Of a DNA stretch of 64,000 nucleotides, positions 1 through 64,000 are shown piece by piece. Under the pieces are notes generated by a model. The model did not search any database and was not told the origin of the DNA. It saw only the letters and a list, made by a program, of their open reading frames with translations. The position numbers and the translations under genes were made by a program. How positions within the stretch are numbered: position 1 is the stretch's first letter; every line of letters starts with the position of its first letter. This DNA is from Psilocybe cubensis. Lineage: Eukaryota. Where the stretch lies: NCBI GenBank assembly GCA_017499595.2, contig CM039008.1, positions 1-64,000 of the forward strand, written 5' to 3'.

Positions 1-246
1 TAAACCCTAAACCCTAAACCCTAAACCCTAAACCCTAAACCCTAAACCCTAAACCCTAAACCCTAAACCCTAAACCCTAAACCCTAAACCCTAAACCCTA
101 AACCCTAAACCCTAAACCCTAAACCCTAAACCCTAAACCCTAAACCCTAAACCCTAAACCCTAAACCCTAAACCCTAAACCCTAAACCCTAAACCCTAAA
201 CCCTAAACCCTAAACCTAAACCCTAAACCCTAAACCCTAAACCCTA
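1..246 (+). repeat. Terminal telomeric tract (TAAACCC)n = (TTTAGGG)n; left chromosome end
   Basis: About 35 near-perfect 7-mer repeats from base 1, C-rich strand on +. Confidence 0.97.
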
Positions 247-807
247 ACCTAACCCCAACCCTAAGCTAACTAAGTCTAACCTTAGTAGGAAGTAAGGTAG
301 GCGTGTGAACTTCCGAACGGCATGTGATTGTGAAGGGCCGGATCTAATTTAGTACATGGGAAAAGTTACTTAGTACTTCGGGAAAAGTTCCTTAGTACCG
401 TGGAAACATTTTTGATGGACCGGATCATGAACTGTCCAATTAAGATTCACAACAATCAATCATTCTATTGTTTGATTGTTAGGTAAGGACCCAGGTAAGC
501 TATTTATACTCTAGACATGTGAATATTCCCATGTCGCGGTTACTCGGAGCCACGTAACCAGAGTAATCTATATCCATGTGATTCACATCACAGTCAATAA
601 CCCACGATGTCAAAGAACAAAAGTGTTGGATCCACTTTTGACAGGTTACCATGTGCCACATCGACCCGTGACACTCTGTTCATCAGAGACCTGTCTAACT
701 TGACAATAAACATTGACAGATTTGTGATAGTCGGTAAGATACATGACAGCTGCGCAGCATCACTTCACGCGCTGTCATCGGATGTCTAGAACATTCCTTC
801 TAAGAAT

Positions 808-1801
808 AGCCACTGAAGAGTCTATAAAGACGAAAGGGCTGGTTGTTGGGATCCCCCAACAGCCCTCAAGTACTCGTCCTCTCCCAAACTCCTGCCGCTT
901 GTGCCTTCCCAACTCATCCGGGAGCCCTTTCGTCACTGATCTTGCCCTTGACTCGGGGACGTTTCATCGACATGTTGGCTGCCTCACGGCAAGCGGGGCC
1001 CTTTTTCTTTCACTCGCTCACGCCTTCTATGTTGGGTTACGGAGGTCATACAAACTCGTTTTAGTCTAGCTGCGGGGATATCCAGCTATGATGACTTTGT
1101 AATTCGAGGGCGCGCAGTTCTTCAATGGGTATGGACATCAGGTGAGAGTACACTGGGGGTTGTCAGGACCAGCTCTGCTGGATACGCTCCTGGCAAGTCG
1201 GTTGCAGCCGGCGACACTACCGAATTGCTGGGACGTCCTAAAGCTTGTGGGTACCGCCGACCGCTGGAAACAGCCTAGGCACCGGTGGCGACCGGGTATG
1301 GTAACAATCCCCAAGATTCAGCGAAAGCTGGAATGGATAATCAGCAGCGAATCCGTAACGGTCACGCCGACGGAAGCGTTCAACGACTAGGTGGTAGTGG
1401 GGTCTTCGGATCTTAAGATATAGTCTTGGGAGTGGGGAAACCCACATCTGGTATCTAAACCGCGCCTCGCTGCTTACGAGGACGGCCCGAAGTCCAGAAC
1501 CGCTTAAAACGCGGGTGACCCGGCCTCCCCTTAGTAAAGGGAGTTAACACAAGGATGGACAAATAGTTCGTCGCCGGAAATGAACCTGTGGCTGTAATGG
1601 CTGATGTGGCGCCCCTTGGTAAAGGGCTTAAAGGGTATTAGCCTGCCATGTCCAATGGCATGAGAGTGTCCCTTGGTAAAGGACTTAATAGGCAATAGCC
1701 TGCTCTTTTGTCATGAGCGGTATGTAGTGATCGTTTGCCTGTACGGTAGCGCCCATTGCTTGCACTGGTCCACGCCCGTAAAAAATCACGAGCCGCTGGC
1801 C
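808..1801 (+). ncRNA. Type I hammerhead ribozyme split by a group I intron (halves 808-866 and 1796-1801)
   Basis: AGCCA-CTGAAGA-GTCT ataa AGAC-GAAA-GGGCTG...CAGCCC-T | intron | C-TGGC; the joined halves equal the intact copy at 6154-6218. Confidence 0.9.
867..1795 (+). ncRNA. Group I intron, IC1-like, 929 nt, no homing endonuclease (copy A)
   Basis: Upstream exon ends in U866 and intron ends in G1795. P AATTGCTGGGA about 1223, Q AATCAGCAGC 1339-1348, R GTTCAACGACTA about 1378-1389, S AAGATATAGTC 1415-1425. P3 CACTACC 1215-1221/GGTAGTG 1393-1399, P7 GACTA/TAGTC, P5b GCTG-GAAA-CAGC, P9 GTGGG-GAAA-CCCAC, IGS GGGGTTGT 1156-1163. Confidence 0.92.
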
Positions 1802-1909
1802 TTCTTTCTATTTCAAACTCACAGTTTAAACTAGTCGCTCGCACCTCGCTTCGCTCGGTGCTCGCTCCCCCCCTAAACCCAACGACTTTGCTATCACCCA
1901 TCAGTTACC

Positions 1910-3068
1910 ATGTCATCCCAATACTCTGCTGCATTCTCTCGTGCCATGTCCCCTACCCTGGACGCACTCACCCAGGCCGTCGTCAACAACACTGTCTTCG
2001 GCGTCAACGATGAAGCAGGCCGCCATAACGCTCTTATCGACGAGCTGGCCACTGTGGTCATCAAAAAAATAGCTGAGTGCCGCTCCGTTGACCAAGTCAT
2101 AGACTGCGTCTTTTTTGACTATCGTGCTGCCCTCAGGGAGTTTCTCCTCAACCTCGCATCGTGGTGCGACAAGAGGGAAACAGTCAAGGCTAGCCTCGAG
2201 CGCCTTGAATCTGCCGTTAGCGCAGGCAACACGCCCAATCGCCTTAAGGTGAAGGCACCCGAGTTCCAACTTACGAAGGAATTCGCGGATGCCGGGTCAG
2301 CGGAGGCTCTTCGAGTCTCCACTACGTTCTCTTCCGCTCGTGATGCCTTCCAAAAGGCAATTAACGACGGCGCCGTTCAGGCGAAAAAGGACGAGCTGGC
2401 TTTTTGGGATGATAAATGCGCACTCAACTCTTGCTACGAAGCTGCTGCCCTCATCGTTAAGGCAACTTACGATGATCGCAAATCCAGCTACAAGCTCCCT
2501 GTTTTCTCTACAGACAACAAGGGAGTTCGACGTATAGCAGAGTGGGTAGTGTCTCCGCAAAAGAAAGCCGAATGCAGTGCGCTGCAAACTATACTGCCGG
2601 CGATCTTTTCTCATATCAAACAGATTGTCAACATGCGCCACCGCGCCTTGGCAATTAAGATTGAGAAAAAGCGGACGACTGCGGCAACAGCCGATGTCGA
2701 GATGGCCGATGCGACCAAACCAGGTCCATCGATTCAATCCCTTATTGATAAGGGCTTGAATGCACGTCTCAAAAAGCTCAACCTTGGATCTGTGGGCAAG
2801 AAGGCAAGTTTTCGTAACCCTTCACCCATAATTCTGGACACTAATTATTACTCTAATTACCCAGACTTTGTCTGGCCAGAATTCGTCCAAGGCTCCTCAA
2901 CCTCAGGCCAGGAAAGCTGGCCCTTCGAAACCCAAGTCGTCGTCGACGCCTTCGCAGAGGAAGCCTCAAACCAAGGCTTCCAACAAGGTCGACAACAAGA
3001 AGAAAGGGAAGGGGAGAGCTCCCGTCAAGAACAACGATCCAAAGGGAAAGGGAAAGGCAAGAGCCTAG
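1910..3068 (+). CDS. Predicted spliced ORF1 isoform (exons 1910-2803 + 2865-3068, about 365 aa) with a Lys-rich C-terminal tail
   Basis: Removing the GC-AG intron joins ...VGKK to TLSGQNSSKAPQ...KGKGKARA*; substitutions between copies are synonymous in this frame. Confidence 0.72.
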
Positions 3069-5443
3069 ACGCGCGGTCTACTGTAGCATCATTTACGTCG
3101 GTGAGACCCGCCTTCCCCAACTCTATTCCTGACGATATACTCACCATGACTAAAACAGACGCAGTTTCTTTTGTACACCTCAATACCCCGATTTCATTCT
3201 TATTGGCTGGCCAGTATAGATCTAGTGTACACTGTAGTCCTGGTGTTTCGGTCCCTGTTGATGTAGCAAATGATTTATCTCTTGGACTCAATTATATGTT
3301 TTTTACACTGCCTTCTAAAAATCTGATCATGCAAGCATGGAATGATTTTCAACGAAGAATAAGATGGCGTATCTATTTTTTGTTTAAAGAAGGCATGAAT
3401 AAACCTTTCGATCCAGACTATGGAGTAAGCTCTAAAAAGAAAGAGAAACCTCCAATGTTACCGCAATTTATGGAACTTGGCCTTTCAATGGGACGTCGGT
3501 ACGTTATTAAAACGATCGCAAGTATCCCGGAAGAAGCCCTTAAAGAGATGCGAAAGCACGCGTTCTCTCCTAAAAGGGACAAGATCCAAAAGTTTCTTTT
3601 CGATAACAACTATGTTATTACGATGACAGATAAGAATCTTGGCCTCGCGGTGTCTGAACGCGACTGGATATTAAGGAATGAGCTCAATCTTCTTGAAGAT
3701 GAACGCAACTACGAAGAGTTAGAATTCGAAGTTGCGCAAGAAGTTATGAAGAGCAAAATGATTCAGATGCAAACTCTCGCACGTACCGTCGAAGATGAAC
3801 ATCTGTTTCTATTTGAACTTGGGTTGTCTCGATTCTTTCTATCGAATGTACCGGAAGACGGATCATCGTTCAAGTATCCTCAATTTCATGGTATACCTAA
3901 AATCCACAAGAAACCTACTGGATTTAGGCCCATAATTCCGTGTCACTCTGTAGTATTTAATCCTGCAGCCAAGTTTGTATCAAAAGAGCTTAAGCCGATT
4001 ATTAAATCGACTCCTTCAATCATTCACGGAACGAAGGATCTCTTTACGAGATTAAGCCAATTGCGTATAGACCCCAAACGACAATGGTATTTTGTCACCG
4101 GGGATGTAGTTGCTTTCTATCCCAATATTCCGTTGGACTTGTGCATCGAAATCGTTTGTAATATGTACGAGGAATGGTTACTCAACGCTTCGGAAGAGAA
4201 CACTGCATTAGCCCATATTAATCCAAATTCGTTAGAGAATAACTTGGTTAAATTGGGCATCTTTAAACGTGCTATCGAGATTGGCAATACGCAATTGATA
4301 ACACAACATGGGTCTAGATATTTTAGACAAAAAAATGGCCTCGCAATGGGCGTCGCGGATTCTCCGGACCTTGCTAACCTCTTTGGAGCCCATTTTGAAA
4401 TAAAGTCAAAAATCTTAGACCACCCAAACGTGGCCTTCTATGGAAGGTACATCGACGATTGTTTCGCAATTGTTTACGCCGAGTCCGAAGCACTTGCACT
4501 TAATCTTATTAAAGAAACAATAAAGTTCGATGGTTGTGTTATCGAATGGGCTGTTTCCTCGTCGGGATGTCAATTTCTCGATGCTTTCATATTCAAGGAG
4601 TCTGGAAAACTTCATTGGAAGCCATTTGTCAAGACAGGAAACAACCGAGAACGAGTTCCATGGGTATCACATCATCCTTTGGACGTCAAACGTGGCGTCT
4701 ACATTGGAGAGTTATCCAGGTTAGCCGTGCTATGTAGTACCAAGGAAATCTACATCGGAGCAATTAGAGACCTTAACGCTCTCTATTTGATGCGCGGTTA
4801 TCCCGAAAACCTAGTCATGTCTTGGTGTAAGAAGAATATACAAGAACGTTGGGAAAAGCGATTCGCTTTACGAGTCGCAGAGCACGACGAATCCATTCTT
4901 GTACTTAAAACCAGATTTGATCAGGTATGGAATTGGTTTTCAGCTGCTGAACTTGGAAAGACTGTTACCGAGTACTGGTCGGCATGGTATGAACATGCCG
5001 AGAAAGGTCTGTATAGTGCAGACTCGTCCAGACCCCTTATCAAACCAGATCCAAATTACGTTCACGACCTCGATGATGTTCGCCCGGAGCTGTTCACACA
5101 GATCCTCGTGGACGGAGAAACTGAGTTCGTACCGGATTTGAGGAAGATAGGACTACTCGGAAGTCGTTGGATAGTATCGCGAAAGCGCAATACTAATCTT
5201 TTCGACCTTGCAAATGTGTGGAAGAAAACAGTTTTTCGTAAACTGGATGAAGACATTGCCGAAAAAGGTGGTGTTGTTCCCGAAACTCAAAACGTTAATG
5301 AAACTTATCATTCTGCTCTAGTTGAAGCTGCTGAACAGATAAGTATCGAAAGTGATAACGAGATAATACTTCATAGACGTTCAATCTCACAAGAGAGGGA
5401 ACATCCAGAATTCGGCAGAATATCCAAATCTTACAACCGATGA
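1910..5443 (+). CDS. Penelope-like reverse transcriptase polyprotein (1177 aa), no recognisable GIY-YIG endonuclease
   Basis: RT motifs GIPKIHK, FRPII, GDVVAFYPNI, QKNGLAMG, RYIDD, FLD; helical N-terminal region. Confidence 0.93.
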   Translation: MSSQYSAAFSRAMSPTLDALTQAVVNNTVFGVNDEAGRHNALIDELATVVIKKIAECRSVDQVIDCVFFDYRAALREFLLNLASWCDKRETVKASLERLESAVSAGNTPNRLKVKAPEFQLTKEFADAGSAEALRVSTTFSSARDAFQKAINDGAVQAKKDELAFWDDKCALNSCYEAAALIVKATYDDRKSSYKLPVFSTDNKGVRRIAEWVVSPQKKAECSALQTILPAIFSHIKQIVNMRHRALAIKIEKKRTTAATADVEMADATKPGPSIQSLIDKGLNARLKKLNLGSVGKKASFRNPSPIILDTNYYSNYPDFVWPEFVQGSSTSGQESWPFETQVVVDAFAEEASNQGFQQGRQQEEREGESSRQEQRSKGKGKGKSLDARSTVASFTSVRPAFPNSIPDDILTMTKTDAVSFVHLNTPISFLLAGQYRSSVHCSPGVSVPVDVANDLSLGLNYMFFTLPSKNLIMQAWNDFQRRIRWRIYFLFKEGMNKPFDPDYGVSSKKKEKPPMLPQFMELGLSMGRRYVIKTIASIPEEALKEMRKHAFSPKRDKIQKFLFDNNYVITMTDKNLGLAVSERDWILRNELNLLEDERNYEELEFEVAQEVMKSKMIQMQTLARTVEDEHLFLFELGLSRFFLSNVPEDGSSFKYPQFHGIPKIHKKPTGFRPIIPCHSVVFNPAAKFVSKELKPIIKSTPSIIHGTKDLFTRLSQLRIDPKRQWYFVTGDVVAFYPNIPLDLCIEIVCNMYEEWLLNASEENTALAHINPNSLENNLVKLGIFKRAIEIGNTQLITQHGSRYFRQKNGLAMGVADSPDLANLFGAHFEIKSKILDHPNVAFYGRYIDDCFAIVYAESEALALNLIKETIKFDGCVIEWAVSSSGCQFLDAFIFKESGKLHWKPFVKTGNNRERVPWVSHHPLDVKRGVYIGELSRLAVLCSTKEIYIGAIRDLNALYLMRGYPENLVMSWCKKNIQERWEKRFALRVAEHDESILVLKTRFDQVWNWFSAAELGKTVTEYWSAWYEHAEKGLYSADSSRPLIKPDPNYVHDLDDVRPELFTQILVDGETEFVPDLRKIGLLGSRWIVSRKRNTNLFDLANVWKKTVFRKLDEDIAEKGGVVPETQNVNETYHSALVEAAEQISIESDNEIILHRRSISQEREHPEFGRISKSYNR
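2804..2864 (+). other. Putative 61-nt GC-AG spliceosomal intron inside the RT ORF (also 8909-8969, 15111-15171, 20830-20890, 26797-26857)
   Basis: AAG|GCAAGT donor, CTAAT branch-like motifs, CCCAG| acceptor; typical fungal intron size. Confidence 0.72.
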
Positions 5444-5556
5444 AAAGAATACTAGCGCGTAAGGCGTAAAGCATTAGAAAAAAACCCTAACCGTAAGTAT
5501 TCCTTGCTATAAAGTAACAAACATCTACTTACAAGCAACACTTTGGATTAAATAGC

Positions 5557-5630
5557 TAAACCTAAACCCTAAACCCTAAACCCTAAACCCTAACCTAACC
5601 CCAACCCTAAGCTAACTAAGTCTAACCTTA
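5557..5630 (+). repeat. Element-internal telomere-like block (TAAACCC x4-5 grading into TAACCTAACCCCAACCCTAAGCTAAC)
   Basis: Same block between the 3' UTR and pLTR in every copy that spans this region. Confidence 0.85.
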
Positions 5631-6153
5631 GTAGGAAGTAAGGTAGGCGTGTGAACTTCCGAACGGCATGTGATTGTGAAGGGCCGGATCTAATTTAGTA
5701 CATGGGAAAAGTTACTTAGTACTTCGGGAAAAGTTCCTTAGTACCGTGGAAACATTTTTGATGGACCGGATCATGAACTGTCCAATTAAGATTCACAACA
5801 ATCAATCATTCTATTGTTTGATTGTTAGGTAAGGACCCAGGTAAGCTATTTATACTCTAGACATGTGAATATTCCCATGTCGCGGTTACTCGGAGCCACG
5901 TAACCAGAGTAATCTATATCCATGTGATTCACATCACAGTCAATAACCCACGATGTCAAAGAACAAAAGTGTTGGATCCACTTTTGACAGGTTACCATGT
6001 GCCACATCGACCCGTGACACTCTGTTCATCAGAGACCTGTCTAACTTGACAATAAACATTGACAGATTTGTGATAGTCGGTAAGATACATGACAGCTGCG
6101 CAGCATCACTTCACGCGCTGTCATCGGATGTCTAGAACATTCCTTCTAAGAAT

Positions 6154-6218
6154 AGCCACTGAAGAGTCTATAAAGACGAAAGGGCTGGTTGTTGGGATCC
6201 CCCAACAGCCCTCTGGCC
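6154..6218 (+). ncRNA. Intact type I hammerhead ribozyme (predicted cleavage after C6213)
   Basis: Stem I GCCA/TGGC, core CTGAAGA, stem II GTCT-ataa-AGAC, GAAA, stem III GGGCTG/CAGCCC, NUH = CUC. Confidence 0.92.
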
Positions 6219-6290
6219 TTCTTTCTATTTCAAACTCACAGTTTAAACTAGTCGCTCGCACCTCGCTTCGCTCGGTGCTCGCTCCCCCCC

Positions 6291-6353
6291 TAAACCCTAA
6301 ACCCTAAACCCTAAAACCTAAACCTAAACCCTAAACCCTAAACCCTAAACCCT
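6291..6353 (+). repeat. Telomeric repeats between copies A and B
   Basis: (TAAACCC)n with variants. Confidence 0.9.
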
Positions 6354-6974
6354 AACCTAACCCCAACCCTAAGCTAACTAAGTCTAACCTTAGTAGGAAG
6401 TAAGGTAGGCGTGTGAACTTCCGAACGGCATGTGATTGTGAAGGGCCGGATCTAATTTAGTACATGGGAAAAGTTACTTAGTACTTCGGGAAAAGTTCCT
6501 TAGTACCGTGGAAACATTTTTGATGGACCGGATCATGAACTGTCCAATTAAGATTCACAACAATCAATCATTCTATTGTTTGATTGTTAGGTAAGGACCC
6601 AGGTAAGTTATTTATACTCTAGACATGTGAATATTCCCATGTCGCGGTTACTCGGAGCCACGTAACCAGAGTAATCTATATCCATGTGATTCACATCACA
6701 GTCAATAACCCACGATGTCAAAGAACAAAAGTGTTGGATCCACTTTTGACAGGTTACCATGTGCCACATCGACCCGTGACACTCTGTTCATCAGAGACCT
6801 GTCTAACTTGACGATAAACATTGACAGATTTGTGATAGTCGGTAAGATACATGACAGCTGCGCAGCATCACTTCACGCGCTGTCATCGGATGTCTAGAAC
6901 ATTCCTTCTAAGAATAGCCACTGAAGAGTCTATAAAGACGAAAGGGCTGGTTGTTGGGATCCCCCAACAGCCCT

Positions 6975-7903
6975 CAAGTACTCGTCCTCTCCCAAACTCC
7001 TGCCGCTTGTGCCTTCCCAACTCATCCGGGAGCCCTTTCGTCACTGATCTTGCCCTTGACTCGGGGACGTTTCATCGACATGTTGGCTGCCTCACGGCAA
7101 GCGGGGCCCTTTTTCTTTCACTCGCTCACGCCTTCTATGTTGGGTTACGGAGGTCATACAAACTCGTTTTAGTCTAGCTGCGGGGTTATCCAGCTATGAT
7201 GACTTTGTAATTCGAGGGCGCGCAGTTCTTCAATGGGTATGGACATCAGGTGAGAGTACACTGGGGGTTGTCAGGACCAGCTCTGCTGGATACGCTCCTG
7301 GCAAGTCGGTTGCAGCCGGCGACACTACCGAATTGCTGGGACGTCCTAAAGCTTGTGGGTACCGCCGACCGCTGGAAACAGCCTAGGCACCGGTGGCGAC
7401 CGGGTATGGTAACAATCCCCAAGATTCAGCGAAAGCTGGAATGGATAATCAGCAGCGAATCCGTAACGGTCACGCCGACGGAAGCGTTCAACGACTAGGT
7501 GGTAGTGGGGTCTTCGGATCTTAAGATATAGTCTTGGGAGTGGGGAAACCCACATCTGGTATCTAAACCGCGCCTCGCTGCTTACGAGGACGGCCCGAAG
7601 TCCAGAACCGCTTAAAACGCGGGTGACCCGGCCTCCCCTTAGTAAAGGGAGTTAACACAAGGATGGACAAATAGTTCGTCGCCGGAAATGAACCTGTGGC
7701 TGTAATGGCTGATGTGGCGCCCCTTGGTAAAGGGCTTAAAGGGTATTAGCCTGCCATATCCAATGGCATGAGAGTGTCCCTTGGTAAAGGACTTAATAGG
7801 CAATAGCCTGCTCTTTTGTCATGAGCGGTATGTAGTGATCGTTTGCCTGTACGGTAGCGCCCATTGCTTGCACTGGTCCACGCCCGTAAAAAATCACGAG
7901 CCG
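6975..7903 (+). ncRNA. Group I intron in hammerhead (copy B)
   Basis: 929 nt, same U/G boundaries and core as 867-1795. Confidence 0.92.
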
Positions 7904-8014
7904 CTGGCTACTTTCCATTTAACTCCCAGTTTAAACTAGTCGCTCGCACCTCGCTTCGCTCGGTGCTCGCTCCCCCCCTAAACCCAACGACTTTGCTATT
8001 ATCCATCAGCCACT

Positions 8015-11000
8015 ATGTCATCTCAATACTCTGCTGCTTTCTCTCGTGCCATGTCCCCCACCCTGGACGCACTCACCCAGGCCGTCGTCAACAACACCGT
8101 TTTCGGCGTCAACGATGAAGCAGGCCGCCATAACGCTCTGATCGACGAGCTGGCCACTGTGGTCATCAAAAAAATAGCTGAGTGCCGCTCCGTTGACCAA
8201 GTCATAGACTGCGTCTTTTTTGACTATCGTGCTGCCCTTAGGGAGTTTCTCCTCAACCTCGCATCGTGGTGCGATAAGAGGGAAACAGTCAAGGCTAGCC
8301 TCGAGCGCCTTGAATCTGCCGTTAGCGCAGGCAACACGCCCAATCGCCTTAAGGTGAAGGCACCCGAGTTCCAACTTACGAAGGAATTCGCGGATGCCGG
8401 GTCAGCGGAGGCTCTTCGAGTCTCCACTACGTTCTCTACCGCTCGTGACGCCTTCCAAAAGGCAATTAACGACGGCGCCATTCAGGCGAAAAAGGACGAG
8501 CTGACTTTTTGGGATGATAAATGCGCACTCAACTCTTGCTACGAAGCTGCTGCCCTCATCGTTAAGGCAACTTACGATGATCGCAAATCCAGCTACAAGC
8601 TCCCTGTTTTCTCTACAGATAACAAGGGAGTTCGACGTATAGCAGAGTGGGTAGTGTCTCCGCAAAAGAAAGCCGAATGCAGTGCGCTGCAAACCATACT
8701 GCCGGCGATCTTTTCTCACATCAAACAAATTGTCAACATGCGCCACCGCGCTTTGGCAATTAAGATTGAGAAAAAGCGGACGACTGCGGCAACAGCCGAT
8801 GTCGAGATGGCCGACGCGACCAAACCAGGTCCGTCGATTCAATCCCTTATTGATAAGGGCTTGAATGCACGTCTCAAGAAGCTCAACCTTGGATCTGTGG
8901 GCAAGAAGGCAAGTTTTCGTAACCCTTCACCCATAATTCTGGATACTAATTACTACTCTAATTACCCAGACTTTGTCTGGCCAGAATTCGTCCAAGGCTC
9001 CTCAACCTCAGGCCAAGAAAGCTGGCCCTTCGAAACCCAAGTCGTCGTCGACGCCTTCGCAACGCAAGCCTCAAACCAAGGCTTCCAACAAGGTCGACAA
9101 CAAGAAGAAAGGGAAGGGGAGAGCTCCCGTCAAGAACGATCCAAAGGGAAAGGGAAAGGCAAGAGCCTAGATGCGCGGTCTAATGTAGTACCTTTTACGT
9201 CGGTGAGACCCGCCTTCCCCAACTCTATTCCTGACGATATACTCACCATGACTAAAACAGACGCAGTTTCTTTCGTACACTTACATACTCCAATATCATT
9301 CTTGTTGGCTGGCCAGTATCGTAGTAGTGTACATTGTAGTCCTGGTGTTTCTGTCCCTGTTGATGTAGCAAACGATCTCTCTCTCGGACTTAATTATATG
9401 TTTTTCACTCTGCCTTCTAAAAGTCTGATCATGCAAGCATGGAATGATTTCCAACGAAGAATAAGATGGCGTATCTATTTTTTGTTTAAGGAAGGCATGA
9501 ATAAACCTTTTGATCCAGATTATGGAGTAAGCTCAAAAAAGAAAGAGAAACCTCCTGTATTACCGCAATATATGGAACTTGGCCTTTCGATGGGACGTCG
9601 GTACGTGCAACGCACGATCGCAAGTATCCCGGAAGAAGCCCTTACGGAGATGCGAAAGCACGCGTTCTCTCCTAAAAGGGACAAGATCCGTAAGTTTCTT
9701 ATCGATAACAACTATGTTATTACGATGACAGATAAGAATCTTGGCCTCGCGGTGTCTGAACGCGACTGGATATTAAGGAATGAGCTCAATCTTCTTGAAG
9801 ATGAACGTAATTACGAAGAGTTAGAATTCGAAGTTGCGCAAGAAGTTATGAAGAGCAAAATGATTCAGATGCAAACGCTCGCACGTACTGTCGAAGATGA
9901 ACATCTGTTTCTATTTGAACTTGGGTTGTCTCGATTCTTTCTATCGAATGTACCGGAAGACGGATCATCGTTCAAGTATCCTCAATTTCATGGTATACCT
10001 AAAATCCACAAGAAACCTACTGGATTTAGGCCCATAATTCCGTGTCACTCTGTAGTATTTAATCCTGCAGCCAAGTTTGTATCAAAAGAGCTTAAGCCGA
10101 TTATTAAATCGACTCCTTCAATCATACACGGAACGAAGGATCTCTTTACGAGATTAAGCCAATTGCGTATAGACTCCAAAAGACAATGGTATTTTGTCAC
10201 TGGAGATGTAGTTGCTTTCTATCCCAATATTCCGTTGGACTTGTGCATCGAAATCGTTTGTAGTATGTACGAGGAATGGTTACTCAACGCTTCGGAAGAA
10301 AACACTGCATTAGCCCATATTAATCCAAATTCGTTAGAGAATAACTTGGTTAAATTGGGCATCTTTAAACGTGCTATCGAGATTGGCAATACGCAATTGA
10401 TAACACAACATGGGTCTAGATATTTTAGACAAAAAAATGGCCTCGCAATGGGCGTCGCGGATTCTCCGGACCTTGCTAACCTCTTTGGAGCCCATTTTGA
10501 AATAAAGTCAAAAATCTTAGACCACCCAAACGTGGCCTTCTATGGAAGGTACATCGACGATTGTTTCGCAATTGTTTACGCCGAGTCCGAAGCACTTGCA
10601 CTTAATCTTATTAAAGAAACAATAAAGTTCGATGGTTGTGTTATCGAATGGGCTGTTTCCTCGTCGGGATGTCAATTTCTCGATGCTTTCATATTCAAGG
10701 AGTCTGGAAAACTTCATTGGAAGCCTTTTGTCAAGACAGGAAACAACCGAGAACGAGTTCCATGGGTATCACATCATCCTTTGGACGTCAAACGTGGCGT
10801 CTACATTGGAGAGTTATCCAGGTTAGCCGTGCTATGTAGTACCAAGGAAATCTACATCGGAGCAATTAGAGACCTTAACGCTCTCTATTTGATGCGCGGT
10901 TATCCCGAAAACCTAGTCATATCTTGGTGTAAGAAGAATATACAAGAACGTTGGGAAAAGCGATTCGCTTTACGAGTCGCAGAGCACGACGAATCCATTC

Positions 11001-11545
11001 TTGTACTTAAAACCAGATTTGATCAGGTATGGAATTGGTTTTCAGCTGCTGAACTTGGAAAAACTGTTACCGAGTACTGGTCGGCATGGTATGAACATGC
11101 CGAGAAAGGTTTGTATAGTGCAGACTCGTCCAGACCCCTTATCAAACCAGATCCAAATTACGTTCACGACCTCGATGATGTTCGCCCGGAGCTGTTCACA
11201 CAGATCCTCGTGGACGGAGAAACTGAGTTCGTACCGGATTTGAGGAAGATAGGACTACTCGGAAGTCGTTGGATAGTATCGCGAAAACGCAATACTAATC
11301 TTTTCGACCTTGCAAATGTGTGGAAGAAAACAGTCTTTCGTAAACTGGATGAAGACATCGCTGAAAAAGGTGGTGTTGTTCCCGAAACTCAAAACGTTAA
11401 TGAAACTTATCATTCTGCTTTAGTTGAAGCTACTGAGCAGATAAGTATCGAAAGTGATAACGAGATAATACTTCATAGACGTTCAATCTCACAAGAGAGG
11501 GAACATCCAGAATTTGGCAGAATATCCAAATCTTACAACCGATGA
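8015..11545 (+). CDS. Penelope-like RT polyprotein (1176 aa), intact
   Basis: Same RT motifs as copy A. Confidence 0.93.
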   Translation: MSSQYSAAFSRAMSPTLDALTQAVVNNTVFGVNDEAGRHNALIDELATVVIKKIAECRSVDQVIDCVFFDYRAALREFLLNLASWCDKRETVKASLERLESAVSAGNTPNRLKVKAPEFQLTKEFADAGSAEALRVSTTFSTARDAFQKAINDGAIQAKKDELTFWDDKCALNSCYEAAALIVKATYDDRKSSYKLPVFSTDNKGVRRIAEWVVSPQKKAECSALQTILPAIFSHIKQIVNMRHRALAIKIEKKRTTAATADVEMADATKPGPSIQSLIDKGLNARLKKLNLGSVGKKASFRNPSPIILDTNYYSNYPDFVWPEFVQGSSTSGQESWPFETQVVVDAFATQASNQGFQQGRQQEEREGESSRQERSKGKGKGKSLDARSNVVPFTSVRPAFPNSIPDDILTMTKTDAVSFVHLHTPISFLLAGQYRSSVHCSPGVSVPVDVANDLSLGLNYMFFTLPSKSLIMQAWNDFQRRIRWRIYFLFKEGMNKPFDPDYGVSSKKKEKPPVLPQYMELGLSMGRRYVQRTIASIPEEALTEMRKHAFSPKRDKIRKFLIDNNYVITMTDKNLGLAVSERDWILRNELNLLEDERNYEELEFEVAQEVMKSKMIQMQTLARTVEDEHLFLFELGLSRFFLSNVPEDGSSFKYPQFHGIPKIHKKPTGFRPIIPCHSVVFNPAAKFVSKELKPIIKSTPSIIHGTKDLFTRLSQLRIDSKRQWYFVTGDVVAFYPNIPLDLCIEIVCSMYEEWLLNASEENTALAHINPNSLENNLVKLGIFKRAIEIGNTQLITQHGSRYFRQKNGLAMGVADSPDLANLFGAHFEIKSKILDHPNVAFYGRYIDDCFAIVYAESEALALNLIKETIKFDGCVIEWAVSSSGCQFLDAFIFKESGKLHWKPFVKTGNNRERVPWVSHHPLDVKRGVYIGELSRLAVLCSTKEIYIGAIRDLNALYLMRGYPENLVISWCKKNIQERWEKRFALRVAEHDESILVLKTRFDQVWNWFSAAELGKTVTEYWSAWYEHAEKGLYSADSSRPLIKPDPNYVHDLDDVRPELFTQILVDGETEFVPDLRKIGLLGSRWIVSRKRNTNLFDLANVWKKTVFRKLDEDIAEKGGVVPETQNVNETYHSALVEATEQISIESDNEIILHRRSISQEREHPEFGRISKSYNR

Positions 11546-12260
11546 AAAGAATACTAGCGCTTAAGGCGTAAAGCATTAGAAAAAAACCCTAACCGTAAGT
11601 ATTCCTTGCTATAAAGTAACAAACATCTACTTACAAGCAACACATTGGATTGAATAGCTAAACCTAAACCTAAACCCTAAACCCTAAACCCTAAACCCTA
11701 ACCTAACCCCAACCCTAAGCTAACTAAGTCTAACCTTAGTAGGAAGTAAGGTAGGCGTGTGAACTTCCGAACGGCATGTGATTGTGAAGGGCCGGATCTA
11801 ATTTAGTACATGGGAAAAGTTACTTAGTACTTCGGGAAAAGTTCCTTAGTACCGTGGAAACATTTTTGATGGACCGGATCATGAACTGTCCAATTAAGAT
11901 TCACAACAATCAATCATTCTATTGTTTGATTGTTAGGTAAGGACCCAGGTAAGTTATTTATACTCTAGACATGTGAATATTCCCATGTCGCGGTTACTCG
12001 GAGCCACGTAACCAGAGTAATCTATATCCATGTGATTCACATCACAGTCAATAACCCACGATGTCAAAGAACAAAAGTGTTGGATCCACTTTTGACAGGT
12101 TACCATGTGCCACATCGACCCGTGACACTCTGTTCATCAGAGACCTGTCTAACTTGACGATAAACATTGACAGATTTGTGATAGTCGGTAAGATACATGA
12201 CAGCTGCGCAGCATCACTTCACGCGCTGTCATCGGATGTCTAGAACATTCCTTCTAAGAA

Positions 12261-12327
12261 TAGCCACTGAAGAGTCTATAAAGACGAAAGGGCTGGTTGT
12301 TGGGATCCCCCAACAGCCCTCTGGCTA
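12261..12327 (+). ncRNA. Intact hammerhead ribozyme (copy B 3' pLTR)
   Basis: Same core; stem I TAGCCA/TGGCTA. Confidence 0.9.
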
Positions 12328-13175
12328 CTTTCCATTTAACTCCCAGTTTAAACTAGTCGCTCGCACCTCGCTTCGCTCGGTGCTCGCTCCCCCCCTAAAC
12401 CCTAACCCTAAACCCTAAAACCCTAGCGCGTAAGGCGTAAAGCATTAGAAAAAAACCCTAACCGTAAGTATTCCTTGCTATAAAGTAACAAACATCTACT
12501 TACAAGCAACACTTTGGATTAAATAGCTAAACCTAAACCCTAAACCCTAAACCCTAAACCCTAACCTAACCCCAACCCTAAGCTAACTAAGTCTAACCTT
12601 AGTAGGAAGTAAGGTAGGCGTGTGAACTTCCGAACGGATGTGATTGTGAAGGGCCGGATCTAATTTAGTACATGGGAAAAGTTACTTAGTACTTCGGGAA
12701 AAGTTCCTTAGTACCGTGGAAACATTTTTGATGGACCGGATCATGAACTGTCCAATTAAGATTCACAACAATCAATCATTTGATTGTTAGGTAAGGACCC
12801 AGGTAAGCTATTTATACTCTAGACATGTGAATATTCCCATGTCGCGGTTACTCGGAGCCACGTAACCAGAGTACTCTATATCCATGTGATTCACATCACA
12901 GTCAATAACCCACAATGTCAAAGAACAAAAGTGTTGGATCCACTTTTGACAGGTTACCATGTGCCACATCGACCCGTGACACTCTGTTCATCAGAGATCT
13001 GTCTAACTTGACAATAAACATTGACAGATTTGTGATAGTCGGTAAGATACATGACAGCTGCGCAGCATCACTTCACGCGCTGTCATCGGATGTTCCAGAA
13101 CATTCCTTCTAAGAATAGCCACTGAAGAGTCTATAAAGACGAAAGGGCTGGCTGCTGATAACAATCAACAGCCCT

Positions 13176-14104
13176 CAAGTACTCGTCCTCTCCCAAACTC
13201 CTGCCGCTTGTGCCTTCCCAACTCATCCGGGAGCCCTTTCGTCACTGATCTTGCCCTTGACTCGGGGACGTTTCATCGACATGTTGGCTGCCTCACGGCA
13301 AGCGGGGCCCTTTTTCTTTCACTCGCTCACGCCTTCTATGTTGGGTTACGGAGGTCATACAAACTCGTTTTAGTCTAGCTGCGGGGTTATCCAGCTATGA
13401 TGACTTTGTAATTCGAGGGCGCGCAGTTCTTCAATGGGTATGGACATCAGGTGAGAGTACACTGGGGGTTGTCAGGACCAGCTCTGCTGGATACGCTCCT
13501 GGCAAGTCGGTTGCAGCCGGCGACACTACCGAATTGCTGGGACGTCCTAAAGCTTGTGGGTACCGCCGACCGCTGGAAACAGCCTAGGCACCGGTGGCGA
13601 CCGGGTATGGTAACAATCCCCAAGATTCAGCGAAAGCTGGAATGGATAATCAGCAGCGAATCCGTAACGGTCACGCCGACGGAAGCGTTCAACGACTAGG
13701 TGGTAGTGGGGTCTTCGGATCTTAAGATATAGTCTTGGGAGTGGGGAAACCCACATCTGGTATCTAAACCGCGCCTCGCTGCTTACGAGGACGGCCCGAA
13801 GTCCAGAACCGCTTAAAACGCGGGTGACCCGGCCTCCCCTTAGTAAAGGGAGTTAACACAAGGATGGACAAATAGTTCGTCGCCGGAAATGAACCTGTGG
13901 CTGTAATGGCTGATGTGGCGCCCCTTGGTAAAGGGCTTAAAGGGTATTAGCCTGCCATGTCCAATGGCATGAGAGTGTCCCTTGGTAAAGGACTTAATAG
14001 GCAATAGCCTGCTCTTTTGTCATGAGCGGTATGTAGTGATCGTTTGCCTGTACGGTAGCGCCCATTGCTTGCACTGGTCCACGCCCGTAAAAAATCACGA
14101 GCCG
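13176..14104 (+). ncRNA. Group I intron in hammerhead (copy C)
   Basis: 929 nt, same boundaries and core. Confidence 0.92.
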
Positions 14105-14216
14105 CTGGCCTTCTTTCCATTTAACTCACAGTTTAAACAAGTCGCTCGCACCTCGCTTCGCTCGGTGCTCGCTCCCCCCCTAAACCCAACGACTTTGCTA
14201 TTACCCAACAGCTACT

Positions 14217-17200
14217 ATGTCTTCCACTTACTCTGCTGCCTTCTCTCGTGCCATGTCCCCCACCCTGGACGCACTCACCCAGGCTGTCGTCAACAACACA
14301 GTTTTTGGCGTCAACGACGAAGCTGGCCGCCACAACGCCCTCATCGACGAGTTGGCCACTGTCGTCATCAAGAAAATAGCTGAGTGCCGCTCCATTGACC
14401 AGATTGTAGACTGCGTCTTTTTTGACTATCGTGCTGCCCTTAGGGAGTTTCTCCTCAACCTCGCATCGTGGTGCGATAAGAGGGAAACAGTCAAGGCTAG
14501 CCTCGAGCGCCTTGAACTTGCCGTTAGCGCAGGCAACACCCCCAATCGCCTTCGGGTGAAGGCTCCCGAGTTCCAACTTACGAAGGAATTCGCGGATGCC
14601 GGGTCAGCGGAAGCTCTTCGAGTTTCCTCTACGTTCTCCACCGCTCGTGATGTCTTCCAAAAGGCAATCAACGACGGCGCCATTCAGGCGAAAAAGGACG
14701 AACTGGCCTTTTGGGATGATAAATGCGCACTCAATAACTGTTATGAAGCTGCTGCCCTCATCGTTAAGACAACTTACGATGATCGCAAATCCAGCTATAA
14801 GCTCCCCGTTTTCTCTACAGACAACAAGGGAGTTCGTCGAATAACAGATTGGGTAGTGTCACCGCAGAAGAAGGCTGAATGCAGCGCATTGCAAACCATT
14901 TTGCCAGCCATCTTCTCTCATATCAAACAGATTGTCAACTTGCGCCACCGCGCTTTGGCAATCAAGATTGAGAAAAAGCGGTCGACTGCGGCAACAGCCG
15001 ATGTCGAGATGGCCGATGCGACCAAACCAGGTCCATCGATTCAATCCCTTATTGATAAGGGCTTGAATGCACGTCTCAAGAAGCTCAACCTTGGATCTGT
15101 GGGCAAGAAGGCAAGTTCTCGTAACCCTTCACCCATAACTCTGGATACTAATTACTATTCTAATTACCCAGACTTTGTCTGGCCAGAATTCGTCCAAGGC
15201 TCCTCAACCTCAGGCCAAGAAAGCTGGCCCTTCGAAATTCAAACCCTCGTCGACGCCTTCGCAGAAGAAGCCCCAAACCAAGGCTTCCAACAAGGTCGAC
15301 AACAAGAAGAAAGGGAAGGGGAGAGCTCCCGTCAAGAACGATCCAAAGGGAAAGGGAAAGGCAAGAGCCTAGACGCGCGGTCTAATGTAGTACCTTTTAC
15401 GTCGGTAAGACCCGCCTTCCCCAACTCTATTCCTGACGATATACTCACCATGACTAAAACAGACGCAGTTTCTTTTGTACACTTACATACGCCGATCTCA
15501 TTCTTGTTGGCTGGCCAGTATCGTAGTAGTGTACACTGTAGTCCTGGTGTGGTGGTCCCTGTAGATATAGCAAATGATTTGTCACTCGGACTCAATTATA
15601 TGTTTTTTACTCTACCTTCTCAAAGTCTGATCATGCAAGCATGGAATGATTTTCAACGAAGAATAAGATGGCGTATCTATTTTTTGTTTAAGGAAGGCAT
15701 GAACAAACCTTTTGATCCAGATTACGGAGTAAGCTCAAAAAAGAAAGAGAAACCTCCAGTATTACCGCAATACATGGAACTTGGCCTTTCGATGGGACGT
15801 CGGTACGTGCAACGCACGATCGCAAGTATCCCGGAAGAAGCCCTTACGGAGATGCGAAAGCACGCGTTCTCTCCTAAAAGGGACAAGATCCGTAAGTTTC
15901 TTATCGATAACAACTATGTTATTACGATGACAGATAAGAATCTTGGCCTCGCGGTGTCTGAACGCGACTGGATATTAAGGAATGAGCTCAATCTTCTTGA
16001 AGATGAACGTAACTATGAAGAGTTAGAATTCGAAGTTGCGCAAGAAGTAATGAAGAGCAAAATGATCCAGATGCAAACTCTTGCACGTACCGTCGAAGAT
16101 GAACATCTGTTTCTATTTGAACTTGGGTTGTCTCGATTCTTTCTATCGAATGTACCGGAAGACGGATCATCGTTCAAGTACCCTCAATTTCATGGTATAC
16201 CTAAAATCCACAAAAAACCTACTGGATTTAGGCCCATAATTCCGTGTCACTCTGTAGTATTTAATCCTGCAGCCAAGTTTGTATCAAAAGAGCTTAAGCC
16301 GATTATTAAATCGACTCCTTCAATCATTCACGGAACGAAGGATCTCTTTACGAGATTAAGCCAATTGCGTATAGACCCCAAACGACAATGGTATTTTGTC
16401 ACCGGGGATGTAGTTGCTTTCTATCCCAATATTCCGTTGGACTTGTGCATCGAAATCGTTTGTAATATGTACGAGGAATGGTTACTCAACGCTTCGGAAG
16501 AAAACACTGCATTAGCCCATATTAATCCAAATTCGTTAGAGAATAACTTGGTTAAATTGGGCATCTTTAAACGTGCTATCGAGATTGGCAATACGCAATT
16601 GATAACACAACATGGGTCTAGATATTTTAGACAAAAAAAATGGCCTCGCAATGGGCGTCGCGGATTCTCCGGACCTTGCTAACCTCTTTGGAGCCCATTT
16701 TGAAATAAAGTCAAAAATCTTAGACCACCCAAACGTGGCCTTCTATGGAAGGTACATCGACGATTGTTTCGCAATTGTTTACGCCGAGTCCGAAGCACTT
16801 GCACTTAATCTTATTAAAGAAACAATAAAGTTCGATGGTTGTGTTATCGAATGGGCTGTTTCCTCGTCGGGATGTCAATTTCTCGATGCTTTCATATTCA
16901 AGGAGTCTGGAAAACTTCATTGGAAGCCATTTGTCAAGACAGGAAACAACCGAGAACGAGTTCCATGGGTATCACATCATCCTTTGGACGTCAAACGTGG
17001 CGTCTACATTGGAGAGTTATCCAGGTTAGCCGTGCTATGTAGTACCAAGGAAATCTACATCGGAGCAATTAGAGACCTTAACGCTCTCTATTTGATGCGC
17101 GGTTATCCCGAAAACCTAGTCATGTCTTGGTGTAAGAAGAATATACAAGAACGTTGGGAAAAGCGATTCGCTTTACGAGTCGCAGAGCACGACGAATCCA

Positions 17201-17748
17201 TTCTTGTACTTAAAACCAGATTTGATCAGGTATGGAATTGGTTTTCAGCTGCTGAACTTGGAAAAACTGTTACCGAGTACTGGTCGGCATGGTATGAACA
17301 TGCCGAGAAAGGTTTGTATAGTGCAGACTCGTCCAGACCCCTTATCAAACCAGATCCAAATTACGTTCACGACCTCGATGATGTTCGCCCGGAGCTGTTC
17401 ACACAGATCCTCGTGGACGGAGAAACTGAGTTCGTACCGGATTTGAGGAAGATAGGACTACTCGGAAGTCGTTGGATAGTATCGCGAAAACGCAATACTA
17501 ATCTTTTCGACCTTGCAAATGTGTGGAAGAAAACAGTCTTTCGTAAACTGGATGAAGACATCGCTGAAAAAGGTGGTGTTGTTCCCGAAACTCAAAACGT
17601 TAATGAAACTTATCATTCTGCTTTAGTTGAAGCTGCTGAACAGATAAGTATCGAAAGTGATAACGAGATAATACTTCATAGACGTTCAATCTCACAAGAG
17701 AGGGAACATCCAGAATTCGGCAGAATATCCAAATCTTACAACCGATGA
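14217..17748 (+). pseudogene. Penelope-like RT ORF with a +1 frameshift (extra A in the run at about 16633-16640)
   Basis: GACAAAAAAAATGG has 8 A against 7 in other copies; ORF splits into 821 + 378 aa; could be a homopolymer sequencing error. Confidence 0.75.
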
Positions 17749-18457
17749 AAAGAATACTAGCGCGTAAGGCGTAAAGCATTAGAAAAAAACCCTAACCGTA
17801 AGTATTCCTTGCTACAAAGTAACAAACATCTACTTACAAGCAACACATTGGATTAAATAGCTAAACCTAAACCTAAACCCTAAACCCTAAACCCTAAGCC
17901 CTAACCTAACCCCAACCCTAAGCTAACTAAGTCTAACCTTAGTAGGAAGTAAGGTAGGCGTGTGAACTTCCGAAAGGCATGTGATTGTGAAGGGCCGGAT
18001 CTAATTTAGTACATGGGAAAAGTTACTTAGTACCTCGGGAAAAGTTCCTTAGTACCGTGGAAACATTTTTGATGGACCGGATCATGAACTGTCCAATTAA
18101 GATTCACAACAATCAATCAATTGATTGTTAGGTAAGGACCCAGGTAAGCTATTTATACTCTTGACATGAGAATATTCCCATGTCACGGTTACTCGGAGCC
18201 ACGTAACCAGAGTATTTTATATCCATGTGATTCACATCACAGTCAATAACCCACGATGTCAAAGAACAAAAGTGTTGGATCCACTTTTGACAGGTTACCA
18301 TGTGCCACATCGACCCGTGACACTCTGTTCATCAGAGATCTGTCTAACTTGACAATAAACATTGACAGATTTGTGATAGTCGGTAAGATACATGACAGCT
18401 GCGCAGCATCACTTCACGCGCTGTCATCGGATGTTCCAGAACATTCCTTCTAAGAAT

Positions 18458-18522
18458 AGCCACTGAAGAGTCTATAAAGACGAAAGGGCTGGCTGCTGAT
18501 AACAATCAACAGCCCTCTGGCC
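18458..18522 (+). ncRNA. Intact hammerhead ribozyme (copy C 3' pLTR)
   Basis: Same core; variant stem III extension TGAT-aaca-ATCA. Confidence 0.9.
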
Positions 18523-18592
18523 TTCTTTCCATTTAACTCACAGTTTAAACAAGTCGCTCGCACCTCGCTTCGCTCGGTGCTCGCTCCCCCCC

Positions 18593-18705
18593 TAAACCCT
18601 AAACCCTAAACCCTTAACCCTAAACCCTAAACCCTAAACCCTAAACCCTAAACCCTAAACCCTAAACCCTAAACCCTAAACCCTAAACCCTAAACCCCTA
18701 AACCC
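18593..18705 (+). repeat. Interstitial telomeric tract
   Basis: About 16 TAAACCC units. Confidence 0.93.
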
Positions 18706-20459
18706 GATGGTTGTGTTATCGAATGGGCTGTTTCCTCGTCGGGATGTCAATTTCTCGATGCTTTCATATTCAAGGAGTCTGGAAAACTTCATTGGAAGCC
18801 ATTTGTCAAGACAGGAAACAACCGAGAACGAGTTCCATGGGTATCACATCATCCTTTGGACGTCAAACGTGGCGTCTACATTGGAGAGTTATCCAGGTTA
18901 GCCGTGCTATGTAGTACCAAGGAAATCTACATCGGAGCAATTAGAGACCTTAACGCTCTCTATTTGATGCGCGGTTATCCCGAAAACCTAGTCATGTCTT
19001 GGTGTAAGAAGAATATACAAGAACGTTGGGAAAAGCGATTCGCTTTACGAGTCGCAGAGCACGACGAATCCATTCTTGTACTTAAAACCAGATTTGATCA
19101 GGTATGGAATTGGTTTTCAGCTGCTGAACTTGGAAAGACTGTTACCGAGTACTGGTCGGCATGGTATGAACATGCCGAGAAAGGTCTGTATAGTGCAGAC
19201 TCGTCCAGACCCCTTATCAAACCAGATCCAAATTACGTTCACGACCTCGATGATGTTCGCCCGGAGCTGTTCACACAGATCCTCGTGGACGGAGAAACTG
19301 AGTTCGTACCGGATTTGAGGAAGATAGGACTACTCGGAAGTCGTTGGATAGTATCGCGAAAGCGCAATACTAATCTTTTCGACCTTGCAAATGTGTGGAA
19401 GAAAACAGTCTTTCGTAAACTGGATGAAAACATCGCTGAAAAAGGTGGTGTTGTTCCCGAAACTCAAAACGTTAATGAAACTTATCATTCTGCTCTAGTT
19501 GAAGCTGCTGAACAGATAAGTATCGAAAGTGATAACGAGATAATACTTCATAGACGTTCAATCTCACAAGAGAGGGAACATCCAGAATTCGGCAGAATAT
19601 CCAAATCTTACAACCGATGAAAAGAATACTAGCGCGTAAGGCGTAAAGCATTAGAAAAAAACCCTAACCGTAAGTATTCCTTGCTATAAAGTAACAAACA
19701 TCTACTTACAAGCAACACTTTGGATTAAATAGCTAAACCTAAACCCTAAACCCTAAACCCTAAACCCTAACCTAACCCCAACCCTAAGCTAACTAAGTCT
19801 AACCTTAGTAGGAAGTAAGGTAGGCGTGTGAACTTCCGAACGGCATGTGATTGTGAAGGGCCGGATCTAATTTAGTACATGGGAAAAGTTACTTAGTACT
19901 TCGGGAAAAGTTCCTTAGTACCGTGGAAACATTTTTGATGGACCGGATCATGAACTGTCCAATTAAGATTCACAACAATCAATCATTCTATTGTTTGATT
20001 GTTAGGTAAGGACCCAGGTAAGCTATTTATACTCTAGACATGTGAATATTCCCATGTCGCGGTTACTCGGAGCCACGTAACCAGAGTAATCTATATCCAT
20101 GTGATTCACATCACAGTCAATAACCCACGATGTCAAAGAACAAAAGTGTTGGATCCACTTTTGACAGGTTACCATGTGCCACATCGACCCGTGACACTCT
20201 GAGACCTGTCTAACTTGACAATAAACATTGACAGATTTGTGATAGTCGGTAAGATACATGACAGCTGCGCAGCATCACTTCACGCGCTGTCATCGGATGT
20301 CTAGAACATTCCTTCTAAGAATAGCCACTGAAGAGTCTATAAAGACGAAAGGGCTGGTTGTTGGGATCCCCCAACAGCCCTCTGGCCTTCTTTCTATTTC
20401 AAACTCACAGTTTAAACTAGTCGCTCGCACCTCGCTTCGCTCGGTGCTCGCTCCCCCCC
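18706..20459 (+). mobile_element. 5'-truncated copy D (RT C-terminal part 18706-19620 + pLTR with intact hammerhead 20323-20387)
   Basis: Starts mid-RT at GATGGTTGTG directly after telomeric repeats. Confidence 0.92.
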
Positions 20460-20517
20460 TAAACCCTAAACCCTAAACCCTAAACCCTAAACCCTAAACC
20501 CTAAACCCTAACCCTAA

Positions 20518-23500
20518 AAGCTCCCCGTTTTCTCTACAGACAACAAGGGAGTTCGTCGAATAACAGATTGGGTAGTGTCACCGCAGAAGAAGGCTGAATG
20601 CAGCGCATTGCAAACCATTTTGCCAGCCATCTTCTCTCATATCAAACAGATTGTCAACTTGCGCCACCGCGCTTTGGCAATCAAGATTGAGAAAAAGCGG
20701 TCGACTGCGGCAACAGCCGATGTCGAGATGGCCGATGCGACCAAACCAGGTCCATCGATTCAATCCCTTATTGATAAGGGCTTGAATGCACGTCTCAAGA
20801 AGCTCAACCTTGGATCTGTGGGCAAGAAGGCAAGTTCTCGTAACCCTTCACCCATAATTCTGGATACTAATTACTATTCTAATTACCCAGACTTTGTCTG
20901 GCCAGAATTCGTCCAAGGCTCCTCAACCTCAGGCCAAGAAAGCTGGCCCTTCGAAATTCAAACCCTCGTCGACGCCTTCGCAGAAGAAGCCCCAAACCAA
21001 GGCTTCCAACAAGGTCGACAACAAGAAGAAAGGGAAGGGGAGAGCTCCCGTCAAGAACGATCCAAAGGGAAAGGGAAAGGCAAGAGCCTAGACGCGCGGT
21101 CTAATGTAGTACCTTTTACGTCGGTAAGACCCGCCTTCCCCAACTCTATTCCTGACGATATACTCACCATGACTAAAACAGACGCAGTTTCTTTTGTACA
21201 CTTACATACGCCGATCTCATTCTTGTTGGCTGGCCAGTATCGTAGTAGTGTACACTGTAGTCCTGGTGTGGTGGTCCCTGTAGATATAGCAAATGATTTG
21301 TCGCTCGGACTCAATTATATGTTTTTTACTCTGCCTTCTCAAAGTCTGATCATGCAAGCATGGAATGATTTTCAACGAAGAATAAGATGGCGTATCTATT
21401 TTTTGTTTAAGGAAGGCATGAACAAACCTTTTGATCCAGATTACGGAGTAAGCTCAAAAAAGAAAGAGAAACCTCCAGTATTACCGCAATACATGGAACT
21501 TGGCCTTTCGATGGGACGTCGGTACGTGCAACGCACGATCGCAAGTATCCCGGAAGAAGCCCTTACGGAGATGCGAAAGCACGCGTTCTCTCCTAAAAGG
21601 GACAAGATCCGTAAGTTTCTTATCGATAACAACTATGTTATTACGATGACAGATAAGAATCTTGGCCTCGCGGTGTCTGAACGCGACTGGATATTAAGGA
21701 ATGAGCTCAATCTTCTTGAAGATGAACGTAACTATGAAGAGTTAGAATTCGAAGTTGCGCAAGAAGTAATGAAGAGCAAAATGATCCAGATGCAAACTCT
21801 TGCACGTACCGTCGAAGATGAACATCTGTTTCTATTTGAACTTGGGTTGTCTCGATTCTTTCTATCGAATGTACCGGAAGACGGATCATCGTTCAAGTAT
21901 CCTCAATTTCATGGTATACCTAAAATCCACAAGAAACCTACTGGATTTAGGCCCATAATTCCGTGTCACTCTGTAGTATTTAATCCTGCAGCCAAGTTTG
22001 TATCAAAAGAGCTTAAGCCGATTATTAAATCGACTCCTTCAATCATTCACGGAACGAAGGATCTCTTTACGAGATTAAGCCAATTGCGTATAGACCCCAA
22101 ACGACAATGGTATTTTGTCACCGGGGATGTAGTTGCTTTCTATCCCAATATTCCGTTGGACTTGTGCATCGAAATCGTTTGTAGTATGTACGAGGAATGG
22201 TTACTCAATGCTTCGGAAGAAAACACTGCATTAGCCCATATTAATCCAAATTCGTTAGAGAATAACTTGGTTAAATTGGGCATCTTTAAACGTGCTATCG
22301 AGATTGGCAATACGCAATTGATAACACAACATGGGTCTAGATATTTTAGACAAAAAAATGGCCTCGCAATGGGCGTCGCGGATTCTCCGGACCTTGCTAA
22401 CCTCTTTGGAGCCCATTTTGAAATAAAGTCAAAAATCTTAGACCACCCTAATGTGGCCTTCTATGGAAGGTACATCGACGATTGTTTTGCAATTGTTTAC
22501 GCCGAGTCCGAAGCACTTGCACTTAATTTAATTAAAGAAACAATAAAGTTCGATGGTTGTGTTATCGAATGGGCTGTTTCCTCGTCGGGATGTCAATTTC
22601 TCGATGCTTTCATATTCAAGGAGTCTGGAAAACTTCATTGGAAGCCTTTTGTCAAGACAGGAAACAACCGAGAACGAGTTCCATGGGTATCACATCATCC
22701 TTTAGACGTCAAACGTGGCGTTTACATTGGAGAGTTATCCAGGTTAGCCGTGCTATGTAGTACCAAGGAAATCTACATTGGAGCAATTAGAGACCTTAAC
22801 GCTCTCTATTTGATGCGCGGTTATCCCGAAAACCTAGTCATGTCTTGGTGTAAGAAGAATATACAAGAACGTTGGGAAAAGCGATTCGCTTTACGAATCG
22901 CAGAGCACGACGAATCCATTCTTGTACTTAAAACCAGGTTTGATCAGGTATGGAATTGGTTTTCAGCTGCTGAACTTGGAAAAACTGTTACCGAGTACTG
23001 GTCGGCATGGTATGAACATGCCGAGAAAGGTCTGTATAGTGTAGACTCGTCCAGACCCCTTATCAAACCAGATCCAAATTACGTTCACGACCTCGATGAT
23101 GTTCGCCCGGAGCTGTTCACACAGATCCTCGTGGACGGAGAAACTGAGTTCGTACCGGATTTGAGGAAGATAGGACTACTCGGAAGTCGTTGGATAGTAT
23201 CGCGAAAGCGCAATACTAATCTTTTCGACCTTGCAAATGTGTGGAAGAAAACAGTTTTTCGTAAACTGGATGAAGACATTGCCGAAAAAGGTGGTGTTGT
23301 TCCCGAAACTCAAAACGTTAATGAAACTTATCATTCTGCTCTAGTTGAAGCTGCTGAACAGATAAGTATCGAAAGCGATAACGAGATAATACTTCATAGA
23401 CGTTCAATCTCACAAGAGAGGGAACATCCAGAATTCGGCAGAATATCCAAATCTTACAACCGATGAAAAGAATACTAGCGCTTAAGGCGTAAAGCATTAG

Positions 23501-24309
23501 AAAAAAACCCTAACCGTAAGTATTCATTGCTATAAAGTAACAAACATCTACTTACAAGCAACACATTGGATTAAATAGCTAAACCTAAACCTAAACCCTA
23601 AACCCTAAACCCTAAGCCCTAACCTAACCCCAACCCTAAGCTAACTAAGTCTAACCTTAGTAGGAAGTAAGGTAGGCGTGTGAACTTCCGAACGGCATGT
23701 GATTGTGAAGGGCCGGATCTAATTTAGTACATGGGAAAAGTTACTTAGTACTTCGGGAAAAGTTCCTTAGTACCGTGGAAACATTTTTGATGGACCGGAT
23801 CATGAACTGTCCAATTAAGATTCACAACAATCAATCAATTGATTGTTAGGTAAGGACCCAGGTAAGCTATTTATACTCTTGACATGTGAATATTCCCATG
23901 TCGCGGTTACTCGGAGCCACGTAACCAGAGTAATCTATATCCATGTGATTCACATCACAGTCAATAACCCACGATGTCAAAGAACAAAAGTGTTGGATCC
24001 ACTTTTGACAGGTTACCATGTGCCACATTGACCCGTGACACTCTGTTCATCAGAGACCTGTCTAACTTGACAATAAACATTGACAGATTTGTGATAGTCG
24101 GTAAGATACATGACAGCTGCACAGCATCACTTCACGCGCTGTCATCGGATGTCTAGAACATTCCTTCTAAGAATAGCCACTGAAGAGTCTATAAAGACGA
24201 AAGGGCTGGTTGTTGGTACCCCCCAACAGCCCTCTGGCCTTCTTTCCATTTAACTCACAGTTTAAACAAGTCGCTCGCACCTCGCTTCGCTCGGTGCTCG
24301 CTCCCCCCC
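20518..24309 (+). mobile_element. 5'-truncated copy E (ORF remnant to 23466; intact hammerhead 24175-24239)
   Basis: Starts at AAGCTCCCCG (KLPVF) after telomeric tract 20460-20517. Confidence 0.92.
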
Positions 24310-24365
24310 TAAACCCTAAACCCTAAACCCTAAACCCTAAACCCTAAACCCTAAACCCTAAACCC

Positions 24366-25136
24366 TAGCCACTGAAGAGTCTATAAAGACGAAAGGGCTG
24401 GCTGCTGATAACAATCAACAGCCCTCTGGCTACTTTCCATTTAACTCACAGTTTAAATTAGTCGCTCGCACCTCGCTTCGCTCGGTGCTCGCTCCCCCCC
24501 TAAACCCGTTACCATGTGCCACATCGACCCGTGACACTCTGTTCATCAGAGATCTGTCTAACTTGACAATAAACATTGACAGATTTGTGATAGTCGGTAA
24601 GATACATGACAGCTGCGCAGCATCACTTCACGCGCTGTCATCGGATGTTCCAGAACATTCCTTCTAAGAATAGCCACTGAAGAGTCTATAAAGACGAAAG
24701 GGCTGGCTGCTGATAACAATCAACAGCCCTCTGGCTACTTTCCATTTAACTCACAGTTTAAATTAGTCGCTCGCACCTCGCTTCGCTCGGTGCTCGCTCC
24801 CCCCCTAAACCCTAAACCCTAAACCCTAAACCCTAAACCCTAAACCCTAAACCCTAAACCCGTGACACTCTGTTCATCAGAGACCTGTCTAACTTGACAA
24901 TAAACATTGACAGATTTGTGATAGTCGGTAAGATACATGACAGCTGCACAGCATCACTTCACGCGCTGTCATCGGATGTCTAGAACATTCCTTCTAAGAA
25001 TAGCCACTGAAGAGTCTATAAAGACGAAAGGGCTGGTTGTTGGTACCCCCCAACAGCCCTCTGGCCTTCTTTCCATTTAACTCACAGTTTAAACAAGTCG
25101 CTCGCACCTCGCTTCGCTCGGTGCTCGCTCCCCCCC
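24366..25136 (+). mobile_element. Three short 3'-terminal pLTR fragments (24366-24500, 24508-24805, 24862-25136), each with an intact hammerhead
   Basis: Each ends at CTCGCTCCCCCCC followed by TAAACCC repeats; hammerheads at 24366-24432, 24671-24737, 25001-25066. Confidence 0.9.
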
Positions 25137-28100
25137 TAAACCTAAACCTAAACCCTAAACCCTAAACCCTAAGCCCTAACCTAACCCCAACCCTAAGCTA
25201 ACTAAGTCTAACCTTAGTAGGAAGTAAGGTAGGCGTGTGAACTTCCGAACGGCATGTGATTGTGAAGGGCCGGATCTAATTTAGTACATGGGAAAAGTTA
25301 CTTAGTACTTCGGGAAAAGTTCCTTAGTACCGTGGAAACATTTTTGATGGACCGGATCATGAACTGTCCAATTAAGATTCACAACAATCAATCAATTGAT
25401 TGTTAGGTAAGGACCCAGGTAAGCTATTTATACTCTTGACATGTGAATATTCCCATGTCGCGGTTACTCGGAGCCACGTAACCAGAGTAATCTATATCCA
25501 TGTGATTCACATCACAGTCAATAACCCACGATGTCAAAGAACAAAAGTGTTGGATCCACTTTTGACAGGTTACCATGTGCCACATTGACCCGTGACACTC
25601 TGTTCATCAGAGACCTGTCTAACTTGACAATAAACATTGACAGATTTGTGATAGTCGGTAAGATACATGACAGCTGCACAGCATCACTTCACGCGCTGTC
25701 ATCGGATGTCTAGAACATTCCTTCTAAGAATAGCCACTGAAGAGTCTATAAAGACGAAAGGGCTGGTTGTTGGTACCCCCCAACAGCCCTCTGGCCTTCT
25801 TTCCATTTAACTCACAGTTTAAACAAGTCGCTCGCACCTCGCTTCGCTCGGTGCTCGCTCCCCCCCTAAACCCAACGACTTTGCTATTACCCAACAGCTA
25901 CCATGTCTTCCACTTACTCTGCTGCCTTCTCTCGTGCCATGTCCCCCACCCTGGACGCACTCACCCAGGCTGTCGTCAACAACACAGTTTTTGGCGTCAA
26001 CGACGAAGCTGGCCGCCACAACGCCCTCATCGACGAGTTGGCCACTGTCGTCATCAAGAAAATAGCTGAGTGCCGCTCCATTGACCAGATTGTAGACTGC
26101 GTCTTTTTTGACTATCGTGCTGCCCTTAGGGAGTTTCTCCTCAACCTCGCATCGTGGTGCGATAAGAGGGAAACAGTCAAGGCTAGCCTCGAGCGCCTTG
26201 AACTTGCCGTTAGCGCAGGCAACACCCCCAATCGCCTTCGGGTGAAGGCTCCCGAGTTCCAACTTACGAAGGAATTCGCGGATGCCGGGTCAGCGGAAGC
26301 TCTTCGAGTTTCCTCTACGTTCTCCACCGCTCGTGATGTCTTCCAAAAGGCAATCAACGACGGCGCCATTCAGGCGAAAAAGGACGAACTGGCCTTTTGG
26401 GATGATAAATGCGCACTCAATAACTGTTATGAAGCTGCTGCCCTCATCGTTAAGACAACTTACGATGATCGCAAATCCAGCTATAAGCTCCCCGTTTTCT
26501 CTACAGACAACAAGGGAGTTCGTCGAATAACAGATTGGGTAGTGTCACCGCAGAAGAAGGCTGAATGCAGCGCATTGCAAACCATTTTGCCAGCCATCTT
26601 CTCTCATATCAAACAGATTGTCAACTTGCGCCACCGCGCTTTGGCAATCAAGATTGAGAAAAAGCGGTCGACTGCGGCAACAGCCGATGTCGAGATGGCC
26701 GATGCGACCAAACCAGGTCCATCGATTCAATCCCTTATTGATAAGGGCTTGAATGCACGTCTCAAGAAGCTCAACCTTGGATCTGTGGGCAAGAAGGCAA
26801 GTTCTCGTAACCCTTCACCCATAATTCTGGATACTAATTACTATTCTAATTACCCAGACTTTGTCTGGCCAGAATTCGTCCAAGGCTCCTCAACCTCAGG
26901 CCAAGAAAGCTGGCCCTTCGAAATTCAAACCCTCGTCGACGCCTTCGCAGAAGAAGCCCCAAACCAAGGCTTCCAACAAGGTCGACAACAAGAAGAAAGG
27001 GAAGGGGAGAGCTCCCGTCAAGAACGATCCAAAGGGAAAGGGAAAGGCAAGAGCCTAGACGCGCGGTCTAATGTAGTACCTTTTACGTCGGTAAGACCCG
27101 CCTTCCCCAACTCTATTCCTGACGATATACTCACCATGACTAAAACAGACGCAGTTTCTTTTGTACACTTACATACGCCGATCTCATTCTTGTTGGCTGG
27201 CCAGTATCGTAGTAGTGTACACTGTAGTCCTGGTGTGGTGGTCCCTGTAGATATAGCAAATGATTTGTCGCTCGGACTCAATTATATGTTTTTTACTCTG
27301 CCTTCTCAAAGTCTGATCATGCAAGCATGGAATGATTTTCAACGAAGAATAAGATGGCGTATCTATTTTTTGTTTAAGGAAGGCATGAACAAACCTTTTG
27401 ATCCAGATTACGGAGTAAGCTCAAAAAAGAAAGAGAAACCTCCAGTATTACCGCAATACATGGAACTTGGCCTTTCGATGGGACGTCGGTACGTGCAACG
27501 CACGATCGCAAGTATCCCGGAAGAAGCCCTTACGGAGATGCGAAAGCACGCGTTCTCTCCTAAAAGGGACAAGATCCGTAAGTTTCTTATCGATAACAAC
27601 TATGTTATTACGATGACAGATAAGAATCTTGGCCTCGCGGTGTCTGAACGCGACTGGATATTAAGGAATGAGCTCAATCTTCTTGAAGATGAACGTAACT
27701 ATGAAGAGTTAGAATTCGAAGTTGCGCAAGAAGTAATGAAGAGCAAAATGATCCAGATGCAAACTCTTGCACGTACCGTCGAAGATGAACATCTGTTTCT
27801 ATTTGAACTTGGGTTGTCTCGATTCTTTCTATCGAATGTACCGGAAGACGGATCATCGTTCAAGTATCCTCAATTTCATGGTATACCTAAAATCCACAAG
27901 AAACCTACTGGATTTAGGCCCATAATTCCGTGTCACTCTGTAGTATTTAATCCTGCAGCCAAGTTTGTATCAAAAGAGCTTAAGCCGATTATTAAATCGA
28001 CTCCTTCAATCATTCACGGAACGAAGGATCTCTTTACGAGATTAAGCCAATTGCGTATAGACCCCAAACGACAATGGTATTTTGTCACCGGGGATGTAGT

Positions 28101-30276
28101 TGCTTTCTATCCCAATATTCCGTTGGACTTGTGCATCGAAATCGTTTGTAGTATGTACGAGGAATGGTTACTCAATGCTTCGGAAGAAAACACTGCATTA
28201 GCCCATATTAATCCAAATTCGTTAGAGAATAACTTGGTTAAATTGGGCATCTTTAAACGTGCTATCGAGATTGGCAATACGCAATTGATAACACAACATG
28301 GGTCTAGATATTTTAGACAAAAAAATGGCCTCGCAATGGGCGTCGCGGATTCTCCGGACCTTGCTAACCTCTTTGGAGCCCATTTTGAAATAAAGTCAAA
28401 AATCTTAGACCACCCTAATGTGGCCTTCTATGGAAGGTACATCGACGATTGTTTTGCAATTGTTTACGCCGAGTCCGAAGCACTTGCACTTAATTTAATT
28501 AAAGAAACAATAAAGTTCGATGGTTGTGTTATCGAATGGGCTGTTTCCTCGTCGGGATGTCAATTTCTCGATGCTTTCATATTCAAGGAGTCTGGAAAAC
28601 TTCATTGGAAGCCTTTTGTCAAGACAGGAAACAACCGAGAACGAGTTCCATGGGTATCACATCATCCTTTAGACGTCAAACGTGGCGTTTACATTGGAGA
28701 GTTATCCAGGTTAGCCGTGCTATGTAGTACCAAGGAAATCTACATTGGAGCAATTAGAGACCTTAACGCTCTCTATTTGATGCGCGGTTATCCCGAAAAC
28801 CTAGTCATGTCTTGGTGTAAGAAGAATATACAAGAACGTTGGGAAAAGCGATTCGCTTTACGAATCGCAGAGCACGACGAATCCATTCTTGTACTTAAAA
28901 CCAGGTTTGATCAGGTATGGAATTGGTTTTCAGCTGCTGAACTTGGAAAAACTGTTACCGAGTACTGGTCGGCATGGTATGAACATGCCGAGAAAGGTCT
29001 GTATAGTGTAGACTCGTCCAGACCCCTTATCAAACCAGATCCAAATTACGTTCACGACCTCGATGATGTTCGCCCGGAGCTGTTCACACAGATCCTCGTG
29101 GACGGAGAAACTGAGTTCGTACCGGATTTGAGGAAGATAGGACTACTCGGAAGTCGTTGGATAGTATCGCGAAAGCGCAATACTAATCTTTTCGACCTTG
29201 CAAATGTGTGGAAGAAAACAGTTTTTCGTAAACTGGATGAAGACATTGCCGAAAAAGGTGGTGTTGTTCCCGAAACTCAAAACGTTAATGAAACTTATCA
29301 TTCTGCTCTAGTTGAAGCTGCTGAACAGATAAGTATCGAAAGCGATAACGAGATAATACTTCATAGACGTTCAATCTCACAAGAGAGGGAACATCCAGAA
29401 TTCGGCAGAATATCCAAATCTTACAACCGATGAAAAGAATACTAGCGCTTAAGGCGTAAAGCATTAGAAAAAAACCCTAACCGTAAGTATTCATTGCTAT
29501 AAAGTAACAAACATCTACTTACAAGCAACACATTGGATTAAATAGCTAAACCTAAACCTAAACCCTAAACCCTAAACCCTAAGCCCTAACCTAACCCCAA
29601 CCCTAAGCTAACTAAGTCTAACCTTAGTAGGAAGTAAGGTAGGCGTGTGAACTTCCGAACGGCATGTGATTGTGAAGGGCCGGATCTAATTTAGTACATG
29701 GGAAAAGTTACTTAGTACTTCGGGAAAAGTTCCTTAGTACCGTGGAAACATTTTTGATGGACCGGATCATGAACTGTCCAATTAAGATTCACAACAATCA
29801 ATCAATTGATTGTTAGGTAAGGACCCAGGTAAGCTATTTATACTCTTGACATGTGAATATTCCCATGTCGCGGTTACTCGGAGCCACGTAACCAGAGTAA
29901 TCTATATCCATGTGATTCACATCACAGTCAATAACCCACGATGTCAAAGAACAAAAGTGTTGGATCCACTTTTGACAGGTTACCATGTGCCACATTGACC
30001 CGTGACACTCTGTTCATCAGAGACCTGTCTAACTTGACAATAAACATTGACAGATTTGTGATAGTCGGTAAGATACATGACAGCTGCACAGCATCACTTC
30101 ACGCGCTGTCATCGGATGTCTAGAACATTCCTTCTAAGAATAGCCACTGAAGAGTCTATAAAGACGAAAGGGCTGGTTGTTGGTACCCCCCAACAGCCCT
30201 CTGGCCTTCTTTCCATTTAACTCACAGTTTAAACAAGTCGCTCGCACCTCGCTTCGCTCGGTGCTCGCTCCCCCCC
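25137..30276 (+). mobile_element. Full-length copy F with an intron-less 5' pLTR
   Basis: CAGCCCT|CTGGCC junction at 25790/25791 runs into TAAACCCAACGAC and the ORF; hammerheads at 25731-25796 and 30141-30206. Confidence 0.92.
25903..29433 (+). CDS. Penelope-like RT polyprotein (1176 aa), intact
   Basis: Same RT motifs. Confidence 0.93.
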   Translation: MSSTYSAAFSRAMSPTLDALTQAVVNNTVFGVNDEAGRHNALIDELATVVIKKIAECRSIDQIVDCVFFDYRAALREFLLNLASWCDKRETVKASLERLELAVSAGNTPNRLRVKAPEFQLTKEFADAGSAEALRVSSTFSTARDVFQKAINDGAIQAKKDELAFWDDKCALNNCYEAAALIVKTTYDDRKSSYKLPVFSTDNKGVRRITDWVVSPQKKAECSALQTILPAIFSHIKQIVNLRHRALAIKIEKKRSTAATADVEMADATKPGPSIQSLIDKGLNARLKKLNLGSVGKKASSRNPSPIILDTNYYSNYPDFVWPEFVQGSSTSGQESWPFEIQTLVDAFAEEAPNQGFQQGRQQEEREGESSRQERSKGKGKGKSLDARSNVVPFTSVRPAFPNSIPDDILTMTKTDAVSFVHLHTPISFLLAGQYRSSVHCSPGVVVPVDIANDLSLGLNYMFFTLPSQSLIMQAWNDFQRRIRWRIYFLFKEGMNKPFDPDYGVSSKKKEKPPVLPQYMELGLSMGRRYVQRTIASIPEEALTEMRKHAFSPKRDKIRKFLIDNNYVITMTDKNLGLAVSERDWILRNELNLLEDERNYEELEFEVAQEVMKSKMIQMQTLARTVEDEHLFLFELGLSRFFLSNVPEDGSSFKYPQFHGIPKIHKKPTGFRPIIPCHSVVFNPAAKFVSKELKPIIKSTPSIIHGTKDLFTRLSQLRIDPKRQWYFVTGDVVAFYPNIPLDLCIEIVCSMYEEWLLNASEENTALAHINPNSLENNLVKLGIFKRAIEIGNTQLITQHGSRYFRQKNGLAMGVADSPDLANLFGAHFEIKSKILDHPNVAFYGRYIDDCFAIVYAESEALALNLIKETIKFDGCVIEWAVSSSGCQFLDAFIFKESGKLHWKPFVKTGNNRERVPWVSHHPLDVKRGVYIGELSRLAVLCSTKEIYIGAIRDLNALYLMRGYPENLVMSWCKKNIQERWEKRFALRIAEHDESILVLKTRFDQVWNWFSAAELGKTVTEYWSAWYEHAEKGLYSVDSSRPLIKPDPNYVHDLDDVRPELFTQILVDGETEFVPDLRKIGLLGSRWIVSRKRNTNLFDLANVWKKTVFRKLDEDIAEKGGVVPETQNVNETYHSALVEAAEQISIESDNEIILHRRSISQEREHPEFGRISKSYNR

Positions 30277-31002
30277 TAAAACCTAAACCCTAAACCCTAA
30301 ACCCTAAGCCCTAACCTAACCCCAACCCTAAGCTAACTAAGTCTAACCTTAGTAGGAAGTAAGGTAGGCGTGTGAACTTCCGAAAGGCATGTGATTGTGA
30401 AGGGCCGGATCTAATTTAGTACATGGGAAAAGTTACTTAGTACCTCGGGAAAAGTTCCTTAGTACCGTGGAAACATTTTTGATGGACCGGATCATGAACT
30501 GTCCAATTAAGATTCACAACAATCAATCAATTGATTGTTAGGTAAGGACCCAGGTAAGCTATTTATACTCTTGACATGAGAATATTCCCATGTCACGGTT
30601 ACTCGGAGCCACGTAACCAGAGTATTTTATATCCATGTGATTCACATCACAGTCAATAACCCACGATGTCAAAGAACAAAAGTGTTGGATCCACTTTTGA
30701 CAGGTTACCATGTGCCACATCGACCCGTGACACTCTGTTCATCAGAGATCTGTCTAACTTGACAATAAACATTGACAGATTTGTGATAGTCGGTAAAATA
30801 CATGACAGCTGCGCAGCATCACTTCACGCACTGTCATCGGATGTTCCAGAACATTCCTTCTAAGAATAGCCACTGAAGAGTCTATAAAGACGAAAGGGCT
30901 GGCTGCTGATAACAATCAACAGCCCTCTGGCCTTCTTTCCATTTAACTCACAGTTTAAACAAGTCGCTCGCACCTCGCTTCGCTCGGTGCTCGCTCCCCC
31001 CC
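30277..31002 (+). mobile_element. Solo pLTR with intact hammerhead (30867-30932)
   Basis: pLTR between telomeric blocks. Confidence 0.88.
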
Positions 31003-31040
31003 TAAACCCTAAACCCTAAACCCTAAACCAACCCTAACCC

Positions 31041-33896
31041 TCAAAAAAGAAAGAGAAACTCCCAGTATTACCGCAATACATGGAACTTGGCCTTTCGATG
31101 GGACGTCGGTACGTGCAACGCACGATCGCAAGTATCCCGGAAGAAGCCCTTACGGAGATGCGAAAGCACGCGTTCTCTCCTAAAAGGGACAAGATCCGTA
31201 AGTTTCTTATCGATAACAACTATGTTATTACGATGACAGATAAGAATCTTGGCCTCGCGGTGTCTGAACGCGACTGGATATTAAGGAATGAGCTCAATCT
31301 TCTTGAAGATGAACGTAACTACGAAGAGTTAGAATTCGAAGTTGCGCAAGAAGTGATGAAGAGCAAAATGATACAGATGCAAACGCTCGCACGTACTGTC
31401 GAAGATGAACATCTGTTTCTATTTGAACTTGGGTTGTCTCGATTCTTTCTATCGAATGTACCGGAAGACGGATCATCGTTCAAGTATCCTCAATTTCATG
31501 GTATACCTAAAATCCACAAGAAACCTACTGGATTTAGGCCCATAATTCCGTGTCACTCTGTAGTATTTAATCCTGCAGCCAAGTTTGTATCAAAAGAGCT
31601 TAAGCCGATTATTAAATCGACTCCTTCAATCATACACGGAACGAAGGATCTCTTTACGAGATTAAGCCAATTGCGTATAGACTCCAAAAGACAATGGTAT
31701 TTTGTCACTGGAGATGTAGTTGCTTTCTATCCCAATATTCCGTTGGACTTGTGCATCGAAATCGTTTGTAGTATGTACGAGGAATGGTTACTCAACGCTT
31801 CGGAAGAAAACACTGCATTAGCCCATATTAATCCAAATTCGTTAGAGAATAACTTGGTTAAATTGGGCATCTTTAAACGTGCTATCGAGATTGGCAATAC
31901 GCAATTGATAACACAACATGGGTCTAGATATTTTAGACAAAAAAATGGCCTCGCAATGGGCGTCGCGGATTCTCCGGACCTTGCTAACCTCTTTGGAGCC
32001 CATTTTGAAATAAAGTCAAAAATCTTAGACCACCCAAACGTGGCCTTCTATGGAAGGTACATCGACGATTGTTTCGCAATTGTTTACGCCGAGTCCGAAG
32101 CACTTGCACTTAATCTTATTAAAGAAACAATAATGTTCGATGGTTGTGTTATCGAATGGGCTGTTTCCTCGTCGGGATGTCAATTTCTCGATGCTTTCAT
32201 ATTCAAGGAGTCTGGAAAACTTCATTGGAAGCCATTTGTCAAGACAGGAAACAACCGAGAACGAATTCCATGGGTATCACATCATCCTTTGGACGTCAAA
32301 CGTGGCGTCTACATTGGAGAGTTATCCAGGTTAGCCGTGCTATGTAGTACCAAGGAAATCTACATTGGAGCAATTAGAGACCTTAACGCTCTCTATTTGA
32401 TGCGCGGTTATCCCGAAAACCTAGTCATGTCTTGGTGTAAGAAGAATATACAAGAACGTTGGGAAAAGCGATTTGCTTTACGAGTCGCAGAGCACGACGA
32501 ATCCATTCTTGTACTTAAAACCAGGTTTGATCAGGTATGGAATTGGTTTTCAGCTGCTGAACTTGGAAAGACTATTACCGAGTACTGGTCGGCATGGTAT
32601 GAACATGCCGAGAAAGGTCTGTATAGTGCAGACTCGTCCAGACCCCTTATCAAACCAGATCCAAATTACGTTCACGACCTCGATGATGTTCGCCCGGAGC
32701 TGTTCACACAGATCCTCGTGGACGGAGAAACTGAGTTCGTACCGGATTTGAGGAAGATAGGACTACTCGGAAGTCGTTGGATAGTATCGCGAAAGCGCAA
32801 TACTAATCTTTTCGACCTTGCAAATGTGTGGAAGAAAACAGTCTTTCGTAAACTGGATGAAGACATCGCTGAAAAAGGTGGTGTTGTTCCCGAAACTCAA
32901 AACGTTAATGAAACTTATCATTCTGCTTTAGTTGAAGCTGCTGAACAGATAAGTATCGAAAGTGATAACGAGATAATACTTCATAGACGTTCAATCTCAC
33001 AAGAGAGGGAACATCCAGAATTCGGCAGAATATCCAAATCTTACAACCGATGAAAAGAATACTAGCGCGTAAGGCGTAAAGCATTAGAAAAAAACCCTAA
33101 CCGTAAGTATTCCTTGCTACAAAGTAACAAACATCTACTTACAAGCAACACATTGGATTAAATAGCTAAACCTAAACCTAAACCCTAAACCCTAAACCCT
33201 AAGCCCTAACCTAACCCCAACCCTAAGCTAACTAAGTCTAACCTTAGTAGGAAGTAAGGTAGGCGTGTGAACTTCCGAAAGGCATGTGATTGTGAAGGGC
33301 CGGATCTAATTTAGTACATGGGAAAAGTTACTTAGTACCTCGGGAAAAGTTCCTTAGTACCGTGGAAACATTTTTGATGGACCGGATCATGAACTGTCCA
33401 ATTAAGATTCACAACAATCAATCAATTGATTGTTAGGTAAGGACCCAGGTAAGCTATTTATACTCTTGACATGAGAATATTCCCATGTCACGGTTACTCG
33501 GAGCCACGTAACCAGAGTATTTTATATCCATGTGATTCACATCACAGTCAATAACCCACGATGTCAAAGAACAAAAGTGTTGGATCCACTTTTGACAGGT
33601 TACCATGTGCCACATCGACCCGTGACACTCTGTTCATCAGAGATCTGTCTAACTTGACAATAAACATTGACAGATTTGTGATAGTCGGTAAGATACATGA
33701 CAGCTGCGCAGCATCACTTCACGCGCTGTCATCGGATGTTCCAGAACATTCCTTCTAAGAATAGCCACTGAAGAGTCTATAAAGACGAAAGGGCTGGCTG
33801 CTGATAACAATCAACAGCCCTCTGGCTACTTTCCATTTAACTCACAGTTTAAATTAGTCGCTCGCACCTCGCTTCGCTCGGTGCTCGCTCCCCCCC
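31041..33896 (+). mobile_element. 5'-truncated copy G (RT remnant to 33053; hammerhead 33762-33828), innermost member of the array
   Basis: Begins at TCAAAAAAGAAAG (SKKKEK) after telomeric tract 31003-31040. Confidence 0.92.
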
Positions 33897-33966
33897 TAAA
33901 CCCTAAACCCTAAACCCTAAACCCTAAACCCTAAACCCTAAACCCTAAAACCTAAAAACCAAAACC
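33897..33966 (+). repeat. Proximal telomeric tract (likely the original chromosome end), degenerating into unique DNA
   Basis: TAAACCC x7, then TAAAACC/TAAAAACC/AAAAACC. Confidence 0.88.
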
Positions 33967-36900
33967 ATACTATGATGATACAAGCTACCTTCCACCTGCT
34001 GTTGCTGATGTTGGAAGACAGAGTAAGACGAGGGCGAGGCAGAACCTGCACTCGACGACTGCGGGTGCTGCGAATACGATGCGAAATGTGCGAGATAGAG
34101 TGCTGCGAGTGCGGACTGTGCCCACGGCTTTGGCTCTGCTGCCCCTCCTGCTGAATCGTCGCAATAGACGGGTACCCATCATGCTGCACCGAAGACGGGT
34201 TTCAAACCTGCATAACAAACACAAAAAAAAAGACAACAAACATGCTTAGCGCATGCGCATCATAAGGAAAAGTGAAACGATATAACATACCGTTGGATGT
34301 GACGCTCATGATACTCCCCGGCCGCCCATCAGGCGCCATTGGCGTCGTCTCGCGCGACGCACCTGGTAGCAGCTTGGGGTGCGGCGAAAGCAGCCCATGG
34401 CGCACCATCAAATGTCTACCCATCCAAAAAAAAAAAAAAAAAAACACCTCGTCAGAAAGAACCCATAGTATAAAAACCAGCTGAACAAAAACTCACGGTA
34501 AAGGCGTGTGCGGATCCAAACTCGAATCCGAGTCTTCATCGTCCTATCCACGCCTTGCTCTTCCTCTCCTTCCTGCTACGCCTCCTCCGACGCCGCCGTA
34601 CACATCATCATCGCTCCCCTAACCCTCCAACACCCGCTGTCCTCTCAAAACTCATCCGCTCCTCGCCTTTCGTCCAACTCCCCGACCCGGTGCCCAACCC
34701 GCTCCCAGACCCAGAACCAGAGCTCGCAAGTACAACCTCCATAGTCTTTGACACCGCCCGATCGAGGTCTTGAAGAACCTGGATCTCGCGCTCTTTGCTC
34801 ACTCCTGTAGCCGTGCTCGTGCTTGTGCTTGTGCCGGTGTTCGTGCTCGTGCTCGTGGCAGGTCCTGCGCCTGTAGTGATCCCAAGCCCAACACCAATTC
34901 CACCTTGCTTCACCGCCGCCATAGCCAATGTGAGCAAGTTCAATGAGAGGCGGAGGGAGCCATGATGGGGGAAGGGGTACGTAAAAGAGGACGCAATTCC
35001 TGTGCACGAGCCACCTCTAATGTTAACAGTACAGGGGCAATGATAGTAAACCACTTACCAAGAGCGTGTTCCCTGCGCACCATCTAACTCCTGACAGTTT
35101 TCCGCCACCCGTGTCTAGATGGTCGAAGTTTTGTCAGCTATTTGTAAGCTTCATTGTATTTGAGTTATTTTCCATCGATCAGGAAGAGGCAGAGATGGTG
35201 GTCGAAGGGGACAGTAAAGTTGAGTCATCGTGTGGGGCCAAAAATGATATGTTGATCTACGCACCTTTAGCCATGCCATGACGTGTCACCGGAATCCCCT
35301 TCTATTCTCCCAAGATTAGCCTTTAGCAAATGAGAATCTCAGATAAAGAAACCAGTCAAGATTGCCCTTGGAGTCTGAACGATTGAACACGAAGGGACGA
35401 GAGCGTTTGTCTTTGTTTGCCGCTTCAACCAATTTAACAACTCCAGCGAGACGTAAGACAAAGGCAGCGCATTAATTGCTTTATAAAGGTTTTCTGCTCG
35501 TTTGAGAGGGAAGGGTCAAGTGATTACAAAAGGCGCTACAAGGCACCTCTCAGTTATATTCCACCCGAACACAGAACACAAAACACAAAATAAAACACGT
35601 AAAACACACCTGCTCTCAACACTCTGCCTCTCCTGTCCAACCTACTGCGCATAATAACCAATCTTGACGATGGAGTAGGGCTCGACGACGCGCTTGATAT
35701 TACCTTTGAGGAGTGCCTCGTACAGCTCGGGGAGGTGCGTGGGGATTGATGGGTCGGATTGGAGTTCTGTTGGTGGTGTTGTGGCAGGAGTGGTACGTGG
35801 GTTGGGGTGTGTGACGTGGTATTGGAACGTGTTGTGTTGTGTGGTGTTGTGTGGCGTGGTGTGGGAGGTGTGGTATGTCCGTGTGGTCTGTGGCGAGGTG
35901 TGGTGTGGGTGAGAGGACGAGAGGAACGAGATGAGGAGTGGGGATGGACAAAAAAGAAAAGGTCTTTAGTAAGTGTACCGCATTATAGTCATAGAAGATG
36001 GAAGAAAAAAGCGAAGAAGCACCTGGCAACCAACAAAGTACGACAAAACGCGAGAACACAATAACACAATCACCCGCGTCTAAGCACACACACAGCGTGT
36101 TCCATTGCGCATACAAACATCTATGGGAACCGTCAGTGGGTTAGGTGCATCGTGTTGCGTATTGAAATTGTGTGTTGCGCTGTGTACGTTGCATTGCGAT
36201 TGTGTGTTATGCATCATTCACTACACGCAGAAAAGCTTCGGACCTGCATGTATGAGATGCTGTACAATACGCAACGCAGCGGCTTCGTGGAGAGGGGTGC
36301 GATAGGGATGATGATGACGGTGGTGAGGGAATGTTAAATGAATGCCCCCAGAAAACGAAAGAAAGCAAGCAATGTACAATAAAAGGAAATAAAAGAAGAG
36401 AAGAGAAGAGACGACGGACGTACCATTGCAATACAACCTCAACACCTTGCCAAACTCTTTCAAATCTCTCCCCTGATGCCCACGCGCAACGGCGTGCATG
36501 GTGTTGACGAGTTTGAGCGTAAGGAGCGCGTTGACGTCTTCCGACTTTCATTTTCATGGGTGGGGTGAGCTGATAAAGACGTGAGGCGAGGGAAAGAAGG
36601 GACTTACAAAGTTCAACATGACTGTTTAACATGTACTTCAACGCTGAACCAACTTATCCCTGCTCATTCTTCGTGTCCCCTCCAACCTCCTTCGCCCTAG
36701 CCTTCTCTTCTTTATCCTGAACTTTGCCACCAGCCGCGGAAGAATCTTTCATGCCCGCGGCGCTGAGATTCTTGAATGCCTCAAAGAAGGAGGAGGAGAC
36801 GGTGCTGTAGTCTTTGCCTTTGGCGTGCAGGATGCAGGATTGCATGTCGGTTTGGGATTGGAGGTAGGGTGGGCCATAAATTGAGCTTGCGGCGGTGCTG

Positions 36901-37079
36901 AAGGAGGTTAGGGATACAGATATGTGCCTATGTGTGTGCGTGCGTGTGCGTGTGTGCGTCGGAGGGTGGATGAGGGAACGAGGGAGAAAGGCTGAGCTCT
37001 GTGAGAAGTGTCTCGATGAGCGCAAGTTGACTGTCATAGTTGGCTTTTATGTCGCGTCAGAGCCCTCTGGCTACACAAA

Positions 37080-37690
37080 CGAGGTCAGAACGCATGAAAA
37101 ATACCGCAAGTTGATGTACTTACCAACTCTCCTTTAATATCTTCTAACAGGTCACCTCGCGGGAAGTTGATACATTGCGTCCGAGCATTCAGACTATGGA
37201 ATAAAGGTCAGAATGTGCCCAAAGCACTTACCATATTTTGATATACAAGTTGGGTAGATGGCGGTTTGCGGGAAATTGATACATTGCGTCGGAGCTATAA
37301 AATAGCAGATGGACCGCTCGCGGGAAGTCGATACGTTGCGCCGGAGTATTCAGACTATAAAGTAAACGTCAGAAAGTGACCAGAGCACTCAAAGTCAACT
37401 TACTTACCACTCGATGTACAAGTTGGGTAAGTCGGCAGCTCGCGGGAAGTCGATACGTTGCGTCGGAGTACTCAGACTATAAAGTAAACATCAGAAAGTG
37501 ACCAGAGCACTCAAAGTCAATGTACTTGCCATATCTCGATGTACAAGTCGAGTAGATGGGCAACTCCCGGGAAATCAATACGTCGTGTCGGAGTATTCAG
37601 TCTTTAAAAGACCCGATGGACCGCTCGCGGGAAGTCGATACATTGCCTCTGAGCATTCTGGGCTGAAAAAAAAGGTCAGAACAACTCCCT
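37080..37690. repeat. Degenerate tandem repeat, unit up to about 120 bp
   Basis: Recurrent CGCGGGAAGTCGATAC(G/A)TTGCG..GGAGTATTCAGACTAT..GTCAGAA at about 37158, 37268, 37319, 37441, 37567, 37626. Confidence 0.7.
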
Positions 37691-38559
37691 AACCCTGCAA
37701 AGTGATGTGCTTACCAACAAGTCACCCTCAATACGACACCAGCTGTCCACACAAATGCAAAAGTCAGTACAGTGATCAACACCAGATGTAAACTACATAC
37801 CTTTCAGTCACCAAGCCTCTTTGCTCAATGTTCACCGGCCGTCCAAATCTCAAATCGAACCCTGCAATGCATGGTCAGTACCATGGAACTCTGATGACGG
37901 CTGAAAAACTTCCCCATGGTGGTGGTTCAAAGTCAAAGTGTGATGCGACGGCAGTGACCATGTTTGGCATGGCCAAACAACGGATACCGGTGGTGGAACA
38001 TACACCCAGCAGGGCATAATGCACGGCTGGAATTCAGCAAGTGTACTCCCTCTTTATACCTTTTTTTGCCAAGGGTCGAGCCTCATGCCATTTTCTCTAA
38101 CTTCATCAATCGGACTAGTCTGCACTTCGTTTCCGAAGCTTACGAGGTCAGTAAATTTTTGTATTACAATGCCATAATTCGGGATCCTCACTGCTTGCTA
38201 TTCCGCTTCTCATTTGCACCCTTTTCCGACCAATTCTATGCAACATACACAGTGTATACCTTTAACTTGGTGAATGACCCAGGCTGACAGCGAGATTGAG
38301 GCGCGAGGGATTGCTGTCGATACGCCTTGACTGCGGCCTCGTACCATGGGGGTTGGTAAGGTTCTTGCCGGGTTTGTGTTGTTGAGGTTGAGATGATAAT
38401 GATAGTGGAAAGAGGGGATGCCCCGATGTTGTGGGGTGTTGTGGCTGTCTGTGTGAGTGTTCTTTGTGGATATCGAGTGCCGGCTAACTGTGCAGTTCCT
38501 TAATACCACGACGGCGCACTGAACACTGCCCGTCAAATTTATGCTGACGTCGTCACTGG

Positions 38560-39400
38560 GTGGTATGTCAGCCTGCTGAATTTGCGTTGTAAAACACAAC
38601 GATGGGTCGCGGTGCTGAAGGGCATGTAGGTGCTATGGGTATCGTATGGGCAGTGTCTGCTGACAAGAGATGAAATGCAGGTCTGGGAAGCTTTGAAAAC
38701 GATGGCACGTACCTTTAATGCAGTCAATGTTGAGCAGTACAAGGCTGACAAAAGAATTGAGGTGCGAGGCGTTACAATAGTCAACAGTTGACCACTGGCG
38801 GCGTTTGTACCAAGAGGACGGGTGAGTTCCTTGTCGGGCACGTTGTGACAGTTGGTAAACACGATGGCTAGTAAGCAACGTGCAATGATGGACGCAGTAT
38901 GCGTTTGGAACAGGTCGAGTGAGAGCAAGTGTTGTGGGTATCGTATGAGAAGTGTCTCCAGCCGGGGGATGAGTTGTGCATCTAGAAATCGTTGAATGAC
39001 AACGGTACGTACCTTTTTCGCAGTTGATGTCGAGTACCAGGCTGAAAGCAAGGTTGAGGCGCAATGACTCGCTCTTGATCAGGCATTGTCCATTGGCGAG
39101 GTTGTACAACGAGGATCTCTGTTGTGGGCGGAGAGCTTGAGGCTGTACATAATGAATGGCGCCTACGTTGGTGAGTTTTATGCTTTTTCATGCCAACAAC
39201 GATGTTGAAACCGATGGGCAGCACAATGAGCAAGGTTGAGGTGCGAGGAGGATTGGTGGAATTGAGGCGGAGGCATGTTGTGGGGTAGCAGGTGGAGTGT
39301 CTGTTGACAGGGAATTAATGGGACACCTGGAAACCTTTGAATGACAGTACGTACCTTTATCACGATGGATGTTGAACACCAGGCTGACAGAAATAAAAAG
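38560..39400. repeat. Degenerate repeat, about 300-350 bp period
   Basis: ACG/CAG-GTACGTACCTTT...GATGT(C/T)GA..ACCAGGCTGA-like motif at about 38700, 39000, 39345. Confidence 0.55.
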
Positions 39401-42400
39401 GGTCGCTCATCGTTGACCAGCGACCACAAAGACGGCTGTCGGTGGTGTCGAGGGTTGATGAGAGAGGGAGGGAAGTGTGCAATATGAGTTTTAGGTGAGT
39501 TTTCACGGTTGTACACGGTGACAACTACGTTAACGTTGCACAGGGACGTGAAAATACGACCGAAAGGCACGGTAGAGGTGCAATGCAAGGAGTAAGATCG
39601 CGTTGTGAGGCGCCATGGATAGACCGGATCGGGCGGAGGTCAAAGGTGTAGCAGCGCAGAAGAGAGAAGCAAGGGACGCGAAAAACGAAGAGTCAAAGCG
39701 AGACAGTCGGGTTGGGAAAGAGGGAATTGCAGCAAAAAAGATGAGACTTGATAAATTTGAGACTGCGGGACGCGTTGAATTGGAAAACGCCGGCGACGGA
39801 CAACAACACCTAGGTAACAACATTGCACTGTGTATCAACATCAATTAAGCGCCAAGGGTGCGCATCTTTACTTCTAATGCAAATAACACCTTGAACAAGG
39901 ATCACATACCGATACCGGGCTCACGAACCACCCACCAGTACCCTATCACACTCCCTTAAACCACCCACTCAGCAGGACATCCTCAACTATCCCACCAAAT
40001 CCTTAGCGTGGATGATAGGAAATTTAAAACAATATTCAGTATCACGCAATGAATCACGCAGAGAGCGTGGACAATGAGACGCGACCAGGCAAACAAGGAC
40101 ACCGACGTAACTTTTCAGAGGTCACAGAAAGAGTGTGTGAGTTGGCGGAGAGTGCATATGCAATTAGCGTGGCGCACAGAGTCGAGTGGAATTGGGATGA
40201 GATTTGACATTATGGCTCACTTAAACAACAGTTACCAAATGCCTTCTCCAAGCGACGCTATACATGATGTTCAGTCTGAACGGCTCAATAGCGACCGGAC
40301 AGTACAACAGGGCAAAAGGGTGCGATGAGCTATCAATTTGGGGGTGGAATGCTTATGGTGTGAGGATGAAGGCGGTGGTAGATTATATGGAGAGGAAACA
40401 GCGAGGATACGTATCATAGAAAGGGACGCACTCGGATTAAACACACGCGCGCACATCCAACACATCCACCCACACCGTTGTTCCGCTTGTCATAGTACCC
40501 AACACATCTAGTTACATCAAACATTTCAATTTGCCACGCCAACGACGCTCCTCTAACGCTTGGTATTTCCCTCTTGACCTTGCTCTTATCTGATACCATC
40601 GTCCGACTTCTACAAGAAAATCATGATGCAGGTTCAACGCTGATACATAGCGTCTCAAGCAACACACCAATAGTACGCACAAGCAAGGTTGCACCAGATA
40701 AAGAGGACGTGGACTGCAACGTAGAATCGACAGGTACGAGTGGATGTTCAAATATTGAGTCTCAAACAATTCACTTAAGCAGAATATGAGTGCGAGTCGT
40801 GGGGTATCGGGGTGGGTGTAGTGGCCAGGTTAAGGGACGGAACCAACGTATGTAGAGGATGAAGTGAGTTTACTTTCACAATGCACTTGAAACTTGGATT
40901 ATTCTACTTAAAATGAGATTGCCTTGAGAGTGTTTTGAAAGGTCATTTACAAGAAACTTTCTCAACGTCTGCTCAATAATTATAAACATAAATTGGTGCA
41001 GATCATGGATCGACTACGGCTGACCTTATCGGTGATGGTCCATCCATGATCAGTATTCTCCACAGGGCCTGCATCACTCAGAATAAGGCCCATAGCTGTA
41101 GATGAGTCCATCATTGTTCTGAAGAGCCGTTTACCGTGTTTTCATACCTAAGGAAACCACAGTTTCTCACAGTTCTCCACGACCGTTGTGTTGATCATTG
41201 CTCGTAATGCCAGTGTTGTAGATGGGCAAATAAAAACAAGGTATGGCGGTGGATTAAGTTGTGTACAGGGGTGCCCGTCTTATATATCAATACGCTGTGT
41301 ATGTGTGTTGCTGATTCGGTCTCCGCAGCTTGATTGTGCCTATGGACAATATGGACGGTATGGATTTGACAGTTCATTGTCTTTAAAATGAGCGTTGGCT
41401 GCAATTAAAAGCTAGATAAATACACGTACATCTACATCGTCCGATAAGACGAGTGGCGTCCTTGCTGTGGGGAGAGGAGCCGCAGATATTTGGGTATAGA
41501 ATTCTCAGCTGATTTTGAAGAATACGGGACACGAGTAGGAACAATGGTAATTCAGCAATTTATAAGAAATATTGTTAACCCTAAACCCCTAAAGCACAGA
41601 AAGCAGTCGATCCCCATGCTAATTTCGGCCACGCTCCCACTCACTATCCCACCCACGTTCATCCCGGCGTCACCGGCCATCGACATATAATTGAATCGTT
41701 GGTTGAGGATACCATCGACCCCGTAGAGCGCAAGAATGACACATCCCATGCGCATATTGCATATTGAGACCCTGCGCAGAGTTGGCGCGGAACTGGGGCA
41801 GGCAAAGAGACGAGCGGGGGAGCTGTAAGTCATGAGTGGGTGGAGGGGGTCCTTGGAGACGTTTTGGGCGCTTAACGAATGCCAGACCCAATTTTCATCT
41901 GGATGCCGTGTGAGTGACTCGTTTATCTTATTTCACATAATCTCCTCCAATGTATAACTTCATTTTATTCAGGATCCTCATGGCAGACCCAGATTTCCTC
42001 ATTTTGTGCCCAGGTGCGTCTAAACGGAATGTAATGTTTTTATACATGTTCAACTTCGATTGACTTGCATCCAGCTTCTTTACATCTTGCCTAGACAATG
42101 CCTTCGGAGGTACCCGGCTCCTTTATTCAATGTTTGAATGTCAGTTAGATGCAGCAAATGTTTGAAATTGCGTAATTTCGTGACTTGGGGGAGGAGGAGA
42201 TGTATGTGGTGCTAATTTTCCTTCGGCTCACAGCATCATTGCGGCAAAGTATTGTGTTTAGGTGCATTTGATGATAATAGAATGCGTAGTTGAAGAGGTG
42301 GCAGTGCGTTGTGATGAGGAAATGGTGATACTTTTGAAATATTCGTGCCGGGTCTTCAAATTGCGTATATCCCACATTTTCATTGTCTGCGACATTCTGT

Positions 42401-42526
42401 GGTAAGTTTGAAGCACTGAATAGATATAATACTATTTATAGTACTTGATTGAATGTGAAAATTAAGTTCTGCGGTGTTGAGGAAAGTCGGACATGTGAAA
42501 AATTGTGGATACATTAGTACATACAC

Positions 42527-42705
42527 ACCAACCCTAACCTGCTACATATATAATTGTATTCACCAACCCTAACCAACCCTAACCAGACTAATCTGTGCTT
42601 TTATGGTATTATCAAATCCCAACCAACCCTAAAATCTAAACCCTAAACCATCCTAATCTGTATTTTTGTGGTCATCACCAACCCTAATCCCTAACCCTAA
42701 CCAAG
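42527..42705 (+). repeat. Degenerate telomere-like repeat cluster
   Basis: Several CCAACCCTAACC / TAAACCCTAAACC blocks separated by CTAATCTGT..TTT.TGGT spacers. Confidence 0.6.
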
Positions 42706-45700
42706 GCTAATATGTGCTTTGTGGTGTAGGTGTTACATTGTGTTGTTATAATTGTATGGTGATGAATTAGTGATGTTGCTGGTTTGAATCCATCCTGTGT
42801 TACAGCCTAGCATTTAAATACGGTGACGGCAGATCCAAATTTGTTGAGAAGATGGAGGCAGTTGAATGAAGATAAATGAAAGGGAGTCCAATGTACGTGA
42901 GCGAGTTTGCCGTGTGGCAAGTGTAATTATTCCCCGATTCGTATTTGGGATTTCGTGTTCTTTGATATTTTGGATTGTCTTGAGAGATTACAATCGTGAG
43001 TTGAGTTTGATAATCGACTGGTAATTGACTGTGGATCCATGCATTGCGACGGATAACACTAAATACTCGTATATGAAGAAATTTCATTTGACTGTGAATG
43101 TGTGCATTGCATGTAAGTATACGACGGATAGTGTGCAGGGCATACTTTGATACAAATGCAGACTGTGATATCATGCTACCGACTCTGACTCCTTCATGGC
43201 TCTCAGAATACTTGATGAGATGAATTCTCACCTAAATGCAGATCTCGATGGTCAACACCAAACCAAAGCTGAACCACAAATTCATCCAGTATCGAGTTCT
43301 CGACAGTCATGCACACGGAGATTTCGTCGCCGTTGTGTAAAGCCTTTGAATTTGCGAATCGGGACTAGCGAGAGAGAGAGAGAGAAAGATGTATTTTCGG
43401 CTGTTGGGTGGTATAGTCTACGCCAGCTACGGTACGTAACACCCTAAAGGTATATAATGGGCACTAACCTAGCTCTTTTCCGTCATCGAGTCACCGCACT
43501 TGTCCTCTCATCTCTTACAACCGCCAATTTCCCTGTCCTTGCCCTCCCATTTCATGCCACGGACATCGTGTATATCCCAGAAGGTGAGTCAGTCTTCCTG
43601 GTAGATGATGGGTGACTACACAGATTTTCAATCCTAAAGCTTGCTAGAAACGGGAAAACAAAGACATGTACGGTACCGTTTTGTTGTAGCCTACACCCAA
43701 TCAACATTATAAACTCCAAAAACTAAATACGCATTCCCACACGTAGCATCCGCACCTATACACGAGTCAACAACAACACATTATAAAATAAAGGAGAAAC
43801 AGAAACATACCGTTTACGAAACATTCGCACAAGGCGATGACGCTGGGCCAGCCGTCTGGTGGAGGCTTGACCTGCCGATAGCCGCGTCGCCGACGGTGCA
43901 GAATACAACATTGTCTCCGGGCACGGTGAATGCAGTATTGGGGATGCTGGCAAGGTGAATGTAACATTCTATGGTGTTGGATATGTCTGCGGTTGTGAAT
44001 GTGGTGACAAGCATGGACCATGGTTCAACATAACCGCCTGTATACCGTGTACCTCAATGTATTAACAAAGACTGGCATTTGGAGAGCGGTAGAGGATCTA
44101 TGGGCAAATATTGGTTGTTATAGGTGATAAGAGAAACCACTCACAAATCGTTAAAAGCAAATCGCGCACATATATGTCGTCTCCCGCACTTGCGGGAATG
44201 GACCGTATTTGACACGTCACTTCCTTGACTTGCGGAGGACTTGGTTAGCTAGAGAGCACAGATTTGAGTGTCTAGACAGGTAAGCGATTCGAGAATGTAC
44301 TGGTTGATGTATATACTTGACTAACTCGTGTATATGCATGAAAAGAAATAAGCAGACAAGACTGAAAGCGAGACACAAGCGTATTTATCTCATAAGAGAC
44401 AGACACAACCCAACAAATAGACAGTCCAGAAAGCCAAATGGACGATGAAGGATTGGACAAGACACTGGTCGTACGTAGTGAGAATGGAGAGGTGATGTGG
44501 GTGGTGGTAGGGGTGACAATCACGCCAGGGAAGGTGAAGAAAGGAAAGGATAGAGGATCGGATTGGTTTGTCCTGGGAATCTGTTGGAGGAGCACAATGG
44601 GTTACAAAACGGCACGCACCGGCTCATCTATATTTGGTTTCAAGCCCATCGCTCATCCCGCCCCACCCGCACCCTCACCCTCACCCTCACCCTCACCATT
44701 GGCCTCGCCAATGTTACGGCAACCCCTGCGAACAGGAACCACTAGATCTGAATATCCCATGACCTTGGGGGATACAAGTATAAGTTTCACACATCCCATC
44801 GACACCAAAGTGCACAAAAGACCGGGTCATGTCATGGCCCTTCAGTATTGTCCTATGCATATGTGCGGTATCGCCCATTTCATCCTGCACTATGACCGAG
44901 GAAGAATACAGCACATGTACATGTGTTCATCACGGGAGGCCGTGGCGGGCGAAGAAACATTGTGGATGCGACGGAGAATGCAAAGATTGGTGGAATTACT
45001 AGGGGATATGGTGAGTGGAGAGTGGAATAGGGAGTGTTGGTGAACGTGAGATTGAGGGTTGTGCTTTTGCGTCGACGTTGACTGTGAGGTAGTAAAGAGA
45101 GGGAGGGGGGCGTGCAATGTCCGGGTTGATCCTTCATTCCCTCATCCCTTCTTTTCTGAGCTCTCGGACCTTATTCCCTCCTCTTTCATTGACAATGGCG
45201 GCACGGCAAGCTTTTCTCGACACAATGGTGAGTCACATTCTCCCGATGCTGAATGGTTCTGACGCCCTCTGAGCATGACGGTAGGACATGTTAGACCACG
45301 TATAACACGCAAACCGTTGACGACGCACCTTGACAGAGCGTCCCGACAACTCATCCATTCCGTGCTCATCATGTACACCGTCGGACTCTCGCCCTCAATG
45401 ATGGTGCTGCAAATGCAGTGGCATGGTGAGGCCAGTCTGGGATTTTTGATACGCGTGGGCTGGTTGAACGGGACACAGTGAGTGGACCATGGTAACCAGC
45501 AGTGCATAACTGACAGACCTTGATAGAGTATCCCCTTGTCATGCCAGCCTATCTGGCCCATGCCGAATATTGCGTTGCAAGTTGGTCAGCGTGATTTGTA
45601 GTTCATGCGGGCTGACTTGGCATTGAATGGACCCCCGTGAGTAGACACGTCCTGTAAACCAGGCCTGATCGCGCTGCAAGTCGGTTCCGCAGACCCACAA

Positions 45701-47809
45701 CATCGTGGTGAGCTCATTCGTGATGCGTGCGGGTTGTAGCGTACTGCATAAGTTGAATGAGACACAGTGAGTAGATGGCCGGTGATCAACAGTACATGAC
45801 TGACGCACCTTTATACAGCATCCCTCGTCCTGCAGACATGTCCGGCCCAGTCTGTTGCACAGGCCGCATCACCGTGGTAAGCGCGTTCTGCAATAAAAAA
45901 AAAAAGGTCAACCCGTGAGCAACAGCACCATGACTCTGATGGTGGACATACCTTGACAACCCTTCCCAACCCCCTCTGCGCATCGAGCGTCGCGTCGAAC
46001 ACCAGCTTTGCAAGGTAGGCCAACGGCTTCAGGTAGTTGAGTGACACTAATACCTTTAAAGCGTTCTTCGATATGCAGACTGACACACTTCTGTCATCCC
46101 ATATGTAGCAGCCGGTCCGAGGATGCGAAACCACACGTCACTGTGGAGTCCCCAAGTTGGTGCAGAGACAGAGGAGAGGCTAGATGCGGATGCAGAGAAT
46201 GTGTGAGAGAGAGGAAGCAAGAGAAATCGGTGAGTGCCACTGCAATGAAAGCCGATCTATTGACTTACCTGAATTAGACCACCCATTGCTGTCACCGCGG
46301 GCCTGCTTGCACCTCGCTGCCATTGCGCCAGACGTCGACCAACACCCTTCAGTCTCCCACCTGGATGGTGACAAAGGTGCGTTGATGGCCGCGGTACAAT
46401 GATTTCACGGTGTGTAGCCGTTGACTCACCTTGCCCACACCATCCCGTCTTCTGCACCACACTTCCCCATCCACACCCGCTCGCGATGTTTCTCTGAAAT
46501 AGTGTGTAAGTGTTCTAGTAGGTTGTACATACCGATTGCACGGTGTCCGGTGAGGGGTCAAGAACTCGATGATCCTGGGATGAAGGGTGATGGTTGGAAA
46601 CAAGGACTACACGTTAGTCATCGTTAGGGCATGATGATGATGTGATACTGACAGCAGAGTCAGTGAATAATATTTCCCACTACCACATCACTGTACGAGT
46701 GAAATCAAAAGACAAAGAGAGTACTGAGAGAGAGAGACAGTCCGAATCCAAAAAATCAATGGAGCTTGAATAAATAACTAGGTAAAAAAGCAGTTGAGCG
46801 AACGAGTGGGTTTAGAAACCCTTCCCAAGCAGCGTACGCTCTCCCTCTCTCTAAGCAACACCCCGTCCTCTCCAACCCCACGTCCAGCTACCATTGTCAC
46901 ATCACCAACGCCCATGCCATCAAACCCACGGCCTCTTCCTCTGACAATATCATACGCTGCACGCTGGTCCATACTCATTCCATACCCGCCATACCCACTT
47001 TGATCCATACCACCCAGCGAACCCGGCATCCCCAGCTCACCGCATGCTGCACCGCCCCACTGACACACCACTACCCATCGCATGTTCTTGCATCGAAGTC
47101 GTCGCCGCCATGCTTATGACACGGGGGGTTAGAGCATCATTGTTGCTGTGGTAGTGGATGGATAAAAGACCAGCGTGTCGAGGTCGCGGATAGACATGTT
47201 GGCACAGCCAGATGGGAGTCTTGATGTTGAGTAGCGAGCTATGCTTGAAGATATCGGGAACACGGGAAGGTGACTAAAGAAGAGGCAGGATGGTCGGCAC
47301 TATTCTGAACAGCGAGTAGGTGGGAGTGCAGGGCGTTGGTAGTGATGTGCGAGTGTGAGATAGAGCAAGTTGAGGCCGAGAGGACGAGCTGCAGCATGCA
47401 GCATGGCTGCCGGAACGAGGATCGGGATGGAGGACGGCTGGACAGAAGCTGGTGATAATGGGAGTGGAGACTGGTTGCGACTGAGCGAGGGAGTGACGAT
47501 GAAGAGAGGAGAGATGCGCATCGGGCATGCGCATGAGGGGCAAGGGTGAATGTCACGCACGATGGACCTCTAGGTTGGTCCAAGAAACATGACTGGACAT
47601 CAACGAGGGGTGTTGGGAGCGGGCGACGGGGCATTAATGGTGAGAATGCGCATACAAAGGGGGGTGTGGGTGTGGTTATGGTGAATGGGACCAAGTTGAA
47701 GGAGGTGACGAGGGTTGATGATGAGGCGCTGGTGGCAGGTTGAGAATGCAGACGTGAGCACCTCGTGTGTGTCGAAGGGTTGGTTCTTTTCGATTTCGAA
47801 GACATCGAA

Positions 47810-48060
47810 CCCACCTTACGTGTTTGTGTTTGTGTTTGACACTGTAACCTCCGCTTATGCTTATACCACACCTCATGACACTGTCTTTGCCTCGCCTGCT
47901 GCACCACCAGCCACCTCAATCGTTCTTCGGCTTTCCGACATGTCCCAGGGTCAAAACACAGTAAGCGCACAATTGGCACTTATCCTCTCTGTGCTCGAGT
48001 CTTTGCTTGCATGGTTGGACAACGTGTTGCAGAAAGAGGGAGCAGATGCAATGTGTGGAA
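47810..48060. repeat. Dispersed repeat, diverged second copy at about 53320-53570
   Basis: Shared GTGTTTGTGTTTG.CACTGTAACCTCCGCT.ATGCTTATACCAC.CCTCATGAC...GGTTGGAC..CG.GTTGCAG.AAGAGGGAGCAG. Confidence 0.7.
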
Positions 48061-48431
48061 AAACCATGTCTATACGCACGGATTCAGGAACAGCGGTTAG
48101 GGATAGTATAAGCAAACAAAAACAAACACAAACACTTTGGCGAGCGAAGGCGGCGGCGGCAGCAACAGGCGGCAAGTGGGGCCGGGTGGCAGCAGCGCGG
48201 GGGGTGGTGGTGCAACAACACGCAGCAGAGTGCGTGTAGTTGTGGGCGGCGAGTGGACGCAACGGCGGGACGGCAGCCGGCGAGGGGAGGCGGCGTGGCA
48301 GCAGCAACGGCGTTGAGTGGAGGCGGCGGGCAGCAGCAGCAGCGGCCTGGAGGTGGCAGTGCAATGACACGCAGCGGCAAGCGCAAGTGTCGGGGCAGCG
48401 AGCGCAGGCGTCGGGGGTGGTGAGACAGGCG

Positions 48432-48631
48432 GGAGGCCGGCCTCCACTCGCGCGTACGACGTGCGTACTAATTGAGGCCGGCCTCCAGTGCCTGTCAAAA
48501 TTTATTTTTAGACGGAGGCCGGCCTCCAGTGCCTGTCAAAATTTATTTTTAGACAGAGGCCGGCCTCCAGTGACCTCCATCAATTTGGAGGCCGGCCTCC
48601 AGTGGCCTCCATCAATTTGGAGGCCGGCCTC
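48432..48631. repeat. Minisatellite built on the palindrome GGAGGCCGGCCTCC
   Basis: Six (G)GAGGCCGGCCTC(C) copies at 30-42 bp spacing. Confidence 0.8.
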
Positions 48632-48804
48632 GGTAAATTACATATTTAATTACGTAGCACCTCTGTATGTACAAAATAAAATATTTTAAAAGTGGATTTG
48701 GGGGTTTTTGAGGTCGAGGAACCCGAATCTGGCATCAGATTTCCAGAATTCTGAACAGGAGGCCCAATGCAACGAAGGCCCCCCCTTTGGGAGGGAATAA
48801 GCTT

Positions 48805-49684
48805 AGAATTCGGCAGAATATCCAAATCTTACAACCGATGAAAAGAATACTAGCGCGTAAGGCGTAAAGCATTAGAAAAAAACCCTAACCGTAAGTATTC
48901 CTTGCTACAAAGTAACAAACATCTACTTACAAGCAACACATTGGATTAAATAGCTAAACCTAAACCTAAACCCTAAACCCTAAACCCTAAGCCCTAACCT
49001 AACCCCAACCCTAAGCTAACTAAGTCTAACCTTAGTAGGAAGTAAGGTAGGCGTGTGAACTTCCGAACGGCATGTGATTGTGAAGGGCCGGATCTAATTT
49101 AGTACATGGGAAAAGTTACTTAGTACTTCGGGAAAAGTTCCTTAGTACCGTGGAAACATTTTTGATGGACCGGATCATGAACTGTCCAATTAAGATTCAC
49201 AACAATCAATCATTTGATTGTTAGGTAAGGACCCAGGTAAGCTATTTATACTCTAGACATGTGAATATTCCCATGTCGCGGTTACTCGGAGCCACGTAAC
49301 CAGAGTACTCTATATCCATGTGATTCACATCACAGTCAATAACCCACGATGTCAAAGAACAAAAGTGTTGGATCCACTTTTGACAGGTTACCATGTGCCA
49401 CATCGACCCGTGACACTCTGTTCATCAGAAACCTGTCTAACTTGACAATAAACATTGACAGATTTGTGATAGTCGGTAAGATACATGACAGCTGCGCAGC
49501 ATCACTTCACGCGCTGTCATCGGATGTTCCAGAACATTCCTTCTAAGAATAGCCACTGAAGAGTCTATAAAGACGAAAGGGCTGGCTGCTGATATCAATC
49601 AACAGCCCTCTGGCTACTTTCCATTTAACTCACAGTTTAAACTAGTCGCTCGCACCTCGCTTCGCTCGGTGCTCGCTCCCCCCC
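48805..49684 (+). mobile_element. Interstitial 5'-truncated copy (last ORF codons, 3' UTR, pLTR, intact hammerhead 49550-49616)
   Basis: AGAATTCGGCAGAATATCC...TGA and full pLTR near-identical to the array copies. Confidence 0.92.
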
Positions 49685-49735
49685 TAAACCCTAAACCCTA
49701 AACCCTAAACCCTAAACCCTAAAACCTAACCCTAA
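49685..49735 (+). repeat. Interstitial telomeric tract
   Basis: TAAACCC x5 plus degenerate units. Confidence 0.88.
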
Positions 49736-52700
49736 GTTACTTATCCATATCAAATGCAGTTTTAGACATAGATTTCAGTACTGTCTTGACGGATAATGGG
49801 TGTGGGTAGATAGAAACAGAAAGGCGTTTGATCGTGTTAAAAGCGGTGCGTCAGCGCAGGTTTAAGGGCCGCAGACATTACCTTTGAGTATTTCAACACT
49901 CTCGTATATGTGTAATTTGCCTTGTTGTTGCCTGTTGGCATGTTCTTTCATTGTCTCCATGCACTTGATATGATTTCAGTGGCTTGAATCGTCCTCACAC
50001 GCCACGCTCAACCATATAGATTGACAAGGTCTGGGGAGCCTGAGACTCCTCCCATTTCAAATCCAAAATATTACATTCCAAGAAAAAAATATATCATCAA
50101 AGCAAGGAAACAGACTACAAGTTGTATGTCCACCCATCTATATTCTCATCACACCCATCTGTCAAAATCAATTTTTCCACTCCTCTTTGTTGGGTTGATT
50201 CAGCTTAATTCAGCTCTGGTTACTTTCACCACACGGAATCACGAGGGGAGTACCGGGTATACACTTAAAGCCCCTCTGAGCGTGTACTTCTCCTGAAAAA
50301 TCCCATACGACAACATCCCCTCTGTAGCATTATTAGATAAGGATACAAACCACATCAATATCACTTCACTTACCTCCATCATTGGGCGTTTGAAAGGGGC
50401 CTTTTCGATGTGATTTGCACCGCCTGTTTGTACACTGCGTTCATGTGAATATATTGCCTGAGATCATCGGTACATGGAACCTGGAGGTTTTCTCAGTATT
50501 GGCGGACATGATGAGCTGAACGGATAAGCATAGAATAGACAACGTACACAATCGTCTGTCTTGGTAGTCATATTGCATCCCATCAAAAGAAATGTGTTTG
50601 GAATCCCCTTGTTGGCCGTCATCAGTGCTCAAACCAAATACGCCTAATGCCAATGTTCCATGCACTGATTAGCCTCGAGTTATCCGATTCATAAATGATT
50701 AGAGTGGAAACGAACCAAAATTGAACATGCTAGAGTGAAAGCAAGGCACAGGAGTGTAGTGATAGACAGATAACGTGGCCGGCTAATAAGGTCGGGGTGA
50801 GCTCAGGCATGGTGTGCACCATCGATTGAATGGTTGTATGCCACTGTAGATCGGGAATATTGTTGTGGGTTGTACAAAACATTTGCATGCTGGGTGGTGA
50901 GGCGGGCGCTGAGTATGTATAGATAACACCATAACAAAGACACTTTGTTTCAATGTGCGCAACAAAATTCGTTGTTCATCTACTATACTACAATGGATTC
51001 AATTGGCTGTTTATGTCCCAAATGTACTGGATGATTCTTAGCGCAGCGTAACTCAAGATTCGAAGTCAGAAGCTTTCTATCTCTTTGACTGACTTTTTTT
51101 CAACTAGAAAACCTCAATCATTCTTTGTGCGCTTTTTGAAGGTTGTTTTCACTCAATGACAAAGCCGAACTCTAAAGAGCTTTATACAACCTTTCTCCAC
51201 AGATTGGCTGGCGTTGTTGAGCGAACTCGATTTCGATCTCCGCATTATGCCCTTGCGTTTGTTTCGCATCCCAGATGTTTTTAATTGCCACATGGACAAT
51301 CTCAACCAGTCAATGTATCTAATAACCGGTTTCTCTCTCCAGCTTCTCCTGTGAGAGAATGAGCGTTGCGCACGGCACCAATACAGCGCACAGCGCACCG
51401 AATACCAAGGGCCAGCTTAGCCTGTCGGGAAGCGGAGTTTGAACCTACTGGCGTCTCAATACTGTGTTTCTTACTCCCTCCTTCACATTGAATACATCCT
51501 AGCGACAGTATGGACGCATAACAACTCTTTTTTCCCTTTTTTCCCACTCGAACGCGTGATAAGGAAGACAGATACCGTGGATGGAAGCAGGGCACGGTGT
51601 GAGATTTCAGGAGTCGGGATGAAAGGTGAGTCGATACAACCAATTATGCACCGCAAAGTTTCGCCAATGACATGTTTCGAAATATGCATCGTTTACAACC
51701 CAAGATCCAGTGTCAATATTCGACTTTTCAGCCCCACCAAAGCCTACGTGGCCTTCAACAGTCGCGTTTACCTCTTCTCTGAAAACACGCTCACGCGAGC
51801 CTTTGGCACGCTATCGCAACGACAAATTCAAAGATCGGCTGGGTGACTCAGGAGGTGTGGAAGTGAGGGAGAGGCCATATTCCGAGGTGCGTCAATATCT
51901 TATTTCATCCCGTTCACTTTTCGTGTCTGCTCTCACACAGAACCTTTGTCTTTCCGACCCCGCCACACGCCACAGCTTCGACACTCTTCCCCCACCCCTC
52001 GCATTCTCGTGTTCCCGTTGCCATCATAGACCTCCCAAGCTCACGTCATTTCTATCCCTACCCCAACTGTCTTTATGGTGCATGCACACCGAACCTACGT
52101 TCTTCCGACCCCGCCACACGAACACTGCTTCACCACTCTGCCACCCCTCCCCTCCTACTCCCATGCTCCCGTCATCGTCATTTCAGACCTCCAAAGTCTT
52201 CTGCGTGTCACTTGAACAGGGTAATCTGGGATTTCATCATTCAGGTCGACTTCCATTCACCGTGAGTTACGAGTATGGTTCACGAAGTCGATGTGCGTAT
52301 GTTTGACGCGAATCAGGACTTGGACATCGGTGTTGAGACCAAAGGATTGGCAGACGAAGCCGTGTTGTGGTTTGGGTATGCACTTGATGATGGACCTCTC
52401 TGCCTTCAAGCAGGTGCAGGTGCCAGCGCTGCTTCTCCGACCATCTTCATCGTGACACGTACCCAAGACTTGAGTGAGCGTCTGATGTCTCTATCCCTCC
52501 AGGCCGACAAAGCTTACTGAAATACTGTAATAGGAGAAACCCACAACCGTTGTAGTGTGCGTCGCATCTTATGTTTCCAATATATGCGTGATCTCATTGA
52601 CGGTTTCGTTTTCAGCAAGCTTGAAGCAATCGGTGATCGGGCGCGGGGTGGCGCGCGTAGAGCAGTTTGTCAAGTGTTTCCTGCGGGAGAACCTTGTCGT

Positions 52701-55700
52701 CAGTCGATTTTCAATCCATGCGGAGGAATGGGCGCATGTATGCGCTGTTGTGAAGATGGGTATATGTTGATTGGAGAATGTTCTGGGAGACAAGGTACGT
52801 GTCACTTTCACCTCGAACCCATCCTCAATCTGAATATCCCACTTGCATACGCTCCCATTCTCCCTGATACGGGACAATCTCGTTCGCCGCTTGTTGGGAT
52901 GGAATGACTTATCGGTCTAACATATTCGCGGGAAATGCATGTAATCGTATGTTTTCTTACTAACTTTCTCCCATCTATCGCACCCTGGACCTCATGTCGT
53001 ACTTATCCCCGTCACTTCCACACCTCACCATTTCCCATGCCCATTCGCCCATTCGTGCACTCGCCTGACACCTCCCCTTCCTAGCTTATAGCGATCTGTC
53101 CTCTCCTCTCCTCTCACACATCTATTCGCCTCTCCCAGCTGAAGACAAACGGCCGTACGTACATGCTCTTCATATCTCTCCCTACAACGCCCACCCAGCG
53201 CCTATCGAATATATGGGCTATAATCGATTGATGGCGATGCGAAATCGCTTCTGGTTCCTGGCTAACCGTCTAGTAGGAGGTAAAGTAGCAGAGGATACAT
53301 TGTTGATGGACACAAATGCGTGTTTGTGTTTGTGTTTGTGTTTGGCACTGTAACCTCCGCTCATGCTTATACCACGCCTCATGACGGTGCCTCCGCCTCG
53401 CCTGCTGCACAACCAGCTGCCTCGCTCGTTCTCTGGCTTTCCGACATCTCACAGCGTCAAAACACGGTACGGCGCGTACTCGGCACTTAGCCTCTCTGTG
53501 CTTGAGTCCTTGCTTACATGGTTGGACGACGCGTTGCAGTAAGAGGGAGCAGGTGCGATGGGTGGAAAAAGTTCATTTTGTTGAATGATATGGGCGAGTA
53601 TAACCCGGAGCATGAGCGAATGCATTGAGAGGAGGGAATGTTGGACGGTGACTCGTGCGTCTTCCATTTTCTGCCCTGCCCTCTTGAAAAATTGTTCTCG
53701 TCTGTGCATACCTCCGGACTTTGACTCTATGTAAGCTGTTACCACCCCACATTGACCCCCCCTCCCCTCGTCGCTATATCCGCATTCAATCCCACTTCGT
53801 CGACGAGGTCTATATCCTCTCTGCTTCTGTGAAATCATGATCCATACATTGCACCAGAGCTGTTACAGTATATGTACGCCGTTCTTGTGCGATGTTAAGA
53901 TATCTTGTTTCAATAGGCGCAGAGGATTAAACTCTGGCTTACCATTGTATAAGGTCACGGAATCTTCAATGAGATTGCGGGATACCTGTTTCCTTCTTCT
54001 TAATTTTCTTTACGCTCCGCCCTCTTTCGGATTGCTCTGATGCGTGTTGCATGTCTGTATCGCAGCCATTTGCTACAGATATACTCTGCGGGTTGTGCAT
54101 GGTTTCAAAGCACGATAACGCTGTCGTCATATGGCGTTGAGAGATCGTTGGGGTGGTACGAGGGAAATAAAAAGACAACAAAGAACGCATAATTGCTGTC
54201 GAATGTAATTGTATACACGTCGGATTCGTGGGGAACCCAAAACCCCAATCCTGTTCCCGTTCATTGAATAGCTGAGCTTTGATCTCCTCCATCCCCTCAA
54301 ATCGGGTTATAATGAGAAGGTACACTTGGAAACACAACTAGCGCATACTCGAAATAGGTACTGTTATTATTTGAAGCTAAAACCTATGTATTCCATTCGA
54401 ATATCAACTGTTTTTCATCTTGTTAATCAATATGATATAAGGTAGCACACACATATCCATAATCAACCTGCCACAATACATCGCACTAATAGGGTATTTA
54501 CCCACCAAGTTCCAATAGGTCTGCAGGTATACGTGCAGATGCACTCTTATGTCCCTCCGCTCCGCTAGAAAAGTTGGGGTCGTGGTTTCGACGATCATGG
54601 ATTTGTTGGGTGAGTTTCCTAGTAATGTATTATTGCTGCCACGTAATATAGCATTGTTCAGCTCACTGCAATTCTTGGGCTCAGCATCTGAATCAGCTGC
54701 TGGCGTATTGCTTCTGACCATGACAACCCAGCATCAATTGCCCAGAGGTGACTGAGGCATGCAATGCACAGCACACGTCAACCTGAGTACATCAACGAAA
54801 TGACTGGTCAAAATTGACAAGGCGCTTTCGACATGAGACGCACAGAATAGGGTAGGAAACACCTTCCAAGCGATCCCACTCACGTGGCGACCAACCAATC
54901 ATGCGCGAACCAGTTGTCCAAAACAGAGATTGGACTATGTTTGATGCTTATTTGGTGTCCATCCCGGACGCCTTATGAGGGTGTTGGTAACGTGGATGCA
55001 GCTATTTTTGCTCGGAATGACGAGCTCTATGTGGGGTGTTGATGTTGGTGATGGTGGAAGAAGACATCGTTGTCGGTGGGGTTGTAGTATGTGATGTTGA
55101 CGCAGGTATCGACGTTGACGTTGGGGCAGGTAAAGGGGAGGACGTGAATGCGGCGCACCTCAATCTCGCTATCCCAGCACGTGTAATCGTCAGCAGGTTA
55201 ATCCTGGAATCAGTCAAACTACGCATACCGACGCGCACAGGCGGCCACATAGGAATGGGATATGAGCAGTCAGGAATGATGAATTGAATCGCAGAGGGTA
55301 ATGACGCACCTAGGAGAGCCTGCGGTTTGAAAGTTCCCTCTTGGAGTTTGCTGTCGCGATAGCGTGCGGGAGGATATTGTGTGGGGTGTATGTCAAGGAA
55401 ATAAGGAAATGCTTCTTCCTTTGTTGTCTGAGAAAATGGAACGGTGTTCGGTGATCGAGAGTCGTATAGGGTGTGGAGAGGTTGAGATGCATAGTCAGAG
55501 CGTCGACGCTACAGGCTGTTGTAATAGTTCGGAAGCTTCTGTCTAATTCGCCTTCGCAAGGAACGACGGGTTGTATGGACTCACCGTTCGACTTGACTCT
55601 GAATCCTGCGCGCCCACAAAATCACCTCATCTCTCATCCCGCTCTGCCCTCGCCGACATAATGCTTCCCATTTCCATCGGAGAATCGACACTAGAAACGA

Positions 55701-58700
55701 CTATATGGCGTACAATGCATGTTTGTAATAGAGGACATGAGATAGTAAAGGGTGTATCGTTATCATGCGGCGCGCATGCGCTTTGCGCAGCATAGCGGAG
55801 TTTCAATGTCTTTTGACGACCAAGGACAAACAAAGCGCCACTTGTCTTGCGCCGCCGTCAAACTCGAAATCCCATCCAACAATATCTACCGCCCCCAAAC
55901 ACTTTAAGACGGCTTGTCAAGGGCAAGAGGTGCTACAGGATTACTTCTCTGAATGGATCGCATCTGTGGAAAGGAGTGAATGCTGTCGGTCCAGGGCACG
56001 AGGGTTGTCAAGAAGCATGGGTTAAGGAATCGTGGAGGAGGAGGAACCGCTCGGTGAGTGATTTGTATTTTATGTGATGTGAGGTCAATCGAAACCTCCC
56101 TTCCCCCTGATATCTACCCCTCGCACTGGGAGCTCGCGCATGTATAACGTTGACGCAGCAGCAGCGACACCAAATTCACACGTGTACTGTATGCCCTGAG
56201 TCTGTCGCGCCTCGTTTTGAGTGGCGTCCAGTGCAGTGGAAAGGGTAGTTCAACCCATGCACCTGTTCTCATCTCGTCGGTTTTTTCCCTGTTTGGATAT
56301 AACATCTGAAACCCAGCATATACGACGTATGTACGTTTTGTTTCGGGCGGTTGATGAGGTAGACTCGTTCTGTATCACTCCCGCTAGTGTCCCTTCCCCT
56401 CCCATTAATATGAACCCTCCTTCAATATTGCAGACCGAATATACTCATTCTTGTGGTGCGTGACGGGCACTGGGCGTAACGGAGAGATAAAAAGAAGCTG
56501 CGATATGCAAGTAGTGGCCCGGATTGCTAGTGTGGTGCAGTGAAGAGTTGGAGATGGGTGTTGAGCGACATCAGGGAAGAGGACAATGAGTCTGTGATGA
56601 AATTTCTCGATGTGTGCTGGCCCAGATGTACACATGTTTAAGGGAACTGGATTTTCTTGGGAAGCAACATAGGAGTGCAGGAGAGGAATCTTCCATGATG
56701 ATCCATTTAACAACTCGTGCAATGTCATCTCTCCCCCAGCCACTCTAACTACTATGACTTGAAGGAACGGGCGTGTTCAAGGAATTGCGGGAACGCATTG
56801 CCGTTGCTGATGCGGGTTTTCTCTTCACCGCTCTTTTACCCTCCCATCGACATGATCAACTCATCACATTCCCGCCACCTCCACCGCCACCTCTCCCTCA
56901 CCACTCGCATTCTCAACCCCACTGTGTGCGCTCAGGAGTCAAGGCGGAGTTTGAATTTGCTTGACAACAACCGCTCACAATTTCGTTCTTTTCCACTACC
57001 ACCTCCACTCCAAACACCCCAAAGACGACGAATCAAAGGGAAGGGATGCTGGATACAGTCGAAAAATGCAGGGACCCTGTGCCTCGCACAGCAGCGTGGC
57101 TTCTAGGCGGGGTCAATGGATGACGATGAGGACTCGGAGGATTTCGGTGAGTGTTTTTCTCTTCACTGTTCTCGACCGGAACAATCGGAACCACCGGAAC
57201 CACCAACAACTTCTCCCCTTCCTCTTCGTGGCTCGCACTGTCGACTTCCCACTGCGCCGGCGCACGCGAAAGATTGACGCCGCGGCAGCTATACCAGGTC
57301 TATAATCACGACGCTGGTATACTGTGTGCAGCGTACTTAAATTCTCTCAAATGCGTGATGCACCAGTGCAGTGGAATGTCAGGTGTATTATCTTTCCCTA
57401 TACCCTTGTTTGCATATCTTCATCTGTTGATACACCCCATCCACCACCCCGCATGTGCGTATGGCGCATACACGAAACACCTCCGCCTTACGGACCCCGT
57501 CGCCCAACCTACACCGCTTCATCCTCCTATTTCCATACTCCCGTTTCCATCGATGACCTTCCAACTCATCCGTGCAGATTTTGAAACAGGGAATCTGGGT
57601 GTCTTTCTTCATTTTCCTCGAGCATGGGTAAACGAGGCGTCGTCAAAGTTAACGGATGAATGCTCGGTTGAAGATAAGATGTAGAAGGGGGTTGATTGGC
57701 AGATGCAGGTTGTGTTTGTAAACATGGCTGAGGTGCAGATCGTGCGTGCCGCGTCTTTTGCCACCTTTCATCTCTCTTCGAGGAGGCGGTCGCACCAGTA
57801 ACCCCTATGCATCTCTATTTTCACTTGTCCCCATAGCTTCAACGTGTATCCCACTGTCCTGTTCCTACCCATACACACCCTTTGTTCGTGATTATGACAA
57901 TGCTCGCACCGCTTCAACGATTGGTGACACATATATGCACACAGGGTGTCAACAGATTGTGTTTGTACACATGGTATCTTTCCGGCGTTTTCTTCTCTTC
58001 GAGTAGGTGCTGCCACTAGTACCCCCACGCATCTCTATTTGATGTGTCCCCGTAGTTTCAACGAGTGTCCCACTGTTACTGTTCCTACCCACACCTCCTT
58101 TACCCGCGCTCACGAAGCTAAATGACGGCGCTGGCTGCAATGAGTGTGCCTATATCCCCCTTGCTTGCAACACTTGCAAACATTGATTAAATTGCGCATA
58201 TATTTGCTTATTTTGTGGAACATCAATGAATGGTGATGCCGTTTATATATGGGTGTCTCCTTTGCTAGAAGCTTGCGTGTACGGTCCCTCGTCATCGTGT
58301 CTCATTGCAAATTCCCTGGTGATGTGGCATGAGCCAGTATGCGCATAGAATACGCCTGACCACAAAACCTGACCACTAATACTAAGTATGGTAACGGCTC
58401 GAGCAGCGCTAAGTCACGAGAAAGTGTGAGTCAGCCGGGCAGCACCGGAATGACCATACTCCGCTCTAACAAGGCAGCCCGGCAAGTGAAAGGCATAGTC
58501 AGTAACGCAACTATTGCCTTCCGCGGGAACGAGCTGACCGGCAACATGAGCTCCCAGTAAAGCGCAGAAGCTATGAATTAACTAGAAGGGCCAATAGTCC
58601 AGAAAGTGGTCAAGAGAAACAAGTATAAGTGGTAGGAATATAGTTCTTGCACATGGTAAACCCTACGACAAGACGAAAATACACCATTATGGTAACAGAA

Positions 58701-59496
58701 AAACTATAAAGATAAAGCGATGTGGGAATCCTCGCGCGCGCACGGACGTGCTGAAAGGTATAAATACCAGAGGAAAGGGCCAGGAAGAAGCAAGCAGTCA
58801 CCGTGGTACAGAACCGCATAAAAGTGAAGGCTTCTGATATTGATCACACCTACCAATTGGATTAGATTGATTGACAATTTGAGACCTACTTGATTGATTG
58901 ATTGACTACAAACTTGAAGTTGAGCCTGAAAACCAATTGATTGAGTTGACGCGTGATTGTCAATTGTTCGAATCTTGCATTAAAATTCATACTCTGTCCA
59001 TATTGTAAAATATTAATATACACATTATCCCTGGACGAACTACCCTCCACCAATCTACAATATTGGTGAAGTCCCGTGTGAAAAGATACACTAACATAAG
59101 TGAACTCGCCACAAACTACTTCATCTGGAGCCCACCGCGAGGGAGGGTTAATCAGACAGAGATAAACAAAAGCAATAAAAAGAGCATAAAAACTCACACA
59201 AGATAACAAAAACGCGGACAAGACTAGGTGCCACTGAAAGCAGCGAGCCTCGTCGAAGTAAACGCGCTTCAACAATCAAAAACACTTTAGTTACACAAGC
59301 AAAAGGACCGTTACCTAAGAAACCAAGGAAAACACAATATAAACGAACAGAGGTACTCACCAGAGAAGATCTGTTTGCTGACTTTGTACGAATACTTGAG
59401 GAAATAGAAATCGAGTGGAATCAAACAGACGAAACCTTCTACCAATCGGCAGAAGAAGATTCGGACGAAATAGAGCCAAAAACAATAACAAACACA

Positions 59497-60810
59497 ATGA
59501 CAAAAGATCTACCGGCAGCAGGGGAGCGAGGAGCTCCAAAGTTCATCGACACCGAACCCGAGGAGTTGCTCCGCTTCCTAGAAGCAGTAGATGAATTATA
59601 TAAAAAATGTGAAATTACAAACGACAACGATAAAAAGAAGGCGGTTGGCAAATATGTATCTGCGCAAACGGAAGCCCAGTGGAAAGCCTTCAAAACATAT
59701 AAAACCGGAACCTGGGAAGAGTTTAAAACCGAAGTCACAGCCAGTTATCCAGAAGTGGTACTTCTGGAGCGCGGTTCCATCACGGCCCTAGACAAATTAT
59801 GTCGAAAATATAGTCGTGCCAATCGAATTGAGGCAAGCGACATTACGGGTTTAGCAGCGTTAATACGTTGCTTCCGGGCTGAGGCAGGAAAGCTTACTGA
59901 AGACCCTCCTCTAGTGTCAAACCGAGACCTAGTAGATAGGTTTTTAGACTGCCTTACCCCAGAATTCGCTACTCGTATTGAAGATAAACTTGACACAATT
60001 ATGGACGCCCGGGCCTCCATAACCGATAATGCGGGAACTAACGCGCGCTGGGAAGACCGGTATACTCTACAAGAAGTAATTAATATGGCACAAGGCATAG
60101 CTGAGCGGTCCCGGAGAGGATACGGTATTAAGCCAGCCGAAAATAAAGGAAACCGGCGAGGATACGGGGACGAAGAGTTAGTACCAAACCAGAAAGGGCT
60201 AGAAACGTATGTCAAACTAGAGGAACAGATGGCACAGTTAATTGATACCATCACCAATGCAGAAAAGCGACGAATGGCGGACTACAAGGTACTCCAGGAA
60301 AGTCAGAATCGCCAACTTCGCGAAATGCAACAGTTCTTGAGTACGAGACAAACCACACCAGGGCTATTGCCAAACAACAGCTATGCGCCCAGCAGATACA
60401 GGGATAACCCTAATACTGGGTGTCACTACTGTAAGGAAGACTCCCACCGAATTATAGAATGTCCGTATGTAAGAAAACACCTAGAGGCAAAATGGATCAT
60501 TAAGAATGCAGAGAACCACATAAGGTTACCCAATGGGGCACAAATCTACCCGGATGGGAACAAATCCCGCAAAGAGGTGGTGGAAAACATGAATAAGAGC
60601 AAGGGTATGGCAGCAACCATGCTCCAAGAAGAACGGGAATCTCCTGCGGGGGAAGTAAGGTATAAATTGCATAGACAGTACGAGTTAGCAAAATCGTTAC
60701 AAGCCCTTACAGAGGACTTCGGCGAAGACGCCCTAGAAGCCGTACTGGAGGAAAGACAGGCATTTAAAGAAATGGAGGAAGAAGAACCAAGATTAGAAAA
60801 TTTTCAGTAA
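59497..60810 (+). CDS. gag: Gag (437 aa) with CCHC zinc knuckle
   Basis: CHYCKEDSHRIIEC = CX2CX4HX4C. Confidence 0.88.
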   Translation: MTKDLPAAGERGAPKFIDTEPEELLRFLEAVDELYKKCEITNDNDKKKAVGKYVSAQTEAQWKAFKTYKTGTWEEFKTEVTASYPEVVLLERGSITALDKLCRKYSRANRIEASDITGLAALIRCFRAEAGKLTEDPPLVSNRDLVDRFLDCLTPEFATRIEDKLDTIMDARASITDNAGTNARWEDRYTLQEVINMAQGIAERSRRGYGIKPAENKGNRRGYGDEELVPNQKGLETYVKLEEQMAQLIDTITNAEKRRMADYKVLQESQNRQLREMQQFLSTRQTTPGLLPNNSYAPSRYRDNPNTGCHYCKEDSHRIIECPYVRKHLEAKWIIKNAENHIRLPNGAQIYPDGNKSRKEVVENMNKSKGMAATMLQEERESPAGEVRYKLHRQYELAKSLQALTEDFGEDALEAVLEERQAFKEMEEEEPRLENFQ

Positions 60811-61850
60811 GTTCGAGGAAGGGGGACAACGTACCGCGCCGAACGTCACCTCGATTCCAGAAACTAAAACCCCCGGAGAACAATAACATAACAAAACCAA
60901 CAGTCATAGAGGATCTAGAAATTACAAAGGTAGAAAACACAGATAAGCAAAAAACGGACGAGCAAGAAACAGAAAAGACACAAACAGAAGAGACACAAGC
61001 AGACAAGCTTCCATATCTTAAGGTGCCACCACTGCGAGAAGTTACGCGGCCGGCTAGCGATGCCCGGCTACTGCCTAGCAGAGAAACAAGCACACCGTAT
61101 ACGCACAAGGCACCTGTAGAAGAAGAGAACAATGTAACCGAACTGTTAGACAAGACGCTAAACCTGGAAATGAATATAAAACTTAAAGACTTGTTGGGTA
61201 ATGCACCACAGCTGAGGGAGTTAGTCAAGAAGACAGTATCGGCTGCGCGAAAAACCAAAACGAATGAAGCAGCTAATAGCTGGCTTTTGGAACCAGTACA
61301 AGAAGAAAACATAGGACGAGTAGGCAGCGACCCGTATCTGCAACTATATCAGCAAGGACAAAAGGAACCGCCAGTGGCGGTTTATTTGGGAAAAGATTCC
61401 GAAACACTCAGATCAGTATGGCCAAAAATAAATGGTATAGACGAAATAGAATGTGTACTAGACAGTGGTTCGCAAATCGTGTCAATGGCGGAAAGCGTGG
61501 CCATGAGAACTGGGTTAAGTTGGGATCCGGATGTTGTCATTGACATGCAAAGCGCCAACAGGACTATAAATCGTACACTGGGAATGGCAAGGAATGTACC
61601 TTTTACATTCGGAAACATCACAGTGTATCTACAGGTACACGTCATTAGGAACCCAGCTTATCAAGTTCTTTTGGGGCGTACCTTTGATGCTCTAACCCGC
61701 AGCGAAGTTCAGAGCGAAAAAGATGGATCTGCCACACTAAAAATCGAGGACCCTAACTCGGGTAGAAAAGTGGTGGTACCTACTTTTGAACGAGGACATG
61801 GACCACATGATAGCGCGGAAAAGCGACAAAAACAGGCGGAGGGTTTTTAA
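60798..61850 (+). CDS. pro: Aspartic protease ORF, -1 frame relative to gag
   Basis: VLDSGSQIV and LLGR motifs; frame open from the slippery site at the gag end. Confidence 0.85.
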   Translation, partial: KFSVSSRKGDNVPRRTSPRFQKLKPPENNNITKPTVIEDLEITKVENTDKQKTDEQETEKTQTEETQADKLPYLKVPPLREVTRPASDARLLPSRETSTPYTHKAPVEEENNVTELLDKTLNLEMNIKLKDLLGNAPQLRELVKKTVSAARKTKTNEAANSWLLEPVQEENIGRVGSDPYLQLYQQGQKEPPVAVYLGKDSETLRSVWPKINGIDEIECVLDSGSQIVSMAESVAMRTGLSWDPDVVIDMQSANRTINRTLGMARNVPFTFGNITVYLQVHVIRNPAYQVLLGRTFDALTRSEVQSEKDGSATLKIEDPNSGRKVVVPTFERGHGPHDSAEKRQKQAEGF

Positions 61851-64000
61851 AAGGCCTCGAGGACGATCTCAGGAACTCATTATTCGCAACACTACCGGAT
61901 GAGACCGGAGAGGCTGCTGTTGTAATAGAAGTAAATGAGAAAACCAAGGAAATCGGTATATGTGCCTATCAGACAAAAAAAGGGGGCTTTACCAAAAGAG
62001 AAGTAAGAGATGCGTTTCTCTTGCAGGCCCTAAACCACAAAATAATAAACAAAGAAGATAAGCGGAGGCTTAATAATTACTTTGTGGGAAAAGCCTACGA
62101 GGTACCCCATAAGAAACATACCGAACCTAGCCAGAAGGTATCAGTATTACAGGGGAAAAAGTATAAGCCAGTAGCACAAAAAGTAAGACCCATCTATACA
62201 GACCTACCAGACGAGTTCAGAATAGAACGAAACATAACAGGGGACCCGCTGGCAGACATGCCACCATTGAACCCACATCCGGTAGACTTCAAGCCGACCG
62301 GCAGGTATACCAAAGAAAGAAAAGAAGCCATGGACAAAGTCCATGATGGCAACTTCCTATGGCCAGAAGAAAGAAAATTAGTACATAATATTGTTATGAA
62401 TCAAGAACAAGCCTTCGCCTGGGAAGACAGTGAGCGTGGCCATTTCAAGGAAGAGTACTTTCCACCGGTCAAGATTCCCACCGTTGAGCATACGCCATGG
62501 GTATACAAAAATATACCCATACCCCCAGGACTATATGACGAAGTCTGCAAAATAATTAAGTCAAAACAAGCATCGGGGGTGTACGAGTTGTCAAACGCAT
62601 CATACCGGTCGAGGTGGTTTACAGTGATAAAGAAAGATGGAAAAAGTTTACGAATAGTACACAGCCTGGAACCGCTGAATGCAGTAACCATAGCTCACTC
62701 CGGAGTGCCCCCGGGAACAGATAATCTTGCAGCACACTTTGCTGGCCGCGCATGTGGAGGAATCTTCGACCTATATGTGGGATATGATGAGCGAAAAATC
62801 GACGAAAGGTTCAGAGACATGACGACATTCCAGACGCCGTTTGGGGCAATGAGGCTGGTCACCCTACCAATGGGATGGACCAACTCAGTCCCGATTTTCC
62901 ATGATGATGTTACCTATATCCTGCGGGAAGAAATCCCTCAAGTAACTATACCTTATATTGATGATGTGCCCGTTCGAGGACCCGCTAATAGGTATGAAGC
63001 CAACGGACAATATGAGACTATACCTGAGAATCAAGGCATCAGACGTTTCGTATGGGAACATTTACAGAATGTAAATCGAGTCCTGCAACGAATGAAATAT
63101 GCGGGTGGCACCTTTTCTGGGTATAAATCAGTACTGTGTGCCGATGAAATCACTGTAGTAGGGCATCGCTGCACATACACAGGAAGGAAACCACTAATCG
63201 AACGAGTTAAGGTCATCACTAACTGGGGACCGTGCACCGAATTAACAGATGTACGATCGTTTTTGGGCATTTGTGGGACCTTGAGAGCCTTCATACCCAA
63301 ATATACAGAGCGGGCCCACCATCTGCAAAAGTTAACAAGGAAAGAACGACCGTTTGAATGGACTGATAAGCAGGAGTTAAGCATGAACTTGTTAAAAGAA
63401 GGTGTACTTAATGCAAAATGCTTGCTGCCCATTGACTATGAAAATGGTGGTGCTGTGGTGCTTGCAGTAGACACATCATGGATGGCAATAGGGTATTATA
63501 TCTACCAAGAGCCTAGTCAGAAAGGAGATATAACGAGGTTTGTAAAATTTGGATCAATAATTTTGCACGACCATGAAGCCCGATATTCACAGCCAAAACG
63601 GGAGCTTTATGGTTTAAAACGGGCTCTGGCGGAAAACAGGGAATTATTAATAGGTTGCAGAAAGTTGATTGTCGAAATGGACGCAAAATACATAGATGGT
63701 ATGCTTAGAAACCCGGACATGATGCCCAATGCCACAATAAACCGATGGATTGAGCAAGTAATGATGTATCATTTTACGCTGAGGCATAAGCCAGGAAAGA
63801 CCTTTGGACCGGATGGCCTATCTAGACGGAAACATTATGAGGGGGATGACGAACCAAGAAGCAAGAGTGAAGAAGTAACTGAATGGATGCTGCCGCCAAC
63901 AGAATTTACGGGAATGCCGGAGGGGCTGCTGGCAATAACGGAATTTAAAGATAGTATTGACCCCCGAGGCGGATACACACAGATAATTCCAAGTCCTGTG
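61841..64000 (+). CDS. pol: Pol (RT + RNase H, partial), -1 frame relative to pro
   Basis: Hand translation: KKYKPVAQKVRP, LPMGWTNS, PYIDDVP, LAVDTS, YSQPKRELYG, GPDGLSR; no stop seen before the window end. Confidence 0.88.

Follow-up and report, generated by a model that had tools for sequence, protein, structure and literature searches.

A group I intron lodged in the hammerhead ribozyme of a telomeric Penelope-like retroelement array of Psilocybe cubensis, and the unit-length RNA predicted from it

The closest described systems are the hammerhead ribozymes carried by the pLTRs of Penelope-like elements (PLEs), for which Cervera and de la Pena proposed in 2014 that circular PLE RNA, formed by cutting and ligation, leads to reverse transcription of more than one unit (PMC4209133). 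The portions of that article considered here attribute activity in the monomeric form to fungal PLE hammerheads that have a large helix III, with kobs values of 0.16 per min (1 mM Mg) and 1.97 per min (10 mM Mg) for the hammerhead of Serpula lacrymans. The same portions mention no resident group I intron, the term being used there only for the origin of the GIY-YIG endonuclease. For the Athena and Coprina clades of PLEs, an excerpt of PMC8557442 names three traits: they sit at chromosome ends, their 3' ends carry reverse-complement telomere repeats, and a hammerhead is close by. Retrozymes, as outlined in part of PMC7761336, are non-autonomous retroelements bounded by hammerheads, and their RNA accumulates in circular form. 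Nuclear group I introns are described in extracts of three articles (PMC8395846, PMC9223047, and PMC4167309) as restricted to rDNA, and for those of fungal rDNA spread by reverse splicing has been proposed (extract of PMC1299323).

The locus analyzed here lies in a window of 64,000 nt (P. cubensis contig CM039008.1, positions 1 to 64,000); all features described below are on the forward strand. The window starts at the chromosome end with (TAAACCC)30, after which about 12 insertions follow head-to-tail. The array element is probably an endonuclease-less, telomeric Penelope-like (Coprina-type) retroelement: it is located at the chromosome end, carries reverse-complement telomere repeats at its 3' end, and has a hammerhead nearby, all of which are Athena/Coprina traits, and the clade name Coprina, based on host and layout rather than on a tree, is a probable assignment. 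The terminal telomere repeats (TAAACCC)n occupy positions 1 to 244, and the last of them (block 211 to 244, TAAACC(TAAACCC)4) carries the signature of the element's internal telomere block. Next come part a of the upstream pLTR (245 to 866), the intron (867 to 1795), and part b of the pLTR (1796 to 1875), followed by the ORF unit (1876 to 5562; 34-nt leader, reverse transcriptase [RT] ORF at 1910 to 5443, and 3'UTR), the internal telomere block TAAACC(TAAACCC)4 (5557 to 5590), and an intron-free downstream pLTR (5591 to 6292) that shows 0 differences from the upstream pLTR flanks. Part b contains, in this order, C1796, UGGCC...UUCUU as the 3' strand of helix I of the hammerhead, a conserved hairpin whose loop reads CUCGCUUCGCUCG, and CCCCCCC-TAAACCC, which is likely the priming site; the junction of part b, TAAACCC, and AACGAC is identical in all four full-length copies and contains a single TAAACCC. 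Telomere repeats between insertions (6291 to 6352) include the internal block of the next unit, and two more insertions of identical layout extend from 6353 to 18613 (introns at 6975 to 7903 and 13176 to 14104). Each of the 12 insertions terminates in pLTR part b followed by telomere repeats, and the extent of 5' truncation varies. The RT ORF is intact (1177 amino acids [aa]) and 97 to 99% identical to proteins named Psilocybe cubensis; a Pfam search with it returned 0 families, and its homologues carry the precomputed assignments PF00078, PF28514, and PF26215. The anatomy, the pairings, the sites at which the intron occurs, the identity of its flanks, and the conservation in relatives were observed directly, and the layout is real and unusual.

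The boundaries of the 929-nt intron were derived from 13 uninterrupted pLTR copies. The last base of the 5' exon is U866, the last base of the intron is G1795, and the first base of the 3' exon is C1796, in agreement with the group I rule of a U before the intron and a G at its end. As U866 and C1796 are U16.1 and C17 of the pLTR hammerhead, the intron is lodged 1 nt 5' of the hammerhead cleavage site. Its catalytic core (P2 to P9, 1151 to 1447) matches Rfam model RF00028 with 70.9 bits, and each of the two other copies reaches 73 bits, the gathering score being 50. Among five related cores, compensatory changes occur in 35 of 69 predicted core pairs, a count from a small sample with the structure predicted on the same alignment, and these changes suggest that the core is under selection. 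From its sequence, the element is predicted to be a self-splicing group I intron with guanosine-dependent splicing and is probably of an IC1-like, mobile type. A P1-loop insertion of 289 nt (867 to 1155) is closed by GUACUC/GAGUAC adjoining P1 in the predicted fold, and a 3' extension of 348 nt (1448 to 1795) consists of repeated UUGGUAAAGG hairpins, ends in G1795, and is conserved in part in intron 1 of the related locus L078. A search of both extensions for a second ribozyme gave no credible Rfam match (weak suhB only, E = 0.11). The intron contains no ORF of homing-endonuclease size, and none of the ORFs overlapping it exceeds 108 aa, the longest one beginning outside the intron. As far as rDNA introns, including the twin-ribozyme type, are described in the extracts considered, they share with this intron an IC1-like core with a P5abc-type region, large peripheral insertions, and independence of a homing endonuclease gene. 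The host, however, is not an rRNA gene but the pLTR of a telomeric retroelement, and in contrast to twin-ribozyme introns, the second ribozyme is the host hammerhead wrapped around the intron instead of being located inside it. A masking of the priming site by pairing of the intron with pLTR part b was rejected, with a duplex value of -70.0 versus a shuffled mean of -74.5.

The internal guide sequence GGGGUUGU (1156 to 1163) pairs with ACAGCCCU (859 to 866), i.e., the 3'-terminal 8 nt of the 5' exon, which serve as the 5' strand of P1 and are at the same time the 3' strand of hammerhead helix III. Counting Watson-Crick and G-U pairs, GGGGUUGU is the sole 8/8 partner of ACAGCCCU in the intron, and on the forward strand of the 64-kb window there are six such partners, three of which are the three intron copies. 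In P1, U866 is paired with G1156, and the helix comprises 8 bp, or 10 bp with the extension in which G1155 and U1154 pair with C867 and A868. A sequence-only reading of this DNA had placed the guide about 280 nt from the 5' splice site, and the distance to its start is 289 nt; it had also pointed out that the target recurs uninterrupted downstream, and ACAGCCCU followed by C is indeed present at 6205 to 6213. At the cis 5' splice site, the 10-bp P1 plus the 6-bp closing extension reach -29.9 kcal/mol, whereas the best duplex with the downstream site reaches -22.7 kcal/mol; for core P1 alone, the values are -15.7 (cis) versus -14.3 kcal/mol (downstream). In these models, the intron looks designed for ordinary cis-splicing. 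In addition, the helix III hairpin sequesters the P1 target (-17.0 kcal/mol, computed), so that splicing may be slow.

In part a of the upstream pLTR, the hammerhead core is represented by CUGAAGAG at 813, and the same part includes helix II as well as helix III (GGGCUGGUUG...CAACAGCCC). Read by eye, the pLTR thus has the elements of a type I hammerhead, namely CUGAAGAG, helix II with UCU/AGA, CGAAA, a 10-bp helix III, and the U-C site, while helix I (4 + 5 bp) is formed in the uninterrupted copies only. An alignment to the hammerhead model covering the core, helices I to III, and the UC site was obtained for the uninterrupted copy only, at a subthreshold score (RAGATH-1 hammerhead, 25.3 bits, E = 0.089, versus a gathering score of 56.3; Hammerhead_3, 19.5 versus 48.5). 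The downstream hammerhead is intact, with its core at 6159, the target at 6205 to 6212, C6213 as C17, and a predicted cut at 6213/6214. The hammerheads of fungal telomere-associated PLEs in the described portions of PMC4209133 are likewise of type I and have a large helix III, are present in both flanking repeats, and are predicted to yield unit-length RNA and possibly a circle; here, in contrast, a group I intron interrupts the upstream hammerhead, which would be functional only after splicing.

The reading we prefer, with a probability of about 0.5, is that cis-splicing of the intron rebuilds the upstream hammerhead and that the two hammerheads then release a unit-length RNA from transcripts of the telomeric PLE array. 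As long as the intron is present, helix I would be unable to form. Splicing would join U866 to C1796 and thereby rebuild the hammerhead, which would cut between C1796 and U1797, and a second cut at 6213/6214 by the hammerhead of the downstream pLTR would set free an RNA composed of leader, ORF, 3'UTR, internal telomere block, and pLTR part a, with a 5'-OH and a 2',3'-cyclic phosphate as ends. The computed size of this monomer, and of a circle made from it, is 4,417 nt, in line with the unit of about 4.4 kb given in the sequence-only reading. The single TAAACCC priming site per unit assumed there does not agree with the sequence, as the predicted unit has two telomere-complementary sites, TAAACCC at 1869 to 1875 and TAAACC(TAAACCC)4 at 5557 to 5590. 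New DNA copies would arise when more than one unit is reverse transcribed from the TAAACCC site beside pLTR part b, with the first-copied pLTR always intron-free and the second-copied pLTR often derived from unspliced RNA. Splicing, cleavage, RNA ends, and copying order are all predictions in this scheme.

The comparative data agree with a unit-length RNA bounded by hammerheads. In all 27 measurable loci of relatives, the hammerhead core lies 131 to 193 nt 5' of the ORF, and the corresponding distance in the window is 168 nt once the intron is removed; the hammerhead-to-hammerhead spacing is 4,067 to 4,600 nt in five contigs. Among the related contigs of up to 9 kb, 14 of 76 have an exact prefix identical to the suffix (77 to 139 nt), and six more are circularly permuted via one pLTR. 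No contig ends were found at hammerhead sites, and the break points of the cyclic contigs are arbitrary.

The intron occupies 3 of the 16 pLTR target sites in the window (867, 6975, and 13176). Three of the four pLTRs immediately preceding a full-length ORF carry it, as against none of the 12 pLTRs that end an insertion, a distribution with a hypergeometric probability of 4/560 = 0.007 if the copies are independent, which the three intron-bearing copies of this single array perhaps are not fully. The fourth full-length copy (25177 to 30278) has a 5' pLTR without intron. The earlier claim that the intron is confined to 5' repeats needs correction for the third copy, in which the intron-bearing pLTR is preceded by a 111-nt remnant of the 3'UTR of an ORF unit (12423 to 12533) and the internal telomere block (12423 to 12561 together) and doubles as the 3' repeat of a truncated unit. 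The intron copies are 99.8 to 99.9% identical (2 of 929 columns differ among the three), and the ORF units are 95.7 to 97% identical. Within an insertion, the 5' and 3' pLTRs show 0 differences (copies 1 and 2 and the intron-free copy), whereas 5 to 25 sites differ between insertions. Copy-specific flank variants persist to within 10 to 14 nt of the intron, and a third flank variant was seen in run X2; together with the uniformity of the intron copies, these variants speak for its mobility. Copy 3 has a recombinant structure with the joint between alignment columns 361 and 417. The intron was rejected as a marker of this joint, which lies about 200 nt upstream of it. In the contigs guessed to be RNA, three short ones of X1 match positions 245 to 5590 in pLTR part a plus the internal telomere block and in the ORF, one contig each of X5 and X6 covers the uninterrupted junction and pLTR part b, and the intron is covered by no contig of X1, X5, X6, or X2 aligned to this region.

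Since the intron is present in the DNA copies, their template should have been unspliced RNA. The first-copied pLTR is nevertheless intron-free in 12 of 12 cases, yet the second, intron-bearing pLTR has identical flanks, for which the preferred scheme alone is insufficient; it would have to be supplemented, for instance by a spliced RNA that initiates copying alongside an unspliced sibling RNA, or by splicing that is reversible. A rival reading that is possible but that we hold with clear reserve adds a circle. In it, the fungal tRNA ligase or the reverse hammerhead reaction joins the ends of the unit RNA, and copying of the resulting 4,417-nt circle starts from TAAACCC and exceeds one turn, which generates the pLTRs. 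Such a circle was already proposed for PLEs in 2014 (PMC4209133, in the part considered) and would agree with identical pLTRs within insertions that differ from one another, with the single TAAACCC at the pLTR-ORF junction of 4/4 copies, and with the cyclic and permuted contigs of relatives, although the latter arise also from collapsed pLTR-ORF-pLTR repeats or tandem DNA. The second-copied pLTR is moreover preceded by its own lineage-specific telomere block, and once by 111 nt of 3'UTR, which is the order expected of a cyclic or a tandem template; end jumping on a linear monomer or tandem read-through RNA would yield the same DNA. A circle has a single, intron-free pLTR, which leaves the intron in the second pass (3/4 copies) unexplained by the circle alone, its intact hammerhead would cut it open again, and circular RNA of a full-length PLE is not described in the portions of PMC7761336 and PMC4209133 considered here. 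We regard as unlikely a reading in which the whole layout was simply copied as a block, via long read-through transcripts or recombination of array DNA, so that the ribozymes had no role in shaping the copies and the 5'-only pattern is a historical accident. This would be the simplest copying route for the layout, all three intron copies reside in one array, and copy 3 is recombinant. However, differences specific to a copy are shared by its two pLTRs, for the most part within part b (80 nt), and since part b is so short and isolated, gene conversion is a poor explanation for the shared differences and an unlikely cause of identical pLTRs. The intron is also far more uniform than its host units, its core shows compensatory changes, and the distant relative L078 (31% RT identity) likewise has its intron layout on the 5' side only. 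For intron 1 of L078 and the intron of L033, no canonical P1 was found, and these copies may be decayed.

The layout also led the sequence-only reading to a circle closed by the intron itself, with ACAGCCCU at 6205 to 6212 used as the 5' exon and U6212 joined to C1796 to give an exon circle, here computed as 4,417 nt. This reaction would be most likely in transcripts starting within the first 289 nt of the intron. Of the two routes it offered, the hammerhead-bounded monomer fits the relatives (27/27), and back-splicing is disfavored by the pairing energies. Each individual step is established for group I ribozymes that act on trans substrates, a perfect second target follows downstream of the 3' splice site and is only slightly weaker in core P1 (-14.3 versus -15.7 kcal/mol), and the 289-nt insertion 5' of the guide offers room for a putative internal transcription start. 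The cis site has the P1 extension (-29.9 versus -22.7 kcal/mol), however, lies at a distance of 289 nt instead of about 5 kb, and is the first to be transcribed; a transcript starting inside the intron cannot transmit the full intron and the upstream part a present in 3/3 copies; and the product would be intron-free, in conflict with three of four full-length copies, and would bear a hammerhead of an active type. Permuted intron-exon (PIE) circularization, the engineered form for group I introns, employs a split intron with no competing cis 5' splice site. As in PIE, the 3' splice site here precedes a 5' splice-site sequence on one transcript, and exon ligation would close a circle, but the Psilocybe intron is whole rather than permuted and has a better-paired cis 5' splice site. 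The permuted-intron systems among the matches listed are all engineered. Back-splicing onto the downstream target is therefore chemically possible, at most as a side reaction, and highly improbable as the main route. The back-splice junction is identical to the cis-splice junction and to the genomic 3' pLTR over about 700 nt, so that short reads cannot detect it. Equally far-fetched in our estimate is the broader proposal that the intron circularizes retroelement RNA in nature, either as the 4,417-nt back-splice circle or, by reversible 5'-exon exchange, as an intron-holding precursor circle of 5,346 nt (867 to 6212), with the telomerase-related RT copying more than one turn at the chromosome end and the intron leaving and re-entering the pLTR by forward and reverse splicing. 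If true, the leaving and re-entering of a single pLTR would explain an intron-free first and an intron-bearing, otherwise identical second pLTR, and the circle, if shown, would give the permuted-intron method for making circular RNA its first counterpart in nature.

On the preferred reading of cis-splicing followed by hammerhead release, the nested arrangement would make splicing a switch for the hammerhead. It also provides a handle on PLE questions, namely the purpose of the hammerheads and the origin of pLTRs and retained introns. A retroelement host would supply the reverse transcription step needed by the long-proposed spread through reverse splicing, and the precise insertion into at least three flank variants, together with the near-identity of the copies, constitutes natural evidence for that route. 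With retrozymes, as far as they are covered in the part of PMC7761336 considered, the Psilocybe element shares two direct repeats with hammerheads and a predicted self-cleavage that frees a unit with ends joinable by tRNA ligase. Retrozymes are, however, 170 to 1000 nt long and ORF-less, and their circles have been observed, whereas the predicted Psilocybe unit is 4.4 kb long and encodes an RT in an intact ORF of 1177 aa, and is hence not of the non-autonomous kind. The hammerhead-to-hammerhead pieces at 24180 to 25800 are short and come nearer to retrozyme size.

The left end of the window consists of 30 copies of TAAACCC and is therefore regarded as the C-rich strand of a chromosome end; this terminal repeat (1 to 244) is of the TTTAGGG type. 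About 12 insertions of one retroelement follow, head-to-tail and all on the + strand (245 to ~33,950, plus 48,805 to 49,719). The first full-length copy comprises part a of the flanking repeat, or pLTR (245 to 866), a group I intron (867 to 1795), pLTR part b (1796 to 1875, ending in CCCCCCC-TAAACCC), the ORF unit (1876 to 5562), an internal telomere block, TAAACC(TAAACCC)4 (5557 to 5590), and a second pLTR without intron (5591 to 6292), all on the + strand; telomere repeats follow. The ORF (1910 to 5443) encodes 1177 residues, for which no Pfam family was found. Its relatives number 236 at an E value of ≤0.001 among 7981 candidates scored; the best are 97 to 99% identical and, by source name, Psilocybe cubensis proteins, and many carry the precomputed family PF00078. 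In four respects the element fits the endonuclease-less Penelope-like elements (PLEs; Athena/Coprina) of PMC8557442 and PMC4209133: it sits at a telomere, it has the same orientation, each 3′ end bears telomere-complementary repeats, and its flanking repeat contains a hammerhead. The clade name is provisional, being taken from host and layout rather than from a tree. Copy 1, copy 2, and the full-length copy that lacks the intron (25177 to 30278) have intact ORFs (1176 to 1177 residues), whereas that of copy 3 (14217 to 17748) is broken into 821 and 378 residues. The isolated 5′-truncated copy at 48805 to 49719, ~15 kb inside of the array, consists of a 3′UTR remnant, a pLTR, and five telomere repeats and may be an old chromosome end. 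Related loci from metagenome contigs (L011, L014, L028, and L034) carry TAACCC or TAAACCC repeats, in keeping with their own internal sites.

The group I intron proposed in the sequence-only reading was borne out by Rfam, by uninterrupted copies, and by a unique guide match. Rfam matches occur at three places (70.9 to 73 bits; gathering score, 50), and comparison with 13 uninterrupted pLTRs sets the insert limits at 867 and 1795; the 5′ exon ends in U, the intron in G, and the 3′ exon begins with C1796. The guide, GGGGUUGU (1156 to 1163), is the sole 8-of-8 partner of ACAGCCCU within the intron and starts 289 nt from the 5′ splice site, close to the ~280 nt originally estimated. P1 reaches 10 bp via C867-G1155 and A868-U1154, and GUACUC/GAGUAC after P1 closes the 289-nt insertion. 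When five related cores were compared (the window, two from locus L078, and one each from L033 and L035), 35 of 69 predicted core pairs were maintained by changes on both sides, in a small sample whose structure was predicted on the same alignment. Overall, the intron appears to be functional and shaped to use the splice site of its own. It interrupts 3 of 16 pLTR target sites, namely three of the four pLTRs that immediately precede a full-length ORF unit and none of the 12 ending an insertion, a distribution with a chance of 4/560 provided that the copies are independent. Confinement to 5′ repeats thus holds with two amendments: one of the four full-length copies has no intron, and the intron-bearing pLTR of copy 3 also follows a 111-nt 3′UTR remnant.

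In the uninterrupted pLTR, the hammerhead is composed of CUGAAGAG, helix II, CGAAA, a 10-bp helix III (GGGCUGGUUG/CAACAGCCC), U, C, and UGGCC...UUCUU, the last forming helix I with AAGAAUAGCCA; its full-length alignment to a hammerhead model stays below threshold (25.3 versus 56.3 bits; E = 0.089). With the intron between U16.1 and C17, a single nucleotide 5′ of where cleavage is predicted, the interrupted copy has no 3′ strand for helix I, and the 5′ strand of P1 doubles as the 3′ strand of helix III. Residence of an intron in the hammerhead is confirmed and is unusual; our literature search found no published group I intron resident in an element of this kind, which does not prove absence in print. 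According to PMC4209133, hammerheads of fungal PLEs that have a large helix III are monomer-active, with a kobs for that of Serpula lacrymans of 0.16 per min at 1 mM Mg and 1.97 at 10 mM. At 24180 to 25800, five hammerhead cores, spaced 192, 305, 330, and 730 nt apart, are contained in truncated pLTR pieces with telomere repeats between them; these hammerhead-to-hammerhead units would be retrozyme-sized, if transcribed.

The three intron copies differ at 2 of 929 columns, the ORF units of the intron-bearing copies are 95.7 to 97.0% identical, and copy-specific flank variants persist to within 10 to 14 nt on either side of the intron. Contigs of one sequencing run (X2) contain the intron in a third flank variant at ~1/10 of the ORF depth, contig depth being a rough guide only. 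Judged from these comparisons, the intron is mobile. No endonuclease-sized ORF was found within it, and since insertion is precise without an endonuclease, its spread points to reverse splicing into RNA of the element, which the element itself would then reverse transcribe.

At their 3′ ends, the 12 insertions all have pLTR part b and telomere repeats, and their 5′ truncation points vary, which argues that reverse transcription starts at the TAAACCC site by part b. Four insertions extend across a complete ORF unit to a second pLTR, with an identical pLTRb-TAAACCC-AACGAC junction in all four. The internal telomere block variant specific to the copy precedes the second pLTR, as 111 nt of 3′UTR does once, and template order was thus cyclic or tandem. 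Within an insertion, the pLTR pair is free of differences in copy 1, copy 2, and the intron-free copy; that of copy 3 matches completely from alignment column 417 onward and is recombinant upstream of it. By comparison, pLTRs of different insertions differ at 5 to 25 sites. The mirrored differences fall mostly in the 80-nt part b, probably too short and too isolated for gene conversion; hence, both pLTRs seem to derive from one source pLTR per event, as in the usual PLE account. All 12 first-copied pLTRs are free of the intron and three of the four second-copied ones contain it, so RNA with the unspliced intron served as template. No circle or simple linear model accounts for an intron-free first and an intron-bearing, otherwise identical second pLTR; copying might begin on a spliced, hammerhead-cut initiator RNA and jump to an unspliced sibling, splicing might be reversible on a single template, or the intron might be gained precisely and repeatedly.

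A hairpin with the conserved loop CUCGCUUCGCUCG (1835 to 1875) is found in all 16 copies of pLTR part b and in 19 of 80 related loci, 77 to 102 nt 3′ of the hammerhead core; a C-run and a single telomere-type repeat of the local type come within ~30 nt after it. This arrangement is reminiscent of the template and boundary helix of a telomerase RNA and may be the module on which the RT is primed. At 25100 to 25180 and 30270 to 30312, several insertions terminate precisely on the 5′ boundary of the internal telomere block, with part b of the next insertion adjoining without added repeats; cDNA of the block seems to prime the next insertion directly. Runs X5 and X6 (RNA only by guess) each yielded one contig on 1816 to 1877, starting 3 to 6 nt 5′ of the hammerhead cut, with the uninterrupted junction and part b followed by 255 nt unlike the ORF unit, possibly a different cargo attached to this leader.

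This anatomy gives good support for a unit-length RNA bounded by hammerheads. If that RNA were ligated into a circle and copied beyond a single turn, as already put forward for PLEs in 2014 (PMC4209133, in the Discussion), the identity of the pLTRs and the order of the template would be accounted for; jumping between the ends of linear monomers yields the same DNA. The circular RNA is a reasonable prediction whose hammerhead half is not new, and we place the probability of an RNA circle of any origin at about 0.25. One detail failed: the unit would hold two telomere-complementary sites instead of a single TAAACCC priming site. The other proposed route, in which the intron joins a downstream site to C1796 and releases an exon circle, has the required geometry, as the target recurs intact in the 3′ pLTR (6205 to 6212) and joining U6212 to C1796 gives 4,417 nt, matching the predicted ~4.4 kb. 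This back-splicing is nevertheless quite unlikely. The cis splice site is much nearer, transcribed first, and better paired, with a duplex energy of −29.9 kcal/mol versus −22.7 for the best duplex with the downstream site (core P1 alone, −15.7 versus −14.3 kcal/mol); the target is also tied up by pairing within helix III (hairpin, −17.0 kcal/mol), and both reactions may be slower as a result. Furthermore, the back-spliced circle would hold an intact hammerhead of the monomer-cutting kind and would be without the intron present in three of the four second-copied pLTRs. On natural group I back-splicing, the matches listed were only circular RNA reviews (spliceosomal natural circRNAs and engineered ones). 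Back-splice junction, cis-splice junction, and genomic 3′ pLTR are the same sequence over ~700 nt and so would look alike in short reads.

Metagenome contigs were scanned for relatives: of 259 pattern matches, 139 were confirmed, and 80 loci were returned from these. Of the 80, 48 show the strict hammerhead-core pattern on the ORF strand, and in all 27 where both could be placed it starts 131 to 193 nt 5′ of the inferred ORF start (168 nt in the window, intron removed); five contigs carry two hammerheads 4067 to 4600 nt apart. An exact prefix equals the suffix (77 to 139 nt) in 14 of 76 contigs of ≤9 kb, and six further contigs are permuted (ORF end, single pLTR, ORF start). Such contigs, which may derive from DNA or from RNA, fit a circular or tandem unit but would also be produced by tandem DNA or by the collapse of repeats. 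Three of the 80 loci contain group I motifs. In L033 and L035 they lie between hammerhead and ORF and stay below threshold (34.2 and 31.6 bits): L033 (438 to 1540) is a cyclic contig with a unit of 6576 nt and a single pLTR bearing the intron at the window's hammerhead position, and the L035 match (957 to 1321) is 3′ of pLTR part b. L078, with an RT identity of 31%, has two matches above threshold (72.8 and 76.5 bits). Its first intron is located in the 5′ pLTR, ~12 nt 3′ of the hammerhead, and is absent from the 3′ pLTR; the 5′-only layout thus recurs in a distant relative. The second (8170 to 9000; core, 8344 to 8657; 76.5 bits) lies between an ATG opening MSS, like the window ORF, and the rest of the RT frame, which is open from 8985 without a start codon; it may split the coding sequence, so that the protein would need splicing.

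Follow-up and report, generated by a model that had tools for sequence, protein, structure and literature searches.

The first 64,000 nt of Psilocybe cubensis contig CM039008.1 (positions 1-64,000 of the forward strand; this whole stretch is referred to as the window) carry a hammerhead ribozyme motif that is interrupted by the same 929-nt insert in three of its copies. What this insert is, how it reached its place and whether it serves to control the ribozyme that it splits are the questions raised by this locus.

By sequence comparison, the inserts occupy positions 867-1795 (copy A), 6975-7903 (copy B) and 13176-14104 (copy C). As the original prediction had stated, they are near-identical, with two differing positions out of 929 between A and B and one each between A and C and between B and C. 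The predicted end bases were found as well, namely, T866 before the insert and G1795 as its last base; its first base is C. The string across the 5' junction occurs three times in the window (at 860, 6968 and 13169), as does the string across the 3' junction. The exact ligated junction CAGCCCTCTGGC was counted 13 times, each time on the plus strand, which agrees with the thirteen uninterrupted copies claimed before. The insert boundary is ambiguous by one C, and a second possible parse places the insert exactly at the hammerhead cleavage site (CUC/.../UGG). End-to-end template jumps joining the excised intron at this site were rejected because they predict CUC-C...G-UGG, while the DNA reads CU-C...G-CUGG. 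Both exon-intron junctions were bridged by contigs of run X5 and the intron was covered at a depth of ~105 in the raw DNA reads of run X22. Therefore, the insert is not an assembly artefact.

The inserted sequence is a genuine nuclear group I intron that encodes no protein and resides in the RNA of a P. cubensis retrotransposon. Rfam model RF00028, with which the predicted group I core was checked, matched all three inserts above its gathering score (cut-off 50 bits): 1151-1447 scored 70.9 bits, and 7178-7555 and 13379-13756 scored 73 bits each. No other Rfam match at gathering level was found in the 64 kb. Of the peripheral helices relevant to a putative assignment to subgroup IC1, P2, P2.1 and a long P5 extension are present. 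The parts of the intron and its copies are as follows:

867-1795, plus strand: group I intron copy A, 929 nt
859-866, plus strand: 5' exon strand of P1, ACAGCCCU; also helix III 3' strand and U16.1 of the hammerhead
867-1155, plus strand: 5' extension from the splice site to the guide sequence, partly conserved with related locus L071
1156-1163, plus strand: internal guide sequence GGGGUUGU
1164-1448, plus strand: ribozyme core
1164-1192, 1197-1212, 1215-1221/1393-1399 and 1226-1231/1341-1346, plus strand: P2, P2.1, P3 and P4
1233-1338, 1347-1377 and 1385-1389/1421-1425, plus strand: long P5 extension, P6 and P7
1399-1414 and 1432-1445, plus strand: P8 and P9, the latter with a GAAA loop
1449-1795, plus strand: 3' extension with a direct-repeat motif at 1612-1631 and 1669-1688
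6975-7903, plus strand: intron copy B (group I), within element B's upstream pseudo-LTR
13176-14104, plus strand: intron copy C (group I), whose pseudo-LTR has another helix III variant

The guide sequence had been predicted to pair with the upstream exon through a U.G, and GGGGTTGT at 1156-1163 indeed forms eight contiguous pairs with exon ACAGCCCT, the pair at the splice site being U.G. Of the other G-started sites in the 5' part, the best gave five pairs. A run of at least eight pairs anywhere in 349 nt was reached in 95 of 5000 mononucleotide shuffles; the observed run lies directly 5' of P2, at the expected place of a guide sequence. Like the P. cubensis intron, the inferred introns of its relatives end in G. 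The distance from the 5' splice site to the guide sequence, 289 nt in copy A and 155-289 nt across the introns compared, is unusual and counts against the reading preferred below. Structure was not unusual in the 5' extension (z -0.3) or the 3' extension (z -0.9). With respect to a homing endonuclease, no ATG-started ORF of at least 40 aa was present on the plus strand of the intron; the minus strand contains one 69-aa ORF. Among the at least 12 intron variants listed for X22, one lies in the 293-nt core, where a G.U pair becomes G-C.

The interrupted motif is a type I hammerhead (core CUGANGA ... GAAA ... UH) with three helices and open at helix I. It is divided by copy A in the following way:

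809-866, plus strand: 5' part of the split hammerhead (intact copies, e.g., at 6155-6217)
809-812, 813-819, 820-831 and 832-835, plus strand: helix I 5' strand, core CUGAAGA, helix II and GAAA
836-865 and 866, plus strand: helix III hairpin and U16.1
1796-1880, plus strand: 3' exon with C17 at 1796 and the helix I 3' strand at 1797-1800, followed by the pseudo-LTR terminal segment ending CCCTAAACCC

The proposed check against Rfam hammerhead models gave sub-threshold matches only, with 25.3 bits for RAGATH-1 (cut-off 56.3) and 19.5 bits for Hammerhead_3 (cut-off 48.5); these models are a poor fit for the long helix III variant. The predicted position of the insert, between U16.1 and C17 of a type I hammerhead in a telomeric element encoding a reverse transcriptase, was instead borne out by comparison. 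Across the window and 80 related metagenomic loci, 57 of 86 core matches on the plus strand formed all three helices, compared to none of the 12 minus-strand and none of the 10 shuffled controls. The helices covary, with 18 distinct variants of helix I, 14 of helix II and 25 of helix III. The exon strand of P1 is at the same time the 3' strand of helix III, so the hammerhead and P1 folds compete, with computed folding energies of -17.3 kcal/mol for the helix III hairpin and -11.0 kcal/mol for the P1 duplex. In unspliced RNA, U16.1 is separated by 929 nt from C17 and helix I, which disables the upstream hammerhead until splicing. As follows from the sequence, exact ligation of the exons would restore it.

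The host elements are located at the chromosome end and comprise the following features:

1-260, plus strand: terminal telomere tract (TAAACCC)n, C-rich strand
261-866, plus strand: part of the upstream pseudo-LTR of element A that precedes the 5' splice site, starting with a fixed telomere-like tract
1910-5443, plus strand: ORF of element A, 1177 aa, with reverse transcriptase domain
5560-6290, plus strand: downstream pseudo-LTR of element A, with the same sequence as the upstream copy except that the intron is absent; intact hammerhead at 6155-6217
8015-11545, plus strand: ORF of element B
14217-16682 and 16612-17748, plus strand: ORF of element C, frameshifted
25100-30290, plus strand: element D, full-length with an intact ORF and without intron; ligated junction at 25784

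The excised reverse transcriptase region matched RVT_1 with an E-value of 2.6e-6 and 27.8 bits, just below the cut-off of 29.6, and it contains the motifs FVTGD and YIDD. No Pfam match was obtained even at E 10 with the whole 1177-aa protein and a near-identical database protein. Other Pfam families, including an endonuclease domain, were not found in the element ORF, and sequence and profile searches of the PDB gave no match. The reverse transcriptase also has an invariant TDKNLG block, which we take to resemble the Penelope-like element (PLE) 'DKG' motif. A terminal location, a telomere-complementary 3' end and pseudo-LTRs with a hammerhead were all observed, which are traits of Coprina-type elements as these are defined in the text of PMC8557442. 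Judged by its reverse transcriptase ORF and its end features, the element is classified as an endonuclease-less, telomeric element and a putative PLE of the Coprina type. The 5' half of the ORF of D is nearly identical to that of C (0-2 differences per 200 nt), while A and B differ from C by 7-10% per 200-nt window in this half. Within an element, the two pseudo-LTRs have private variants in common. The elements are mosaics, so recombination among them is frequent.

For each intron-bearing allele, an intron-less allele with the same flanks exists: the empty-site partners are found at 6206 and 20375 for A, at 12314 for B, private variant included, and at 18510 and 30920 for C. A fourth exon context of the intron was present in one X5 contig. 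The introns differ at no more than 2 of 929 positions while their flanks diverge within 8-25 nt upstream and from +6 or +13 downstream; the upstream differences are helix III variants, and overall the exon contexts differ within 6-25 nt of the intron ends. The intron resides in the upstream pseudo-LTR of three of the four full-length elements and in none of the 12 downstream or solo copies. In the X22 DNA, its depth amounts to ~30% of that of the 5' part of the ORF and ~7.5% of that of the pseudo-LTR, corresponding to few copies and not to an rDNA-like number. Nine X22 DNA reads with seven start positions, from another sample than the window, join base 1795 directly to base 867. Such a head-to-tail intron junction is expected from reverse splicing into intron-bearing RNA or from the copying of an intron circle.

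The ligated junctions in DNA are compatible with splicing, but they exist as separate loci, and spliced-looking reads are ambiguous because intron-less copies exist in DNA. Among 24 runs, X19 was the only one on record as RNA that contained any of the stretch (share 0.07); X23 and X24, which were guessed to be RNA, had a share of 0.00. The single X19 contig is an intron-less pseudo-LTR and runs through the hammerhead cleavage site. No copy in the window starts or is truncated at this site. Hence, neither the window copies nor the X19 contig gave support for hammerhead cleavage in retrotransposition templates. A hammerhead of Serpula lacrymans is described to cleave as a monomer in vitro in the text of PMC4209133.

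The conserved S-element motif and, by BLAST, the intron itself were searched for in all 80 related loci, and 24 of these were scanned with Rfam. Group I cores were detected in four loci. Two cores in L071 scored 72.8 and 76.5 bits with RF00028 (cut-off 50), while the cores of L069 (39.6 bits), L051 (34.2 bits) and L064 (31.6 bits) were below the threshold. Over five cores, 92.6% of the cells pair, compared to 31-51% with the partners slid. Compensatory changes on both sides were observed in 21 of 45 core pairs, and none of 500 shuffles reached the observed values. The guide at the homologous place matched its own exon best in four of five introns, where pairing was contiguous from the splice site over 8, 6, 5 and 4 pairs; the first intron of L071 (L071-1) has a run of only 2 and no convincing P1 or guide-exon pairing at the homologous site. 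The homologous introns are located 4, 13 and ~50 nt downstream of the hammerhead cleavage site, or at the start of or inside an ORF, where one appears to interrupt a protein-coding frame. The splice sites of L051 and L064 were placed by alignment to relatives and not from empty sites. Formation of P1 in L051 would occupy the bases of the cleavage site together with the 3' strand of helix I. The introns L071-1, L064 and L071-2 leave the hammerhead intact; therefore, splitting of the hammerhead is not the conserved feature. In L066, ~1.1 kb separates a hammerhead-like core from the ORF, and a group I signal was not found.

The best explanation, which we regard as probable, is a ribozyme lineage that is resident in telomeric PLEs, was spread by reverse splicing and was fixed by the reverse transcriptase of the element. 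Observed were the anatomy of the introns, their presence/absence alleles, their covariation and where they occur, and from these we infer splicing and reverse splicing. Guide GGGGUUGU of the excised intron would bind ACAGCCCU, and the intron would be reverse-spliced into the element RNA after the U of this target. The element's reverse transcriptase would then copy the recombinant RNA onto a chromosome end, by which the intron would be fixed in DNA without a homing endonuclease. Forward splicing followed by reverse transcription would lead to exact intron-less junctions. That the target is the helix III 3' strand of the element's hammerhead would be incidental. The upstream-only asymmetry of the intron, together with the shared private variants, is not predicted by simple reverse splicing.

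With recombination being frequent among these mosaic elements, the intron could also have been spread in DNA by recombination, gene conversion or endonuclease-type homing among pseudo-LTRs and without any reverse splicing, and the private variants common to paired pseudo-LTRs imply that some homogenising step exists. This remaining alternative is nevertheless improbable. If paired pseudo-LTRs were converted, the intron would be copied or erased with them, and it has no endonuclease ORF. In three contexts, the shared block ends at most 8 nt upstream and 6-13 nt downstream of the intron, so near that the flanks were not co-converted, and the head-to-tail junction was found without any exon bases. 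Even less credible, and very doubtful on the whole, is a once-active intron that is now an inert 929-nt insertion in three sibling elements and that the intron-less copies never had. The three copies are almost identical, so constraint is unreadable within the window; the ORF of element C is frameshifted and L071-1 has no good P1. Against this, the same intron occurs in three to four exon contexts with exact empty sites, every core pairing is preserved and so is the guide sequence, covariation of the cores extends across the family and the one listed X22 variant in the core retains its pair.

The original prediction went further and claimed that splicing gates the hammerhead in a cascade of two ribozymes. 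In a sharpened form of this reading, the intron would be a safety catch and retained in the upstream hammerhead for this reason: before splicing, the RNA would not cleave itself at the 5' copy, would remain full-length and would give complete progeny with a promoter, and splicing would re-arm the hammerhead and commit the RNA to cleavage. The separation of U16.1 and C17, the competing folds, the restriction to upstream pseudo-LTRs, the X22 depth ratios and the predicted sequestration in L051 all fit such an evolved switch, which we still consider unlikely. The counts are small, no window copy is truncated at the cleavage site and ribozyme mutants of an animal PLE are reported in the text of PMC11167929 to be without effect on insertion in vitro. 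What stood of the claim is that unspliced RNA cannot form the hammerhead and that exact ligation restores it, as follows from the sequence. The evolved cascade was not supported, because introns of relatives leave the hammerhead intact and the full-length element D with its intact ORF has no intron. Splitting of the hammerhead is a real consequence in P. cubensis; that "gating" evolved as a function is unproven, and for the element any benefit would have to be inferred.

Returning to reverse splicing by a resident lineage, the joint proposal is more tentative, with a chance slightly below even: a group I lineage left the rDNA, lives in telomeric PLEs across fungi and spreads by reverse splicing and the reverse transcriptase of the host element, and in Psilocybe it is also a removable lock on the hammerhead. 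According to the reviews PMC3679873, PMC8395846 and PMC9223047, all known nuclear group I introns are located in rDNA, and the full mobility pathway by reverse splicing, including reverse transcription and integration, is described in PMC3679873 as being without experimental evidence. If true, this would be the first case of nuclear group I introns located elsewhere than in rDNA, and the long-postulated, never completed route of reverse splicing, reverse transcription and integration would have been found in use. A retrotransposon RNA of the kind that a reverse transcriptase routinely copies onto chromosome ends is an ideal natural trap for reverse-spliced introns. This trap appears to have caught the intron repeatedly, judging from the several exon contexts, the exact empty sites and the head-to-tail junction in DNA reads, and the pathway thereby becomes directly testable in a culturable fungus. 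Furthermore, a group I ribozyme would work, or at least persist, in transcripts presumably made by polymerase II. The locus would be a natural case of one ribozyme structurally disabling another, with a bearing on how PLEs build pseudo-LTRs. The upstream-only distribution of the intron, its near-identity across differing exon contexts and the homologous introns at other sites in four of 80 loci are new. As predicted, no earlier description of the arrangement was found in the literature searched; the fungal hammerhead list that supplements PMC4209133 might show whether such copies had been noticed before.

Compared to known systems, the intron shares the P3-P9 core with R and S elements and the GAAA-capped P9, the P2 and P2.1 helices and the long P5 extension with the nuclear rDNA group I introns (e.g., Tetrahymena L1925; fungal and myxomycete SSU and LSU introns), and, like most of them, it lacks an ORF, ends in G and has U.G at its 5' splice site. 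According to PMC3679873, some rDNA introns have large peripheral insertions that contain direct repeats. In contrast to the rDNA introns, it is located in a retrotransposon transcript at a chromosome end and has the depth of few copies, its 5' splice site and those of its relatives lie 155-289 nt from the guide and one relative appears to interrupt a protein-coding frame. Twin-ribozyme group I introns likewise have two nested ribozymes per transcript, with the activity of one bearing on the other. In these introns, a splicing ribozyme contains a lariat-capping ribozyme and the gene of an endonuclease; the nesting is inverted here, with the group I intron placed within the small ribozyme, and the Psilocybe intron contains neither a second ribozyme (no further Rfam gathering match) nor an endonuclease gene. 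The hammerheads of fungal telomere-associated PLEs, as presented by Cervera and De la Pena 2014 (PMC4209133), are also of type I, have a long helix III and lie in pseudo-LTRs, but the motif studied here is interrupted by a 929-nt group I intron in three copies. Penelope of Drosophila virilis is a retroelement that retains an intron in its 5' region as well, and the end of this intron maps to the 5' end of hammerhead helix I according to PMC4209133. That intron is spliceosomal and lies beside the ribozyme, whereas the Psilocybe intron is of the self-splicing type and lies inside it. Finally, mobile group II introns share the mobility route of ribozyme, reverse splicing and reverse transcriptase. 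In Psilocybe, however, the ribozyme and the reverse transcriptase come from two unrelated elements, and the intron, which encodes nothing, would borrow the enzyme of its host element.

The original prediction had placed a group I intron in the hammerhead of a telomeric retroelement. This identification is well supported, and the observation is both real and larger than reported. The three inserts A, B and C (867-1795, 6975-7903 and 13176-14104) share a length of 929 nt and differ pairwise at one or two positions. String counts in the window returned the claimed three interrupted and 13 ligated junctions, and the predicted core was recovered by the Rfam group I model, which scored above its gathering score in all three inserts and matched nowhere else in the window. 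In copy A, U866 precedes the intron, its first base is C and its last base is G1795. Helices P2 to P9 were located within it by coordinates. The guide sequence GGGGUUGU (1156-1163) lies directly 5' of P2, 289 nt from the 5' splice site, and forms eight contiguous pairs with ACAGCCCU, with the U.G at the splice site; the runner-up candidate formed five. Across the whole 349-nt 5' part, 95 of 5000 shuffles produced a run of eight or more pairs at some position. The core folded better than shuffled sequence (z -2.9), while the 5' extension (z -0.3) and the 347-nt 3' extension (z -0.9) folded no better, and no ATG-started ORF of at least 40 aa was found on the + strand of the intron. A short motif (CCCTTGGTAAAGG... 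then TTAGCCTGC) is duplicated in the 3' extension at 1612-1631 and 1669-1688. It recurs in three metagenomic loci encoding relatives of the element's RT (L069:609-650, L079:1308-1349 and L071:7870-8000); no group I core was detected in L079.

About 37 TAAACCC units open the window (1-260). The array that follows this terminal tract has every repeat on the + strand with short telomeric tracts between, and holds several 5'-truncated units and solo terminal repeats in addition to four full-length elements:

about 200-6300, + strand, full-length element A
1910-5443, + strand, element A ORF of 1177 aa with FVTGD and YIDD motifs
6300-12420, + strand, full-length element B
12500-18620, + strand, full-length element C
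25100-30290, + strand, full-length element D

The central part of the 1177-aa ORF matched RVT_1 with E 2.6e-6 and 27.8 bits (cut-off 29.6), and the Pfam search found no endonuclease or further family. Its closest database matches (99%) are Psilocybe cubensis proteins annotated as hypothetical, and 347 relatives were obtained at E ≤ 0.001. The ORF of element C (14217-17748) carries a frameshift that yields overlapping frames of 821 and 378 aa; the intron of C is intact. The telomere repeat is of the 7-nt TTTAGGG type, read as (TAAACCC)n at 1-260 and in internal tracts such as 18590-18694; for most fungi, agarics included, TTAGGG is the repeat described. In the related metagenomic element L071, the terminal sequence is CCCTAACCCTAACC. 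A further pseudo-LTR lies at about 48950-49720 in the centromere-proximal half of the window (34000-64000), and ordinary-looking ORFs occupy 59497-64000.

An intact hammerhead is present as follows:

6155-6217, + strand, helix I GCCA/UGGC, core CUGAAGA, helix II GUCU-AUAA-AGAC, then GAAA

Its 3' portion consists of a long helix III hairpin followed by U-C and the cleavage site. Rfam hammerhead matches were sub-threshold only (25.3 and 19.5 bits), and the structure was therefore compared with 80 metagenomic loci encoding RT relatives of 31-66% identity. Of 86 core matches on the coding strand of these loci and the window, 57 formed all three helices, against 0/12 on the opposite strand and 0/10 in shuffled sequence, with 18 distinct versions of helix I, 14 of helix II and 25 of helix III. 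Where an upstream core was accompanied by a long ORF (31 loci), the distance from the hammerhead to the ATG was usually 131-199 nt. As described in PMC4209133, hammerheads of fungal Penelope-like elements are type I and have a large helix III, and one from Serpula is active as a monomer; the window hammerhead belongs to this class. The solo pseudo-LTR copy at 24350-24430 starts exactly at the helix I 5' strand, right after telomeric repeats, and its 3' end is fused to an internal position of a pseudo-LTR.

In copies A to C, the intron sits between U16.1 (866 in copy A) and C17 with helix I (1796-1800), so that unspliced RNA cannot form the ribozyme. Since the helix III 3' strand doubles as the P1 exon strand, hairpin and P1 compete, with folding energies of -17.3 kcal/mol for the helix III hairpin and -11.0 for the P1 duplex. 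It is possible that the intron gates the hammerhead to the element's benefit.

Each full-length element has two pseudo-LTRs. Within A and within B the two are 100% identical over 620 nt and have the same 3' flank, in B with a private variant; in both elements the upstream one carries the intron and the downstream one lacks it. Element C also has it in the upstream copy, where helix III is of another variant, and copies matching both C flanks but lacking the intron occur at 18510 and 30920. D has no intron. Overall, 3/4 upstream copies and 0/12 downstream or solo copies bear it. The tract joining the 3' UTR to the next pseudo-LTR is fixed, in two types one unit apart, and the tracts beyond pseudo-LTR ends vary in length. 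A 3' UTR fragment and a fixed telomere-like tract precede the intron-bearing pseudo-LTR of C (12440-12575); this partial tandem looks like the product of a reverse-transcription jump to a third template. Together with the shared private variants, these patterns suggest that a single RNA species had its pseudo-LTR region copied more than once per insertion, which fits the partial tandems of Penelope-like elements as well as the report of internal initiation in PMC11167929. The intron might be confined to the later-copied upstream repeat if complete 5' ends came only from unspliced, hence uncleavable, RNAs.

All 80 loci were scanned with a conserved S-element motif and 24 of them with Rfam, which revealed group I cores in four loci:

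L071, two group I cores, 72.8 and 76.5 bits
L069, group I core cut by the contig end, 39.6 bits
L051, group I core, 34.2 bits
L064, group I core, 31.6 bits

The first intron of L071 (7231-8076), delimited against the intron-less downstream pseudo-LTR of the same element, lies 13 nt beyond the hammerhead cleavage site; U precedes it, and it starts with C and ends with G. The second (L071:8194-9129; 76.5 bits) sits after codon 8 and appears to interrupt the RT ORF, as its removal gives a 1208-codon frame and, unspliced, the frame reaches a stop after 37 codons; this is not decisive, since an in-frame ATG at the intron 3' end could serve as the start instead. The introns of L051 and L064 were placed by alignment to each other and to the intron-less locus L046, at about 4 and about 50 nt, respectively, beyond the cleavage site. 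When five cores were aligned without reference to structure, 92.6% of cells in the canonical helices were paired and 21/45 pairs showed compensatory change; none of 500 shuffles reached these values, and slid partners gave 31-51% paired. The homologous guide position paired best with its own exon in four of five introns, the first of L071 pairing poorly. The relatives, core covariation and guide-exon match thus mark the intron family as old, ribozyme-constrained and tied to this retroelement family. Because its insertion site varies, the split hammerhead is a peculiarity of the Psilocybe lineage. In a distant relative, about 1.1 kb separates a hammerhead-like core from the ORF start (L066:340-1422), a stretch without group I signal.

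The intron also shows signs of mobility. Over the 5' half of the ORF, A and B differ from C by 7-10% and C and D are nearly identical; despite this divergence the introns have at most 2 differences in 929 positions, and the block common to their copies extends at most 8 nt past the intron on the upstream side and 6-13 nt on the downstream side. This leaves two options: precise insertion of the intron into different alleles, or paired crossovers that landed right at the intron ends on every occasion. Contigs of sequencing run X5 place it behind a fourth helix III variant, and run X8, labelled as another organism, contains intron pieces at least 99% identical. In X22, raw DNA reads from a different sample with the same species label, depth was about 1400 for the pseudo-LTR, 350 for the ORF start and 105 for the intron, which implies a few intron copies rather than an rDNA-like number. 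Its intron variants were mostly outside the core (1/12 of those listed in the core). Nine X22 reads with seven start positions join 1795 directly to 867, indicating that this sample has either the intron in tandem or a copy of an intron circle. Such an exon-free head-to-tail joint would be expected from reverse splicing into already intron-bearing RNA or could derive from reverse transcription of an intron circle, and is hard to obtain via DNA recombination. Splicing with movement by reverse splicing is the best-supported, though inferred, mechanism.

According to reviews (PMC3679873, PMC8395846, PMC9223047), rDNA is the only location of nuclear group I introns, and PMC3679873, in discussing the reverse-splicing route, describes evidence for the reverse transcription and integration steps as lacking. 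In a literature search of article full texts, no description of group I introns within nuclear retroelements, Penelope-like or other, was found. The host elements themselves resemble the Penelope-like elements of PMC8557442 that lack an endonuclease and are attached to telomeres, with which they share the terminal location, the telomere-complementary copy end CCCTAAACCC, flanking pseudo-LTRs and a hammerhead.

What the first reader, a model, noticed from the sequence alone, without database searches (positions are those of the whole stretch)
2804..3068. Retained GC-AG intron switches between ORF1 and ORF1-RT; dual-coding segment under selection
Seen: a 61-nt AAG|GCAAGT...CTAAT...CAG| segment is open in the RT frame. 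Removing it shifts to a Lys-rich frame that stops at 3068. Between copies A and B, TCGCAGAGGAAG vs TCGCAACGCAAG is silent in the alternative frame (SQRK) but changes AEE to ATQ in the RT frame. A 3-nt indel preserves both frames. All five copies spanning it keep the intron. Known: PLEs can retain introns. Inference: splicing sets the ratio of a basic RNA-binding protein to RT.
Basis: partly seen in the sequence, partly recalled or inferred. Interest (0 to 1): 0.72.

Follow-up and report, generated by a model that had tools for sequence, protein, structure and literature searches.

The report
Retained intron switches ORF1 and ORF1-RT
A telomere-attached fungal retroelement carries a short, evolutionarily conserved intron whose removal appears to yield a small basic protein and whose retention appears to yield the same protein fused to reverse transcriptase, which could explain why these elements keep their introns.

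Summary
The window is a chromosome end carrying a head-to-tail array of endonuclease-less Penelope-like (Coprina-type) retroelements. Best protein hits are Psilocybe cubensis, 98-99% identical.

All five copies spanning the site carry a 61-nt AAG|GCAAGT...CTAAT...CAG| segment (2804-2864). It is open in the ORF1/RT frame. Removing it leads to a Lys-rich frame that stops at 3066-3068.

Comparison with 18 metagenome relatives (about 32-66% protein identity) supports a real intron:
- All 21 sequences have an intron at the same codon boundary.
- Lengths are 49, 55, 58 or 61 nt, always 3n+1.
- The introns carry 0 stop triplets in the RT frame, against 29 and 38 in the other two frames.

In the 174-222-nt segment after the intron, selection acts on the spliced frame. 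dN/dS there is 0.31-0.40, against 0.72-1.17 in the RT frame.

The RT frame has no AUG in this segment (12 of 12 lineages). No slippery site is conserved.

Best reading: spliced RNA gives ORF1 with a basic tail, and unspliced RNA gives the ORF1-RT fusion. No RNA data could be obtained, so splicing itself is inferred. "Dual coding" holds only in a limited sense: the RT frame is kept open, but its amino acids are not constrained.

The parts
1..250 (+). Terminal telomere tract, (CCCTAAA)n
   Evidence: Shorter tracts of the same 7-mer separate the element copies.
250..867 (+). 5' terminal repeat (pLTR) of copy A. It ends in a fungal-type hammerhead motif at about 812-867.
   Evidence: blastn self-map: 250-867 is repeated at 5596-6213. 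The hammerhead was assigned by eye (CTGAAGAG..GAAA..long helix III) from the description in PMC4209133. Rfam did not call it.
1910..2803 (+). ORF1 exon 1 (298 codons from the first ATG): helical domain
   Evidence: dN/dS 0.11-0.29 in this frame. AlphaFold model of the annotated spliced form: pLDDT above 90 over about residues 40-260.
2804..2864 (+). 61-nt GC-AG intron: donor GCAAGT 2804-2809, branch CTAAT 2841-2845 (A 20 nt before the 3' end), acceptor CAG 2862-2864. It reads ASFRNPSPIILDTNYYSNYP(D) in the RT frame.
   Evidence: Homologous introns in 18 of 18 loci that hold the junction.
2865..3068 (+). Overlap. In the spliced frame it is ORF1 exon 2: a 67-aa Lys/Pro/Ser-rich tail with stop TAG at 3066-3068. 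In the unspliced frame it is a linker between ORF1 and RT.
   Evidence: dN/dS 0.39 (spliced frame) against 0.72 (RT frame) within the window, and 0.31 against 1.17 in clade L019-L023. Third-position excess in the spliced frame.
1910..5443 (+). Read-through ORF1-linker-RT frame (1177 aa) of the unspliced RNA
   Evidence: 78 of 120 listed database relatives cover at least 90% of it as one protein (my count of the table).
3620..3652 (+). TMTDKNLGLAV ('DKN') motif of Penelope-like RTs
   Evidence: Invariant T571-V581 in alignment A1. The motif name is taken from PMC13159263.
4448..4459 (+). RT active-site YIDD
   Evidence: Y847-D850 are invariant. The region matches Drt3a RT, E 4.2e-6.
5556..6290 (+). 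Short internal telomere tract plus the 3' pLTR of copy A
8909..8969 (+). Same intron in copy B
15111..15171 (+). Same intron in the third copy (its RT frame is broken further downstream)
20830..20890 (+). Same intron in the 5'-truncated fourth copy
26797..26857 (+). Same intron in the fifth copy (intact 1187-codon frame)

Best explanation
The element is an endonuclease-less Penelope-like (Coprina-type) telomeric retrotransposon. Its single long frame hides a conserved spliceosomal intron placed at a Lys codon boundary near the end of ORF1.

- Spliced RNA: the reading frame moves by +1, and ORF1 ends about 60-70 codons later in a disordered Lys/Pro/Ser-rich tail. This gives a roughly 365-aa Gag-like protein, presumably nucleic-acid-binding.
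- Unspliced RNA: the intron is 3n+1 nt long and free of in-frame stops, so the ribosome reads through it and through an unconstrained linker into the RT. This gives a 1177-aa ORF1-RT fusion.
- Splicing efficiency would therefore set the ORF1 : ORF1-RT ratio. Frameshifting does this for retroviral Gag : Gag-Pol.
- Only intron-containing RNA encodes RT. If the RT acts on the RNA that encoded it, new copies would always keep the intron.

Shown here: conservation of the intron, its phase and its stop-free state; purifying selection on the spliced frame; no AUG and no conserved slippery site for separate RT expression.

Inferred: that both RNA forms exist and are translated, that the tail binds nucleic acid, and the cis action.
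For: 1. Intron signals and position. In 21 of 21 sequences (18 loci plus 3 window variants) the donor starts at a codon boundary after AAG (19) or AAA (2), and the acceptor is YAG. CTAAY lies exactly 20 nt before the 3' end in 13 of 21.
2. Length classes are 49 (7 sequences), 55 (3), 58 (5) and 61 (6), all 3n+1.
3. Stop triplets inside the introns: RT frame 0, +1 frame 29, +2 frame 38. For interior shuffles, the probability of no in-frame stop is 0.37-0.81 per lineage, with a product of 1.0e-3 over 12 lineage representatives.
4. Introns are less G+C-rich (0.34-0.53) than the flanking coding sequence (0.47-0.64).
5. Overlap dN/dS in the spliced frame is 0.31, 0.40 and 0.39, and 0.37 in the broad set. 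In the RT frame it is 1.17, 1.06, 0.72 and 1.30. In the third frame it is 1.36, 1.28, 1.64 and 0.88. An RT-guided alignment gives the same picture. Controls: exon 1 is 0.11-0.29, RT is 0.13-0.17, and the off-frames of these controls are above 1.
6. Variable columns by spliced-frame codon position number 30, 32 and 60 (chi-square p = 0.001).
7. The spliced tails align across clades: they begin (N)TSGPSTSK and end KGKGKA(K/R)A.
8. The RT frame has 0 stops in the overlap in 12 of 12 representatives. The third frame has 6.
9. There is no Met in the RT frame within the overlap in 12 of 12. The first Met lies 19-72 codons past the ORF1 stop, inside the conserved RT N-terminus.
10. The RT-frame protein alignment is well conserved up to the intron, poorly conserved with many indels across the overlap, and conserved again just after the ORF1 stop.
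11. Genome annotators predicted spliced ORF1 proteins with this tail in P. cubensis, P. cyanescens, P. cf. subviscida and Plicaturopsis crispa.
12. The tail is predicted disordered (pLDDT below 50 for residues 292-361) behind a confident helical domain.
Against: - No RNA evidence: no RNA-type run covered the junction.
- The annotated gene models choose differing splice sites and may be ab initio.
- The overlap is T-poor (8-13% T), so open frames there are cheap: the third frame is open in 7 of 12 representatives.
- The 21 introns share ancestry, so the stop-free and 3n+1 statistics are not fully independent. Only four length classes imply at least three 3n indels, roughly p = 0.04 on their own.
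- Within the window the selection signal rests on 11 variable columns.
- The window RT-frame dN/dS of 0.72 is not clearly neutral.
- An ascomycete Coprina element is described with two separate ORFs (PMC13159263, passages read), so fusion is not universal in the clade.
Confidence: 0.68

Rival explanations
1. The intron is spliced constitutively. RT is made from the spliced RNA by -1 programmed ribosomal frameshifting in the overlap, since after splicing RT lies in the -1 frame relative to ORF1.
For: The frame relation is the classical gag/pol -1 arrangement. X_XXY_YYZ heptamers (A_AAG_GGA, G_GGA_AAG) lie 19-28 nt before the ORF1 stop in the window and in L001 and L002. PMC8557442 (Fig. 1 legend, read as a passage) says ORF1 of some Penelope-like elements is separated by a frameshift with a pseudoknot.
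Against: 5 of 12 lineage representatives have no such heptamer in the overlap, and none is conserved in place. The KGK codons vary synonymously, which destroys the heptamers. This model does not explain why the intron is always 3n+1 and stop-free in the RT frame.
Confidence: 0.12
2. RT is translated on its own, from spliced or unspliced RNA, by reinitiation, internal entry or a non-AUG start near the ORF1 stop. The open read-through frame is incidental.
For: The ORF1 stop lies only about 10-20 codons before RT-frame conservation resumes. That geometry would suit termination-reinitiation. A two-ORF Coprina element exists in Ascochyta lentis (PMC13159263).
Against: There is no AUG in the RT frame in the overlap in 12 of 12 lineages. 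The first AUG lies inside the conserved N-terminal region, up to 72 codons past the ORF1 stop. The stop-free 3n+1 intron is left unexplained.
Confidence: 0.1
3. The segment is never spliced. The element makes only one polyprotein, and the splice-like motifs and alternative-frame signal are by-products of composition.
For: All genomic copies keep the segment. 78 of 120 listed relatives are called as one long ORF. All three frames are open in the window.
Against: Synonymous-type change is concentrated in the alternative frame in three clades, and the RT frame there looks like an off-frame. Donor, branch and acceptor are kept while the sequence between them diverges. G+C drops inside the segment.
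Confidence: 0.05

Closest known systems
Coprina / Athena endonuclease-less Penelope-like elements (Gladyshev and Arkhipova 2007, recalled, full text not held; PMC8557442 and PMC13159263, passages read)
   Same: Telomeric head-to-tail arrays. ORFs point away from the chromosome end. Short reverse-complement telomere tracts at the 3' end. 5'-truncated copies capped by telomere repeats. DKN motif plus RT, and no endonuclease domain found. A hammerhead-like motif in the terminal repeat.
   Different: PMC13159263 describes Coprina as typically having one ORF, and none of the papers I could read mentions an ORF1 intron. Here the one ORF appears to be two products separated by an alternatively retained intron.
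Intron retention in Penelope and other PLEs (Arkhipova et al. 2003, recalled; PMC8557442 and PMC3846280, passages read)
   Same: A spliceosomal intron is kept in retrotransposed copies.
   Different: In Penelope and Chlamys the studied intron lies in the 5' UTR, and its retention is called unexplained or attributed to an antisense or unspliced template. Here the intron is inside the coding region, is frame-preserving, and has a proposed coding role.
Splicing-derived Gag-only subgenomic RNA of LTR retrotransposons: BARE1 (PMC3735527, abstract read), Arabidopsis Ty1/copia (PMC5580714, listing only), Drosophila copia (recalled)
   Same: One long ORF. Splicing gives an RNA that encodes only the structural protein, which raises Gag over Pol. 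Unspliced RNA serves for polyprotein synthesis and replication.
   Different: That is a different retroelement class, with large or different introns. Here a 49-61-nt intron works by a +1 frame change into a dedicated C-terminal tail that overlaps the fusion linker.
Retroviral and LTR-element gag-pol -1 frameshifting
   Same: It sets a ratio between a structural protein and its fusion to the polymerase. The spliced-frame geometry is -1.
   Different: No conserved slippery site. The decision is proposed to be made by the spliceosome, not the ribosome.
LINE-1 ORF1p-type chaperones
   Same: A helical N-terminal domain with a basic region upstream of RT, which suggests RNP formation.
   Different: No sequence or fold match was found. 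The likeness is functional analogy only.

Membership tests
Endonuclease-less Penelope-like element (Coprina type) | RT with the PLE-specific DKN motif and a YxDD active site | tested here: met
   TMTDKNLGLAV and YIDD are invariant in 19 of 19 aligned relatives. There is a weak RT hit to Drt3a (E 4.2e-6). Pfam RVT_1 was not found by my scans, but it is precomputed for the 98%-identical P0003.
Endonuclease-less Penelope-like element (Coprina type) | No GIY-YIG endonuclease domain | tested here: met
   No Pfam family at E<=1 in the 791-aa RT part. The ORF ends shortly after the conserved C-terminal block.
Endonuclease-less Penelope-like element (Coprina type) | Telomeric location, 5' ends facing the telomere, telomere repeats between copies and at 5' truncations | tested here: met
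Endonuclease-less Penelope-like element (Coprina type) | Hammerhead ribozyme in the terminal repeat | tested here: inconclusive
   A motif is seen by eye at about 812-867. Rfam gave no hit at E<=0.1. MFE folds do not show the three-way junction.
Endonuclease-less Penelope-like element (Coprina type) | Phylogenetic placement with reference Coprina RTs | not testable with these tools
Spliceosomal intron (GC-AG class in Psilocybe, GT-AG elsewhere) | Donor, branch point and acceptor consensus at a conserved position, with typical fungal length | tested here: met
   21 of 21 sequences. The window donor AAG|GCAAGT matches the consensus at every position except +2.
Spliceosomal intron (GC-AG class in Psilocybe, GT-AG elsewhere) | Removal seen in RNA | tested here: inconclusive
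   No RNA-type run covered the site. There are only gene models.
Splicing-controlled Gag / Gag-Pol expression (copia/BARE type) | The spliced RNA encodes the structural protein alone, and that frame is under selection | tested here: met
   dN/dS 0.31-0.40 in the spliced frame in three clades.
Splicing-controlled Gag / Gag-Pol expression (copia/BARE type) | The unspliced RNA is translated into the polymerase-containing protein | tested here: inconclusive
   Indirect only: 3n+1 length, 0 in-frame stops, and no AUG for RT.
-1 programmed ribosomal frameshift site | A conserved X_XXY_YYZ heptamer in the upstream frame within the overlap | tested here: not met
   Absent in 5 of 12 lineage representatives. 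No shared position.

The most novel reading that the evidence does not exclude
Intron retention in Penelope-like elements is not a side effect of an odd replication mechanism. It is the element's gene-expression switch and its template filter. Only intron-containing RNA can encode RT, so an RT that acts on the RNA it was translated from copies only unspliced RNA. This keeps the intron for tens to hundreds of millions of years. Spliced RNA supplies excess ORF1. The donor strength (GC in Psilocybe; weak GTGCGC, GTACGA and GTGAAT elsewhere) would tune the ratio.
Probability: 0.4. Interest if true: 0.78.

Novelty: new variant of a known kind. Interest (0 to 1): 0.62.

Why it matters
Penelope-like elements are the closest retroelement relatives of telomerase. 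They are known for keeping spliceosomal introns, and the papers I could read call this unexplained (PMC8557442) or attribute it to an antisense or unspliced template (PMC3846280).

A conserved, frame-preserving, stop-free intron that separates 'ORF1 alone' from 'ORF1-RT' gives a concrete, testable reason for retention. It would add a third way, beside frameshifting and stop read-through, for a non-LTR-type element to set its structural-protein-to-polymerase ratio. It also changes annotation: Coprina elements would be two-product, not one-ORF, elements.

I found no description of this in the searchable library (searches). The founding Coprina paper (PNAS 2007) and the 2017 Terminon paper were not held, and supplements were closed. 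Prior description there cannot be excluded.

Tried and rejected
- RNA evidence: the look-up of sequencing runs listed no RNA holder. I laid X14, X23 and X24 (guessed RNA) and X6. X14 gave three short pieces (300-376, 4430-4590, 4729-4964). X23 and X24 gave only 1816-1877. Nothing covered the junction, so nothing can be said about expression or splicing. X6 (DNA-like) has a contig through 2676-2910 with the intron, and no joint at 2803/2865.
- Whole genome: none is held.
- Intron-less contigs: I looked for proteins from intron-unaware ORF callers that carry the spliced junction. 0 of 4 jgi/ena hits did (P0137, P0138, P0139, P0141). All spliced forms found were genome gene models.
- Family scans: Pfam scans of ORF1, RT and the tail gave nothing above noise. 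PDB sequence searches gave nothing for ORF1 or RT and only Drt3a at E 0.076 for the profile.
- Fold search: Foldseek of the ORF1 model against the PDB gave no match at E<=0.001, so the ORF1 fold remains unassigned.
- Frame openness as evidence: rejected, because the third frame is also open in the window and in 7 of 12 representatives.
- L025 (32% identity): it has a candidate 61-nt intron at a different codon phase. I left it out of all counts as uncertain.
- Loci without a usable junction: L004, L010, L015-L018 and L026-L030 were not used. They are contig-truncated or too diverged.
- MFE folding of the hammerhead region was uninformative.

Full report
**What the window is.** Positions 1-250 are (CCCTAAA)n. 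A head-to-tail array of roughly 6.1-kb units follows, separated by short tracts of the same repeat.
- Each full unit carries one long frame. Three are intact: 1877-5443, 7982-11545 and 25870-29433.
- Other units are frame-broken, or 5'-truncated and capped by telomere repeats.
- The 1177-aa product (P0001) is 98-99% identical to Psilocybe cubensis proteins. It is 35-64% identical to many proteins of about 1170 aa from 4-6-kb metagenome contigs.
- It has the invariant TMTDKNLGLAV and YIDD motifs, and no endonuclease domain was found.
- With the telomeric setting, this fits the endonuclease-less Penelope-like elements of the Coprina type, as described in PMC8557442 and PMC13159263 (passages read).

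**The observation.**
- The sequence has AAG|GCAAGT at 2801-2809, CTAAT at 2841-2845 and 2853-2857, and CAG at 2862-2864.
- The 61 nt are open in the long frame.
- From 2865 the +1 frame reads a 67-aa Lys/Pro/Ser-rich peptide ending at TAG 3066-3068.
- Five of five copies that span the site have the segment.
- Copies A and B differ at 2957-2960 in a way that is silent in the alternative frame. A 3-nt indel lies at 3030-3032.
- On its own this is thin. There are only three sequence variants, and all three forward frames are open because the stretch is T-poor.

**Relatives.** One scan of metagenome contigs with the family alignment returned 30 loci. Eighteen hold the ORF1-RT junction: L001-L003, L005-L009, L011-L014 and L019-L024. 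They represent about 11 lineages beside the window, at 39-66% protein identity.
- In all 18, and in the three window variants (21 of 21), an intron-like segment starts at the same codon boundary. That boundary lies after a Lys codon following the conserved ...SIQSLIDKGLNARLKK... block.
- Donors are GTAAGA, GTAAGT, GTGAGT, GTGAGC, GTTAGT, GTGAAT, GTGCGC and GTACGA. Only the window has GCAAGT.
- 13 of 21 have CTAAY with its branch A exactly 20 nt before the 3' end. The others have variants such as CTAAG, TTAAC, CTGAT or ACTCAC.
- All 21 end in YAG.
- Lengths are 49 (7 sequences), 55 (3), 58 (5) and 61 (6). All are 3n+1.
- G+C drops inside the segment: 0.34-0.53 against 0.47-0.64 in the flanks.
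- P. cyanescens proteins read 'KKAS' at the site. The GC donor therefore seems to be shared within Psilocybe.

**Is the spliced frame coding?** Yes, by three measures.
- *Tail conservation.* Tails translated after in-silico splicing align across lineages. They begin (N)TSGPSTSK and end KGKGKA(K/R)A. Within clade L019-L023 a block PLPYVPKPGRKVPDATKGG is kept.
- *dN/dS.* Nei-Gojobori values over the overlap:

| Frame | L019-L023 | L008/9/11 | Window A/B/C | Broad set |
|---|---|---|---|---|
| Spliced frame | 0.31 | 0.40 | 0.39 | 0.37 |
| RT frame | 1.17 | 1.06 | 0.72 | 1.30 |
| Third frame | 1.36 | 1.28 | 1.64 | 0.88 |

  Guiding the alignment by the RT-frame protein gives the same result. Control regions give 0.11-0.29 (exon 1) and 0.13-0.17 (RT) in their true frames, and above 1 in off-frames.
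- *Codon position.* Variable alignment columns fall 30, 32 and 60 on spliced-frame codon positions 1, 2 and 3 (p = 0.001).

The RT-frame protein alignment agrees. It is conserved up to the intron, is a poorly conserved stretch with many indels across the overlap, and is conserved again right after the ORF1 stop.

**Is the unspliced RNA read through?** The evidence is indirect but consistent.
- The introns contain 0 stop triplets in the RT frame, against 29 and 38 in the other frames. This is despite TAA-containing donor and branch motifs and TAG acceptors.
- For shuffles of the intron interior, the probability of no in-frame stop is 0.37-0.81 per lineage. The product is 1.0e-3 over 12 representatives. 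The lineages are related, so this overstates independence.
- All length changes are multiples of three.
- In the overlap the RT frame has 0 stops in 12 of 12 representatives. The third frame has 6.
- The RT frame has no AUG in the overlap in 12 of 12. The first AUG lies 19-72 codons beyond the ORF1 stop, inside the conserved N-terminal region.
- 78 of the 120 listed database relatives cover at least 90% of the fused protein as one ORF (my count). That search was restricted to 647-2060 aa, so it is biased toward fused forms.

**Rivals.**
- *Frameshifting.* After splicing, RT lies in the -1 frame, so -1 frameshifting is the main rival. Slippery heptamers exist in 7 of 12 representatives and are absent in 5. 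None is conserved in place, and synonymous variation in the KGK codons breaks them. Frameshifting also would not need a 3n+1 stop-free intron.
- *Independent initiation.* This lacks an AUG.
- *Never spliced.* This is contradicted by the frame-specific selection.

**ORF1.** A model of the annotated spliced form (P0125, with 23 relatives as alignment) is confident (mean pLDDT 78). It is largely helical with one hairpin over about residues 30-260. The tail, residues 292-361, is disordered. No PDB sequence or fold match was found. 'RNA-binding' rests on composition and analogy only.

**RNA data.** None was usable. Spliced ORF1 proteins exist as gene models in four agaric genomes. Their evidence base is unknown.

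**Comparison with the literature.**
- Intron retention in Penelope-like elements is known, but its significance is stated to be unknown (PMC8557442). An antisense or unspliced template has been proposed (PMC3846280).
- Coprina is described as typically one-ORF (PMC13159263).
- Splicing that yields a Gag-only RNA is established for BARE (PMC3735527, abstract). It is listed for Arabidopsis Ty1/copia (PMC5580714, listing only).
- I therefore rate this a new variant of a known kind. The caveat is that the 2007 Coprina paper and the 2017 Terminon paper could not be read.

**Verdict.** Splicing and read-through remain to be shown in RNA and protein.

Noticed in passing
window 867-1795 (also in the copies starting at 6358 and 12567); ribozyme core 1151-1447, 7178-7555, 13379-13756: A 929-nt insert holding a full-length group I intron match (Rfam RF00028, 71-73 bits, E about 1e-16) interrupts the 5' terminal repeat of 3 copies. 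Twelve other repeat junctions in the window (10 complete, 2 partial) are 'empty' and read ...CAGCCCTC|TGGCCTTC.... The empty form also appears as loose ends in DNA run X6. One boundary assignment fits the group I rules: the 5' exon ends in U866 and the insert ends in G1795. No ORF in the insert has a Pfam match. 0 of 20 relatives' loci have an Rfam hit. A self-splicing intron in a nuclear, non-rDNA retroelement would be unusual. I found no description of one.
   Followed up: partly
window 812-880 and 6158-6226: The group I insert sits exactly at the predicted cleavage site of the hammerhead-like motif in the terminal repeat (CTGAAGAG-hairpin-GAAA-long helix III-TC|). The short helix I (AGCC/GGCU next to the site) can pair only in the insert-free form. 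Excision of the insert would therefore restore the hammerhead. This was assigned by eye. Rfam and MFE folding do not confirm it.
   Followed up: partly
window 1-250 and the inter-copy tracts; L007 3' end: The telomere unit is the 7-mer CCCTAAA (TTTAGGG), not the 6-mer CCCTAA reported for another agaric, Agrocybe chaxingu (PMC11433599, passages). A related metagenome locus ends in similar 7- and 8-mer variants.
   Followed up: no
window 5556-6290 against 250-867 plus 1796-1870: The 3' terminal repeat ends ...GCTCCCCCCCTAAACCC and runs straight into telomere repeats. The same sequence on the 5' side leads into ORF1. This fits priming on the telomeric overhang by the RNA 3' end.
   Followed up: no
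window 48805-49723: An isolated 3' fragment of the element, followed by an interstitial telomere tract about 49 kb from the chromosome end. This looks like an older, internalised chromosome end.
   Followed up: no
window 59179-64000: A Ty3/gypsy-like LTR retrotransposon with aspartyl protease, RVT_1 and RNase H domains. It runs off the window.
   Followed up: no
P0004, P0005 (P. cubensis gene models): The public 1080-1081-aa models keep the 61-nt intron as coding. They splice out about 95 conserved RT N-terminal residues instead. This is probably mis-annotation.
   Followed up: no

What the first reader, a model, noticed from the sequence alone, without database searches (positions are those of the whole stretch)
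25731..25910. Precisely intron-less 5' repeat in front of an intact ORF: possible genomic record of splicing followed by reverse transcription
Seen: copy F has the same 5' layout as A-C (pLTR, CCCCCCCTAAACCCAACGAC, ATG) but lacks exactly the 929 nt. Inference: it was retrotransposed from spliced RNA, or from more than one turn around a circular RNA, which would mean the intron is active in vivo. Alternatively it belongs to a lineage that never had the intron.
Basis: partly seen in the sequence, partly recalled or inferred. Interest (0 to 1): 0.75.

Follow-up and report, generated by a model that had tools for sequence, protein, structure and literature searches.

The report
Intron-free copy of telomere retroelement
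Copy F is a normal, intron-free copy of a telomere-adding retroelement; three younger neighbours carry a self-splicing group I intron inside the element's hammerhead ribozyme, so the filled and empty sites together, not F alone, record gain or loss of the intron at the RNA level.

Summary
F (5' repeat 25136-25866, motif 25860-25879, ATG 25903, intact ORF to 29433) lacks exactly the 929 nt that A, B and C carry. That insert is a group I intron (Rfam 71-73 bits).

The window is a chromosome end: a telomere followed by 11 head-to-tail insertions of an endonuclease-less Penelope-like (Coprina-type) retroelement. The intron sits 1 nt before the cleavage site of a conserved type-I hammerhead in the repeat.

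The empty state is not special to F.
- 13 of 16 repeat sites in the window are empty, including the 3' repeats of A, B and C.
- 30 of 33 relatives with a hammerhead upstream of the ORF have F's layout.
- F's 5' repeat is identical to its own 3' repeat (0 differences) and differs at 18-21 sites from the A, B and C 5' repeats.
- The three introns differ by 1-2 nt of 929, while their hosts differ by 114-182 of about 4400 nt, right up to the intron borders.

So the intron moves between element lineages, and F most likely never had it (about 0.55). Descent from spliced RNA is not excluded (about 0.3). Copying of more than one unit length of template is supported. No RNA data were available.

The parts
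1..245 (+). Terminal telomere tract (CCCTAAA)n, C-rich strand reading inward
246..6290 (+). Unit 1 (copy A, most distal and so youngest): 5' repeat with intron, ORF 1910-5443, 3' repeat 5550-6290 without intron
867..1795 (+). Group I intron in A, 929 nt
6975..7903 (+). Group I intron in B, 929 nt
13176..14104 (+). Group I intron in C, 929 nt. The internal guide UGGGGGUUGU at intron nt 288-297 pairs with exon ACAGCCCU plus intron CA
12396..18592 (+). Unit 3 (copy C): its 5' end lies in the preceding period's 3' UTR, so the template exceeded one unit. Its 5' repeat is recombinant relative to its 3' repeat. The ORF is split by a frameshift near 16633
25137..30276 (+). Unit 9 (copy F), the whole insertion: telomere-like tract, 5' repeat, ORF, 3' UTR, telomere-like tract, 3' repeat
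25136..25866 (+). F 5' repeat (pLTR), intron-free. Identical to F 3' repeat 29546-30276 and to E 3' repeat 23579-24309
25732..25796 (+). Type-I hammerhead ribozyme: stem I AGCCA/UGGCC, core CUGAAGAG 25737-25744, stem II, CGAAA 25755-25759, long helix III. Predicted cleavage is at C25791|T25792. The intron site T25790|C25791 lies 1 nt upstream, inside the core
25860..25879 (+). Junction C7 - one telomeric unit TAAACCC - AACGAC, which joins the repeat to the 5' UTR. It is inherited and the same in A, B, C and F
25903..29433 (+). F ORF, 1176 aa, intact. RT of the endonuclease-less PLE type
29546..30276 (+). F 3' repeat, ending in C7 joined to telomeric repeats
20460..24309 (+). Unit 5 (copy E): 5'-truncated sister of F, 99.97% identical over 3220 nt, with the same repeat haplotype
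48805..49684 (+). Interstitial relic: the last codons of the ORF, the 3' UTR and an intron-free repeat followed by telomeric repeats. An older chromosome end

Best explanation
F is a standard full-length insertion of a telomere-specific, endonuclease-less Penelope-like (Coprina-type) retroelement. The elements are added one after another to the chromosome end. The RNA's C-rich end (C7 plus CCCUAAA-type repeats) pairs with the G-rich telomere overhang, and the element's reverse transcriptase extends the chromosome. Copying often stops early, which gives 5' truncation, and telomerase then recaps the end. When copying goes past the ORF start it runs on into a second copy of the terminal repeat. 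This happens because the template is longer than one unit: a circle, a concatemer, or end-to-end template jumps between hammerhead-processed RNAs. That second copy is F's 5' repeat, made from the same intron-free sequence as its 3' repeat. The 929-nt group I intron of A-C is a separate passenger. It sits between U16.1 and C17 of the repeat's hammerhead and has entered the templates of the three youngest insertions precisely. The most likely route is reverse splicing into element RNA, followed by copying with the element's own RT. F most likely comes from a master that never held the intron. What is shown: the anatomy, the identities, the intron-versus-host divergence and the family survey. What is inferred: the priming mechanism, the nature of the longer-than-unit template, the direction (gain in A-C) and the RNA route.
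For: The array is a telomere followed by 11 units, each ending in C7 plus (TAAACCC)n, with variable 5' ends. The RT protein's best matches are fungal RT-domain proteins. Of the 120 relatives listed, none has a GIY-YIG domain among the precomputed Pfam hits. The hammerhead core is conserved in 27 of 27 aligned repeats, and stem II covaries (14 of 27 changed on both sides at one pair). F5 = F3 = E3 with 0 differences, while F5 differs from A5, B5 and C5 at 19, 21 and 18 positions. 13 of 16 sites in the window are empty, although all 16 keep the guide target AACAGCCCTC. 30 of 33 related loci with a hammerhead upstream of the ORF have 108-193 nt from hammerhead to ATG, against 166 in F. The introns differ at 1-2 of 929 nt while the hosts differ at 114-182 of about 4400 (Fisher P 9e-8 to 2e-14). 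The nearest flank differences between filled copies lie 10 nt upstream and 5-14 nt downstream of the intron. No ORF longer than 69 aa lies wholly inside the intron. The intron variant at position 212 is shared by B and C, against the host grouping of A with B. In raw DNA reads of run X22 the intron depth is about one third of the ORF 5' depth (86-115 against 248-386). F lies internal to A-C in the array, so it is older under terminal addition.
Against: In the first 900 nt of the body and in the 76 nt between the intron site and C7, F and C differ at 1 position in total. On the host tree for that segment F therefore nests among intron-bearing copies, and one loss is more parsimonious than two gains. 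The intron looks splicing-competent, so spliced RNA should be a common template. An F-type master with an intron elsewhere in the genome cannot be excluded, because no whole genome was held. The model does not by itself explain why the intron is found only in 5' repeats: 3 of 4 there against 0 of 12 elsewhere (P=0.007). The time order rests on one empty and three filled full-length copies. Reverse splicing has not been shown.
Confidence: 0.55

Rival explanations
1. F descends from an intron-bearing master whose transcript self-spliced. Splicing restored the hammerhead, the RNA was processed (possibly circularised) and reverse transcribed for more than one turn, giving two intron-free repeats.
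For: The borders are exact group I borders. A 10-bp P1 with a U.G pair at the splice site is the best duplex in intron nt 10-420, and it appears in the minimum-energy fold. The ribozyme core is kept by selection: 35 of 69 predicted pairs show compensatory changes across 5 related introns. F shares the 5' ORF and the segment downstream of the site with intron-bearing C (1 difference). A longer-than-unit template is supported. One contig of run X1 joins the intron's last 13 nt to intron nt 15. This looks like an intron circle or a nested reverse-splice junction, so the ribozyme may be active.
Against: No filled repeat with F-type exons was seen. F5 differs from A5, B5 and C5 at 18-21 sites and equals its own 3' repeat. 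The empty state is the family default and needs no splicing. Near-identical introns in diverged hosts show that the presence of the intron is not a stable vertical character.
Confidence: 0.3
2. A DNA-level event. The intron was copied into A-C by endonuclease-driven homing or by gene conversion between telomeres, or it was deleted from F at the DNA level.
For: Homing is the usual route for group I introns. Subtelomeres recombine often, and the ORFs here are mosaics.
Against: There is no endonuclease-sized ORF in the intron. 13 empty sites with a perfect target persist beside the filled ones. There is no co-conversion of flanking markers: differences start 5-14 nt from the borders. An exact 929-nt DNA deletion at U|...G| without flanking repeats is improbable.
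Confidence: 0.08
3. An assembly artefact. F's intron-free 5' repeat in front of an ORF is a mis-join of repeats.
For: The region is highly repetitive. Unit C carries a 1-nt insertion near 16633 that is absent from reads of other runs.
Against: Intron-free junctions with the F-type loop occur in contigs of X1 (depth 320.6) and in raw reads of X22 (12 reads). In X22 the ORF 5' depth exceeds the intron depth about threefold. 30 of 33 independent metagenome loci show the same layout.
Confidence: 0.03

Closest known systems
Endonuclease-deficient Penelope-like elements at telomeres (Coprina in fungi, Athena in rotifers; Gladyshev and Arkhipova 2007, recalled; passages seen in PMC8557442 and PMC13159263)
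   Same: A single RT ORF without an endonuclease. Location at chromosome ends. 3' ends joined to reverse-complement telomeric repeats. Flanking direct repeats (pLTRs) with hammerhead motifs. 5' truncations capped by telomeric repeats.
   Different: Some copies carry a group I intron inside the pLTR. None of the passages I read, and none of my paper searches, mention this.
Fungal PLE hammerheads (Cervera and de la Pena 2014, PMC4209133, passages)
   Same: Type-I topology, a large helix III, short helices I and II, and a position in the pLTR.
   Different: In A-C the core is split between U16.1 and C17 by a 929-nt ribozyme. The Rfam score of the intact F copy is below threshold (25.4 against 56.3 bits).
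Nuclear group I introns of rDNA and their proposed spread by reverse splicing (PMC3679873 and PMC8395846, abstracts; PMC1299323, abstract)
   Same: A group I core (the subclass was not determined), U.G at the 5' splice site, a terminal G, no endonuclease gene, sporadic distribution and near-identical copies at one site.
   Different: The host is a retrotransposon repeat at a telomere, not an rRNA gene. Both abstracts say all known nuclear group I introns lie in rDNA. Here the host itself supplies the reverse transcriptase that the reverse-splicing route needs.
Retrozymes and hammerhead circular RNAs (PMC5680766, abstract; bioRxiv 10.64898/2026.07.22.740005, passages)
   Same: Hammerhead-bounded units. 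A proposed circular RNA and rolling-circle copying would give longer-than-unit products with identical repeats.
   Different: This element is autonomous and telomere-primed. Circles were not observed here.
Processed retrocopies and intron loss through reverse transcription of spliced RNA (recalled textbook model); intron-retaining Penelope elements (Arkhipova 2003, mentioned in a PMC4209133 passage)
   Same: Precise absence of an intron in a copy made through RNA.
   Different: No matching intron-bearing parent for F was found. The intron is self-splicing, not spliceosomal.

Membership tests
EN-deficient Penelope-like element (Coprina type) | RT ORF without a GIY-YIG endonuclease | tested here: met
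   Of the 120 relatives listed, none shows a GIY-YIG Pfam domain; only PF00078, PF28514 and PF26215 appear. The YIDD and other RT motifs are visible. My own Pfam scan of P0001 returned no family at all.
EN-deficient Penelope-like element (Coprina type) | Terminal location, with the 3' end joined to reverse-complement telomeric repeats | tested here: met
   All 16 repeat ends are followed directly by TAAACC-type telomeric units: a single TAAACCC in front of the four full-length ORFs and of unit u7, longer tracts at the other 11. The telomere lies at 1-245.
EN-deficient Penelope-like element (Coprina type) | Direct flanking repeats (pLTR) with a hammerhead motif | tested here: met
EN-deficient Penelope-like element (Coprina type) | RT groups within the Coprina clade in a phylogeny with reference PLEs | not tested
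   No reference Coprina, Athena or TERT sequences were at hand. The relatives are basidiomycete proteins.
Type-I hammerhead ribozyme | Core CUGANGA...GAAA, an A15.1-U16.1 pair, H17, and three helices | tested here: met
   The core is invariant in 27 of 27 aligned repeats and stem II covaries. Covariation of stem I was read by eye from that alignment.
Type-I hammerhead ribozyme | Rfam model score above gathering | tested here: not met
   RAGATH-1-hammerhead 25.4 bits against 56.3; Hammerhead_3 19.5 against 48.5
Type-I hammerhead ribozyme | Self-cleavage | not testable with these tools
   Needs in vitro transcription
Group I intron (the 929 nt absent from F) | Covariance-model match above gathering | tested here: met
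   70.9-73.0 bits against 50
Group I intron (the 929 nt absent from F) | 5' exon ends in U paired with G of an internal guide (P1); intron ends in G | tested here: met
Group I intron (the 929 nt absent from F) | Self-splicing in vitro or in vivo | not testable with these tools
   No RNA holder was listed
Nuclear group I introns as known | Interrupts an rRNA gene | tested here: not met
   The host is the retroelement repeat. The statement of the rule comes from the abstracts of PMC3679873 and PMC8395846.
Retrocopy made from spliced RNA | Precise lack of the intron at the splice junction | tested here: met
Retrocopy made from spliced RNA | An intron-bearing parent with matching exons | tested here: not met
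   F5 differs from A5, B5 and C5 at 19, 21 and 18 sites and equals F3 and E3. Only this window was tested.
Retrocopy made from spliced RNA | Spliced transcripts exist | not testable with these tools
   No RNA run holds the stretch. Run X15 ('RNA?') gave 3 small contigs, none at the junction.

The most novel reading that the evidence does not exclude
The filled sites (A-C) and the empty sites (F and all 3' repeats) are the two states of an RNA-level mobility cycle of a nuclear group I intron that lives outside rDNA. The intron reverse-splices into the hammerhead site of telomeric retroelement RNA and is written into DNA by the element's own telomerase-like RT. Forward splicing restores the hammerhead. 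Because it splits the 5' hammerhead, the intron may act as a safety catch that keeps the full-length template uncut. Alternatively, by pairing its guide with the duplicate exon in the 3' repeat, it may back-splice the unit into a circle. Either role could explain why it is kept only in 5' repeats, here and in the distant relative L078.
Probability: 0.35. Interest if true: 0.9.

Novelty: new variant of a known kind. Interest (0 to 1): 0.6.

Why it matters
F by itself is the ordinary form of a known kind of telomeric retroelement. It matters as the empty allele of something unusual: a group I intron in a nuclear retrotransposon, placed inside another ribozyme. The intron copies are almost identical while their hosts are diverged right up to the borders. 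Spread of group I introns by reverse splicing has been argued for decades, mainly from phylogeny. The step that has been hard to account for is reverse transcription and integration. Here the host RNA is itself the template of a reverse transcriptase and is integrated at chromosome ends in datable order. Filled and empty sites with identical flanks lie side by side. That makes the question testable in a culturable fungus with RT-PCR, in vitro splicing and strain comparisons.

Tried and rejected
1. Whole genome: none is held for this window, so the phylogeny of all genomic copies could not be made.
2. RNA evidence: no RNA holder was listed among 24 runs. X15, guessed to be RNA, gave 3 small contigs at depth about 3, none near the junction. 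No conclusion on expression or splicing is drawn from this.
3. The caps on the look-up of sequencing runs and read laying (1 each) prevented re-laying on F or on the circle-like junction.
4. The Pfam scan of the F protein found no family. The family was assigned from relatives instead.
I used an nhmmer profile of the 5 intron cores instead. It recovered only its own 7 training hits and found nothing in the other 77 loci. This is a sequence-only search, so diverged introns could be missed. Rfam itself was run on only 16 of the 80 loci (L030 and L035 again).
6. Gladyshev and Arkhipova 2007 (PMC1890498) is not held. Its content is cited from recall and from passages in other papers.
7. Earlier findings of this scan: nothing by place, words or sequence.
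8. Rejected: that the upstream repeat is an unrelated truncated insertion. The single-unit junction C7-TAAACCC-AACGAC is identical in 4 of 4 full-length copies.
9. Rejected: that the intron co-diverged with its hosts.
10. Considered: an internal guide at intron nt 129-133 or 208-213. The duplex at nt 288-297 is clearly stronger and lies directly before P2.
11. Several copying models were weighed: a circle, monomers with end-to-end jumps, and a faithful copy of a dimer-like transcript. None explains both the identity of 5' and 3' repeats and the 5'-only intron without an extra assumption.
Full report
WHAT IS THERE

The window begins with a telomere, (CCCTAAA)n at 1-245. Up to about 33.9 kb it consists of 11 head-to-tail units on the + strand. 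A relic unit lies at 48805-49684.

Every unit ends in ...GCTCGCTCCCCCCC joined to TAAACCC-type telomeric repeats. The 5' ends vary:
- inside the ORF (D, E, G);
- inside the repeat (u6, u7, u8);
- at a telomere-like tract in front of the repeat (A, B, F, u10);
- further still, in the preceding period's 3' UTR (C).

These are described.

The ORF (F: 25903-29433, 1176 aa) is 99-100% identical to RT-domain proteins named Psilocybe cubensis by their sources. It has 240 relatives at E<=1e-3. Of the 120 listed, none has an endonuclease domain among the precomputed Pfam hits.

This is the anatomy of the endonuclease-less, telomere-attached Penelope-like elements (Coprina/Athena type), as described in passages of PMC8557442 and PMC13159263. 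The orientation fits priming on the G-rich overhang: sense strand on the C-rich strand, 3' ends pointing inward. That mechanism is inferred.

THE REPEAT AND ITS HAMMERHEAD

The repeat of about 731 nt (F 5': 25136-25866; F 3': 29546-30276) carries a type-I hammerhead:
- stem I AGCCA/UGGCC;
- core CUGAAGAG at 25737-25744;
- a short stem II;
- CGAAA;
- a long helix III;
- then U25790, C25791 and the predicted cleavage before U25792.

Rfam scores it below threshold (25.4 against 56.3 bits). In an alignment of 27 repeats from the window and from 23 related metagenome loci, the core is invariant and stem II covaries: 14 of 27 sequences changed on both sides at one pair. Read by eye in that alignment, stem I covaries as well. 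Fungal PLE hammerheads with a large helix III are described in PMC4209133 (passages).

THE OBSERVATION

The motif CCCCCCCTAAACCCAACGAC occurs four times, in front of the four full-length ORFs. In A, B and C the repeat is interrupted by exactly 929 nt. In F the flanks are contiguous.

The insert is a group I intron:
- Rfam scores it at 70.9-73.0 bits.
- The 5' exon ends in U and the insert ends in G.
- The strongest duplex for the exon end anywhere in intron nt 10-420 is a 10-bp P1 with a U.G pair at the splice site. It is formed with UGGGGGUUGU at nt 288-297, directly before P2, and it is also present in the minimum-energy fold.
- No ORF longer than 69 aa lies wholly inside it.

The intron sits between U16.1 and C17 of the hammerhead, so the hammerhead is whole only in the empty state.

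WHY F IS NOT SPECIAL

Four lines of evidence bear on this.

1. The empty state is the majority. 13 of 16 sites in the window are empty, although all 16 keep the 10-nt guide target. The empty sites include the 3' repeats of A and B, which are identical to their filled 5' repeats (0 differences in 741 and 738 nt). They also include the 3' repeat of C.

2. F's 5' repeat is identical to F's 3' repeat and to that of its 5'-truncated sister E. E is 99.97% identical to F over 3220 nt. F's 5' repeat differs at 19, 21 and 18 positions from the 5' repeats of A, B and C. Some of these differences lie within 10-16 nt of the junction. F is therefore not a spliced copy of any filled repeat seen here.

3. 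Across the family the empty layout is the norm. A metagenome scan gave 80 loci of relatives. In 33 of them a hammerhead lies upstream of the ORF start. In 30 of those the distance from hammerhead to predicted ATG is 108-193 nt, against 166 in F. In 3 it is 1245-2003 nt. Those 3 hold group I introns of the same family:
   - L078: two introns at 72.8 and 76.5 bits;
   - L030: 34.2 bits;
   - L035: 31.6 bits, like L030 below the gathering score.

   An nhmmer profile of the five intron cores recovered these and found nothing in the other 77 loci. That profile is sequence-only, and Rfam itself was run on only 16 of the 80 loci.

4. In raw DNA reads of run X22, depth over the intron (86-115) is about one third of that over the ORF 5' end (248-386) and about one thirteenth of that over the repeat. 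Intron-free 5' contexts therefore predominate there too. Intron-free junctions with several loop variants, including F's, occur in DNA runs X1 and X22.

THE INTRON MOVES

The three introns differ at 1-2 of 929 positions. Their hosts (repeat plus body) differ at 114-182 of about 4400 (P 9e-8 to 2e-14). In the first 300 nt of the body, A and C differ at 29 positions.

Flanking differences between filled copies begin 10 nt upstream and 5-14 nt downstream of the borders. The shared block is therefore the intron itself, with no conversion tract. The one informative intron site (position 212) groups B with C, whereas the hosts group A with B.

Vertical co-inheritance is excluded. Precise transfer into at least two repeat lineages is required. 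With no endonuclease gene, no co-conversion and many persistent empty targets, an RNA route is the best inference: reverse splicing, then copying by the element's RT. It is not shown.

Selection keeps the ribozyme. In the alignment of five related introns, 35 of 69 predicted pairs show compensatory changes.

DIRECTION FOR F

For loss: F and C are almost identical in the 5' ORF and in the 76 nt downstream of the site (1 difference in about 980 nt). On that segment's tree F sits among filled copies. The intron also looks competent, so spliced templates should exist.

For never-had:
- the points listed under 'Why F is not special';
- the demonstrated mobility of the intron, which undermines parsimony on the host tree;
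- the mosaic, recombinant nature of the copies (C's 5' repeat differs from its 3' repeat at 11 sites, and the ORFs are mosaics);
- position in the array. Under terminal addition F is older than C, B and A, the three youngest units, all of which are filled.

I put never-had at about 0.55, spliced-RNA origin at about 0.3, and DNA-level events or artefact at about 0.1.

The longer-than-unit template is supported. All four units that reach AACGAC continue through one TAAACCC unit into a second repeat, and C continues into the 3' UTR. In 3 of 4 units the two repeats are identical, while lineages differ at 8-21 sites or more.

The data do not tell whether the template is a hammerhead-derived circle, a concatemer, or end-to-end template jumps. 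The circle idea is borrowed from retrozymes (PMC5680766 abstract; passages of the 2026 bioRxiv preprint).

The deeper inference, that the intron is active in vivo, is supported indirectly by the filled and empty pairs with identical flanks. A stray observation adds to it. One contig of run X1 (933 nt) begins with the last 13 nt of the intron joined to intron nt 15. That position follows ...GUCCU, a look-alike of the exon end ...GCCCU, and the junction is absent from the window. It resembles the circle junction of the Tetrahymena intron (recalled), or an intron reverse-spliced into another copy. It rests on one contig and could not be followed up.

UNEXPLAINED

The intron is found in 3 of 4 second-turn (5') repeats and in 0 of 12 other sites (P=0.007).

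The same asymmetry appears in L078, whose RT is only 31% identical. Its 5' repeat holds an insertion of about 846 nt with a group I intron, starting about 15 nt after the predicted hammerhead cleavage, and its 3' repeat has none. It also appears in L035.

A faithful copy of a dimer-like transcript explains the asymmetry but not the 5'=3' identity. Circle or jump models explain the identity but not the asymmetry. A role for the intron in the 5' repeat, such as holding the 5' hammerhead inactive or back-splicing with the duplicate exon in the 3' repeat, is speculation.

COMPARISON AND NOVELTY

F is a new member of a known kind, a Coprina-type PLE. The polymorphism it belongs to is new in kind of host. 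The abstracts of PMC3679873 and PMC8395846 state that all known nuclear group I introns lie in rDNA. Four full-text searches found no paper describing a group I intron in a Penelope-like element. Supplements were not consulted.

VERDICT

The narrow claim (F as a record of splicing plus reverse transcription) is not established and is probably not the right reading. The system it points to is of real interest.

Noticed in passing
run X1 contig laid at window 13190-14109 (table 8 record 1; table 7): A 933-nt contig starts with 13 letters equal to the intron's 3' end, joined to intron nt 15 (after ...GTCCT, a look-alike of the exon end ...GCCCT). It looks like a reverse-transcribed intron circle or a nested reverse-splice product. 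The junction is not in the window.
   Followed up: partly
L078:7233-8078 and L078:8170-8985: A relative whose RT is 31% identical has two group I introns (Rfam 72.8 and 76.5 bits). One lies in the 5' repeat only. The second lies between a start codon with an MSS... opening, like this element's, and the long ORF, so splicing may be needed to make the protein. The exact splice sites were not settled.
   Followed up: partly
window 25830-25859; L078:13590-13612; L030:1551-1563; L021:~227-239: The word CTCGCTTCGCTCG near the 3' end of the repeat is conserved between elements whose proteins are only 31-46% identical. It may be a signal for the RT or for priming.
   Followed up: no
window 29546-29602, 25137-25192 and the same place in other units: An internal telomere-like tract with a fixed irregular pattern (TAAACC TAAACC TAAACCC x3 TAAGCCC TAACC TAACCCC) lies between the 3' UTR and the repeat. 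It also forms the 5' end of units A, B, F and u10. It looks like a programmed stop that leaves a telomere-like end.
   Followed up: partly
window 48805-49684: An interstitial relic (ORF end, 3' UTR, intron-free repeat) followed by telomeric repeats lies 15 kb inside the present array. It marks an older chromosome end.
   Followed up: no
window ~16633: Copy C's ORF is split by a frameshift. Reads and contigs of runs X1, X22 and X8 lack one base here (520 of 542 reads in X22). This is either a private mutation or an assembly error.
   Followed up: no
window 1-245; L030:6356-6459; L078:13008, 13628: The telomeric unit here and in L030 and L035 is the 7-nt CCCTAAA, while L078 has CCCTAA. From recall, most fungi are said to use TTAGGG.
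   Followed up: no
window 12521-13175 vs 17861-18592: C's 5' repeat is a recombinant. Its distal half resembles the A and X49 types, while its proximal half equals C's own 3' repeat. The ORFs of A, B, C and F are mosaics in 300-nt windows. Template switching or conversion among lineages is frequent.
   Followed up: partly
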